DNA from: Gaiellaceae bacterium
GTDB taxonomy: Bacteria; Actinomycetota; Thermoleophilia; Gaiellales; Gaiellaceae
Assembly (NCBI GenBank): GCA_035645095.1
Contig: DASQNG010000017.1
Coordinates: 1-46,510 of the forward strand
DNA length: 46,510 bases
Direction of reading: 5' to 3'
Shown: one piece after another, positions 1 through 46,510 of the stretch
Layout of the letters: every line of letters begins with the position of its first letter
Position numbering within the stretch: position 1 is the first letter of the stretch
The notes under the pieces: model-generated
Seen by the model: only the letters and a program-made list of their open reading frames with translations
Database searches by the model: none
Told to the model about the DNA's origin: nothing
Translations under genes and position numbers: made by a program

Positions 1-39
1 GCAAGCTCGGCTGATCCTCGTTGTTCAAACTCGACCCAC

Positions 40-942
40 GTGCCCGCTAGGATCGACCCGGTGCTGGGCGAGGTCCTGACCGCGATCGTCACGCCGTTCG
101 ACCGCGACGGCGCCGTCGACCTCGACGCCTTCCGGCGCCTCGCACGGCACCTGGTCGACAACGGCTCCGACGGGCTCGTCGTCACCGGCACCACCGGAGA
201 GTCGCCGACGCTCACGGACGACGAGCGCTTCGCGCTCTACGCGGCCGCGGTCGAGGAGGTGGGCGACCGGGCGACCGTCGCCGCGGGCACCGGCACGTAC
301 GACACGCGCCACTCGGTCCATCTCACCGAGCGCGCGCACGAGCTCGGCGTCGACGCGTTCCTCGTCGTGACGCCCTACTACTCGAAGCCGCCGCCGCGCG
401 GGATCGTCGCGCACTTCCGGGCGCTGGCCGAGACGACCGACAAGCCGTTCGTCGTCTACAACATCCCCGCCCGCGTCGTGCTGAACCTCGAGCCCGAGAC
501 GATCGCGGAGCTCGCCGAGATCCCCAACGTGCGGGCCGTGAAGCAGGCGTACGACGATCTCGAGCAGGCACGGCGGATCGTCGAGCTCGGGCTCGACCTC
601 TACGCGGGCGACGACGACCTGATCCTCCCGTTCCTCGAGCTCGGCGCGGTCGGCGGCATCTGCGTCCACACGCACGTCGTCGGCCCGCAGGTGAAGGAGC
701 TCGTGTCGGCCTACGGCGCCGGCGACCACGACCGCGCGCGCGAGCTCGACGCCCAGCTGCGCCCGTCGATCGACCTGCTGCGCGTCGCGACGAACCCGAT
801 CGCCATCAAGGCCGCCCTCGACCTGCTCGGGCACGATGTCGGCGGGCACCGGCTGCCGCTCGTCGCCGCGACGACGGAGGAGCGGCACGAGGTACGCGCC
901 TGCCTGGAGCGGCTCGGCCTGCTGCAGGCCGCTCCCGCCTGA
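40..942 (+). CDS. dapA: 4-hydroxy-tetrahydrodipicolinate synthase
   Basis: 300-aa ORF with a GTG start. It has the DapA/class I aldolase N-terminus (AIVTPF...G.VD) and the GTTGES motif. The frame has strong GC3 bias. Confidence 0.93.
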   Translation: MPARIDPVLGEVLTAIVTPFDRDGAVDLDAFRRLARHLVDNGSDGLVVTGTTGESPTLTDDERFALYAAAVEEVGDRATVAAGTGTYDTRHSVHLTERAHELGVDAFLVVTPYYSKPPPRGIVAHFRALAETTDKPFVVYNIPARVVLNLEPETIAELAEIPNVRAVKQAYDDLEQARRIVELGLDLYAGDDDLILPFLELGAVGGICVHTHVVGPQVKELVSAYGAGDHDRARELDAQLRPSIDLLRVATNPIAIKAALDLLGHDVGGHRLPLVAATTEERHEVRACLERLGLLQAAPA

Positions 943-960
943 GCGCCGTACACTCCTCGC

Positions 961-2604
961 GTGACGCTTCGCATCATCCCGCTCGGCGGCCTCGGCGAGG
1001 TCGGCAAGAACATGTGCGTCTACGAGCACGGCGAGGACGTCATCGTCGTCGACGCGGGCCTCGCGTTCCCGCGCGACGAGCACCTCGGCGTCGACCTCGT
1101 GCTGCCGGACATCTCGTACCTGCGCGAGCGGCGCGTGCGCGCGGTCGTGCTCACGCACGGGCACGAGGACCACGTCGGCGGCCTGCCGTACCTGCTGCGA
1201 CAGGTCGACTGCGACGAGGTGATCGCGACACGCCTGACGCTCGGGCTCGTGAAGTCGAAGCTCGACGAGCACGGGCTCGCCAGCGCGACGACGCTGCGCG
1301 AGACGGAGCCCGGGAAGGTGATCGAGATCGGCGCCTTCCGGCTCGATTTCGTCCGGGTCGCCCACTCGATCCCGGATGCCGTCGCGGTCGTGCTCGACAC
1401 GCCCTCCGGCCGCGTCGTCCACACCGGCGACTGGAAGCTCGATCACACGCCGGTGGACGGCCAGAAGACCGACGTCGGGCGGCTCGCCACGCTCGGGAAC
1501 GAGGGCGTCGACCTCCTCTTCGGCGACTCGACGAATGCCGAGCGCCCCGGGATGACGGGCTCCGAGCGTCTCGTGGGCGAGGCGTTCCAGCAGCTGATCC
1601 CCGTCCGGACGGGCCGCATCCTGATCGCCTCCTTCGCGTCGAACGTGCACCGCCTGCAGCAGGCGATCGACGTCGCGATCCGCAGCAACCGCAAGGTTGC
1701 GATCGTCGGTCGCTCGATGCGGAAGAACCTCAACATCGCGCGCAGCCTGGGCTACATGAACGTCCCCGACGAGGCGCTCGTGAAGCCGCAGGCGGCGATG
1801 GAGCTGCCGCGCGACCGGGTGCTGATCGTGTGCACCGGCAGCCAGGGCGAGCCGATGTCCGCGCTGACGCGGATCGCGTACGGCGACCACCCGACCGTCG
1901 GCGTAGAGCGTGGCGACACCGTCCTGCTCTCTGCTCGTCCGGTGCCGGGGAACGAGCTCCGCGTGCACGACTCGATCAATCGACTCGCGCAGCTCGGGGC
2001 CGAGGTGCTGCACGAGGAGATCGCGCCGGTGCACGTCTCCGGCCACGGCAACTCGGAGGAGTTGCGCACGATGCTCGCGCTCGTGCGCCCGCGCTGCGTG
2101 ATGCCGGCGCATGGCGAGTACCGGATGCTCGCGGCACATGCGCAACTCGCACGCGACGCGGGAGTCCCCGCGCAGAACATCGTCCTCGCCGACAACGGCT
2201 CCGTCGTCGAGCTCGACCACGGGCAGCCGCCGCGCCTCGCCGGCCGCGTCGAGTCCGGCGTGACGTTCGTCGACGGCCTCGGCGTCGGAGACGTGAAGGA
2301 CGTGGCGCTGCGCGACCGGCGGCGTCTCTCCGAGGACGGCGTGCTGATCATCGTGACGACGCTCGGGAGCTCGAACGGCGCCGGTGCGGCTCCGCCGGAG
2401 CTGATCGCGCGCGGCTTCGCCGAGTCGGACGACCTCCTCGACGAGCTGCGCGAGGAGGCGGCGCGCGTGCTCGACGAGCTGGAGCAGGATGAGATCCGGG
2501 AGATCAAGCTACTGCAGGAGCACCTGCACGACGCCGTCGGGCAGATCGTCTACGACCGCACCCGCCGGCGCCCGATGATCCTTCCCGTCGTGATCGAGAT
2601 CTGA
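961..2604 (+). CDS. rnj: Ribonuclease J
   Basis: 547-aa ORF with the metallo-beta-lactamase motif HGHEDHVGG, followed by a beta-CASP and C-terminal domain layout typical of RNase J. TACACT lies 6 nt upstream of the GTG start. Confidence 0.93.
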   Translation: MTLRIIPLGGLGEVGKNMCVYEHGEDVIVVDAGLAFPRDEHLGVDLVLPDISYLRERRVRAVVLTHGHEDHVGGLPYLLRQVDCDEVIATRLTLGLVKSKLDEHGLASATTLRETEPGKVIEIGAFRLDFVRVAHSIPDAVAVVLDTPSGRVVHTGDWKLDHTPVDGQKTDVGRLATLGNEGVDLLFGDSTNAERPGMTGSERLVGEAFQQLIPVRTGRILIASFASNVHRLQQAIDVAIRSNRKVAIVGRSMRKNLNIARSLGYMNVPDEALVKPQAAMELPRDRVLIVCTGSQGEPMSALTRIAYGDHPTVGVERGDTVLLSARPVPGNELRVHDSINRLAQLGAEVLHEEIAPVHVSGHGNSEELRTMLALVRPRCVMPAHGEYRMLAAHAQLARDAGVPAQNIVLADNGSVVELDHGQPPRLAGRVESGVTFVDGLGVGDVKDVALRDRRRLSEDGVLIIVTTLGSSNGAGAAPPELIARGFAESDDLLDELREEAARVLDELEQDEIREIKLLQEHLHDAVGQIVYDRTRRRPMILPVVIEI

Positions 2605-3140
2605 TGGCCGCCTGGCCGGACGTCCTCGCCGGGCACGCCTCGAGCGAGCCGACGGCGAGGCGTCTGATCGCGCAGCTCCACGCCTGCGAGGCGGCCGCCC
2701 TCGCGTTCTGCCGCCTGCTCGAGCGCTGGGGCCGCGGCGACGCCGCGCCTTCGACGGCTGGGGCGCGGGAGGCGGCACTGCGCCATGCGGCCGACCGCGT
2801 CGAGACGGCACTCGCCGGGCTCGAGGCACCGCTCTCGCGTTACCTGCTCGAGCTCGAGGCCGACAGCGCGGAGGGCCGCTCGTGGTACGGCGGCCCGGGC
2901 GCCGGCGAGCTCGTCGAGTGGGAGCCGGTGCTCTCGCGCGCAGGGGTGACCGCCTGCCCGCACCGGGTGGCCGCTGCGTACCTCGAGCTCGCCGTGCTCG
3001 TGCGGGCGCTGCAGGGGCTGACAGACGCTGCGCGCCTCGATGCGGCGCCGGACGCGTCCTCGCTCTGGGCCGGGCTGTTCGATCTGCGCGACACGCTGCT
3101 CGGCGCGACCGTCGACGACCTGCGTGCGATCGCCGCCTAG
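2604..3140 (+). CDS. Hypothetical protein (Ala/Leu-rich, probably helical)
   Basis: 178-aa ORF with GC3 near saturation. Its ATG overlaps the rnj stop (TGATG). I recognise no domain. Confidence 0.55.
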   Translation: MAAWPDVLAGHASSEPTARRLIAQLHACEAAALAFCRLLERWGRGDAAPSTAGAREAALRHAADRVETALAGLEAPLSRYLLELEADSAEGRSWYGGPGAGELVEWEPVLSRAGVTACPHRVAAAYLELAVLVRALQGLTDAARLDAAPDASSLWAGLFDLRDTLLGATVDDLRAIAA

Positions 3141-3154
3141 CCACAGACGGGTAC

Positions 3155-3967
3155 GTGCCGCCTCCACGCATCACCGTCGTCGGCTCCGTCAACCTCGACC
3201 TCGTCGCGCGGGTCGAGCGGCTGCCGCGGCCGGGCGAGACGGTCACGAACGCGCGCCTCGACCGGATCAAGGGCGGCAAGGGCGCGAACCAGGCGGTGGC
3301 GGCGGCACGGCTCGGCGCCGAGGTCACCCTCGTCTGCGCCGTCGGGCGCGACCGCTTCGCGGACGAGGCGCTGCCCGCGGAGGAGCGGCTGACCGTGCAG
3401 GCCGACCGCCTCGACGCGCCCACGGGCGTCGCGCTGATCCTCGTCGACGCCGCCGGCGAGAACCAGATCGTCGTCGCCCCGGGGGCGAACGCACAGCTCG
3501 GCGAGGTGGAGGTGGGGGAGGCCGACGCGGTGCTCTGCCAGCTCGAGGTGCCGGACGAGGCCGTCGTCAGCGCGTGGCACGGCGCGACGGGGCTCTTCTG
3601 TCTCAACGCCGCGCCGGCGCGGGCCGTCGCCGTGGACGCAGACCTCACCGTCGTCAACCGCTACGAGCTCGAGATGCTGACCCGCCGGGACGGGCTCGTC
3701 GCGCTCACGCTGGGCGCCGAAGGCGCCGTGCTGCTCGAGGCCGGGAAGGAGGTCGCCCGGGCGGCGCCGCCGGAGGTCGAGGCGGTCGACGGCACGGCCG
3801 CCGGCGACGCGTTCACGGCGTGCCTACTCGTGTCGCTGCTCGAGGCCCGGCCGCGCGAGGAGGCGCTGCGGCGTGCCTGCGCCGCCGGCGCGCTCGCCGC
3901 TTCCCGCCCGGGCGCGCAGCCGTCGCTCCCCACCGCGGCCGAGGTGGAGGCGGTCCTCGCCGCATGA
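3155..3967 (+). CDS. rbsK: Ribokinase (PfkB family)
   Basis: PfkB motifs are present: ITVVGSVNLD, GGKGANQAVAAARLG and C-terminal AAGDAF. I trimmed the start to the in-frame GTG at 3155, because the upstream part of ORF 2882..3967 overlaps the previous gene and is Arg-rich junk. Confidence 0.85.
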   Translation: MPPPRITVVGSVNLDLVARVERLPRPGETVTNARLDRIKGGKGANQAVAAARLGAEVTLVCAVGRDRFADEALPAEERLTVQADRLDAPTGVALILVDAAGENQIVVAPGANAQLGEVEVGEADAVLCQLEVPDEAVVSAWHGATGLFCLNAAPARAVAVDADLTVVNRYELEMLTRRDGLVALTLGAEGAVLLEAGKEVARAAPPEVEAVDGTAAGDAFTACLLVSLLEARPREEALRRACAAGALAASRPGAQPSLPTAAEVEAVLAA

Positions 3968-4872
3968 GCACGAGGCTCCTCCTCGACTGCGACCCGGGGC
4001 ACGACGACGCGATCGCGCTCCTGCTCGCGCTCGCGAGCCCCGAGGTCGACCTGCTCGGGGTGACGACCGTGCACGGCAACCAGACGGTCGAGAAGACGAC
4101 GGAGAACGCGCTGCGCGTGCTGGAGCTCGTCGGCCGCACCGACGTGCCGGTCGCCCGCGGCGCCGACCGACCGCTCGTCCGCGAGCTCCAGGTCGCCGCG
4201 CACGTCCACGGCGAGAGCGGGCTCGACGGGCCCGAGCTCCCGGCCGCGACCGCGCGCCCGATCGACCAGCACGCGGTGGACTTCCTGCTCGAGCACGTGG
4301 ACGACGACGTCGTGCTCGTGCCGACCGGGCCGCTCACGAACGTCGCGCTCGCGCTCGAGCGCGGGCTCCGTGCGCAACGGATCGTGCTGATGGGCGGCGC
4401 GATCGCCGAGGGCAACATGACGCCGGCCGCCGAGTTCAATATCTGGGCCGATCCGGAGGCCGCGCAGCGGGTGTTCGCGAGCGGCCTCCCGGTGACGATG
4501 ATCGGGCTCGACGTCACGCACCGCGCGCTCCTGACCCCGGAGTGGGCGGAGCGGTTCCGCGCGGCCGGCCGCGTCGGCACCTTCGTCGCGGAGCTCGTCG
4601 AGTTCTTCAAGCGCTACCACGAGCGCACCTACGGCTGGGACGGCGCGCCGATCCACGACGCCGTGGCGCTCGCGCAGGCCTTCCAGCCGGGACTCGTCCG
4701 CACCGAACACGTGAACGTCGAGATCGAGGTGGAGTCGGAGCTCTGCCGCGGCCGCACGGTCGTCGACCGCTGGCGCCGCACGGAGCGCCCCGCGAACGCC
4801 GACGTCGGCGTCGACGTCGACGCCGACGGGTTCTTCGGGCTCCTGCTCGAGCGGATCGCAAGGCTCGGCTGA
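3964..4872 (+). CDS. Inosine/uridine-preferring nucleoside hydrolase
   Basis: N-terminal DCDPGHDDAIAL (DxDxxxDD) signature of IU-nucleoside hydrolases, about 302 aa. The ATG overlaps the rbsK stop (ATGA). Confidence 0.9.
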   Translation: MSTRLLLDCDPGHDDAIALLLALASPEVDLLGVTTVHGNQTVEKTTENALRVLELVGRTDVPVARGADRPLVRELQVAAHVHGESGLDGPELPAATARPIDQHAVDFLLEHVDDDVVLVPTGPLTNVALALERGLRAQRIVLMGGAIAEGNMTPAAEFNIWADPEAAQRVFASGLPVTMIGLDVTHRALLTPEWAERFRAAGRVGTFVAELVEFFKRYHERTYGWDGAPIHDAVALAQAFQPGLVRTEHVNVEIEVESELCRGRTVVDRWRRTERPANADVGVDVDADGFFGLLLERIARLG

Positions 4873-4937
4873 CGGCAGCGGCCGTTTCGCGCGGACGCCG
4901 TAGACTCGCCCGCACGGACGTCAGCGTCTTCGTCGAG

Positions 4938-5390
4938 GTGCCCATGGGGTCGCGCAACAAGTACGAGGTGGACGCCGCGACCGGGCACGTCGTGCTCGAC
5001 CGCCGTCTCTTCACCTCGATGAGCTACCCAGCGGACTACGGCTTCATCGAGCAGACGCTCGGCGAGGACGGGGACCCGCTCGACGCGCTCGTCCTCGTCT
5101 CCGAGCCGACCTTCCCGGGCTGCCGCATCCCCGCGCGGGTCGTCGGCGTCTTCCACATGACCGACGAGAAAGGGCCCGACGAGAAGGTGATCTGCGTGCC
5201 GCTGCACGACCCGACCTGGACCCGCATCTACGACGTGCACGACATACCGTCCGAGTTCCGGAACGAGATCGAGCACTTCTTCCAGGTGTACAAGGACCTG
5301 GAGGCCAAGAAGGTCGAGACGCGCGGCTACGGCAACCGGGCCGAGGCCGGCCGCATCGTCGAGGAGGCCCGCGACCGCTACGTCGCCTGA
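4938..5390 (+). CDS. ppa: Inorganic pyrophosphatase (family I)
   Basis: Contains ...VEVPMGSRNKYEVD...YPADYGFIEQTLGEDGDPLDALVL..., a clear family I PPase. The start is uncertain: the only canonical in-frame starts are GTG 4938 and ATG 4944, and both fall inside or after the conserved first strand (see finding). Confidence 0.85.
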   Translation: MPMGSRNKYEVDAATGHVVLDRRLFTSMSYPADYGFIEQTLGEDGDPLDALVLVSEPTFPGCRIPARVVGVFHMTDEKGPDEKVICVPLHDPTWTRIYDVHDIPSEFRNEIEHFFQVYKDLEAKKVETRGYGNRAEAGRIVEEARDRYVA

Positions 5391-6532
5391 CTGCGGCCGG
5401 TCGGCGCGCGTGTCGTCGGCGCGAGCGCGACGACGAGCAGCATCAACCCGACCAGGGCGCCGAGCGCCACCCGCAGGCTCGTCGCCTCGGCGAGGAAGCC
5501 GATCCCGGGCGGGCCGACGAGGAACGCCGAGTAGCCCACCGTCGAGACCGCCGCGATCCCCGCTCCCGGCGAAGACGCTCTCGCGCCGGCGGCACGGAAC
5601 ACAGTGGGGACGATTGTGGCGAGGCCGGCGCCGAGGCAGGCGAAGCCGACGATGCCGGCGACGGTGCCGCCGACGCCGAGCGCGAGCGCCATGCCGGTGG
5701 TCGCCAGGATCCCGGCCGCCCGGGTCAGCACGACCGACCCCCAGGCGGCGGTGAGGCGGTCGCCGACGAGTCGGCCCAGCGTCATCATGGCCGCAAAGGC
5801 CGCGAACCCTGCAGCGGCCGTGCCCTCGCCCGTACCGACGCTCTCGTGCAGGTAGACGGCGCTCCAATCGGCCGCGGCGCCCTCGGCGAGCAGGCCGGCG
5901 AACGCGAGGGCGGCGAGCCCGAGCAGCGCCGGGGACGGCCGGCCGAGGGAGGGGCCGCCGGGCCGCGCGTCGGCGGCGCGCGGCAGCAGGCCGCGCCGCG
6001 TCCAGGCCGCGATCGCCGCGACGACCGCCGCGACGGCGGCGAACTGCGCGAGCGGCGGAGCCCCGAGCGCAGCCGCACCGCCTCCCGCACCCGCTCCGGC
6101 GAGGCCGCCGAGGCTCCAGGAGGCGTGGAACGACGAGAAGATCGGCCGCGCGTACCGCTCCTCGACCGCGACCGCGTGCGCGTTCATCGCGAGGTCGAGC
6201 GCGGACGTCACGGCACCGAAGACGAGGAACGCCGCCGCGAAGAGGGGCAGCGTCGGCGCCACGGCGAGCAGCGGCAAGCATGCCGCGACCGCCACGAGAG
6301 CCGCTCGGGTGACGAGGCGGCTCCCGACGCGCGCCGCGAGCCACCCTGTGGGCGGCAGCACGAGCACCGCTCCCACGGCGCCGGCGAGCAGCACCAGCCC
6401 GAGCTCCGCCTCGCCGGCTTCGAGCTTCGCCTTCAGTGCCGGGATGCGGGCGACGAAGCTGCCGTACGATGCGCCGCTCGCGAAGAAGACGACGGTGACG
6501 GCGAGCCGGGCTGTGCGCTGCTCGGGCGGCAC
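5378..6532 (-). CDS. MFS transporter
   Basis: A ~12-TM hydrophobic profile typical of MFS (LAVTVVFFASGASYGSF... onward). The start is ambiguous between GTG 6532 (9 aa before TM1), ATG 6586 and GTG 6649. The 3' end overlaps the ppa 3' end by 13 nt (convergent). Confidence 0.8.
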   Translation of the reverse strand: MPPEQRTARLAVTVVFFASGASYGSFVARIPALKAKLEAGEAELGLVLLAGAVGAVLVLPPTGWLAARVGSRLVTRAALVAVAACLPLLAVAPTLPLFAAAFLVFGAVTSALDLAMNAHAVAVEERYARPIFSSFHASWSLGGLAGAGAGGGAAALGAPPLAQFAAVAAVVAAIAAWTRRGLLPRAADARPGGPSLGRPSPALLGLAALAFAGLLAEGAAADWSAVYLHESVGTGEGTAAAGFAAFAAMMTLGRLVGDRLTAAWGSVVLTRAAGILATTGMALALGVGGTVAGIVGFACLGAGLATIVPTVFRAAGARASSPGAGIAAVSTVGYSAFLVGPPGIGFLAEATSLRVALGALVGLMLLVVALAPTTRAPTGRSQAT

Positions 6533-6584
6533 GCGGCGAGTGTGCCTGCGTAGGGGTTCCTGCACGGGCGTCGAACGGCTCCGC

Positions 6585-8786
6585 ATGGCAGCCACGAGGA
6601 AGAAGCGGCCCCTCCGGCCGCGCACGCCCTCGCGCGTGAAGAAGCGCACCCGGAAGAAGAAGGGGCCGAAGGGGCACCACCACCCGGAACTCGCCGGCCT
6701 GGCACTCGCCGCCTTCGGCCTCTTCCTCGGGTCGCTCCTCTACCTCGGCTGGGAGGGGGGCATCGTGGGCGAGAAGATCGAGCGCGGGTTGCACGACGTC
6801 GTTGGCGCCGCCGTCTACGCGATCCCGGTCACCCTCGTCGTCGTGGGCTGCCTCATGCTCTTCCGGAGCGCGCTCGTCGACGTACGACCGTTCCGCACCG
6901 GACTCGGGGTGAGCGCCGTCGCGCTGATGATCGTGCTCGGTTCCGACCACGGCGGCTTCGTCGGCCGGATGCTCGGCGGCGGGCTCGCGAAGCTGCTCGG
7001 CGACACCGGGGCGTCACTCGTCGGCCTCACGCTGCTCCTCGCCGGCGTGCTCCTACTGACTGGTGCGTCCGCCGGCGCGATCCTGCGGCACTCGGGGCAC
7101 CAGCTCCGGCGCGCCGGTGCCGCCGCCCGCCGTCGGACCGCGCGCAGCGAGCGCGACGACGTGCCCGGGTACGGGACGGGCGCTGCGGCACAGCCGGAGC
7201 CGCTCGGGCACGAGCCGCCCGTCGACGTGGTCGAGGACTACCCGGACGTCGTTCTGGACGAGACGCCGCCCGAAGGCGAGCAGGACGGGGAGGAGGACAC
7301 GGCGGAGACGTGGCAGCCGCCGACCTTCGACGTCGACCGGGTTCCGACCGAGTACGTCCTTCCGGACCGGAGCGTCCTCAAGCGCGGCCCGGCGCAGGCG
7401 AGCGGCGCGACGCAGGTGAGCCAGCGGACGGCCGAGACCCTCGTCAACGCGCTCGCCGACTTCGGCGTCGACGCGACGATGGTCGGGCAGATCGCGGGGC
7501 CGCGGGTGACGCGCTACGAGCTCCAGCTCGCGCCGGGGACGAAGGTCTCGAAAGTCGCCGGGCTGAAGGACGACCTCTCCTACGCGCTCGCGACGACCGA
7601 GATCCGCATCCTCGCGCCCATCCCGGGCAAGCAGGCGGTCGGCGTCGAGGTGCCCAACACGACGCCGCGCATCGTCACCCTCGGCGACATCTACGACGAC
7701 CTCCCGGGGAGCGCGAGCCCGCTCGCCGTCTGGCTCGGCAAGGACATCTCCGGCGTCTCGGTGTGGGCCGACCTCGCGCGGATGCCGCACATCCTGATCG
7801 CCGGCACGACGGGGTCCGGCAAGTCGGGCTGCATCAACACGATCCTCACCTCGATCCTGCTCCGGGCGACGCCGGACGACGTGCGGATGATCCTGATCGA
7901 CCCGAAGCGGATCGAGCTCAACTACTACGAGTCGATCCCGCACCTGCTCACGCCGGTCGTCTCGAGCCCGAAGGAGGCGAGCGCCGTCCTCACGAACGTG
8001 GTCGCGGAGATGGAGCGCCGCTACGAGCGCCTCTCGCTCGTGCGCGCGCGCAACCTGCCCGAGGCGAATCGCGCGTTCCGGGCGCGCGGCGAGGACCCGC
8101 TCCCGTACCTCCTCGTCGTGATCGACGAGCTCGCCGACCTGATGATGATCAGCCCGCAGGCCGTCGAGGACGCGATCATCCGGCTCGCGCAAAAGTCCCG
8201 CGCCGTCGGCATCCACCTCGTCCTCGCGACACAGCGGCCGTCCGTCGACGTGATCACGGGGATGATCAAGGCGAACGTCCCGAGCCGGATCGCCTTCGCC
8301 GTCTCCAGCATGACCGACTCGCGGGTGATCCTCGACGGCGCCGGCGCGGAGAGCCTGCTCGGCCAGGGCGACATGCTCTTCAAGCCGCTCGGCACGTCCC
8401 GGCTCCAGCGCGTCCAGGGGGCGTACGTCAGCGAGGAGGAGATCACGCTCGTCGTCGAGCAGTGCCGCCACCAGCGCACCCAGGAGCTCGACGAGACGCT
8501 GCTCGAGCTGCCGGAGTCGCTCGCCGACGAGGAGCTGGACGAGCACGACGGCGAGTTCGACCCCGACGAGGACCCGCTGCTCGACCGCGCGATCGAGATC
8601 GTCGTGCAGACGCAGACGGCATCGGTGAGCCTGATCCAGCGCCGCCTCCGCGTCGGCTACACACGGGCGGGGCGGCTGGTCGACATGCTCGAGCGCCGGG
8701 GGATCATCTCCGGCTACGAGGGCTCGAAGCCGCGTCGCGTGCTCGTCGACGAGGCAGAGCTCGAGCGCTTCGTCAGCGCGTCCTAG
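6585..8786 (+). CDS. ftsK: DNA translocase FtsK
   Basis: Basic N-terminus plus 4 TM helices, an acidic/Pro linker, an ATPase core with Walker A GTTGSGKSG and Walker B LLVVIDELADL, and a C-terminal gamma domain (...SVSLIQRRLRVGYTRAGRLVDMLE...). Confidence 0.93.
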   Translation: MAATRKKRPLRPRTPSRVKKRTRKKKGPKGHHHPELAGLALAAFGLFLGSLLYLGWEGGIVGEKIERGLHDVVGAAVYAIPVTLVVVGCLMLFRSALVDVRPFRTGLGVSAVALMIVLGSDHGGFVGRMLGGGLAKLLGDTGASLVGLTLLLAGVLLLTGASAGAILRHSGHQLRRAGAAARRRTARSERDDVPGYGTGAAAQPEPLGHEPPVDVVEDYPDVVLDETPPEGEQDGEEDTAETWQPPTFDVDRVPTEYVLPDRSVLKRGPAQASGATQVSQRTAETLVNALADFGVDATMVGQIAGPRVTRYELQLAPGTKVSKVAGLKDDLSYALATTEIRILAPIPGKQAVGVEVPNTTPRIVTLGDIYDDLPGSASPLAVWLGKDISGVSVWADLARMPHILIAGTTGSGKSGCINTILTSILLRATPDDVRMILIDPKRIELNYYESIPHLLTPVVSSPKEASAVLTNVVAEMERRYERLSLVRARNLPEANRAFRARGEDPLPYLLVVIDELADLMMISPQAVEDAIIRLAQKSRAVGIHLVLATQRPSVDVITGMIKANVPSRIAFAVSSMTDSRVILDGAGAESLLGQGDMLFKPLGTSRLQRVQGAYVSEEEITLVVEQCRHQRTQELDETLLELPESLADEELDEHDGEFDPDEDPLLDRAIEIVVQTQTASVSLIQRRLRVGYTRAGRLVDMLERRGIISGYEGSKPRRVLVDEAELERFVSAS

Positions 8787-8880
8787 CCGCCGGCGCCTGG
8801 CTCTCGCGGCAGACACGCCCGCTCGGACGTGGTCCGCGGGCGCATCCCCGTCCCGAGTCGCCACTGCCGCAGCAGCAGCT

Positions 8881-8908
8881 TTGCGTTCCCGTCGCGAACC
8901 CTTAGATT
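8881..8908 (+). promoter_or_regulatory. Candidate sigma-70 promoter of the BMP/ABC nucleoside importer operon
   Basis: TTGCGT (8881-8886), a 16-nt spacer, then TAGATT (8903-8908), in the least GC-rich part of the ftsK-bmp spacer. It lies about 45 nt upstream of the GTG, which has a strong AAGGAGGG SD. Confidence 0.4.
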
Positions 8909-8953
8909 GACGGTATTCAAGCGCTATCCAGCGTTTCATCTCAAGGAGGGCTA

Positions 8954-10033
8954 GTGAAGGTTCGCTTCTCTACGTCGGTGCTCGCACTGACGCTCGTAGC
9001 GGTGCTCGCGCTCGGTGTCTCCGGCGTCGGCTCGGCTGCACCTGCGGTCTCCCCGACCACGAACGCCACGGCGGACACCGCCGCCGCGACGTTCAAGGTC
9101 GCGCTCGTCACGGACATCGGCGGTCTGGACGACCGGTCGTTCAACTTCCTCGCCAACAAGGGGCTCCAGGACGCCAAGCGGAAGCTCGGCATCCAGGGCC
9201 GCGTGTTCATCTCACGGTCGAACGGCGACTACATCCCCAATCTGCGTGCCGCCGTGCAGCAGTACCGCGCCAACCTCGTGATCGCCGTCGGCTTCCTCAT
9301 GGCCGACTCGCTGTCGACGGTCGCGAAGGCGTTCCCGAAGACGAAGTTCGCGATCGTCGACAACACGGGCGTCGCCGCCGAGTTGAAGGGCAAGCCGACG
9401 AACGTCCGCGGGTTGCTGTTCAAGGAGCAGGAGGCGGGCTATCTCGCCGGCTACCTCGCGGCCCTCGCGATGAAGAAGCAGCCGAGGGGTCAGGGCAAGC
9501 TGGGTGCGGTCGGTGGGATGAAGATCCCCCCGGTCGACCGCTTCATCGCCGGCTACTACGTCGGTGCGAAGAAGGCGTGGCCGCAGGTGCGGGTCTCCCA
9601 CAGCTACTCGCAGGAGTTCGTCGACCAGGCGAAGTGCAAGGAGCAGGCGCTCAACCTGATCGCGAACGGCGCGGGCGTCGTGTTCCAGGTCGCCGGCCAG
9701 TGCGGCCTCGGCGTCCTCTCGGCCGCCAGGGAGAAGGGCATGTGGGGCATCGGCGTCGACGCCGACCAGGGCTACCTCGGCCCGCACGTCCTCACGAGCG
9801 CGACGAAGAAGGTCGACGTCGCCGTCTACAACAGCATCTCGGCGGCGAAGACGCAGGGCTCGCGCTTCAAGACGAACTTCAACGCCGTCTTCACCGTGAA
9901 GAACAACGGTGTCGGCTACGGCAAGATCAGCACGCGGATCCTCCCCGCGTGGAAGAAGGAGCTGGAGTCGATCCGCTTGCAGATCGTCTCCGGGAAGATC
10001 AAGGTCACCGCGCAGACGCCGCCCGGCGGCTGA
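8954..10033 (+). CDS. BMP-family (PnrA/Med-like) ABC transporter substrate-binding protein, secreted, no lipobox
   Basis: Carries the VTDIGGLDDRSFNFLANKGL motif and the overall BMP family pattern. It has a signal peptide without Cys. AAGGAGGG lies 4 nt upstream of the GTG start. Confidence 0.88.
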   Translation: MKVRFSTSVLALTLVAVLALGVSGVGSAAPAVSPTTNATADTAAATFKVALVTDIGGLDDRSFNFLANKGLQDAKRKLGIQGRVFISRSNGDYIPNLRAAVQQYRANLVIAVGFLMADSLSTVAKAFPKTKFAIVDNTGVAAELKGKPTNVRGLLFKEQEAGYLAGYLAALAMKKQPRGQGKLGAVGGMKIPPVDRFIAGYYVGAKKAWPQVRVSHSYSQEFVDQAKCKEQALNLIANGAGVVFQVAGQCGLGVLSAAREKGMWGIGVDADQGYLGPHVLTSATKKVDVAVYNSISAAKTQGSRFKTNFNAVFTVKNNGVGYGKISTRILPAWKKELESIRLQIVSGKIKVTAQTPPGG

Positions 10034-10049
10034 GCCTGGACGAAGGACG

Positions 10050-10081
10050 CGCGAGGGGCGGTTTGGGGCCCGCCCCTCGCG
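10050..10081 (+). terminator. Perfect 12-bp GC-rich hairpin between the two BMP paralogues (terminator/attenuator or mRNA-stabilising stem)
   Basis: CGCGAGGGGCGG (10050-10061), an 8-nt loop, then CCGCCCCTCGCG (10070-10081). There is no U-tract. Confidence 0.5.
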
Positions 10082-10098
10082 GTATCCTGTAGAGCGAG

Positions 10099-11202
10099 AT
10101 GACGTCCGCGCTTCGAAGTCGCTCCGCGCTGCTCGCACTGCTCGCCGTGCTCGTGCTCGCCTTCGCCGTCGCGTGCGGCGGGGGGGACGACGACGACGGC
10201 GCCGACACGGGCGCGGCCGGCGACACCGGCACGACGCAGAACGAGACGGGCACGACGGGCGACACCGGCGCGATGGGCCCGGCGATCCGCGTCGGCCTCG
10301 TCACCGACGTCGGCGGCCTCGACGACCGGTCGTTCAACTTCCTCGCGAACCAGGGCCTCGAGCGCGCTCAGGACCAGCTCGGAGCGGAGGGCCGCGTCGT
10401 CATCTCCCGCTCCAACTCGGACTACGTGCCGAACCTCTCGCGGCTCGCCCAGCAGGACTACGACCTCATCATCGCCGTCGGGTTCCTGATGGCCGAGTCC
10501 GTCACCACCGTCGCGACGCAGTTCCCGGACGTCAACTTCGCGATCGTCGACTTCCCGAACGCAGCGCTGGAGGGGACGCCGGCGAACGTGCGCGGCCTCC
10601 TCTTCAAGGAGCAGGAGGCGGGCTACCTCGCCGGCTACCTCGCGGGCCTGATGAACAAGCAGGAATCGGGCTCGAAGCAGGTGATCGGGTCCGTAGGCGG
10701 CCAGAAGATCCCACCGGTCGACCGCTACATCGCCGGCTACCAGGCGGGCGCGAAGGCCGCGAACCCCGAGATCCAGACGCTGAACGGCTACTCTCAGGAC
10801 TTCGTCGACCAGGCAAAGTGCAAGGAAGTCGCGCTCGACCAGATCTCGCGTGGCGCCGACGTGATCTTCCAGGTTGCGGGCCAGTGCGGCCTCGGCGCGC
10901 TCTCGGCCGCGCAGGAGAAGAACGTGCGGGGGATCGGCGTCGACGCCGATCAGGGCTACCTCGGCGAGCACATCCTCACGAGCGCGTTGAAGAAGGTCGA
11001 CGTCGCGGTCTTCCAGGCGATCCAGCAGGTCCAGGAGGGCAACTTCAAGGGCGGCGAAGACACGGTGTTCGACATCGCGTCCGGCGGTGTCGGCCTCGGC
11101 GAGATCGCAGACGATGTCCCCGGCGACATCGTCAGCCAGGTCAAGGACGTGCAGGACCGCATCGCCGCGGGGGAGATCGACATCCCCGAGACGATCGGCT
11201 AA
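10099..11202 (+). CDS. BMP-family ABC transporter substrate-binding lipoprotein
   Basis: Paralogue of the previous gene (VTDVGGLDDRSFNFLANQGL). It has a signal peptide with lipobox FAVAC followed by a Gly/Asp/Thr-rich linker. Confidence 0.9.
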   Translation: MTSALRSRSALLALLAVLVLAFAVACGGGDDDDGADTGAAGDTGTTQNETGTTGDTGAMGPAIRVGLVTDVGGLDDRSFNFLANQGLERAQDQLGAEGRVVISRSNSDYVPNLSRLAQQDYDLIIAVGFLMAESVTTVATQFPDVNFAIVDFPNAALEGTPANVRGLLFKEQEAGYLAGYLAGLMNKQESGSKQVIGSVGGQKIPPVDRYIAGYQAGAKAANPEIQTLNGYSQDFVDQAKCKEVALDQISRGADVIFQVAGQCGLGALSAAQEKNVRGIGVDADQGYLGEHILTSALKKVDVAVFQAIQQVQEGNFKGGEDTVFDIASGGVGLGEIADDVPGDIVSQVKDVQDRIAAGEIDIPETIG

Positions 11203-11256
11203 CGCCTCCGACGCCTCCCGCTCCACGTCCGGCGCGCCGACGTAGAATCGCGCGCA

Positions 11257-12783
11257 GTGGACGAGCGGCCCGTTCTCGAGCTCCGCGGCATCACGAAGCG
11301 CTTTCCCGGGATCGTCGCCAACGACGACGTCAGCTTCGACCTCCGCCGTGGCGAGGTGCACGCGCTGCTCGGCGAGAACGGCGCCGGCAAGTCGACGCTG
11401 ATGAACGTGCTCTACGGCCTCTACCGGCCGGACGAGGGCGAGATCCTGATCAACGGCAAGCAGGCGGAGATCGCCTCGACCCGCGCGGCGATCGAGAACG
11501 GCGTCGGCATGGTGCACCAGCACTTCATGCTGATCCCGGTGATGACGGTGGCCGAGAACATCGTCCTCGCTACGGAGCCGGTGCGGAGCGGCGTCTTCCT
11601 CGACTACGCCGCCGCCGAGGAGCGCGTGCGGGAGCTCTCGGAGCGGTTCGGGCTGGCCGTCGACCCGCGTGCGGTCGTCGAGAAGATCAGCGTCGGCCAG
11701 CAGCAGCGGGTCGAGATCCTGAAGGCGCTCTACCGCGGGGCGGACATCCTCGTGCTGGACGAGCCGACGGCGGTGCTGACGCCGCAGGAGGCGCACGAGC
11801 TCTTCGGGATCATCCGCAGCCTGACCGAGCAGGGGAAGTCGATCATCTTCATCAGCCACAAGCTGAAGGAGGTGACGGAGATCGCCGACCGGGTCACGGT
11901 GCTGCGTCGCGGCAAGAAGATCGAGACGCTCCCGGCTGCGGGCGCGACCGAGGAGAGCCTCGCGCGGCTGATGGTCGGCCGGGAGGTGCTGCTGCGTGTC
12001 GACAAGGTGCGTGCGAAGCCGGGGGAGCCGCTGCTGCACGTCGACGACCTGCACGTCGTCGACGACCGCGGCGTCGACAAGGTGCGCGGCGTCTCCTTCG
12101 TGGTCAACGCGGGCGAGATCGTGGGCATCGCGGGCGTCGACGGGAACGGGCAGAGCGAGCTGATCGACGCGATCACCGGGCTCCGGAAGTCGCTGTCGGG
12201 CCGTGTCGTCGTCGGGGGCCGAGACGTGACCCACGAGGGCGCCAAGGAGTGCCTCGACGCCGGCCTCGGCCACATCCCGGAAGACCGCCAGCGCCGGGGG
12301 CTCGTCCTCGACTTCTCGCTGGCGGAGAACCTCGCGCTGCACGACTACGACGCGCAGCCGGCGTCGCGGCTCGGATGGCTCTTCCCGAACCGGATGGTCG
12401 CGCGCGCCCGTACGCTGCTGCAGGAGTTCGACGTGCGCGGCGGCGGCCCCCACACGCAGGCGTCGGGGCTCTCCGGCGGCAACCAGCAGAAGGTCGTGCT
12501 CGCGCGCGAGATCGATCGCAACCCGCAGGTGCTGATCGCGGCGCAGCCCACCCGCGGGCTCGACGTCGGCGCGATCGAGTTCGTGCACCGGCGCCTGATC
12601 GAAGAGCGCGACGAGGGTCGCGGCGTGCTGCTCGTGTCGCTGGAGCTGGACGAGATCCAGTCGCTCTCCGACCGCATCCTCGTCATGTACGAGGGGCGGA
12701 TCGTCGGGGAGTTCGAGCCGGGCGTCACCGACGAGGAGCTCGGCGTCGCGATGACCGGCGGCGGCCAAAGGCAGGCCGCGTGA
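11257..12783 (+). CDS. ABC transporter ATP-binding protein with duplicated ATPase domains (nucleoside/sugar importer type)
   Basis: 508 aa with two ABC cassettes: Walker A GENGAGKST, signatures SVGQQQRVEIL and LSGGNQQK, Walker B ILVLDEPT. This matches the NupO/RbsA-like architecture. Confidence 0.92.
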   Translation: MDERPVLELRGITKRFPGIVANDDVSFDLRRGEVHALLGENGAGKSTLMNVLYGLYRPDEGEILINGKQAEIASTRAAIENGVGMVHQHFMLIPVMTVAENIVLATEPVRSGVFLDYAAAEERVRELSERFGLAVDPRAVVEKISVGQQQRVEILKALYRGADILVLDEPTAVLTPQEAHELFGIIRSLTEQGKSIIFISHKLKEVTEIADRVTVLRRGKKIETLPAAGATEESLARLMVGREVLLRVDKVRAKPGEPLLHVDDLHVVDDRGVDKVRGVSFVVNAGEIVGIAGVDGNGQSELIDAITGLRKSLSGRVVVGGRDVTHEGAKECLDAGLGHIPEDRQRRGLVLDFSLAENLALHDYDAQPASRLGWLFPNRMVARARTLLQEFDVRGGGPHTQASGLSGGNQQKVVLAREIDRNPQVLIAAQPTRGLDVGAIEFVHRRLIEERDEGRGVLLVSLELDEIQSLSDRILVMYEGRIVGEFEPGVTDEELGVAMTGGGQRQAA

Positions 12784-14078
12784 GCGAGGCGGGGGGCGGC
12801 CCGGAGGGATCCGGGAAAGCAGAGAACCCGCGCACCGGGGGCGACTACGCCCCGAGCGTCGCCGCGCGGCTCGCGCTCTGGCAGCGCGCCGGCGGGCTCG
12901 CGGTCCCGCTCCTGACGACGGTAGTCGCCTTCCTGATCGGCGGCATCGTCGTCATCATCACGACGGGCAAGAACCCGCTCACGACGTACAAAGCGATCTT
13001 CGAGGGTGCCGGGCTGAACTGGTTCCTCGAGATCGGCAGCCACTCGGTCGGTCTCCCGTTCACCGACGCGAAGGTCTGGTTCCCGTGGGACACCGCTTCG
13101 CTCGCCGGGTTGAACCTGCAGCAGACGTTGCTGATCTGGATCCCGCTCGTCCTGACCGGCCTCGCAGTCGCCTTCGCCTTCCGCTGCGGCATGTTCAACA
13201 TCGGTGGCCAGGGCCAGTACCTCGTGGGCGCCGTCATGGCCGTCTGGATCGGCTCCGAGCTGCCGAACCTTCCGGGCGTGCTGCACATCCTGCTCGCGAT
13301 CGTCGCCGGCACCCTCGTCGGCGCTGCCTGGGCGGGCATCGCCGGGTTCCTGAAGGCGACGGTGGGCGCACACGAAGTGATCTCGACGATCATGCTCAAC
13401 TGGATCGCGGTCTGGGTCGGCGTCTTCCTCTTCGGGCTCGGCGGCCCGCTCCAGAACGACGCGCAGGAGTCGGTACCCGTGTCGAACGACGTCGTCGACG
13501 CGGCCAAGCTGAAGGTCTTCTGGGGTGAACCCCTGCTGCAGGGGCTCCACATCGGGATCCTCGTCTCCCTCGCCTCGCTGCTCGTCTACTGGATCACGCT
13601 CAACCGGACGACGCTCGGCTACGAGGTGCGGGCCGTGGGCTACAACCCGGAGGCCGCCCGCTACGGAGGCATCTCGGTCGCCCGCAACTACTTCCTGGCG
13701 ATGGCGATCTCGGGCGCCTTCGCCGGCCTCGCGGGCGCGCTCGACATCCTCGGCTGGCAGTACCGGCTGAACACGAACGACATCCTCGTCTCGACGATCG
13801 GCTTCACCGGAATCGCGGTCGCCCTGCTCGGCCGGAACACGGCCGTCGGCGTCGGCCTCGCGGGGCTCCTGTTCGCGTCGCTCGTCACCGGCACCTCCAC
13901 CCGGAACCTCGACCCCGAGATCTTCCGGCCCGAGCTCGCCTCGAACCTGACGACGATCATCCAGGGCCTCGTGGTCCTGTTCGTCGGTGCCGACGTCCTG
14001 ATCCTGTACCTCCTCAACCTGCGCAAGCGGCGCCGGCGGGCCGCCGTCGCGCTGCCCGCAGCGGGACCGGATGCCTGA
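12780..14078 (+). CDS. ABC transporter permease (BMP/nucleoside uptake system)
   Basis: This is the last 432 codons of the artefactual ORF 9909..14078. GTG 12780 overlaps the ATPase stop (GTGA). It is a multi-TM protein with a FNIGGQGQ motif typical of this permease family. Confidence 0.88.
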   Translation: MSEAGGGPEGSGKAENPRTGGDYAPSVAARLALWQRAGGLAVPLLTTVVAFLIGGIVVIITTGKNPLTTYKAIFEGAGLNWFLEIGSHSVGLPFTDAKVWFPWDTASLAGLNLQQTLLIWIPLVLTGLAVAFAFRCGMFNIGGQGQYLVGAVMAVWIGSELPNLPGVLHILLAIVAGTLVGAAWAGIAGFLKATVGAHEVISTIMLNWIAVWVGVFLFGLGGPLQNDAQESVPVSNDVVDAAKLKVFWGEPLLQGLHIGILVSLASLLVYWITLNRTTLGYEVRAVGYNPEAARYGGISVARNYFLAMAISGAFAGLAGALDILGWQYRLNTNDILVSTIGFTGIAVALLGRNTAVGVGLAGLLFASLVTGTSTRNLDPEIFRPELASNLTTIIQGLVVLFVGADVLILYLLNLRKRRRRAAVALPAAGPDA

Positions 14079-15264
14079 GCGCCTGCTCGCCCGGCTGCCG
14101 CACGGTGCGCGGGCCTACGCCTGGGCGGGGATCCTCGTCGGTCTCGTCGCGTTCTGGGTCGCGCTGCCGCCGCTCAAGGTGCGGACGCCGCTCCTCCCGC
14201 TCCTGCTCGGACTCGTCGCGATCGGGCTCGGTACGTGGGCGCTGCGTGGCGGCGTACGCCGGCTCGGCTGGGGGGCGATCGTGTCCGGCGTCGCCGGCAT
14301 CGGCCTCGGCTATCTCGCGACCCGCTCCAGCGTTGCGAACCTCGACCAGGTCGTCGTGTGGTCGGCGCTCTTCGCCGCGATGCTGCGCTACGCGACGCCG
14401 CTCGCGTTCGCGGCGATGGGCGGCATCTTCTCCGAGCGGAGCGGGGTCGTGAACATCGGCCTCGAGGGGATGATGCTGTCGGGCGCGTTCTTCGGCATCC
14501 TCGCGGCCGACAAGCTCGGGGCCTGGTGGCTCGGGTTACTCTGCGCCGCGCTCGCCGGCGGGACGTTCGCGCTGGTGCACGCGTTCTTCGCGATCCATCT
14601 CCGGGCCGACCAGATCGTCGGCGGCTTCGCGATCAACTTCCTCGCACTCGGCATCACCGGCTACCTCTTCCTCGACATCTACGGTGGCTCCGGGACGCCG
14701 CCGAACATCGACCGGATCCCGGACGTGCACCTCGGCTTCCTGAAGGACTGGGCATTCGTCGGGCCGATCCTCGGGCAGTTGAACCTGATGATCTGGCTCG
14801 CCGCCGGGACGATCGTGCTGGCGTGGCTCGTCCTCTTCAAGACGCCGATCGGGCTGCGGATCCGGTCCGTCGGCGAGCATCCGCGCGCGGCCGAGACCGT
14901 GGGCATCTCCGTGTACGCGACGCGGTACGCCGCCGTCACGCTCTCCGGCGTCCTCGCCGCCCTCGGCGGCGCCTACCTCTCGATCGGCTTCGTCAACTCG
15001 TTCAACCAGAACATGACGGCCGGACGCGGGTTCATCGCGCTCGCAGCGGTCATCTTCGGCAGCTGGAGGCCGTTCGGCGCCGCGGCGGCCGCGCTCCTGT
15101 TCGGCTTCTCGAGCGCGCTCGCGCAGCGCCTGCCAGCCTACTCGGAGTCGGCAGCCGTGCTGTTCCAGGCACTCCCGTACGTCCTCACCCTGATCGCGGT
15201 CGCGGGCGTCATCGGCCGCTCGATCCCGCCCGCAGCGGTTGGTCGCCCCTACCGCAAGCAGTAG
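14071..15264 (+). CDS. ABC transporter permease (second subunit)
   Basis: 397-aa multi-TM ORF with an NIGLEGMML motif. The ATG overlaps the preceding permease by 8 nt. Confidence 0.9.
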   Translation: MPERLLARLPHGARAYAWAGILVGLVAFWVALPPLKVRTPLLPLLLGLVAIGLGTWALRGGVRRLGWGAIVSGVAGIGLGYLATRSSVANLDQVVVWSALFAAMLRYATPLAFAAMGGIFSERSGVVNIGLEGMMLSGAFFGILAADKLGAWWLGLLCAALAGGTFALVHAFFAIHLRADQIVGGFAINFLALGITGYLFLDIYGGSGTPPNIDRIPDVHLGFLKDWAFVGPILGQLNLMIWLAAGTIVLAWLVLFKTPIGLRIRSVGEHPRAAETVGISVYATRYAAVTLSGVLAALGGAYLSIGFVNSFNQNMTAGRGFIALAAVIFGSWRPFGAAAAALLFGFSSALAQRLPAYSESAAVLFQALPYVLTLIAVAGVIGRSIPPAAVGRPYRKQ

Positions 15265-15298
15265 CCGGCCGCCGCGCGCCGGAGGCGCCCGGCTGTCG

Positions 15299-15598
15299 GT
15301 GCTCCTCGGGCTGCTCTCGCTCGCGACCGTGCCGACGGCGATCGTGTTCTCGAACGCCTCCCGCCGCTACGAGCTGCTCGACGCGGCGTACGCGATCCCG
15401 CTCGGGCTCGTGCTCGGGCTCGCCGCGATCCTGCTCGCGCGGCGCGCGCGCCGCCGCGCCGCCCGCTCCGTGACGGGGACGCGTGGGCTGGGCGCGGCGC
15501 GCGCCGGCCGGCTTCTCGGGCTCGCCGGGTTCCTGCTCGCCGTCACCGCGGCGATGGCCGTGGGGGTCTACGAGCTGCTCGCCGCCGTCGACGCCTGA
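15299..15598 (+). CDS. Hypothetical small membrane protein (3 predicted TM helices)
   Basis: In-frame part of ORF 15239..15598. It has three hydrophobic stretches separated by Arg-rich loops and high GC3. The start is uncertain (TTG 15239, CTG 15293 or GTG 15299). Confidence 0.45.
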   Translation: MLLGLLSLATVPTAIVFSNASRRYELLDAAYAIPLGLVLGLAAILLARRARRRAARSVTGTRGLGAARAGRLLGLAGFLLAVTAAMAVGVYELLAAVDA

Positions 15599-15641
15599 CG
15601 CGTTAGTCGTCTCGGCTCGCGGAGGCCGCTACGATCGGGAC

Positions 15642-16367
15642 GTGTTCGAGCTCGGCAACAGCCTGCGCGAGGCCCGCCTGCGGCAGCAGCTCGACTACCC
15701 CGACCTCGAGTACACGACGAAGATCCGCGCGAAGTACCTGCGCGCGCTCGAGGACGAGCGGTTCGAGCTCCTGCCGTCGCACACGTACGTGAAGGGCTTC
15801 CTGCGCGCGTACGCGGACGAGCTGGGGCTCGAGGGGCAGCTCTACGTCGACGAGTACAACTCGCGCTACGTCACCGGCGACGACGAGACGGCGGTACGCG
15901 TCCGGCGGGTGCCGGCCGCGAAGCGCCGGCGCGCCGACCGACGTGAGTCGAGCGTCGTGCTGCTCGCGCTGACCGGCATCGCCGTGCTCACCGCCCTCGT
16001 GATCGCCGCCTGGCGGTTCGGCGACGCCGAGCGGCCCCAGGTTCCGGGGCTCGGCCAGACGATCGCGACCCCGACCGTCGCGGCGCCGAAGCCGGACGGC
16101 CGCGTCGTGCTCGAGGTGATCGCGACCCGCGGCGCCTCCTTCGTCGACGTCCGGCGCGGCGACGCGATCGGGATCGCCGAGTTCACCGGCACGATCGAGC
16201 GGGGCCAGCGCCAGCGCTTCACCGGCAACGTCCTCTGGCTCCAGGTGCGGTCGCCGGCGCACGTGCTCGTGCGCCTGAACGGGAACCGCGTGCGCCTGCC
16301 ACCTGCCGCGAAGACCCGCGGCGTGTTCGTGACGGCGAAGCGCGTCGTCCCGGCAGACGCCGGTTGA
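15642..16367 (+). CDS. rodZ: RodZ-like cytoskeleton protein (XRE-type HTH + TM + DUF4115-like C-terminus)
   Basis: N-terminus LGNSLREARLRQQLDYPDLEYTTKIRAKYLRALEDERFELLP...YVKGFLRAYA, then a single TM helix and a beta-rich C-terminal domain. TACGAT lies 6 nt upstream of the GTG. Its position upstream of cinA-recA matches Firmicutes. Confidence 0.78.
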   Translation: MFELGNSLREARLRQQLDYPDLEYTTKIRAKYLRALEDERFELLPSHTYVKGFLRAYADELGLEGQLYVDEYNSRYVTGDDETAVRVRRVPAAKRRRADRRESSVVLLALTGIAVLTALVIAAWRFGDAERPQVPGLGQTIATPTVAAPKPDGRVVLEVIATRGASFVDVRRGDAIGIAEFTGTIERGQRQRFTGNVLWLQVRSPAHVLVRLNGNRVRLPPAAKTRGVFVTAKRVVPADAG

Positions 16368-17638
16368 CGCGGCCCCGCGCGGTCGTCGTCGTCACGGGCA
16401 GCGAGCTCGTCCGCGGCGAGCGCGCCGACCTGAACGGACCGTTCCTCGCGCGCCAGCTGCTCGGGCTCGGGCTCGATCCGGCCCGGATCGAGATCGTGGG
16501 TGACGCGGCCCACGAGCTCGAGGGCGCGCTGCGGGAGGCCGTCGCCTCGGCCGACCTCGTCGCCGTCTCCGGCGGGCTGGGGCCGACACACGACGACCGG
16601 ACGGTCGAGGTCGTCGCGCAGGTCGCCGGCAGGGCGCTCGAGCTCGACGAGGAGCTCGAGCGGGAGATCGAGGCCTTCTCACGAGGCGTCGCCGAGCGGA
16701 TGCGCCGCCCGTACGCCGACTTCGCGGCGGGCGTCCGGAAGCAGGCGACCCTGCCGCGCGGCGCGCACTCGCTCGGGCTCGCCGGCACGGCTCCCGGGCT
16801 GGTCGTCGACGTCCACGATACGCCGGTCGTCGTCTTGCCTGGTCCTCCTGCCGAGCTCCAGCGGCTCTGGCCGAACGCGCTCACGACGCCGCCGGTTCGG
16901 GCCGTCCTCGAACGCGCGCGGCCGCCGCACCGGCAGACGCTGCGCTTCTTCGGGGCCGGTGAGTCGACGGTCGCGCAGGTCTTCGCGGCCGCCGGCGGCG
17001 ACGGCGACGGCGTGGAGGTCACCATCTGTGCGCGCGACTTCGAGATCGTGGTCGAGCTCGTCACCGACCCGGGTGCGCAGGCCCGGGCGGAGAACCTGGT
17101 CGGTGCGCTGCGCCGCGACCTCCGGCGCCACCTGTACTCGGAGGACGGGCGGACGGTCGAGGAGGTCGTGCTCGACCTCTGCCGCACACGGAGGCTGACG
17201 CTCGCTACCGCGGAGTCGTGCACCGGCGGCCTCGTGGCCGCACGCCTCGCCGCGGTCCCCGGCGCGAGCGCCGTCGTCCTCGGCGGCGTCGTCGCCTACG
17301 CCGACGCCGTGAAGGCAGCGGAGCTCGGGGTGCCGCGCGACCTGCTCGACTCGCACGGCGCGGTGTCGGCGGAGGTCGCGGCGGCGATGGCGAGAGGCGC
17401 CCGCGCCCGACTCAACGCGGACGTCGCTCTCGCCGTCACGGGAATCGCCGGGCCGGGCGGGGGGACGCCGGAGAAGCCGGTCGGGCTCGTGTTCCTCCAC
17501 GCCGAGACGCCAGCTGGCGGCGGGGGATCCTCGTTCAGCTTTCCCGGCGACCGCGACTCGATCCGACGGCGAGCCGCCGTCGCGGCACTCCATCTCGTAC
17601 GGCGAATCTTGTTACAAACTCGGCACGAAGGCGCGTGA
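16364..17638 (+). CDS. cinA: Competence/damage-inducible protein CinA (MoCF-like domain + nicotinamide-nucleotide amidase domain)
   Basis: 424 aa. The N-terminus VVVTGSELVRGERADLNGPFLA is MoaB/MogA-like. The C-terminus ...LATAESCTGGL...VTGIAGPGGG is PncC-like. The TTG start overlaps the rodZ-like stop. Confidence 0.9.
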   Translation: MTRPRAVVVVTGSELVRGERADLNGPFLARQLLGLGLDPARIEIVGDAAHELEGALREAVASADLVAVSGGLGPTHDDRTVEVVAQVAGRALELDEELEREIEAFSRGVAERMRRPYADFAAGVRKQATLPRGAHSLGLAGTAPGLVVDVHDTPVVVLPGPPAELQRLWPNALTTPPVRAVLERARPPHRQTLRFFGAGESTVAQVFAAAGGDGDGVEVTICARDFEIVVELVTDPGAQARAENLVGALRRDLRRHLYSEDGRTVEEVVLDLCRTRRLTLATAESCTGGLVAARLAAVPGASAVVLGGVVAYADAVKAAELGVPRDLLDSHGAVSAEVAAAMARGARARLNADVALAVTGIAGPGGGTPEKPVGLVFLHAETPAGGGGSSFSFPGDRDSIRRRAAVAALHLVRRILLQTRHEGA

Positions 17639-17652
17639 CCTCCGGCGGTAGC

Positions 17653-18207
17653 GTGGCTGCCGATGAGTCGCTCCGCCTCTTCCTCGGCTTGCGCGTCCCC
17701 GCCGGATGGGCTACGGAGCTGGCTGCCTGGCAGGAGCGGGAGCTCGGCAGCGGCGGGCGGATCGTCCCGACGTCGAACCTCCACGTCACGCTCGCGTTCC
17801 TCGGCCGCCGTCCCAGCGGGGATCTCGCGCCCGTCCTGGACGCGTTGCGTGAGTCGGCGGCGGGTGCGGTCCGACCGTCTCTCTCGGTCGAGCGGTACCG
17901 GGAGACACGTGCGGCGGGCATGCTCGTCCTCGGCGACGCCGGCGGCCGCGCTGCGGCTCTCGCAGGCGACGTGCAGGCGCGCCTCGAGACGCTCGGCGTG
18001 TACCGGCGTGAGCCACGGCCGTGGCTTCCGCACGTCACCGTCCTGCGGTACCGCACGCCACCGCGGCTCCGTCCATCGCTGCCGCAGGTCGGAGCGCTCG
18101 TTCCGTCCGACGCGGCTGCTTACCTATCCCGTCTGCACCCGTCCGGTGCTCGCTACGAGGTGCTCGAGTCGGTCCCACTGGCAGACGCACAGCTAGGAGG
18201 AGAGTGA
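17653..18207 (+). CDS. thpR: RNA 2',3'-cyclic phosphodiesterase (2H family, LigT/ThpR)
   Basis: Two HxT motifs (HVTLAF and HVTVLR) at the expected spacing, plus the N-terminal RLFLGL strand. GTG 17653 is in frame within ORF 17218..18207. Confidence 0.85.
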
Positions 18208-18208
18208 G

Positions 18209-19294
18209 ATGAATCGCGAAGAAGCCCTCGACGTCGCCCTCGGGCAGATCGAGCGCCAGTTCGGCAAGGGGTCCGTGATGCGGATGAGCGATCAGGCGCA
18301 GGTCGCGGTCGGTGCGGTGTCGACAGGCGCGCTCTCGCTCGACCTCGCGCTCGGCATCGGCGGGCTGCCGCGCGGCCGCGTCGTCGAGGTCTACGGCCCC
18401 GAGAGCTCCGGTAAGACGACGCTCGTCTACCACGTGATCGCCGAGGCCCAGCGTCGGGGCGGCATCTGCGCGTTCGTCGACGCGGAGCACGCGATGGATC
18501 CGGCCTACGCGAAGCGGATCGGTGTGAACGTCGACGAGCTCCTCGTCTCGCAGCCGGACACCGGCGAGCAGGCGCTCGAGATCACGGAGCTCCTCGTCCG
18601 GTCGGGCGCGCTCGACGTCGTCGCCGTCGACTCGGTGGCGGCGCTGACGCCGAAGGCCGAGATCGAGGGGGAGATGGGGGACTCGCACGTCGGCCTCCAG
18701 GCACGCCTGATGAGCCAGGCGCTGCGGAAGCTCGCCGGTACGCTCAACCGCACCGACACGATCTGCCTGTTCACGAATCAGCTCCGGGAGAAGATCGGCG
18801 TCATGTTCGGCAGCCCTGAGACGACCCCGGGCGGCCGGGCGCTCAAGTTCTATGCGTCGGTGCGGCTCGACATCCGGCGGATCGAGACGCTGAAGGACGG
18901 TGCCGAGGCCTACGGGAACCGCGCGCGGGTGAAGGTCGTGAAGAACAAGGTCGCCCCGCCGTTCAAGCAGGCCGAGTTCGACATCATCTACGGCTCCGGG
19001 ATCTCGTGGGAAGGCACGGTGCTCGACGTCGGTCTCGAGCGGAAGATCGTGCAGAAGTCCGGCTCGTACTTCAGCTTGGGCGACGAGCGGCTCGGACAGG
19101 GCCGCCAGAACGCGACCGCCTTCCTGCGCGAGCACCCGGACCTCGTGCAGCAAATCCTCGCTCGGATCCAGGCGGACGCACCTCCCGAGCAGGTCGTGTC
19201 GGCGCGACTCCTCCCGACGGCGGCCGCAGCGGCCAAGGAGGCTCAGCCGGTGACCGAGAATGGTGAGGTGAAGCAGGCGGCCTCCGCCGCGTAG
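18209..19294 (+). CDS. recA: Recombinase RecA
   Basis: Contains [20 protein letters not shown], Walker [10 protein letters not shown], and L1/L2 regions. AGGAGGAG lies upstream of the ATG, which sits 1 nt after the thpR stop. Confidence 0.98.
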
Positions 19295-19333
19295 CGTGGC
19301 AATCGGCGCCGTCCGCCGGAACGTGAGCGACGC

Positions 19334-19924
19334 GTGAAGACCGTCACGCGCCTCCGCAGCGCCGGCCGCGAAGCGGTTGCCGTAGAGCTCGACGGACGTC
19401 CGTGGCGGACGGTGCCACTCGAGGCGGCCGTGCGCGCCGGTCTCGCCACGGGGGTCGAGCTCGATCGCGGCCGGGCCAAAGAGCTCGCCCGCGAGCTGCG
19501 CCGGCTGCGCGCCCTCCGCGTGGCCGGCATGGCCCTCTCTCGTCGCGACCGCTCGGTCTTCGAGCTGCGCGACCGGCTCCGTGCCGGGAAGATCCCGCCG
19601 CGCGAGCGGGAGCAGGCGCTCGCCACCCTTTTCTCAGCAGGCGTGGTGGACGATCGTCGCTTCGCGCTCGGGCGGGCGCAGGCGCTCGCCGCGCGTGGCT
19701 CGGGCGACGCCCTGATCAGGGCCGACCTCGAGGCGCGTGGCATTGCGTCCGAGAACCTCGCCGCCGCGCTCGAGGCACTCGAGCCGGAGACGGAGCGTGC
19801 AGCCGCGATCGTGTCCCGGCGGGGGCCGGGGTTGAAGACTGCGCGCTATCTCGGGGCGCGCGGCTTCGGCGACGACGCCGTCCGTGCAGCCGTTGCGTGG
19901 GAGGACCTGGAGCCGGTAGACTGA
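19334..19924 (+). CDS. recX: Recombination regulator RecX
   Basis: 196-aa helical-repeat protein immediately downstream of recA, with a RecX-like pattern (...ALSRRDRSVFELRDRL...). Confidence 0.85.
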   Translation: MKTVTRLRSAGREAVAVELDGRPWRTVPLEAAVRAGLATGVELDRGRAKELARELRRLRALRVAGMALSRRDRSVFELRDRLRAGKIPPREREQALATLFSAGVVDDRRFALGRAQALAARGSGDALIRADLEARGIASENLAAALEALEPETERAAAIVSRRGPGLKTARYLGARGFGDDAVRAAVAWEDLEPVD

Positions 19925-19944
19925 CCGGGCTTCCATTCGACGTT

Positions 19945-19973
19945 TTGCCTGCAAAGCGCGTGAAACCATGAAT
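19945..19973 (+). promoter_or_regulatory. Candidate promoter for rny, implying a ~195-nt 5' leader
   Basis: TTGCCT (19945-19950), a 17-nt spacer, then ATGAAT (19968-19973), in an unusually AT-richer 250-bp spacer. Confidence 0.35.
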
Positions 19974-20175
19974 CCCGCAGCTCTTCCGAACACGATGACC
20001 ACCGAAACCCTCCATTCCATCCCGTTCCCGGCGAGCGAGAGGGCGCCGAGGCACCGCTGACCTGACGCGCGAGGAGCCGGAGCCGGCCTGCTGGCCAGGC
20101 GCCGGATGTGAGCACCCGCGGCTGCACCACGGCTGCTGCGGTCAATCCACCGTTCTCCACCGGAGGCAGGTAGGC

Positions 20176-21675
20176 ATGCTCACGCTCATCGCGGCTCTGC
20201 TGGGACTCGCTGGGGGAGCTGCGGCCGCGGCCGCGCTGCTCCTGCTCCGCAGCCGCTCCAGGATCGGCGTCGCAGAGCGGGAGGCGGAGACGATTCGTCG
20301 CGAGGCACAGATCGAGGCGCGCGAGCGCGCAGTCCAGCTCCGGAGCGACGTGGAAGCAGAGCTCGCCGAGCGGCGGGCGACGGCTGCACAGGCCGAGGAG
20401 CGCCTCCGTGGGCGTGAGCTCGACGTCGAGCATCGGGGGGAGGAGGTCGCACGGCGCGAGCAGGGCGTCGCCGACCGCGAGACGCATGTGCGGCAGCTCC
20501 AGGAGGAGCTGAAGGCCGCACGCGACGACGTGCTCAAGGAGCTGCAGCGGGTGGCGGGGCTCACCCTCGCCGACGCGAAGCGGCATCTGCTCGAACGAGG
20601 CGAAGACCTGATCCGCCATGAGCTCGCGCGCACCGCCCGGCACCTCGAGGAGGAGGCGCGGGGCGAGGCGCGCCGGCGGGCGCGCAACCTCGTCGCCGAC
20701 GCGCTTCAGCGCGTGGCGGCGAGCCACACCGCCGAGACGACCGTCACGGTCGTGGAGCTGCCGTCCGACGACATGAAGGGCCGCATCATCGGCCGCGAGG
20801 GCCGCAACATCCGTGCGCTGGAGCACCTGACCGGGGTCGATTTCATCGTCGACGACACCCCGCAGGCGGTGGTGCTGTCGTCATTCGACGGGATCCGCCG
20901 CGAGCTCGCGCGGTTGACGATCGAGAAGCTGATCGAGGACGGTCGAATCCACCCGGCGCGAATCGAGGAGACGTACTACGCGTCAAAGGCCGAGCTCGAG
21001 GAGCACATCCGCGCCGCCGGGCGGCAGGCGGTGTTCGAGGCGAACTGCGGCGAGGTGCACGAGGAGCTGGCGGCTGTGCTCGGCCGACTGCGCTACCGCA
21101 CGAGCTACGGCCAGAACGTGCTCAAGCACACGCTCGAGGTCGTCCACCTGGCCGGGCTGATGGCGAGCGAGCTCGGCGCGAGTGTGCGCACAGCGAAGCG
21201 CGCCGCGCTCCTGCACGACATCGGGAAGGCGATGACGCACGAGGTCGAGGGGTCGCACGCGCTCATCTCGGCGCAGTGGGCGAAGCGCTACGGCGAGGCC
21301 CAGGGGGTCGTGCACGCGATCGAGGCGCACCACTACGAGGTGCAGCCGCAAACTGTCGAGGCGGTGTTGCTGATCGGAGCGGATGCGATCTCCGCCTCGC
21401 GCCCCGGGGCGCGCGGCGAGAGCCTCGACCACTACGTCCGCCGCCTGGAGGCGCTCGAGGAGCTCGCAACCAAGCGACCAGGCGTCGCGAAGGCCTACGC
21501 GCTGCAGGCCGGACGGGAGATCAGGGTGATGGTGGAGCCGGGCGAGGTCGACGACGACGAGGCGGTCCTCCTCTCGCACGAGATCGCGCGTGAGATCGAG
21601 GATCAGCTGGAGTACCCGGGTCAGGTCAAGGTCACGGTGATCCGGGAGTCGCGCGCCGTCGAGATCGCGCGTTGA
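20176..21675 (+). CDS. rny: Ribonuclease Y
   Basis: N-terminal TM helix, a long Glu/Arg coiled coil, a KH domain (GRIIGREGRNIRALEHLTGVDFIVDD) and an HD domain (LLHDIGKA...). Confidence 0.93.
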   Translation: MLTLIAALLGLAGGAAAAAALLLLRSRSRIGVAEREAETIRREAQIEARERAVQLRSDVEAELAERRATAAQAEERLRGRELDVEHRGEEVARREQGVADRETHVRQLQEELKAARDDVLKELQRVAGLTLADAKRHLLERGEDLIRHELARTARHLEEEARGEARRRARNLVADALQRVAASHTAETTVTVVELPSDDMKGRIIGREGRNIRALEHLTGVDFIVDDTPQAVVLSSFDGIRRELARLTIEKLIEDGRIHPARIEETYYASKAELEEHIRAAGRQAVFEANCGEVHEELAAVLGRLRYRTSYGQNVLKHTLEVVHLAGLMASELGASVRTAKRAALLHDIGKAMTHEVEGSHALISAQWAKRYGEAQGVVHAIEAHHYEVQPQTVEAVLLIGADAISASRPGARGESLDHYVRRLEALEELATKRPGVAKAYALQAGREIRVMVEPGEVDDDEAVLLSHEIAREIEDQLEYPGQVKVTVIRESRAVEIAR

Positions 21676-21697
21676 CGCCCGATACGATCTGCCTCTC

Positions 21698-23026
21698 GTG
21701 AAGCGCTACCACGTCACCACGTTCGGCTGTCAGATGAACGCTCACGACTCGGAGCGGATCAAAGGGACGCTCGAGTCGCTCGGATTCGGTGAGGCGGCGT
21801 CGCAGGAGGAGGCCGACGTCCTCGTCTTCAACACCTGCACGATCCGCGAGAAGCCCGACACGAGGTTCGCGGCCCACCTCGGCCAGGCTGCCGCCCTGAA
21901 GCGCCGCGACCCCGAGAAGGTGATCGCCGTCGGCGGCTGCTATGCGGAGGCGCAGCGCGAGCGGCTCTTCTCGCTCTACCCGGACGTCGACGTCGCCTTC
22001 GGCCCCGGCACGATCCCACACCTGGCCGACTGGATCGGCGCGAACGGTGAAGACGTCCGCCGCGGCGCATTCGGCACCGGCGCGGAACGGAGCTTCTCGG
22101 CCACCCTGCCGCTCCAACGCGAGCGACCGTTCCAGGCGTGGGTGCAGGTGTCCATGGGGTGCAACTCGAAGTGCTCCTACTGCATCGTGCCGGCTGTTCG
22201 TGGTCGGGAGGTCAGCCGGCGGCCGGGGGAGATCGTCGCGGAGGTGACGCGGCTCGCCGCCGACGGCGTCAGGGAGATCACGTTGCTCGGCCAGAACGTC
22301 AATTCGTGGGGCCGCGACCTCGTGCCGGAGCTCGTGACGGAGTTCGGCGAGCTGCTGCGCGCCTGCGACGCGGTCGACGGGATCGAGCGCATCCGCTTCA
22401 CGAGCCCCCACCCGAAGGACTTCCGCGACCCCGTGATCACGGCCATCGCCGAGGCGAAGGCGGTGTGCGAGCACGTCCACCTGCCCCTGCAGTCCGGCTC
22501 CTCGCGGATCCTGAAGGCGATGCGACGCACCTACGACCGCGACCGCTACCTGCGTCTCGTCGAGAAGCTCCGGGCCGCTATCCCGGACGTCGCCCTCGGC
22601 ACCGACATCATCGTCGGCTTCCCCGGCGAGACGGAGACCGACTTCCGCGAGACGCTCGAGGCGGTCGAGCAGGTCGGCTACGACAGCGCCTTCACCTTCG
22701 TCTACTCGCCGCGGCGCGGCACGGAGGCCGCCGAACTGCCGCACCAGGTGCCGGACGAGATGAAGCGCGACCGCATCGAGCGGCTCGTCGAGGTCGTCCA
22801 GCGCGTTGCCACCGAGCGGAATGCGGAGCGTGTGGGCAGGGTGGAGGAAGTACTCGTCGAGGGCCGCAGCCGAACCGACGAGCGGCTCCTGCGGGGCCGG
22901 ACGCGCCGCAATACGACCGTCATCTTCGAAGGCGAAGCACAGCCCGGCGCGCTCGTCGACGTGATCGTCGGCAGCGCGACCTCGACGACGCTGCGAGGCA
23001 CGCAGCTGGCGGCGGTGGCCGCATGA
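21698..23026 (+). CDS. miaB: tRNA-2-methylthio-N6-dimethylallyladenosine synthase
   Basis: UPF0004 N-terminus (TFGCQMNAHDSE), radical-SAM CNSKCSYC, and a C-terminal TRAM domain. 442 aa. Confidence 0.95.
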   Translation: MKRYHVTTFGCQMNAHDSERIKGTLESLGFGEAASQEEADVLVFNTCTIREKPDTRFAAHLGQAAALKRRDPEKVIAVGGCYAEAQRERLFSLYPDVDVAFGPGTIPHLADWIGANGEDVRRGAFGTGAERSFSATLPLQRERPFQAWVQVSMGCNSKCSYCIVPAVRGREVSRRPGEIVAEVTRLAADGVREITLLGQNVNSWGRDLVPELVTEFGELLRACDAVDGIERIRFTSPHPKDFRDPVITAIAEAKAVCEHVHLPLQSGSSRILKAMRRTYDRDRYLRLVEKLRAAIPDVALGTDIIVGFPGETETDFRETLEAVEQVGYDSAFTFVYSPRRGTEAAELPHQVPDEMKRDRIERLVEVVQRVATERNAERVGRVEEVLVEGRSRTDERLLRGRTRRNTTVIFEGEAQPGALVDVIVGSATSTTLRGTQLAAVAA

Positions 23027-24045
23027 GGGTGCTCGTCACCGGCTCGTCGGGTCAGATCGGCTCGAACCTGGCGCTCCGTCTGCTCGCGGAAGGCCACGAC
23101 GTCTTCGGCATCGACCAGCGGCAGAACCCGTGGACGGACGAGTTCCGCTATCTGCTACAGGACCTGTCCGGGCAGTACCCTTCATTCCCCGACGGGATCG
23201 GCGGCGTCCCCTATCCCGAGGCGGACGTCGTCGTCCACCTCGCCGCGCACGCCAAGGTGCACCAGCTCGTCGCGCAGCCGCATCGCGCGCTCGAGAACCT
23301 GATGATGACGTTCAACGTGCTCGAGTACTGCCGGCAGGCGCGCCTGCCGCTCGTCTTCTCATCCACGCGAGAGGTGTACGGCGACGTCCACCGGTTCGAG
23401 GGGTACGGCGAGGCGAGCGCGGACTTTGCCTTCACCGAGAGCCCGTACTCGGCGTCGAAGATCTCGAGCGAGGCGTTCATCTACTCGTACGCGCGTTGCT
23501 ACGGACTCAAGTACCTCGCGTTTCGCTTCTCGAACGTGTACGGGCGCTACGACAACGACCTGCACCGGATGTCGCGCGTGCTGCCGCTCTTCATCCACCA
23601 AATGCTGCGGGAGGAGCCGATCACGGTCTACGGCGGCGCCGACAAGGTGCTCGACTTCACCTACGTTGACGACTGCGTCGACGGCATCGTGCGTGGGATC
23701 GACGCGCTCACGTCGGGCGGCGTCGTGAACGAGACGGTCAACCTCGCATACGGGGAGGGCAACACGCTCGTGCGCGCCGCGGAGCTGATCGCTACCGAGT
23801 TGGACGTCGAGCCGAAGATCACGACGGCACCGTCGTTGCTGGGCGAGGTGACGCACTACGTCGCCGACATCCGCAAGGCGCACGACCTGCTCGGCTGGAC
23901 GCCGCAGGTCGCTCTCGAAACCGGGATCCCGCGGGCGGTCGCGTGGTTCCGCGAACATCGCGCGGCGCATCCGGAGGAGGATCGCCCGGTCGTCAACGAG
24001 GGGGACGCCGTTGGCTGGAAGACCCTCGTCGCCGATCCCACCTAG
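23023..24045 (+). CDS. NAD-dependent epimerase/dehydratase (extended SDR)
   Basis: Rossmann motif VTGSSGQIGS and catalytic YSASK, with UDP-sugar 4-epimerase-like length (340 aa). The ATG overlaps the miaB stop (ATGA). Confidence 0.88.
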   Translation: MRVLVTGSSGQIGSNLALRLLAEGHDVFGIDQRQNPWTDEFRYLLQDLSGQYPSFPDGIGGVPYPEADVVVHLAAHAKVHQLVAQPHRALENLMMTFNVLEYCRQARLPLVFSSTREVYGDVHRFEGYGEASADFAFTESPYSASKISSEAFIYSYARCYGLKYLAFRFSNVYGRYDNDLHRMSRVLPLFIHQMLREEPITVYGGADKVLDFTYVDDCVDGIVRGIDALTSGGVVNETVNLAYGEGNTLVRAAELIATELDVEPKITTAPSLLGEVTHYVADIRKAHDLLGWTPQVALETGIPRAVAWFREHRAAHPEEDRPVVNEGDAVGWKTLVADPT

Positions 24046-24910
24046 CGTCCTCGCTCTCTTCGGCCCGACCGCGTCCGGCAAGACGGGCGTCGCGGCCGCC
24101 GTGACCCGGCGACTCCCTGCCGAGCTCGTCTCTGCCGACGCGATGCAGGTCTACGAAGGGCTGCCGATCCTGACGAACCAGGGACCGGGGCGCCTCGTGG
24201 CGATCTGGCCACTCGACCACGAGGCGTCCGTCGGCGAGTACCAGCGGCTGGCGCACGCCGCAATCGACGAGATCCTCGCTGCCGGGCGGCTGTCGATCGT
24301 CGTGGGCGGCACCGGCCTCTACCTGCGCGCGGCGCTCGCCGAGCTCGCCCTGCCGCCCGCGCCGCAGCCGGGCACCCGCGCACGCTGGGAGAGGTTCTAC
24401 GACAAGCACGGAGCGGCTGATGCCCATGCGGAGCTCGCGCGCCGCGACGAGCGCGCCGCCGCGGCCGTTCATGCGAACGACCGCCGGCGGGTCGTGCGGG
24501 CGCTCGAGCTGACGGACGCCGGCAGCTCGCTACGTCCGCTGGTGGACCGGCTGTGGCAGGAGTCGACGCGGCATCCGTCGCTCGTCGTCGGTCTCGACGT
24601 GCCGCCGGCGGTGCTGGAGCGACGCATCCGCGCGCGCACGGAGGCCATGTTCGAGCGCGGCGTCGAGGACGAGGTTCGCCGCGTCCTCGAGCGGCCGCTC
24701 TCGACGACGGCGGCCAAGGTGATCGGGCTGCACGAGGTGGCCGAGCTGCCGCGCGAGGAGGCGGTCGACCGGATCGTGGTCCGCACCCGCCGCTACGCCG
24801 CCTACCAGCGGAAGTGGATGCGCCGCATCCCCGGCATCGTCATGCTGGACGGCGATCGCCCAGCGGACGAGGTGGCGGATGCGATTCTCGAAGTGGCACG
24901 CGCTCGGTAA
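24011..24910 (+). CDS. miaA: tRNA dimethylallyltransferase
   Basis: P-loop FGPTASGKTG followed by DAMQVYEGLPILTNQ. The TTG start at 24011 overlaps the SDR gene by 35 nt. Confidence 0.9.
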   Translation: MAGRPSSPIPPSVLALFGPTASGKTGVAAAVTRRLPAELVSADAMQVYEGLPILTNQGPGRLVAIWPLDHEASVGEYQRLAHAAIDEILAAGRLSIVVGGTGLYLRAALAELALPPAPQPGTRARWERFYDKHGAADAHAELARRDERAAAAVHANDRRRVVRALELTDAGSSLRPLVDRLWQESTRHPSLVVGLDVPPAVLERRIRARTEAMFERGVEDEVRRVLERPLSTTAAKVIGLHEVAELPREEAVDRIVVRTRRYAAYQRKWMRRIPGIVMLDGDRPADEVADAILEVARAR

Positions 24911-25670
24911 CAGCTACCTCCTCGTCGAACGAGAGGAGCTCGGCCGCCCGCTCGACACCGAAGCTGCACGGCTGCTCTGCGACGCCGGCCGCGGCATCGG
25001 CGCCGACGGGGTCCTCGAGGTGCTCGCGTCCCACGGAGCCGAGGCCGACGTCGCTATCTGGAACCCCGACGGCTCGCAGGCCGAGTTCTCCGGCAACGGC
25101 ACGCGACTCGCTGCGATGTGGCTCGCGCGGCGGAGCGACAGCAACGAGGTGGTCGTGCGCGTCGGCACGCGCTCCTACCGCGCGATCAGGCAGGACGAGT
25201 TGCTCGTCGAGGTGGAGGTGGGGCCGGTGGACGTGGCGCCCGTGGAGGAGCTCGACGTCGCCGGCGAGCGCGTCGAGCTCGCGCCGGTCTCGGTCGGGAA
25301 CCCTCACGCCGTCGTGCGCATGGCGGCGACGAGAGACGATCTGCTCCGGCTCGGCCCGCGGCTCGAGCGGCACGAGCGGTTTCCAGGCCAGACGAACGTG
25401 CAGCTCGCGGAGCCGCTCGGCCCGCACGCCGTTCGCGCGCTCGTCTGGGAGCGTGGGGCGGGGGAGACGAGCTCGTCGGGGTCGAGCGCCGTCGCGGTCG
25501 CGGCGGCGGCGGTCACCGGCGGCTGGGGCGAGAGCCCGCTGACCGTGCAGATGCCCGGAGGCGAGCTGCTCGTCCGGGTGGAAGACGGGGAGGCAACGCT
25601 CACGGGCCCCGCCGAGGCGGTCTGCGAGGGCGAGCTACTCCTGACGGCGCTCGTCGGGAAGAGCTCGTAG
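24879..25670 (+). CDS. dapF: Diaminopimelate epimerase
   Basis: Contains FSKWHALGNSY, SGNGTR and VGNPHAV motifs. 263 aa. It overlaps the miaA 3' end by 32 nt. Confidence 0.9.
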   Translation: MRFSKWHALGNSYLLVEREELGRPLDTEAARLLCDAGRGIGADGVLEVLASHGAEADVAIWNPDGSQAEFSGNGTRLAAMWLARRSDSNEVVVRVGTRSYRAIRQDELLVEVEVGPVDVAPVEELDVAGERVELAPVSVGNPHAVVRMAATRDDLLRLGPRLERHERFPGQTNVQLAEPLGPHAVRALVWERGAGETSSSGSSAVAVAAAAVTGGWGESPLTVQMPGGELLVRVEDGEATLTGPAEAVCEGELLLTALVGKSS

Positions 25671-25736
25671 CACCCAGGGCCACGAGGGCTGTCGGCACGT
25701 TCCAGCCTCGGCGCCGATCTGCGCCGCCGCCGGCGC

Positions 25737-26485
<749 letters not shown>

Positions 26486-26489
<4 letters not shown>

Positions 26490-27634
26490 AGCACCTCCTC
26501 CAGGATGGCGACGGCGCGCGCGCAGGCGTCCTCGTCCGGGACGAGCGCGAGCCGGAAGTAGCCCTCGCCGGCCGCTCCCAGGTACGCACCGGGCGCGACC
26601 ACCACGCCTTGCTCGAGCAGCCGCTCCGCGAACGCCTCCGAGCCGCCGCCGCCCGGCACCTCGACCCAGAGGTACATCGTGGCGGCGCTGCCGGCGACGC
26701 GCAGCCCCTTCCGCTCGAAGAGGTCGAGGAAGAGACGCCGCTTCCGCGCGTACCGCGCGCGTGCCTCCTCCACGTGCCGCTCGTCGCCCCACGCGACGAC
26801 CGACGCCCGCTGCACGAACTCCTGCGGCGCCGTCCCGACGGTCGGTCGGAACGCCTTCAGCGCCCCCACGAGGTCCGGGTCCCCTGCGACGAAGCCGCTG
26901 CGGTACCCGGTCATCGACGAGCGCTTCGAGAGCGTGTTGAAGACGACGACGTTGGTGAGGTCTCCGAGCTGGAGCGCCGACGCCGGCGGCTCCTCGAACC
27001 AGAGCTCCGTGTACGCCTCGTCGGAGGCCACGACGAAGCCGTGCGTCCGGGCGAGGTCGGCGGCCCGCTCGTAGAAGCCGGACGGGGCGACGGCCGCGGT
27101 CGGGTTGTTGGGGTAGTTGAGCCAGAGCACCGCCACCCGCGCCCAGGTCTCGCCGTCGACCGCCTCGAGGTCCGGCAGGAAGCCCTGCTCCTCGCGGAGC
27201 GGGAGCGGGAGCGGGCGCGCGTGGGCGAAGCGCGCCCCCCGCTCGTAGACGGGGTAGCCGGGCTCGGTGTACGCGACGGTGTCGCGGCCCTGCTCGAGGT
27301 CGACGACGACGTGCGCGAAGCCGAAGATGGCCTCCTTGCTGCCGAGCGTCGGCACGATCTGCGTCTCCGGGTCGAGCTCGGCGCCGAAGCGACGGAGCGC
27401 CCAGCCGGCGATCGCCTCCCGCAGCTCGGGAAGCCCCGCCGCGAGCGGGTAGCCCATCCGGTCGCGCAGCCCGTCGACGAGCGCCTGCCGGATCAGCGGG
27501 TCGGTCGGCTCGCGCGGGTCGCCCGTGCCGAAGTCGATCACCTCGACGCCCTGCTCACGGACGCGCGCAGCAGCCTCGCCGAGGCGCACGAACGGATAGG
27601 CGGGCTGGCGAGTCAGGACGGGGGAGAGGGGCAT
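26486..27634 (-). CDS. dapC: Class I/II PLP aminotransferase, probable N-succinyldiaminopimelate aminotransferase
   Basis: 382-aa fold-type I aminotransferase (…IDFGTGDPREPT…, NYPNNPT, SKRSSMTGYR containing the PLP Lys). It sits between dapE and dapD in one operon. Confidence 0.8.
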
Positions 27635-27643
27635 GCGCGGACG

Positions 27644-28717
27644 CTACCTGCCGAGGACGAAGTCCCAGAGGGCGCCGTAGGCATGCTCGAGCGCCGCGAT
27701 CTCGACCCGTTCGTCGCGGCGGTGCGCGTAGCGGGTGGCGCCGGGGCCGAAGTTGACGGCGTCGATCCCGCGCGCGGTGAAGTCGGCGACGTTCGTCCAC
27801 GCCTGCTTCGGCTCGAGCGGGAGGTCGTGTGTGGCGCGGAGCCGCTGCACGAGCGGCGAGTCGACGGCGACGCGGCCGGCGGGGGAGTCGCCGGCGGGCT
27901 CGTACGTCGCGCCGTACGGCAGCAGGCTGCGCAGATGCGCCTCCGCACTCGCGGAGCTCCGGTCGGGCGCGTACCGGAAGTTGACGTGGGCCGTTGCCCG
28001 GTCGGGGATCACGTTGTCGGCGATGCCGCCGTGGAACTGGGTCACCGAGACCACCTCCGTGAACGTCAGCCCGCCCACCTCGACCGGCCGCGGCGGCACC
28101 GATGCGAACGGGCGGAGCCCGTCGAGCGCCTTCATGATCGCGTTCTCCGCCGTCCACGGGCGCGCCGAGTGGCCGCTGACCCCGTGGAAGACGACGCGCG
28201 CGTTCAGGTTGCCGAGGCACCCCGCCTGGATCGTCCCGTCGGTCGGCTCGAGCAGGATCGCGAGCGCTGCGTCGTGCACGAGACGCGAGTGGTCGAAGAG
28301 GCGCGGCAGCGGGCTGAACTCGGCCGGAAGCTCCTCCTTGCCGAAGAGGAGGAGCGCCAGGTCGACCTCCGGCTCGATGCCCTGCGCGTCGAGGTCGCGC
28401 ACGAGCTCGAGGAGGACGGCGAGCCCGCCCTTCATGTCGCTGGCGCCGAGCCCCACGACCGCGCCGTCCACCATCCGGCCCGGAAGGTTCTCCTGCGCGG
28501 GGACGGTGTCCCAGTGTCCCGCCAGCACGACGAGGTCGCGACCCTCGCGCCGCGGCCGCGCGAAGACGAACGCGTCGTCGGCCGCGTACTCGGCCGTGTA
28601 GGCGGCCGGGACGAGCGACGTCACATGTGCGGCGATCTCGGCCTCGCTCCGGCTCTCGGACGGGATGTCGACGAGCTCGAGCGTCCGCGCTGCGAGCCGC
28701 TCGGCGAGCGTCTGCAT
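27644..28717 (-). CDS. dapE: Succinyl-diaminopimelate desuccinylase (M20 peptidase)
   Basis: M20 motifs (GHWDTVP, GASDMKGG, HGVSGHSARP). This is the C-terminal 357 codons of ORF 27644..29911, starting at ATG 28717. Confidence 0.85.
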   Translation of the reverse strand: MQTLAERLAARTLELVDIPSESRSEAEIAAHVTSLVPAAYTAEYAADDAFVFARPRREGRDLVVLAGHWDTVPAQENLPGRMVDGAVVGLGASDMKGGLAVLLELVRDLDAQGIEPEVDLALLLFGKEELPAEFSPLPRLFDHSRLVHDAALAILLEPTDGTIQAGCLGNLNARVVFHGVSGHSARPWTAENAIMKALDGLRPFASVPPRPVEVGGLTFTEVVSVTQFHGGIADNVIPDRATAHVNFRYAPDRSSASAEAHLRSLLPYGATYEPAGDSPAGRVAVDSPLVQRLRATHDLPLEPKQAWTNVADFTARGIDAVNFGPGATRYAHRRDERVEIAALEHAYGALWDFVLGR

Positions 28718-28724
28718 GGGTGGA

Positions 28725-28737
28725 AGCGTGGCACAAT
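28725..28737. promoter_or_regulatory. Back-to-back -10-like hexamers for divergent dapE and hflX
   Basis: CACGCT on the minus strand (28730-28725) lies 7 nt from the dapE ATG. CACAAT on the plus strand (28732-28737) lies 7 nt from the hflX GTG. The whole spacer is only 27 bp. Confidence 0.3.
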
Positions 28738-28744
28738 CCGGGGC

Positions 28745-30085
28745 GTGACGACGCGCCAATCCGAATCCCCGGCGACGGGCGTGGAGCTCGAGCGGGGATT
28801 CGTGGTCGCGGTTCTGCCGAGGGGCGCCGACGCGGACGGCGAGCTCGCGGAGCTGCACGAGCTCGCGCTGACGGCCGGCGTCGACCCGGTCGGCCGCCTC
28901 GTGCAGCAGCGGACGCAGCCGGATGCGCGGACGTACGTGGGAAAGGGGAAGCTCGAGGAGCTGAAGGCCGCGTACGCCGGGGCCGAGGCCGAGGTGCTGC
29001 TCGTCGACGACGAGCTCGACCCGGTGCAGCAGCGCGCGCTCGAGAACGGTGTCGACGCCCGCGTCGTCGACCGGACGCAGCTGATCCTCGACATCTTCGC
29101 GCAGCACGCGACGAGCGCCGAGGGCAAGCTCCAGGTCGAGCTGGCGCAGCTCGAGTACAACCTGCCGCGGATGCGAGGCATGTGGAAGCACCTCGAGCGC
29201 CTCGGCGGCGGCCGGGGCGTCGTCGGTGCCGGCGTCGGCACGAGAGGCCCCGGCGAGTCGCAGCTCGAGACCGATCGCCGCCTTGCGAACCGGCGGATCA
29301 CGCTGCTGCGGCGGCGCCTGCGGGAGCTCGACCGCCAGCGCGCGCTCCGGCGGAAGGAGCGGAAGCGGACGCAGATGCCGACCGTCGCTCTCGCCGGCTA
29401 CACGAACGTCGGCAAGTCGACGCTCCTGAACGCCCTCACCGGCGCGGACGTGTCCGTGCGGAACCGGCTCTTCGAGACGGTCGACCCGACGACGCGCAGC
29501 TTCGAGCACGAGGGGCGAACGTATCTCGTCACGGACACCGTCGGGTTCATCCGGCGGCTCCCGACGCAGCTCGTCGAGGGGTTCGCGTCGACGCTCGAGG
29601 AGACGCTCGTGGCCGATTTCGTCCTCCACGTCGCGGACGCCTCGGCCGAGGACGAGCAGCTCGAGGAGATGGTCGCAGCGGTCGACGCCGTGCTCGGCGA
29701 CATCCACGCCCACGAGCTTCCGGTCGAGCTCGTCCTGAACAAGATCGACCGTGTCGACCCGCTCCGGCGGCGGCGCCTCGCGAACCGCTTCCCAGGGGCG
29801 CTCCAGCTCTCCGCTGCGCGCGGCGAGGGTCTCGAGGAGTTGCGGGGTCGGATCGCGGAGCGGTTCTCCGACCGGTACGAGGAGGTGCGGCTGCTCCTCC
29901 CGTACGACCACGGCGGCACCCTCGCCGAGCTCTACTCGCTCGGCGCCCCGATCGACGAGCGCGCAGATCTCGAGGACGGCGTGCTCGTGCGTGCGCGCCT
30001 GCCGCGCCGGGAGATTCCCCGCTACGCGCAGTACCTCGTGGCCGATGCAGAGCCTCGCGCGGTGCGTGGGGCCGACGCCACGTGA
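28745..30085 (+). CDS. hflX: GTPase HflX
   Basis: HflX N-terminal domain (…QLILDIFAQHATSAEGKLQVELAQLEY…) plus G-domain motifs GYTNVGKST, DTVGF and NKID. GTG 28745 is in frame within ORF 26609..30085. Confidence 0.93.
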   Translation: MTTRQSESPATGVELERGFVVAVLPRGADADGELAELHELALTAGVDPVGRLVQQRTQPDARTYVGKGKLEELKAAYAGAEAEVLLVDDELDPVQQRALENGVDARVVDRTQLILDIFAQHATSAEGKLQVELAQLEYNLPRMRGMWKHLERLGGGRGVVGAGVGTRGPGESQLETDRRLANRRITLLRRRLRELDRQRALRRKERKRTQMPTVALAGYTNVGKSTLLNALTGADVSVRNRLFETVDPTTRSFEHEGRTYLVTDTVGFIRRLPTQLVEGFASTLEETLVADFVLHVADASAEDEQLEEMVAAVDAVLGDIHAHELPVELVLNKIDRVDPLRRRRLANRFPGALQLSAARGEGLEELRGRIAERFSDRYEEVRLLLPYDHGGTLAELYSLGAPIDERADLEDGVLVRARLPRREIPRYAQYLVADAEPRAVRGADAT

Positions 30086-30513
30086 TCGAGCTCCCGATCG
30101 CGCGCCTGCACCCCGACGCCGTCGTGCCGCGGCGCGCGTACGCCGGCGACGCGGGGCTCGACCTCGCGGCGTGCGAGCGCGTCCTTCTCGGGCCCGGCGA
30201 GCGGGCGACGGTCGGCACCGGCCTCGCGGTCGCGATCCCCGACGGTCATGCCGGCTTCGTGCAGCCGCGCTCCGGGCTCGCGGCGCGCCACGGCGTCACC
30301 GTGCTCAACTCACCGGGACTGATCGACGCCGGCTACCGCGGCGAGCTCCGCGTCGTCCTCCTGAACTCCGACGCCCGCGAGAGCTTCGCGGTCGAGCCCG
30401 GGATGCGGATCGCCCAGCTCGTCGTGCTCGCGCTGCCGGAGGTGGAGCTCGTCGAGGTCGACACGCTCCCGGCCGCCGAGCGCGGCGTGCGCGGTTTCGG
30501 GTCGTCTGCGTGA
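30082..30513 (+). CDS. dut: dUTP diphosphatase
   Basis: Contains AGDAGLDL, GLIDAGYRGEL and C-terminal RGVRGFGSS motifs. 143 aa. The GTG overlaps the hflX stop (GTGA). Confidence 0.93.
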   Translation: MIELPIARLHPDAVVPRRAYAGDAGLDLAACERVLLGPGERATVGTGLAVAIPDGHAGFVQPRSGLAARHGVTVLNSPGLIDAGYRGELRVVLLNSDARESFAVEPGMRIAQLVVLALPEVELVEVDTLPAAERGVRGFGSSA

Positions 30514-30980
30514 TCCACGCCGAGCCGCGCATCCGCGTGTCGGCGATCCTCAGTTGGAACGGCGGCGTCCTCCTCTGCCGCCACGAGAAGCGCGGCCGGT
30601 CGGCGTGGCTCCTCCCCGGCGGCGGCGTCCGCTCCGGGGAGAGCCTGATCGACGCGCTGGGGCGCGAGATGCGCGAGGAGGTGGGGATCGCGCCGCCCTC
30701 CGTCGAAGGTCCCGTCGCGCTCGTGGACTCGATCGCGCCGCCCGTGAAGGTCGCCGGACGCGACCTCGTGCCGAAGCACGTCGTGCACGTGATCTTCGCG
30801 GGCGCGCTCGATGGGTCGCTCGAGGGGGTGGTGTCGCAGGATCTCGCCGTGCGCGGCCATCGCCTGTTCGAGCGCGAGGAGCTGGAGACCATCGTGCTGC
30901 ACCCTCCGATCGGGCGCTTCCTCGCGCGGTGGCAACCGGGCGACCCCGCCGTGTATCTCGGAGCGGTCTGGACGCCGTGA
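30510..30980 (+). CDS. NUDIX hydrolase
   Basis: Nudix box GGGVRSGESLIDALGREMREEVGI. 156 aa. The GTG overlaps the dut stop (GTGA). Confidence 0.85.
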   Translation: MIHAEPRIRVSAILSWNGGVLLCRHEKRGRSAWLLPGGGVRSGESLIDALGREMREEVGIAPPSVEGPVALVDSIAPPVKVAGRDLVPKHVVHVIFAGALDGSLEGVVSQDLAVRGHRLFEREELETIVLHPPIGRFLARWQPGDPAVYLGAVWTP

Positions 30981-31009
30981 ACCGGCCGCGGAGTGACGGC
31001 GGCCGGTTC
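30979..31009 (+). terminator. Hairpin after the hflX-dut-NUDIX operon
   Basis: A perfect 11-bp stem GAACCGGCCGC / GCGGCCGGTTC with a 9-nt loop, starting inside the NUDIX stop codon. There is no U-tract (common in high-GC genomes). Confidence 0.55.
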
Positions 31010-31042
31010 GTGCGCCGGGCCGGGCTGGAGTAGGTTCCGGAC

Positions 31043-32437
31043 GTGGCGCACGACGACCTGCTCCGGCTCACCGCGGAGTACGCAGCGCAGTACCTGGACG
31101 CGGTGGACGCACGCCCGGTGCGGCCCGAGGCGGACGTTCTCGCTCTCCGCGAGGCGCTCGGCGGCCCGCTCCAGGAGAGGCCCCTACCGCCGGACGAGGT
31201 GGTCGCCGCGCTCGTGGTCGGGGCCGAGCCCGGCCTCGTCGGGATCGCCGGCAGCAGGTACTTCGGCTTCGTCATCGGCGGGGCGCTGCCGGCTGCGGTC
31301 GCCGCCGACTGGCTCACGTCCACGTGGGATCAGAACGCCGGGCTCGTCGCGGGCGGCCCGGCCGCGGCCGTCGTCGAGGAGGTGGTGCTCGAGTGGCTCC
31401 GCGGGCTGCTCCACCTCCCTGCGCACGCGAGCGGCGGCCTCGTCACCGGCTGCCAGCTGGCGCACGTGACCGCCCTCGCCGCTGCCCGCCACCACGTGCT
31501 CGCGCAGCGGGGCTGGGACGTGCTCGAGGTCGGGCTGCAGGGCGCGCCGTGCATCCGTGTCGTGGTGGGGGAGGAGCGGCACGTGACCGTCGACCGCGCG
31601 CTCCGGTTCCTCGGGATCGGCAGCAGCCAGATCGTCGCGGTGCCCTCGGACGGCCAGGGGCGGCTGCGCGTCGAGCTCCTGCCCGACGTGCTGCGGGCGG
31701 ACGATGCTCCGACGATCGTGTGCGTGCAGGCCGGGAACGTGAACACCGGCGCCTGCGATGACCTCGGTGCGGCCGCGGACGCCGCCGCCGCTGCCGGCGC
31801 GTGGCTGCACGTCGACGGCGCGTTCGGCCTCTGGGCGGCCGCGTCGCCGCTCCACCGTCACCTCGTCGCCGGCGTCGAGCGCGCCGACTCCTGGGCCACG
31901 GACGCGCACAAGTGGCTGAACGTCCCGTACGACTCCGGGCTCGCGTTCTGCGCGCATCCCGAAGCGCATCGCGCGGCGATGTCCGTCCGCGCCAGCTACC
32001 TCGAGCAGGTGGAGCCGGACGCGGCGCGCGACCAGATGGACTGGAACCCGGAGTTCTCGCGCCGCGCCCGGGGGTTCCCCGTCTACGCGGCGCTCCGCTC
32101 GCTCGGGCGGGAGGGCGTCGCCGAGCTCGTCGAACGCTGCTGCGCCCACGCACGGCGGTTCGCGGAGGTGCTCGGCGCGGCCGACGGCGTCGAGATCCTG
32201 AACGACGTCGTCCTCAACCAGGTGCTCGTCCGCTTCGGTGACGACGACCGCCTGACGGCCGAGGTCGTCCGGCGGGTCCAGGAGGAGGGGACGCTGTGGC
32301 TGTCCGGAACGACGTGGCACGGACGCGGCGCGATGCGCATCAGCGTGTCGAGCTGGCGCACGACCGAGGAGGACGTGGCGCGGAGCGCGACGGCAATCCT
32401 AGTAGCGGCCGCCACGGTCGCGGGCGCGTTGCGCTGA
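31043..32437 (+). CDS. Pyridoxal-dependent (group II) amino-acid decarboxylase family protein
   Basis: 464 aa with the DAHKW PLP-lysine motif, the upstream …GGLVTGCQLAHV… segment, and a fold-type I pattern. TAGGTT lies 6 nt upstream of the GTG start. Confidence 0.85.
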   Translation: MAHDDLLRLTAEYAAQYLDAVDARPVRPEADVLALREALGGPLQERPLPPDEVVAALVVGAEPGLVGIAGSRYFGFVIGGALPAAVAADWLTSTWDQNAGLVAGGPAAAVVEEVVLEWLRGLLHLPAHASGGLVTGCQLAHVTALAAARHHVLAQRGWDVLEVGLQGAPCIRVVVGEERHVTVDRALRFLGIGSSQIVAVPSDGQGRLRVELLPDVLRADDAPTIVCVQAGNVNTGACDDLGAAADAAAAAGAWLHVDGAFGLWAAASPLHRHLVAGVERADSWATDAHKWLNVPYDSGLAFCAHPEAHRAAMSVRASYLEQVEPDAARDQMDWNPEFSRRARGFPVYAALRSLGREGVAELVERCCAHARRFAEVLGAADGVEILNDVVLNQVLVRFGDDDRLTAEVVRRVQEEGTLWLSGTTWHGRGAMRISVSSWRTTEEDVARSATAILVAAATVAGALR

Positions 32438-33148
32438 CACCTCTCGGGCCTGGGCCTCCAGCGTGTCCGGCAGCGGCTCGAGCACCGGCGGCTCGCCGCG
32501 CGTCGCGTGCGCGAGCGCCTGCGCAAGCAGCCAGTCGGCGAGCCACGGGTTCCGCGGCAGGAGCGGGCCGTGCAGGTACGTGCCGACGGCGCGGTGTACC
32601 CGGCAGCCCTCGTAGCCGGAGGCACCGTCGTTCCCGAAGCCGGCCTCGACGCGCCCGAGCGGCACCGCCCCCGGGTCGAGCCGCGTGCGGCCGGCGTGGT
32701 TCTCGAACCCGGCCAGCGGCCGCCGCTCCCCTTCGACGTCGCACTCGAGCAGCACGTCGCCGATCATCCGCCGCTCGCCCGCCACGGTCTCGTGCGGGAA
32801 GAGCCCGATCCCGGGCATGTCGCTGCCGTGGAAGCCGCGGTAGCCGCGCCCGAGAAGCTGGTAGCCGCCGCAGACGGCGAGGATCGCGGCCCCTCCGGCG
32901 GCAGCCTCCCGCACCGCCTCGCCCTTCGCGACCAGGTCCGGCGCGACGAGCGCCTGCTCGCGGTCCTGGCCGCCGCCGATGTAGAGGAGGTCGTGCGCCC
33001 CCGCCCGCAGCGTGTGGCCCACGGAGACGCCCTCGACGTCGAGCTCGTGGCCGCGCAGGGCGGCTCGGCGCGCGAGGACCGCGATGTTGCCGCGGTCGGC
33101 GTAGATGTTCAGGTAGTCGGGATAGAGGTGGCCGACGCGGATCCTCAT
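32399..33148 (-). CDS. gatD: Lipid II isoglutaminyl synthase, glutaminase subunit GatD (CobB/CobQ-like GATase)
   Basis: Contains YPDYLNIYADRGNI, ILAVCGGYQLLG (catalytic Cys) and ENHAGRT motifs. The ATG overlaps the murT stop (ATGA). This is the C-terminal 249 codons of ORF 32399..33889. Confidence 0.85.
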   Translation of the reverse strand: MRIRVGHLYPDYLNIYADRGNIAVLARRAALRGHELDVEGVSVGHTLRAGAHDLLYIGGGQDREQALVAPDLVAKGEAVREAAAGGAAILAVCGGYQLLGRGYRGFHGSDMPGIGLFPHETVAGERRMIGDVLLECDVEGERRPLAGFENHAGRTRLDPGAVPLGRVEAGFGNDGASGYEGCRVHRAVGTYLHGPLLPRNPWLADWLLAQALAHATRGEPPVLEPLPDTLEAQAREVSAQRARDRGGRY

Positions 33149-34512
33149 GACGCCTCCCAGTACGGCCGCACGAGCCCCTGATCGCTCACGATGCGGCGGA
33201 GCGCGAGCATCGCGGTGTAGGTCGGCAGCACCGCGGCCTCGCCGCCGGCGTCCGTTGCCTCCAGCGCACGGCGGAGGGCGCGGGCGAGGTCGGGCTCGAC
33301 CTCGAGCTGCTGCTCGTCGAGACCGCCGTAGGTGCAACGCAGCGCGAGCTCGGCCGCGCGGCTGCCGGTTGCGACGACCATCCCGACGCGCTCCAGCAGC
33401 GGCTCGAAATCGACGTCCCAGATCCACGACACGTCCTGCCCATCGGCGATCGCGTCGTTCAGGGCGACGAGGAGCACCGGCGGCACGCCGCCGTCGACGA
33501 GCGTCCGCACGACCTCGTTCGCCCCTGTGGGGTTCTTGATCAGGAGCACGAGGAGGGACTTGTCGCCGGCCGCGATGCGCTCGAAGCGCCCGAACGCCGC
33601 GCCGAAGCGCGCGAGCCCCTCCCGGATCTCGTCGAGCGAGGCGCCGAGCACCTGCGCGAGTGCCGCAGCGCCGACCGCGTTGTAGACGTTGTAGAGGCCG
33701 GGGAGCGCGAGCCGGACGCGGGTCGAGCCTGCTGGGGTGACGAGGTCGAACGACGCTCCCTCGAGCCCGTCCAGCTCGATCGCGCGCGCGAGCACCTCCC
33801 GTTCGGGTGGGCCGTGCCCACAGCTGGCGCAACGGTAGTCGCCGAGATGGCCGACGTAGGCGGCGGTGAACTCGTACGGCCGGCCGCACCGGACGCAGTA
33901 GCGCGAGTCGGCAGCGTGTTGGAGGGACGCTCGCGCGTGCCGCGCGTCGTCGAGGCCGAACGCGACGACGTCGCTGCGGCCCCGGGCGAGGTCACCCACC
34001 TGAGGGTCGTCCCCGTTCGCGACGACGACCGTCGAGGCGGGGAGGGCGGCGACCATCTCGCGCCAACGCGCGGCGAGAAGCTCCAGCTCGCCGTAGCGGT
34101 CGAGCTGGTCGCGGAAGAGGTTCCCGAGCAGGAGCACGCGCGGTCGCACGCGCCGAGCCGCCTCGGGGAGCGCCGCCTCGTCGACCTCGAGCAGCCCGAG
34201 GTCCGCCTCGCGCACCGCGAGCAGCGTCGACGCGATGCCTGAAAGAAGGTTCGCGCCGGAGCGGTTCCACGCGAGCCGCCTGCCGCGGCCGAGGATCTCC
34301 GCGACCATCGCCGTCGTCGTCGTCTTCCCGTTCGTCGCCGAGACGAGTGCGGCGCCGTGGGGGAGCCGTGCTGCAAGTGCGTCGATCGCGCCGGGGTCGA
34401 GCTTCCAAAGCAGCTTCCCCGGGATCGTGGTACCGCCTCCTGCGCCGGCGAGGCGCGAGAGGCGCGCTGCGGCGCGTGCGGCGAAGGTCTCGACGGCGAG
34501 CCGGGCGCTCAT
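33145..34512 (-). CDS. murT: Lipid II isoglutaminyl synthase, Mur-ligase-like subunit MurT
   Basis: Mur ligase P-loop SATNGKTTTT, a four-Cys ribbon (CVRC...CASC), and a DUF1727-like C-terminus with DVSWIWDVDFE. 455 aa starting at ATG 34512. Confidence 0.88.
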   Translation of the reverse strand: MSARLAVETFAARAAARLSRLAGAGGGTTIPGKLLWKLDPGAIDALAARLPHGAALVSATNGKTTTTAMVAEILGRGRRLAWNRSGANLLSGIASTLLAVREADLGLLEVDEAALPEAARRVRPRVLLLGNLFRDQLDRYGELELLAARWREMVAALPASTVVVANGDDPQVGDLARGRSDVVAFGLDDARHARASLQHAADSRYCVRCGRPYEFTAAYVGHLGDYRCASCGHGPPEREVLARAIELDGLEGASFDLVTPAGSTRVRLALPGLYNVYNAVGAAALAQVLGASLDEIREGLARFGAAFGRFERIAAGDKSLLVLLIKNPTGANEVVRTLVDGGVPPVLLVALNDAIADGQDVSWIWDVDFEPLLERVGMVVATGSRAAELALRCTYGGLDEQQLEVEPDLARALRRALEATDAGGEAAVLPTYTAMLALRRIVSDQGLVRPYWEAS

Positions 34513-34583
34513 GCGGCGCGAGCGTAGCGGCTGAACGGCCCGTCGCGGCAGGTGCAGGGCAGACGTTCCATGCTCGGCCGCTG

Positions 34584-34611
34584 TTGCAAGTCGTCTCTGA
34601 TGCTCTAGGCT
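34584..34611 (+). promoter_or_regulatory. Candidate promoter giving a leaderless transcript for the three-repeat protein gene
   Basis: TTGCAA (34584-34589), a 16-nt spacer, TAGGCT (34606-34611), then 6 nt and ATG 34618. Confidence 0.45.
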
Positions 34612-34617
34612 GCTTGC

Positions 34618-35298
34618 ATGCGCAGATCTCGCCGTCACCCCGCCGTCGCGCGAATCGATCCCGGCGCCCTCGCCGCCTTCCAGGCCGGGATCCGGAAGCG
34701 CTACTCCGACGAGGAGATCCTGCGGCAGCTGACCGACTGCGCCGAGCGGCTCGGGCGCTCCCCGACGATGCGCGAGTTGGCGGCCGACGGGGAGACGACC
34801 GTGCACCCGCAGACCGTGATCGAGCACTTCGGCAGCTGGAACGCCGCGAAGCGCCGCGCCGGCCTCGTACCTCGCCGCTTCGCGACACGGGAGGAGCTGC
34901 TCGGGCAGCTCCGCGCGCTCGGGGACGAGCTGGGGAGGACGCCGACGGCTCGTGACATCGACGAGCGAAAGAGGTCGATGCCGTCGAAGTCGCTGCTCTG
35001 GCACACCTTCGGGTCGCTGGCTGCAGCGCTCCGGGAGGCGGGCTTCGACGTCCCGCTCGGCGAAGAGCGCCTCGAGCGGGCCGTCGTGCAGGGGGCGACG
35101 CTCGCTCGGGGGCTGGGGCGGCTGCCGAAGATGGCGGACTGGGCGGAGGCGCGCCGCGCGGACGACTCGCTGCTCACCGAGTGGCAGGTCTACCGGATGA
35201 TCGACGTGCAGCCGGCGTGGGCGGCGTTCCAGTTCCTCGTGCGGGAGCGACTGGTCGCTGAGGGAGCGGCCGTCGACGCCGACGGCAGCGTGCGTTAG
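34618..35298 (+). CDS. Hypothetical protein made of three tandem ~60-aa repeats resembling homing-endonuclease-associated (HNH_repeat-like) repeats
   Basis: 226-aa ORF. The repeats carry LGR[ST]P[TK] at residues 45, 105 and 166, and FGSW/FGSL at residues 71 and 131. The start has a TTGCAA-16-TAGGCT-6-ATG promoter geometry. The CDS itself is well supported, but the family assignment is from memory. Confidence 0.7.
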   Translation: MRRSRRHPAVARIDPGALAAFQAGIRKRYSDEEILRQLTDCAERLGRSPTMRELAADGETTVHPQTVIEHFGSWNAAKRRAGLVPRRFATREELLGQLRALGDELGRTPTARDIDERKRSMPSKSLLWHTFGSLAAALREAGFDVPLGEERLERAVVQGATLARGLGRLPKMADWAEARRADDSLLTEWQVYRMIDVQPAWAAFQFLVRERLVAEGAAVDADGSVR

Positions 35299-36089
35299 GC
35301 CGCGAGCGCGATGGCGGCGAGCCGCCGCAGGCACGACGCGCCCTCGCCGGGCGAGCGCACGGCTGGGAGGACGGTCTCTTCCACGTACGAGGGGTCGGGG
35401 CGGAAGCCCGCCTGCGCCGTCACCCGTCCGTCCTGCACCCGGAGCAGCGTTCCCTCGGGGACCTCGCGCTTCCGCAGCGTCAACCGCATCGTGTCCTGGA
35501 GCACCTCCAGCGCGCCCCGGGTCGACGCGAAGAAGAGCTCGCGCGCCGCGGTTCCGATCCACAGCGGGCGCCCGACGCTGCGGGCGAGGAAGACGGTCGA
35601 GGTGACGCGCTCGTCGAGCCATGCCGTCGCCATCGCGCCGTGCAGCTCCTCGAGCGCCTCCACATCGCCGGCCGCGTGATCCGCGAGTGCGAAGATGGCC
35701 TCCGAGTCGACCGTCATCTGTGGGTGGGCGCGGTCGAACCCGTAGCGCGCGAAGATCGCCTCGTCATTGACGATGATCCCGTTGTGCACTCCGACCACGG
35801 CGCCGTGACGGATCGGGTGGTTGTTCGCCTCGATCGTCGGATGCCCCTTCGTGTAGTCACGCACGTGCACGAGCGCCTGCGTCGCCTCGAAGGGGACGCT
35901 CAACTCCTCGAGCAGTGCGCTCGCGCCGCTGCGGCGCTTGTGGACGGTCACCGCACGCCCGGCGCCGCGGAACGCGTACCCGACCGCGTCGGCCCCGCGC
36001 TCGGCGATCCCGGCCAGCAGGGCCTGCGCCGCGAGCGTGCGATTCACGCTCGACTCGGGGCTCACGCTGTAACCAGCAATACCACACAT
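35295..36089 (-). CDS. Class II (Ntn) glutamine amidotransferase domain protein, stand-alone
   Basis: Starts MCGIAGY (catalytic Cys2), with HVRDYTKG...NNHP and HNGII motifs of GATase-2. 264 aa with no fused synthase domain. Confidence 0.85.
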   Translation of the reverse strand: MCGIAGYSVSPESSVNRTLAAQALLAGIAERGADAVGYAFRGAGRAVTVHKRRSGASALLEELSVPFEATQALVHVRDYTKGHPTIEANNHPIRHGAVVGVHNGIIVNDEAIFARYGFDRAHPQMTVDSEAIFALADHAAGDVEALEELHGAMATAWLDERVTSTVFLARSVGRPLWIGTAARELFFASTRGALEVLQDTMRLTLRKREVPEGTLLRVQDGRVTAQAGFRPDPSYVEETVLPAVRSPGEGASCLRRLAAIALAA

Positions 36090-36133
36090 TTCAGGGACTC
36101 ATCCTAGAGACGCTAGTGGCCTCTCTCGATTTG

Positions 36134-36147
36134 CGTTTTGTAAAACG
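36134..36147. promoter_or_regulatory. AT-rich inverted repeat CGTTTT-GT-AAAACG in the divergent GATase / sigma-factor control region
   Basis: 6-bp perfect arms separated by 2 nt. This is the most AT-rich spot of the window. It is a candidate operator. Confidence 0.3.
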
Positions 36148-36181
36148 TGAGACGGGACGCCGCCGAGCAAGTTAGCAGTGG

Positions 36182-36202
36182 CCTCGGCCAGCTCGGCCGA
36201 GG
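36182..36202 (+). promoter_or_regulatory. 8-bp stem / 5-nt loop hairpin upstream of the sigma-factor gene
   Basis: CCTCGGCC-AGCTC-GGCCGAGG. It could be a 5'-UTR structure. Its function is unknown. Confidence 0.25.
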
Positions 36203-36313
36203 GGTTCGGCTACATCTTTCGCCGGCGACGGCCGGGTACCTCTCCTCCCACAGAGTAGTCGTTTCTCCTCAAACCTCAAGTCTCAGACGGGGGATGCCGA
36301 TGAAAGCTGCAGG

Positions 36314-37264
36314 ATGGAGCTTCAGAACGCCGAGCCGCTCCTCGATGCCGAGCCTCGGCTCGCCCTCGTGCCGCCGCTCGCGGAGCCGGAGCTGCCCGAA
36401 GCCGGGGAGGAGGCCAGCCCCCGCCGGCCGCTCGCGCCGGAGCCGACGCAGGATGCTCTCAAGCTGTACGTCCGGCAGATCGGTGACGGGCGCCTCCTGA
36501 CGGCAGCGGAGGAGCGGGAGCTCGCGCGGCGCAAGGATCTCGGGGACGAGGCCGCGAAGCAACGGCTGATCGAGGCGAACCTGCGGCTCGTGATGTCGAT
36601 CACGCGGCACTACGCCAAGGCGAGCGTGCCACTGCTCGACCTGATCCAGGAGGGGAACCTCGGCCTGATCCGCGCCGTCGAGAAGTTCGACTACCAACTC
36701 GGGTTCAAGCTGTCGACGTACGCGACGTGGTGGATCCGGCAGGCGATCTCACGCGCCCTCGCCGAACAGGGCCGGACGATCAGGCTCCCCGTGCACGTCG
36801 CCGACCAGGTGCGACGCGTCACGCGCGCGCGCCGGCTGCTGGCGCAGAAACTGAACCGCCACCCGACGCTGGAGGAGGTCGCAGCCGAGAGTGGCTTCCC
36901 GCCGCACCGTGTGCGCGAGCTGCTCGAGTTGATCGAGGACCCGATCAGCCTCGAGACGCCTGTCGGAGATGGCGAGAGCAGGTACGGCGACCTGATCCGG
37001 GACACGATGGCGGCCGAGCCGGAGGCCGAGACTGCCGACCGGTTGCGCTCCACCGAGCTGACAGCGGCGCTTCGCGGTCTCGACCCGCGGATGCGGCACG
37101 TGTTGGCGCACCGCTTCGGCCTCGGCGGCGTCCAGCCCCAGACGCTCGAGGAGATCGGCACCGACCTCGGCATCACCCGCGAGCGGGTGCGCCAGCTCGA
37201 GACACGCGCGCTCCGGGAGCTTCGGACGGCCGCGCCGGGGCTCGAGCTCTACCTGCAGACGTAG
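36314..37264 (+). CDS. RNA polymerase sigma-70 family factor (group 2-like)
   Basis: Has regions 1.2-4.2: [50 protein letters not shown] and [12 protein letters not shown]. It lacks a region 1.1. Confidence 0.9.
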
Positions 37265-37280
37265 GGGTACGCTGGGTCGC

Positions 37281-37994
37281 GTGCGACCCGCCTTCGTCGA
37301 CTGCCACTCGCACGTCTGCCCTTCGGGCGACGACGGCGCGAGCTCCGTCGCCGAAGGCGCGATCCTCTGCCGCGAGGCCGCCCGTCGTGGCACGGCCGTC
37401 CTCTTCGCGACGCCGCACGTCTGGCCGCACCTTCCATTGACGGACCAGCGGGAGGAGCGGATCAGGCGGTCGTTCGACGAGTTGCTGCCCCGCGCGGCGC
37501 TCGAGCTGCGGCTCGGCTTCGAGCTGACGCCGCACCTCCGGCTGCTCGACGAGGACCTCGGCCGCTACCGCCTCGGCGGCACCGACCGCGTGCTGATCGA
37601 GGTGCCGTTCTGGACCGGGTTCGACGAGCTGCTGCTCGTGGCCGAGCACGCCGCGGACTGCGGCCTGGTGCCGGTGATCGCGCACCCCGAGCGGGCGGAG
37701 GAGGTGCTCGCGCGGCCGACGCTTGCCGACGAGCTCGCGGCGCGCGGCTGGCTGCTGCAGGTGAACGGGTCGTCGCTGCTCGGCCGGCACGGGTTCGCCT
37801 CCCGTGAGCTCGCGTTCGACTTCCTCGAGCGGGGGCTGGCGTCGGTCGTCGCCTCCGACGGGCACCGGCAGGCGCGGCCCCCGTACCTGGAGGCCGCGTA
37901 CGACGTCGCCGTCCAGCGCGTCGGTGCGGCCGCCGCCGCAGTCCTCTTCGACGGGAGCGCGCTCGACGTCGCCGCGCGCCCCGCCGCCGCCTAG
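37281..37994 (+). CDS. CpsB/YwqE-like PHP-domain protein-tyrosine phosphatase
   Basis: Contains DCHSHVCPSGDDG, AHPER and ASDGH motifs characteristic of Mn-dependent PHP tyrosine phosphatases. TACGCT lies 7 nt upstream of the GTG. Confidence 0.75.
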   Translation: MRPAFVDCHSHVCPSGDDGASSVAEGAILCREAARRGTAVLFATPHVWPHLPLTDQREERIRRSFDELLPRAALELRLGFELTPHLRLLDEDLGRYRLGGTDRVLIEVPFWTGFDELLLVAEHAADCGLVPVIAHPERAEEVLARPTLADELAARGWLLQVNGSSLLGRHGFASRELAFDFLERGLASVVASDGHRQARPPYLEAAYDVAVQRVGAAAAAVLFDGSALDVAARPAAA

Positions 37995-39062
37995 CTAGAG
38001 CCCGATCGACTCCATCTCGCGCAGTGACGCGAGCCGCTTCAGCGAGTCGAGCTCGATCTGCCGCACCCGCTCGCGGGTGAGGCCGAGCCGCCGGCCGATC
38101 TCCTCGAGCGTCTTCGGCTCGGCGTCGGCGAGCCCGTAGCGGAGGATCACGACCTGACGCTCCCGGTCGGAGAGCGCGTCGAGTGCGTCCTTCAGCGCCT
38201 GGCTGCGCAGCGAGACCTCGACCTCTTCCTCCGGAAGCGGGCCGTCGCCGGCCACGAAGTCGCCGAAGACCGCGTCGTCGGCCTCGCCGATCGGCTGGTC
38301 GAGGCTGGTCGAGGCCCGTGCGGCAGCCTTCACCTCGATCGCCTGCTGGAGCGGCAGGGACGCCTCCTCGGCGACCTCCTCGAGCGTGGGCTCGCGGCCG
38401 AGCTGCGTCCAGAGCGTGCGCTCGGCCCGGTTCATCTTCTGCATCCGCTCGACGATGTGGACGGGCATCCGGATCGTCCGGGCCTTGTCAGCGAGTGCAC
38501 GCGCCACGGCCTGCCGGATCCACCAGGTGGCGTAGGTCGAGAACTTGAAGCCCCGCCGCCAGTCGAATTTCTCGACGGCGCGGATGAGGCCGAGCGTGCC
38601 CTCCTGGATCAGGTCGAGGAACGGCAGCCCTTGGTTGCGGTAGTTCTTCGCGATCGAGACGACGAGGCGCAGGTTCGCCTGGATCATCTGCTGCTTCGCC
38701 TGCATGTCACCGCGCTCGATCCGCTTCGCGAGCTCGACCTCCTGTGCGGCCGTCAGCAGCTGATGGCGCCCTGCCTCGCGCAGGAAGAGCTGCAGTGCGT
38801 CGGTCGTGGACTCCTGGGGCGCCGACGGTGCGGGCGCGGGCGCCGGCGGCTCCTCGGCCGCAGCGACCGGCTCCTCGGCGAGCTCGATGCCGCGACGGTC
38901 GAGCTCGCGGAACACGGCGTCCTGCTCGAGCGCGTCGAGCTCGTGCGTCTCGACGATCTCGTTCAGCTCGGCCGCGCGCAGCGAGCCGGTTTGCTCCGCC
39001 GTGTCCAGGAGTTGCAGGATCTCGTCGTTCCGCAGCAGCTGGTCGATGTCCACCGTCGTCAT
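37995..39062 (-). CDS. rpoD: Primary-like RNA polymerase sigma factor
   Basis: This is the C-terminal 355 codons of ORF 37995..40064, from ATG 39062. It has an acidic region-1.1-like N-terminus, then [47 protein letters not shown] and [12 protein letters not shown]. Confidence 0.92.
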
Positions 39063-39310
39063 ATGCGGACTCCCGGGGGTCGCGCGCACCGGACGGAGCG
39101 CACGTCCACCATACCGCCACCTCCGGCAGGTCAAACGCCCTTCGGTCTCCCGCGGCCTCCGGGTGTCGTCCTCAGCTGCGTGCACGAGAATGTGCGTTAT
39201 GTCAAGTCGACCCATTCGTGCCGGGGCGAGTCGGCCTCCCCGTCGCGAGCGTGACTCGGGCGAGCAGGAACGCGCCGCCGACGGCGACGAGACCCGGCCG
39301 TGAGCCCACG

Positions 39311-40249
39311 CTAGAAGCCCGCGGACCGCGCGCCGGTGGCGATCAGGAGGAGCACGGCGCCGGCGGCTGCGAGGCGGTACCAGACGAAGAGCGAGTAGTC
39401 GTGGCGCCGCACGTACCCGAGCAGCCCCGTGATGGCGAGGAAGCCGCTCCCGGTCGCCGCGAGCGTGCCGACGACGAACGGCCCTACCACGTCGGACGGC
39501 GGATCGCCGAGTACGACGTCCGTCATGCCCTTGTAGAGCACGGCGCCGAGCGTGGTGGGCACGAGAAGCAGGAACGAGAAGCGCGCCGCGCTGTCTCGGT
39601 CGAGCCCGAGGAAGCGCGCTGCGGAGATCGTGATCCCGGAACGCGACACGCCGGGCATGAGCGCGAGGCTCTGCGCGAGCCCCACTCCGAACGCGGTCCC
39701 CAGGCCGAGGTCGCTCATCTCGCGGCTCTGGGGACGGCGGTCGGCCCACAGCAACACGAGCGCGAAGAGCGCGAGCAGGATCGCGACTTGCCACGGCTGC
39801 CCGAGGTTCTCCGCGATGTAGTCGTTGCCGACGGCGCCGATCGCGGCAGCCGGGATCGTCGCGACGAACACGAACCACGCCACCCGCTCGTCGGGCGTCG
39901 CGATCCGGCGCGTTCCGAGCGTCCGCACCCAGGCCCGGAAGAGCGTGACGATCTCGCGACGGAAGTAGCCGACGACGGCGACGAGCGTGCCCAGGTGGAT
40001 CCCGACGTCGAAGGTGTGGTTGAACGCCGCGTTGTCGCGGAGGTAGTCCCATTCGCCGAGCCACGGGACGAGCGCGAGGTGCCCCGAGGACGAGACCGGG
40101 AGCAGCTCCGTCGCGCCCTGGACGATCCCGAGGACGAGCGCCTGCCAGTTGGGGAGCTTCCCGGGGTCGTCCCCAACGCCGAACAGCGTGAGGACCAGGG
40201 CCGCAACGAGGGTGGCCGTGGCGACGGCATAGACGACGGCACGGCCCAT
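39311..40249 (-). CDS. uppP: Undecaprenyl-diphosphate phosphatase
   Basis: BacA/UppP motifs [17 protein letters not shown] and PGVSRSG, with 8 TM helices. TAGGAT lies 7 nt upstream of the ATG. Confidence 0.93.
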
Positions 40250-40251
40250 CC

Positions 40252-40266
40252 GCGCGATCCTACGCG
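40252..40266 (-). promoter_or_regulatory. -10 region of uppP (leaderless geometry), copy 1 of an identical 15-mer
   Basis: The minus-strand sequence CGCGTAGGATCGCGC. Its TAGGAT lies 7 nt upstream of the uppP ATG. Confidence 0.35.
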
Positions 40267-40515
40267 GCTGCGCCAGGGGCTCGGGAGGGAGAAAAAGTTC
40301 AGGGAGCCGGTGGCGCTTTCGTCCACCGAGCCCGCTGACTTTCCGCTTCCGCGTACGGCCCTCGTGCTCGGCTTCGACCTAGTCGCGCTCCGTGCTCCCT
40401 GCAAGCGGCACCATAGGGCCGACGCGCTCCCGCGGCAACCCGCGCGGCAGCGGAAGACGCGGTATTTGCGAGAACTTTCGTCGGACTGTGGTGGGGGTCG
40501 GCCGGTCGGCTCGGT

Positions 40516-40530
40516 CGCGTAGGATCGCGC
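40516..40530 (+). promoter_or_regulatory. -10 region of the small membrane ORF (leaderless geometry), copy 2 of the identical 15-mer
   Basis: The plus-strand sequence CGCGTAGGATCGCGC. Its TAGGAT lies 6 nt upstream of GTG 40532. Confidence 0.35.
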
Positions 40531-40531
40531 C

Positions 40532-40732
40532 GTGCACCTGCGCATGCCGAGCATCGACCACGGCGTCCAGTCCTTCTTCTGGGCGGTCGTCTTCTTCCTG
40601 ATCCTGTGGCTCGGGATGCTCGCGATCGGCGTCTCGGGCGCGACTGCGTTCATCCTCTCCCTCGTCGCAGCCGGCGGGATCTTCCTCTTCGTGCGGACGC
40701 ACGGCGAGGACCCGCCGGGCCCGCGCGCCTAG
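40532..40732 (+). CDS. Hypothetical small membrane protein (2 TM)
   Basis: 66-aa ORF with two hydrophobic helices and GC3 near 100%. TAGGAT lies 6 nt upstream of the GTG. Confidence 0.55.
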   Translation: MHLRMPSIDHGVQSFFWAVVFFLILWLGMLAIGVSGATAFILSLVAAGGIFLFVRTHGEDPPGPRA

Positions 40733-40966
40733 CGTCGGCCGCCCTCGTGTGCGGCCGCGGGCGCGCCCCGCAGCCGGCACACGAGCGTGGGCCCGAGGCT
40801 ACCTCGAGGCGCTCACGCACCGGCGGGCGCCGGGGATACCGCCGAGCGCCGCGTAGTGCTCGAGCAGGCGCTCGTCCGCGCGCCGCTTCGACGGGTCGGC
40901 GAGCGCGGCGTCCATGGCGGCTCTATCGCCCGCCACGCTCGCGCCGCGAGACCTGGCGGGAGTGAA

Positions 40967-41653
40967 CTACCTCCGGTCGCGCCGCTCCGCGTCGGCCGCG
41001 ACCGGCCGTTGCGCGTCCGGATCGTCGCCGTGCACGACCTCCCCGGCGGGACGGGAGCGCTCCGCCCGCTCGTTCGAGGCACCGACCCGGTCGCCGGGTG
41101 CCCCGTGGCGCGCCGTCTCCGGGTCGTGCGCCACGGCCGTCGACTGCGCCTCCTGACGGCCGCGGAACCCGCGCCGCGTCGGTTGTCCGACCCGCCGCGC
41201 ACCGTCCGCCTCGTCGCGCTCGTCCACGACGACGTTACGCCGCGGCCCCGACGTGTCGAACGTGAAGCCGAACGTGAGGCCGATCCCGAACGCGACCGCC
41301 GCGAGGAACTCGCCGAGGCCGCTGACCGCGCCCATCACGCCCAGGTCGCGCGACCAGTTCGACGTGTTGAAGAAGTCCGCCGGCTGCCTGGCGAGCAGCA
41401 CCCAGCCGCCCACGAGGAGCACCGGGAGGAAACCGAGCAGGAGCACGCCGAGCGAGAGGCTCGGCCACCCCCACTTCGTCCAGCCGCCGAGCAGCTGCGA
41501 GAGCGCCATCGTCAGGCCGGCCGCCGCGAGGAGGCCGTACGTGAGCCAGTACTCGCCGGACGTGTCGGTACCGATCGTCGAAGCCAGCCAGATCAGGAAC
41601 CCGGCGATCCCCGCCCCGACCGCCGTCGAGAGCCCTCTCGTGATGCCGATCAT
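40967..41653 (-). CDS. Hypothetical integral membrane protein with charged, probably disordered C-terminal tail
   Basis: 228-aa ORF with 4 predicted TM helices (Trp/Gly-rich), then an ~85-aa Arg/Asp/Glu-rich tail. GGAGG lies 6 nt upstream of the ATG. Confidence 0.65.
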   Translation of the reverse strand: MIGITRGLSTAVGAGIAGFLIWLASTIGTDTSGEYWLTYGLLAAAGLTMALSQLLGGWTKWGWPSLSLGVLLLGFLPVLLVGGWVLLARQPADFFNTSNWSRDLGVMGAVSGLGEFLAAVAFGIGLTFGFTFDTSGPRRNVVVDERDEADGARRVGQPTRRGFRGRQEAQSTAVAHDPETARHGAPGDRVGASNERAERSRPAGEVVHGDDPDAQRPVAADAERRDRR

Positions 41654-41719
41654 CGTGAGCCTCCGTTCTCTTGACGCACCGCGTCCGTGATTCCCGGTAC
41701 GGATCGAACGGAACCGTCC

Positions 41720-42319
41720 CTAGTCCAGTTGCAGTCGCCGCTCGTCGAACCGCGCGGAGTAGAGCTCCGAGCGGAAGTCGTGGAGGGCGCGGAAGGTGTC
41801 GTCGGCGAAGACGTGGTCGACGACCCCGACCGACGCGTCGTTCCAGAACGGCAGGTCGACGTGGAGCTGCGTGACCAGGTTGACCGAGAGGCCGCGGCAG
41901 GCCGGGCAGCGGATCGCGAGGCCGTAGGCCTGCGCCCCGGGCGCCACCGCCACGAACGAGGACGGGAAGACGGGCCGGGGCCGTCCCTCGGGGTAGCAGT
42001 AGAAGCTCCACGGCCACTCCCCCGCGCCGACGCGTGTGGCGGCGGCGTCGCGCAGCTCCGCCCCCGTTTCGTCCAGCTTCGACGTCATCAGGTTCAGGAA
42101 GCGTCCGGCGTCGCCGGCGACCGGCGCCCAGTCGAGCTCGTCGTGCGAGACGAGGCCTTGGTGCGCGTCGCCGCAGTGGCAGTCGAAGAGAACTTCGTAG
42201 ACGGCCGGATGCGCCGCGCCGGGAAGCCGCTCCAGCCGCCGGAACGCCGAGAGTGTCACGCGCGCCGCCGCCCCGCGCGGGCACGAGAAGGTGTACCTGC
42301 CGGTCAGCGCGTCGTACAT
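41720..42319 (-). CDS. Hypothetical Cys/His-rich protein (putative zinc-binding, internally duplicated)
   Basis: 199-aa ORF with high GC3. Cys at residues 13, 47, 49, 108, 138 and 141, arranged as F-x-C-(P)-x-G ...30-34 aa... C-x(1-2)-C twice. I recognise no family. Confidence 0.65.
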   Translation of the reverse strand: MYDALTGRYTFSCPRGAAARVTLSAFRRLERLPGAAHPAVYEVLFDCHCGDAHQGLVSHDELDWAPVAGDAGRFLNLMTSKLDETGAELRDAAATRVGAGEWPWSFYCYPEGRPRPVFPSSFVAVAPGAQAYGLAIRCPACRGLSVNLVTQLHVDLPFWNDASVGVVDHVFADDTFRALHDFRSELYSARFDERRLQLD

Positions 42320-42377
42320 GTGGGAATCGTCAGCTGCGGCTCGGACGACATCGAAACGCGCTCCTCTGCAGGGGACT

Positions 42378-42914
42378 TCAGTAGCGGATGAGCGATTCGA
42401 CGGTGTAGTCGGCGAGCTTGTCGCGCCCGTTCAGGAACTCGAGCTCGATCACGAAGAGGAGGCCGACGACCTCCGCCCCGACCATCTCGACGAGGTCGGC
42501 CTTTGCCCGCGCCGTCCCGCCCGTGGCGAGCACGTCGTCATGCACGATCACGCGCGCCCCGGGCTTGATCGCGTCCGCATGAACCTGGAGGCGGTCGGTC
42601 CCGTACTCGAGCTCGTACGTCGCCTCCACCGTCTCCCACGGCAGCTTCCCCGGCTTTCGGGCGGTCACGAAGCCGCAGCCGAGCTCGTAGGCGAGCGCGC
42701 CGCCGAAGATGAAGCCGCGCGCCTCCGCGCCGAGGATGACGTCCGGCCGGAGCGGCCGGGCGAGCTCGACCAGCCGGTCGACGGCCGCACGGAGATAGTC
42801 GGGGTCGCCGACGAGCGGCATGATGTCCTTGAAGACGATGCCGGGCTTCGGGAAGTCCGGCACGTCGCGCACACGGTCGCGGAGGTCGAGCGTCGCGATC
42901 GACGGGTCGTTCAT
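42378..42914 (-). CDS. apt: Adenine phosphoribosyltransferase
   Basis: Contains DFPKPGIVFKDI and the PRPP motif VIVHDDVLATGGTA. 178 aa from ATG 42914, within ORF 42378..43355. Confidence 0.93.
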   Translation of the reverse strand: MNDPSIATLDLRDRVRDVPDFPKPGIVFKDIMPLVGDPDYLRAAVDRLVELARPLRPDVILGAEARGFIFGGALAYELGCGFVTARKPGKLPWETVEATYELEYGTDRLQVHADAIKPGARVIVHDDVLATGGTARAKADLVEMVGAEVVGLLFVIELEFLNGRDKLADYTVESLIRY

Positions 42915-42924
42915 GCGCGGCAAC

Positions 42925-43632
42925 CTACCGCTCGGCGAGTCCGCCGAGCTCGCGCCAGAAGAGAAGCCGTGAGAGGTCCTGCGATGCCTCGGCGAGCGCC
43001 TGCAGGTCCTCGAGCCCCGCCTTGCGGCGTTCGGGGTTCCGCGAGCGCAGCGCCGGCGCCACGAGCTGCTCGAGCAGCGCCGCCTCTCGCCCGGCCGAGT
43101 TCCGGAACGTCCGCAGATGCCGCGCGTCGATCCCGTAGCGCGCGAGCCGGCCGCAGGCCGCGGCGATCTCCGCGTCGGTGTCGCGATAGAGCCGCTCTCC
43201 CGCCTCGACTCGCGGTACGAGCAGCCCGAACTCCTCGAGCGCACGTACGAGCTCCGGCTCGATGCCGGCGCGTTCGCAGAGCTCGGCGAGCTCGAGCTCG
43301 CCCTCCGGCTCGCCGAGCGTGGAGGGTCGCCGGCGCTTCCGCTCCGCCGCCGCACCGCGCGCGAGCTCCTGCCTGATCACGCGCAGCGGCAGGAACTCGT
43401 CCCGCTGCAGACGCAGGATCGTCTCCAGCCGGTCGACGTCCTCCTGGCTGAAGAGCCGGTAGCCGCCGCGCGTTCGCTTCGGCGTCACGAGTCCCTGGTC
43501 CTCGAGGTACCGGATCTTCGAGATCGAGATGTCGGGGAACGCCTCGCGCAGCTGCGCGCAGACGGCGCCGATCGTGTGCAGCCGGCCCTCCGGTCGCTCG
43601 GCCGACCGCCGCTCGGTCGCGGTCGAGCTCAT
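42925..43632 (-). CDS. MerR-family transcriptional regulator (FtsR/Rv1828-like two-domain type)
   Basis: MerR wHTH (IGAVCAQL...ISISKIRYLEDQGLVTPKRTRGGYRLFSQEDVDRL) plus a second helical domain. It is immediately downstream of an FHA gene, as in the actinobacterial garA/odhI-ftsR arrangement. Confidence 0.85.
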   Translation of the reverse strand: MSSTATERRSAERPEGRLHTIGAVCAQLREAFPDISISKIRYLEDQGLVTPKRTRGGYRLFSQEDVDRLETILRLQRDEFLPLRVIRQELARGAAAERKRRRPSTLGEPEGELELAELCERAGIEPELVRALEEFGLLVPRVEAGERLYRDTDAEIAAACGRLARYGIDARHLRTFRNSAGREAALLEQLVAPALRSRNPERRKAGLEDLQALAEASQDLSRLLFWRELGGLAER

Positions 43633-44096
43633 CGGCGCTGGAGGAACGTCAGCCGGTACTTGCCGATCTGGACCTCGTCGTCGTCCTCGAGCTCCGCGGA
43701 CTCGATCCTGCTGCGGTTGACGAAGGTCCCGTTCAGGCTGCCGAGGTCGGTGATCGTGAAGCGGTCGCCGCTGCTCGTCAGCTCGGCGTGCCGGCGGGAG
43801 ACCGTCACGTCGTCGAGGAAGACGTCGCAGTCGGGCGACCGCCCGATCAGTGTCCGCTCGCCGGACGGGAAGAAGCTCTCACCGGCGCGCCCCCCGCCGG
43901 AGCGCACGACGAGCGCGGGGCCCTGCGCCGCAGGATCGGCGAGCGCGGCAGCCGGGTCCTCCGCGAGCTCCTCCGCACTGAAGGTGATCGTCTGTTCGGT
44001 CGGGTCCTCCGTGCTGAGGCGCGTCCCGCACTTCGAGCAGAAGTTCGCCGCCTCGGGGTTCTGGAAGCCGCACTCCTGGCAGTAGACGTGGCTCAT
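43629..44096 (-). CDS. FHA-domain protein with N-terminal zinc ribbon (GarA/OdhI-like)
   Basis: Zinc ribbon CQECG...CSKCG, a linker, then an FHA core (IGRSPDCDVFLDDVTVSRRHAEL...DLGSLNGTFVN). Its stop overlaps the MerR start, and its start overlaps the upstream ORF stop. Confidence 0.9.
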   Translation of the reverse strand: MSHVYCQECGFQNPEAANFCSKCGTRLSTEDPTEQTITFSAEELAEDPAAALADPAAQGPALVVRSGGGRAGESFFPSGERTLIGRSPDCDVFLDDVTVSRRHAELTSSGDRFTITDLGSLNGTFVNRSRIESAELEDDDEVQIGKYRLTFLQRR

Positions 44097-44350
44097 CTGG
44101 ACGGCTCCTCGTCGGGAGCGCCCGTCGTCGGCAGGTCGCGCGACGAGAGGATCTCGGTCAGCCGTTCGACGTCGACCTCCCCCACGCCCCTACCCTTGAG
44201 CCGCGCCGTCCGCTCGGCGCGGAGGATGTCGATGCGCCCCTGCAGCAGCCGCCGGCTGTAGGAGAGCTCGTTCTCCTCGGCCTCGAGGCGCTCGATCAGC
44301 TCCTTCAGCTCCTCGTTGCTGAGCGAGGCGAGGTCGGGCAGCGGTTCCAC
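44093..44350 (-). CDS. Small coiled-coil protein with a single RsiG/AmfC-type c-di-GMP-binding motif (putative anti-sigma-like c-di-GMP sensor)
   Basis: This is the last 85 codons of ORF 44093..45973. The GTG start has GGAGGA 5 nt upstream. The sequence ...LEAEENELSYSRRLLQGRIDILRAE... contains E26-x3-S30-x2-R33-x3-Q37-x3-D41. The stop overlaps the FHA start (ATGA). The functional call is tentative. Confidence 0.5.
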   Translation of the reverse strand: MEPLPDLASLSNEELKELIERLEAEENELSYSRRLLQGRIDILRAERTARLKGRGVGEVDVERLTEILSSRDLPTTGAPDEEPSR

Positions 44351-44421
44351 GTGCGTCCTCCAGTCGGCCGGTCGTCGGGGCGTCGACTCAGTAAAGCAGC
44401 CGCACCGCCGAGGGGTCAACC

Positions 44422-46510
44422 TCAGCTTGAGGCTTTTACGGGAGTTCGCGCCGGGACCCCGTCTCCCTGCATCACCTCCTCGACGAGCTCGCGGATCTCC
44501 GCCTCGAGCTCCTGGGTCGCCTCGGCCGTCCCGCCCTCGGCGTAGAGGTGCAGCAGCGGCTCGTCGGGGTCGGGCAGCACCTGCGTCCAGCCGCGGTCGC
44601 CGAGGATCTTGATCCCGTCGAGCAGGTCGAGGTCGCGGCCGGCGAGACGCTCGTTCAGGACGCGCATGACGAGACCCTTCTTTCCCCACGGGCACGCGAG
44701 CTGCCGGTGGACGAGCGTCGGGGAGGGCAGCTCGGCGACGAGCTCCGAGAGCGGGCGCTGCTGCGGTGCGAGCAGCTCGAGCAGCTTCGCGAGGCTCGCG
44801 ACCGCGTCGTAGGCCGGCAGGAACTGCGGGAAGACGTACCCGCCGCCGACGGAGCCGGCGAAGATGACGCCGTCCCCCGCCGCCACGCGCGTCAGCTCCG
44901 AGAGCGAATGCGGCGTCCTGACCACCTCGAGCCGGTCGTCGGCGAGGACGTCGACCTGGCTCGTGACGGTCACGGGGAACGCGACCTTCCCGCGGACGCC
45001 GCTCTCGCCGATCAGCCGCAGGAAGAGGAGGAGCGTCTGCTCGACCGGCACCTCCCGGCCCTGGTCGTCGACGAGGTACAGGCGCTCCGCCGACGCGTCG
45101 AAGACGGCCCCGAGGTCGGCGCCGACGGCGGTGACGAGCTTCTTTGTCTGACCGATCGCCTGCGCGAGCGAACCCCGTTCGCCGCCCTCGGTGAAGAAGC
45201 CGTGCGCGGAGAGCGCCTCCACCCCGAGCGGCCCGACGATGAGCGGTAGCACGAACGACGCCGCCGACCAGCCGTAGTCGACGACGATGCGGAACCGGCG
45301 CGCGCGGACCGCGTCGACCTGAAGCGACTGGACGAGGTCGTGCGCGTAGCTCTCCCGCACGCGCGCCGGGTACGTGACGGAGCCGACGCCGTCGGCGGCG
45401 ACGCGCCGGAACTCCTGCCGCGTGAAGTTCTTCTCGATCTCCTTCTGGAACGCTTGGGATGCGAGGATCCCCGGCGACTCGTAGAAGCGGATGAAGATCG
45501 CCTCCGGGTCGACCTGGCTGACGCCGACGTGGATGCCGGCGTCGAAGGCCTGCGTCTTCAGCACGTGCCTGCTGACGGCGGGCGGCGAGACGCGCAGGTC
45601 GGCGACGTCGACGCCGGTCGCGCTCAGGCCGGCCATGACCGCGCGCTTGATCATGCGGCACGCGGGCGCGGCGTCGCGGCTGGCGACGACGCGGGCGCCG
45701 CGCTTGAGAACCGTCCCGAGCGCCACCGCCAGCCGTACTGCCGTCTCCGGCGGCACGTCGACGTTCACGAGCCCGCTGACGCCGTCGTCGCCGAAGAGGC
45801 GGGCGGACGCGCGCGACTCCCAGATCAGGTTCTCGTGCACCTGCGAGCCCGTCTCCACCTCCTTGTAGGGGTAGATCCGGACGTGCGGCATGATCGACGA
45901 CTCCGAGCCGATCGTGACCTCGTCCCCGACGGCCGCCCCCTCGTGAATCCTGACGTGGTCGCGGATGTCGCACGAGCGGCCGACGATCGCCCCCTCGATC
46001 AGGGAGCTGCGCCCGACGTGCGTCCCCGCGTCGACGACGCAGCGTGCCGTGCGCGCGCGCTCGCGCAGCGTGACGCCGTTCGAGAGGACGGTGTAGGGCC
46101 CTACCGAGGTGCCGCGCGCGATCCGGGAGTAGTTGCCGATGAACGACGGCCCCTCGATGGCCTCGACGTCGTCCACGTCCCCCCCCTCTCCGAGCCAGAC
46201 GTTCCCGCGCAGCCGCACGCCCTCGACGTTCAGGCGGACGCGTTCGTCGAGGGCGTCGAAATTCGCCTGCCGGTACTGGTCGAGGTTGCCGATGTCCTGC
46301 CAGTAGCCGTCCAGCACGTGGCCGTAGAGCGGGCGGCCCATCTCGAGCAGGAGCGGGAAGAGCTGCTTCGAGAAGTCGTACGGCCCGTCCGTCGGCATGT
46401 GCCGCAGCACTTCCGGCTCGAGCACGTAGATGCCGGTGTTGATCGTGTCCGAGAAGACCTGGCCCCAGGACGGCTTCTCGAGGAAGCGCTCGATCCGGCC
46501 CTCCTCGTCG
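44422..46510 (-). CDS. Bifunctional sugar-1-phosphate nucleotidyltransferase (GDP-mannose pyrophosphorylase-like, LbH) / phosphomannomutase-like protein, 5'-partial
   Basis: The reading frame stays open to the window edge (…FSDTINTGIYVLEPEV…). It has a left-handed beta-helix segment, then a PGM/PMM-like four-domain region (…GIHVGVS…, …GGGYVFPQF…). The N-terminus lies outside the window. Confidence 0.85.
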   Translation of the reverse strand, partial: DEEGRIERFLEKPSWGQVFSDTINTGIYVLEPEVLRHMPTDGPYDFSKQLFPLLLEMGRPLYGHVLDGYWQDIGNLDQYRQANFDALDERVRLNVEGVRLRGNVWLGEGGDVDDVEAIEGPSFIGNYSRIARGTSVGPYTVLSNGVTLRERARTARCVVDAGTHVGRSSLIEGAIVGRSCDIRDHVRIHEGAAVGDEVTIGSESSIMPHVRIYPYKEVETGSQVHENLIWESRASARLFGDDGVSGLVNVDVPPETAVRLAVALGTVLKRGARVVASRDAAPACRMIKRAVMAGLSATGVDVADLRVSPPAVSRHVLKTQAFDAGIHVGVSQVDPEAIFIRFYESPGILASQAFQKEIEKNFTRQEFRRVAADGVGSVTYPARVRESYAHDLVQSLQVDAVRARRFRIVVDYGWSAASFVLPLIVGPLGVEALSAHGFFTEGGERGSLAQAIGQTKKLVTAVGADLGAVFDASAERLYLVDDQGREVPVEQTLLLFLRLIGESGVRGKVAFPVTVTSQVDVLADDRLEVVRTPHSLSELTRVAAGDGVIFAGSVGGGYVFPQFLPAYDAVASLAKLLELLAPQQRPLSELVAELPSPTLVHRQLACPWGKKGLVMRVLNERLAGRDLDLLDGIKILGDRGWTQVLPDPDEPLLHLYAEGGTAEATQELEAEIRELVEEVMQGDGVPARTPVKASS

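Follow-up and report, generated by a model that had tools for sequence, protein, structure and literature searches.

The 85-codon open reading frame (ORF) at 44093..44350 on the minus strand of the window, by which we mean the whole 46.5-kb stretch of DNA analyzed, is a genuine gene of the RsiG family, and its motif, gene order and upstream elements are conserved. Its product is quite probably a single-motif RsiG whose c-di-GMP-loaded homodimer would sequester a WhiG2-type sigma factor, the gene standing first in an rsiG/FHA/FtsR operon. The sequence-only reading had identified the ORF as RsiG-like; sequence comparisons support that identification, and homology predicts c-di-GMP binding, homodimerization and WhiG sequestration by the encoded protein. 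Schumacher et al. (2021, PMC8325347) had already described single-motif RsiGs from Rubrobacteria and Thermoleophilia. The window gene belongs to this known class and comes from the Gaiellales, an order absent from the five published single-motif RsiG species.

44093..44350, minus strand: rsiG-like gene, 85 aa, single-motif RsiG family (translation, PF22802, PDB matches, 40 orthologous loci, GC at codon positions 1/2/3, dN/dS)
44356..44361, minus strand: Shine-Dalgarno-like GGAGGA, 5 nt upstream of the GTG start (sequence)

The window (72% GC) carries housekeeping genes, namely dapA, rnj, ftsK, cinA, recA, recX, rny, miaB, miaA, dapF, uppP, apt and two group 1/2 sigma genes. An Rfam scan of 40000-46510 detected no RNA family. 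The closest genomic loci are those of Gaiellaceae/Thermoleophilia metagenome-assembled genomes (MAGs), in which RsiG is 73-78% identical to the window protein and the genes next to it are about 80% identical to their window counterparts. A lineage check placed Gaiellaceae in the class Thermoleophilia. This host bears out the deep-actinobacterial origin suspected from the sequence and agrees with the occurrence of the single-motif class in basal Actinomycetota (Rubrobacteria or Thermoleophilia).

Family membership and predicted structure

The Pfam model PF22802 (RsiG-like) covers the 85-aa protein (VEPLPDLASLSNEELKELIERLEAEENELSYSRRLLQGRIDILRAERTARLKGRGVGEVDVERLTEILSSRDLPTTGAPDEEPSR) end to end, scoring 78 bits where the gathering cut-off is 27; the alignment takes in profile positions 2-65 of 65 at E 4.3e-22. 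The sequence-only reading had called for an RsiG/AmfC profile search, and this match is to the whole domain, not restricted to the 16-residue motif. The distinction matters because the bare motif is weak evidence alone: a six-frame scan of the window found a second exact match at 24149-24196 (minus strand) in a non-coding shadow frame, with 0.03-0.04 matches per window expected from mononucleotide shuffles. Family assignment therefore rests on whole-domain profile similarity. In the PDB, the only significant phmmer matches were RsiG chains of Streptomyces venezuelae (RsiG/AmfC, 6pfj_T, E 3.3e-11) and Rubrobacter radiotolerans (7lq2_B, 7lq3_B and 7lq4_D, E 3.4e-10 to about 4e-10), both aligning across the motif helix. 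NCBIfam returned no model for the protein.

A large protein collection yielded 1722 homologues, and all 120 among the matches listed carry PF22802, mostly under the name 'hypothetical protein'. An exhaustive search returned 874 representative clusters (50% identity) at E<=1e-3. The expectation that a generic pipeline would call this gene hypothetical or miss it needs qualifying. The name does prevail among homologues, but since gene callers find the gene and its homologues publicly carry PF22802, it is visible to a domain-aware pipeline.

An AlphaFold2 monomer model (mean pLDDT 80) bears out the helical character proposed earlier. It predicts a 40-residue helix at residues 12-51 (pLDDT >90), a Gly-rich linker at 52-60 (K52-G53-R54-G55-V56-G57), a short helix at 61-70 formed by EVDVERLTEILSS, and a disordered tail. 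As modeled, helix 12-51, linker and helix 61-70 reproduce the layout described for R. radiotolerans RsiG (RsiG-Rr; PMC8325347). In single-motif RsiGs, the Gly-rich linker and a Leu/Glu-rich C-terminal extension dock WhiG (PMC8325347); sequence and model alike place both elements in the window protein. Its size and single motif also fit the published class, as the sequence-only reading had argued, with 85 aa and only one motif-bearing helix in the model, lacking an alpha5 equivalent. A Foldseek search of the PDB with the monomer gave no match (best E 5.2), a result that is uninformative because the query is a simple helical monomer.

Alignment to the PDB chains placed the motif and the sigma contacts as follows, with residue roles in RsiG-Rr taken from PMC8325347.

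44228..44275, minus strand: predicted c-di-GMP-binding signature E26-x3-S30-x2-R33-x3-Q37-x3-D41 (helix 12-51, conservation, RsiG-Rr alignment)
c-di-GMP motif: RsiG-Rr E59, S63, R66, Q70 and D74 correspond to E26, S30, R33, Q37 and D41 of the window protein (PDB alignment)
WhiG contacts in RsiG-Rr: D39, R72 and R77 correspond to D6, R39 and R44 of the window protein (PDB alignment)

RsiG-Rr (RradSPS_1442; PDB 7LQ2/7LQ3/7LQ4), from the Rubrobacterales rather than the Gaiellales, is likewise small, with one E-x3-S-x2-R-x3-Q-x3-D motif on a long helix. The two proteins are about 58% identical over a 45-residue core, share the Gly-rich linker followed by a short Leu/Glu-rich C-terminal helix, and have conserved equivalents at all three WhiG-contact positions (RsiG-Rr D39, R72 and R77). 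They differ at the N-terminus, where the window protein is some 20-30 residues shorter: one RsiG-Rr subunit engages WhiG sigma-2 through an N-terminal helix and Gly-rich linker, and the window protein has no counterpart of this segment. K60 of RsiG-Rr is replaced by N27, at a position that is not conserved. Thermoleophilia-type RsiGs, the window protein among them, start five residues before the LPDL motif. The Thermoleophilia RsiGs of Conexibacter woesei (RsiG-Cw, Cwoe_3492), Thermoleophilum album and Patulibacter medicamentivorans come from the same class as the window host and are self-interacting, c-di-GMP binding and WhiG binding (PMC8325347). Judged by its published description, the fourth motif residue of RsiG-Cw is H; it is Q in the window protein and in the Gaiellaceae clade nearest to it. 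A Solirubrobacteraceae locus encodes an RsiG of about 85 aa in the same rsiG-FHA-FtsR order as the window.

The best PDB match, S. venezuelae RsiG/AmfC (6PFJ/6PFV), belongs to the same Pfam family and has the same c-di-GMP motif; the window protein aligns with its helix alpha1 (about 51% identity) and more weakly with alpha5. Unlike the window protein, Streptomyces RsiG is monomeric and about 200 aa long; it carries two motifs joined by a long loop as well as C-terminal helices, and it controls sporulation. Twin-motif forms were also seen in Thermoleophilia. Two MAGs (loci L039 and L040) encode a 154-aa twin-motif RsiG at the locus occupied by the single-motif gene elsewhere, and its repeats are 53% identical, above the 33-40% reported for described twin-motif RsiGs. 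Many more twin-repeat representatives occur in metagenomes.

The rsiG operon and candidate partners

Gene order marks rsiG as the predicted first cistron of a conserved rsiG/zinc-ribbon FHA/FtsR operon, with a candidate operator upstream.

44411..44435, minus strand: 25-nt imperfect inverted repeat AAGCCTCAAGCTGAGGTTGACCCCT, candidate FtsR operator and -35 region of the rsiG-fha-ftsR operon (conservation)
43629..44096, minus strand: zinc-ribbon and FHA protein, OdhI/GarA-like, 155 aa; its ATG overlaps the rsiG stop codon (ATGA) (Pfam, NCBIfam)
42925..43632, minus strand: FtsR, MerR-family cell-division regulator, 235 aa; its start overlaps the stop of the FHA gene (NCBIfam, Pfam)

The FHA protein matches Pfam FHA (3e-23) and Zn_Ribbon_1 (1e-7) and scores 124 bits against NCBIfam OdhI, under the cut-off of 200; a zinc ribbon replaces the phospho-Thr N-terminus. 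FtsR was assigned by the NCBIfam equivalog NF050798 (215 bits against a cut-off of 150) and Pfam MerR_1, with Rv1828_C detected on an orthologue. The order NTP-transferase/phosphomannomutase (PMM), rsiG, zinc-ribbon FHA protein, FtsR and apt holds in 40/40 Thermoleophilia loci and in independent gene calls on two metagenome contigs. The rsiG stop and FHA start overlap or abut in most loci (ATGA in the window, TTGA or TGATG elsewhere), and a few loci have a 10-20 nt gap. An FtsR equivalog directly 3' of an FHA (OdhI/GarA-type) gene, as found in the window, is an arrangement (odhI/garA-ftsR) described as conserved in Actinobacteria (PMC6683498).

The arrangement extends beyond the Thermoleophilia. 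An 874-nt Rubrobacter-like contig (L081) carries a PMM C-terminus, rsiG, an ATGA overlap and the start of a zinc-ribbon protein, and its RsiG, which is 73% identical to the RsiG-Rr core, has the Rubrobacter-type N-terminal helix and Gly-rich linker in a 104-aa reading. Because L081 shares this arrangement, the window rsiG is a positional orthologue of the Rubrobacter type; the arrangement was seen on L081, not on the R. radiotolerans genome itself. An RsiG-Rr fragment taken from the PDB alignments gave one match in the large protein search, whose word-index pre-filter is insensitive to short fragments. Streptomyces rsiG, unlike the window gene, is not adjacent to FHA or FtsR, and no FHA or FtsR gene was found within 10 kb of twin-motif rsiG at Streptomyces loci.

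The 25-mer at 44411-44435 overlaps the stop codon of the gene upstream of rsiG and occurs once in the window. It is conserved in the window and in 40/40 Thermoleophilia loci while flanking intergenic sequence varies. It is identical at 15/25 positions, with the same 25-bp inverted-repeat layout, to AACCCTAAAGTAAAGGTTGAGGGTA, the experimentally defined FtsR box of the Corynebacterium glutamicum ftsZ promoter (PMC6683498), and at 14/25 to the Mycobacterium tuberculosis box. Because the conserved 25-mer resembles the FtsR box, it is reasonable to infer that FtsR controls the rsiG-fha-ftsR operon through it. A scan of 42300-44600 for consensus sigma-70 promoters and terminators detected none, and the TTGACC-18-TTTACT pair upstream of rsiG is consequently a candidate promoter.

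The expected partner of an RsiG is a sigma factor, and RsiG is reportedly never found without WhiG (PMC12871210). ORF scans and tblastn revealed no FliA/WhiG-type sigma gene in the 46.5-kb window, and its scanned ORFs included no GGDEF/EAL or HD-GYP gene. The two sigma genes present, SigB-like at 36314-37264 (plus strand) and SigA-like from 37995 to about 39060 (minus strand), both belong to group 1/2. Queried by tblastn with the WhiG of S. venezuelae, the window and 80 loci likewise yielded group 1/2 sigma genes only. We rejected the SigB-like factor as the RsiG partner: it is without the K57/G61/R62 signature of c-di-GMP-contacting WhiG2 (PMC12871210). A WhiG-Rr fragment gave five matches in the protein database, none assignable to Gaiellaceae, under a pre-filter insensitive to short fragments.

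36276..36303, plus strand: sigma-28/WhiG-type promoter-like site TCAA-N16-GCCGATGA, 10 nt upstream of the SigB-like ATG at 36314 (motif match)

This site is an indirect pointer to a WhiG-type factor. The published search for WhiG targets accepts TAAA/GCCGATAA with <=2 mismatches <=200 bp from a start codon (PMC8325347), and the sequence at 36276-36303 falls within those limits. Among 26 loci holding the SigB-like gene, T[CA]AA-N16-GCCGATA occurs at the corresponding place in 22, with variable spacer sequence, and the GCCGATA -10 element in all 26. Conservation of a WhiG-type promoter-like site before the SigB-like gene argues that a sigma-28-type holoenzyme exists in these organisms. Taken with the reported co-occurrence of RsiG and WhiG, it indirectly suggests that a WhiG/FliA-type sigma is present in this organism.

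The close linkage of rsiG to the FHA and FtsR genes is also compatible with another partner for RsiG, in place of WhiG or beside it. Here the protein would be an RsiG-fold c-di-GMP receptor whose main or additional partner is the FHA protein or FtsR, feeding c-di-GMP into the FtsR cell-division/metabolic circuit. We regard this as unlikely, although the locus lends it some appeal: rsiG, FHA and FtsR are adjacent in 40/40 Thermoleophilia loci, with 4-nt stop/start overlaps and an FtsR-box-like element upstream, and a zinc-ribbon start follows rsiG on L081. Furthermore, FtsR has no known ligand or stimulus by the published account (PMC6683498), the WhiG-clasping N-terminal helix of RsiG-Rr is absent, and no WhiG lies in the window. 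Adjacency alone, however, is no proof of physical interaction, and Streptomyces rsiG has left the locus with its function kept. The C. woesei, T. album and P. medicamentivorans RsiGs co-purify with their WhiGs, and RsiG-Cw together with WhiG-Cw binds c-di-GMP about 15-fold tighter (PMC8325347). Equivalents of the RsiG-Rr contacts with WhiG (D6, R39 and R44) are conserved in the window protein, and a WhiG-type promoter is conserved nearby. A literature search returned nothing relevant linking RsiG with FHA, FtsR, GarA or OdhI.

A bolder scheme, in our judgment slightly less probable still, would have rsiG in basal Actinomycetota as the FtsR-controlled first cistron of an ancient FHA-ftsR operon, with the loaded dimer acting on the FHA (OdhI/GarA-like) protein or FtsR in addition to WhiG. 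Twin forms of the L039/L040 type would then be snapshots of duplication toward the Streptomyces-type RsiG. If true, c-di-GMP would feed directly into the node that regulates cell division and 2-oxoglutarate metabolism in actinobacteria.

Conservation of the motif and of the reading frame

The motif residues E26, S30, R33, Q37 and D41 lie at nt 44228-44275, where the sequence-only reading had put them, and we confirmed that the 85-aa protein contains exactly one motif. The best 120 of the 1722 homologues also each have exactly one, 119 with Q at the fourth position. In the 40 Thermoleophilia genomic orthologues, at 51-78% identity, the motif is kept throughout: E, S, R and D are always present, with Q at the fourth position in the window's clade and H in most others. 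Orthologues without the motif residues, named beforehand as evidence that would speak against an RsiG, appeared neither among the 120 homologues nor among the 40 loci. The protein alignment shows E26, S30, R33, Q37, D41, R39 and R44 as invariant and D6 as nearly so, and helix positions around the motif vary among orthologues while the motif residues stay.

Single-motif RsiGs with Q and with H both bind c-di-GMP, with a Kd of 12 uM for RsiG-Rr (Q) and 25 uM for RsiG-Cw (H), and the cognate WhiG brings these values down to about 1-2 uM; self-interaction and co-purification with WhiG were shown for each of the five published single-motif RsiGs (PMC8325347). From the conserved contact residues, we infer that the window protein binds c-di-GMP specifically. 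Conceivably, it could instead be a relative of RsiG, degenerate or structural, whose coiled coil has lost c-di-GMP binding and keeps the motif only for helix packing. The shadow-frame match at 24149-24196 does illustrate that a bare motif can arise by chance. Such a relic is nonetheless very improbable: the five residues are invariant, save the tolerated Q/H exchange, down to 51% identity while their neighbors vary, and they make base- and ribose-specific c-di-GMP contacts in two crystal structures (PMC8325347).

The ORF itself runs from 44350 to 44093 with a GTG start and GGAGGA 5 nt 5' of it, exactly as first described, and orthologues have GAAAGG or GGAG at the same spacing to the start. 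ORF inspection confirmed that it forms the in-frame 3' tail of a 626-codon artefactual ORF (44093-45973). This mechanical 626-aa frame overlaps, in another frame, the genuine upstream gene of 667+ aa, a fused sugar-1-phosphate nucleotidyltransferase/phosphomannomutase. An in-frame TTG start 27 codons further 5' was rejected, as it lies inside the conserved box and the extra residues are not conserved in orthologues. GC at the three codon positions is 0.73/0.44/0.93, the pattern of genuine window genes, and dN/dS against five Gaiellaceae orthologues is about 0.4. That the ORF opened by chance in the sequence flanking the 3' end of the sugar-nucleotide enzyme gene has next to no probability. It does share the frame of a long artefactual ORF, and spurious long ORFs are common at 72% GC, but several results refute the idea: a coding GC3 pattern, a dN/dS near 0.4, conserved start, Shine-Dalgarno sequence and length, >1700 homologues, independent gene calls and the Pfam match (E 4e-22).

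The proposed switch and its significance

The mechanism proposed here follows that of the homologous RsiGs of R. radiotolerans and C. woesei. Two 85-aa chains would associate through helices spanning approximately residues 12-51, forming an antiparallel coiled coil. With one E26/S30/R33/Q37/D41 motif on each helix, the pair would bind a c-di-GMP dimer that is partly intercalated. Loaded in this way, RsiG would then sequester a WhiG2-type (sigma-28 family) sigma factor, bound via the Gly-rich linker, the C-terminal helix, D6, R39 and R44. High c-di-GMP would turn the WhiG regulon off because the loaded RsiG dimer would sequester the sigma factor. Given the rsiG/FHA overlap and the upstream FtsR-box-like element, anti-sigma dosage is probably tied to the FtsR growth/division circuit. 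Binding of c-di-GMP, homodimerization, the WhiG partner and FtsR control are all predictions of this scheme.

Few soil actinobacteria are as abundant, or as rarely cultivated, as the Gaiellales. A literature search returned nothing relevant linking Gaiella or Gaiellales with c-di-GMP or flagella. The main value of the finding is correct annotation: a gene usually named 'hypothetical' would mark a c-di-GMP-controlled sigma/anti-sigma switch in this order. Moreover, the single-motif RsiG class widens from five cultured species to an order-wide and metagenome-wide family (>1700 homologues, 874 clusters). The ancestral rsiG locus appears to be an FHA-ftsR operon carrying an FtsR-like operator, which bears on the evolution of the switch. 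Potentially more useful than the gene itself are the side observations, namely the operon with its FtsR-like operator, the twin-motif variants at the locus and the WhiG-type promoter before a group-2 sigma gene. These bear on how the switch evolved and on its targets in non-sporulating actinobacteria.

Twin-repeat RsiG proteins in Thermoleophilia

In the published account, RsiG of Thermoleophilia is represented by single-motif forms only. In two Thermoleophilia MAGs, we found a gene for an RsiG-like protein of 154 aa that consists of a tandem pair of repeats, both with the motif E-x3-S-x2-R-x3-H-x3-D.

L039:10001-10465, + strand, twin-repeat RsiG-like gene of a Thermoleophilia MAG
L040:10001-10465, + strand, twin-repeat RsiG-like gene of a Thermoleophilia MAG

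Repeat 1 shares 53% identity with repeat 2 and 65% with the window protein. The gene occupies the same locus as rsiG and is followed downstream by the genes for the zinc-ribbon FHA protein and FtsR and by apt. Metagenomes hold many further twin-repeat representatives of 143-187 aa that lie near the Thermoleophilia type (proteins P0127-P0129, P0132-P0137 and P0140).

Gene calls and chance matches

The public call for the Rubrobacter-like RsiG starts at a TTG and yields 78 aa, and an in-frame ATG 26 codons upstream extends the product to 104 aa.

L081:495-809, + strand, Rubrobacter-like RsiG, 104 aa from the in-frame ATG

In the longer reading the protein gains a charged N-terminal helix plus a GSGG linker, as in RsiG-Rr of Rubrobacter radiotolerans, and the public call is probably truncated. 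Misannotated or fused homologues also occur in public collections (P0005, P0144, P0145 and P0153). One close homologue is misnamed 'ribosomal protein S1' by its source, and in several entries a frameshift or run-on has fused rsiG to the adjoining PMM or FHA gene; these fusions are counterparts of the 626-codon artefactual ORF that ends in rsiG in the window.

A second exact match to E-x3-S-x2-R-x3-Q-x3-D lies opposite miaA, in a shadow frame that is non-coding, and shows that the bare motif arises by chance in this GC-rich window more often than shuffles predict.

24149-24196, - strand, second exact motif match (EAPRSLVRQDRQPFVD)

In several long ORFs of the window, GC at the first codon position is unusually high (0.81-0.94, taken over stop-to-stop frames), and a simple GC3 criterion does not tell the coding strand there. 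Pfam and NCBIfam searches of several such ORFs returned no match.

Long ORFs with high first-position GC and no Pfam or NCBIfam match:
3661-4920, - strand
12345-14114, - strand
27644-29000, - strand
32438-33181, + strand
33151-34242, + strand

Organization of the rsiG-fha-ftsR operon

Directly 5' of rsiG, and overlapping the stop codon of the upstream gene, is a 25-nt imperfect inverted repeat that is kept in 40/40 Thermoleophilia loci.

44411-44435, - strand, inverted repeat AAGCCTCAAGCTGAGGTTGACCCCT
44093-44096, - strand, overlap (ATGA) of rsiG stop and FHA gene start
43629-43632, - strand, overlap of FHA gene stop and FtsR start
43629-44096, - strand, FHA protein adjoining FtsR

The resemblance of the inverted repeat to the published FtsR boxes of the ftsZ promoters of C. 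glutamicum (15/25 identities) and M. tuberculosis (14/25) suggests that FtsR autoregulates the operon. Most orthologous loci have TTGA or TGATG overlaps or abutting stop/start equivalents, as does the Rubrobacter-like contig (L081:806), and a few loci have a 10-20 nt gap instead; the overlaps suggest translational coupling of rsiG, the FHA gene and FtsR. The FHA protein begins with a zinc ribbon (CxxC...CxxC) where OdhI/GarA carry a phospho-threonine segment, and scores 124 bits against NCBIfam OdhI, under the cut-off of 200. Thus, it may be regulated otherwise than OdhI/GarA.

A promoter-like site before the SigB-like gene

A SigB-like group-2 sigma gene is preceded by a sigma-28/WhiG-type promoter-like site, with 10 nt between the site and the ATG, a spacing that implies a near-leaderless mRNA.

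36276-36303, + strand, promoter-like site TCAA-N16-GCCGATGA
36314-37264, + strand, SigB-like group-2 sigma gene

The site is found at the same position in 22/26 Thermoleophilia loci, and a GCCGATA element precedes the gene in all 26. This conserved site points to a sigma cascade in which a WhiG-type factor would act upstream of the SigB-like factor.
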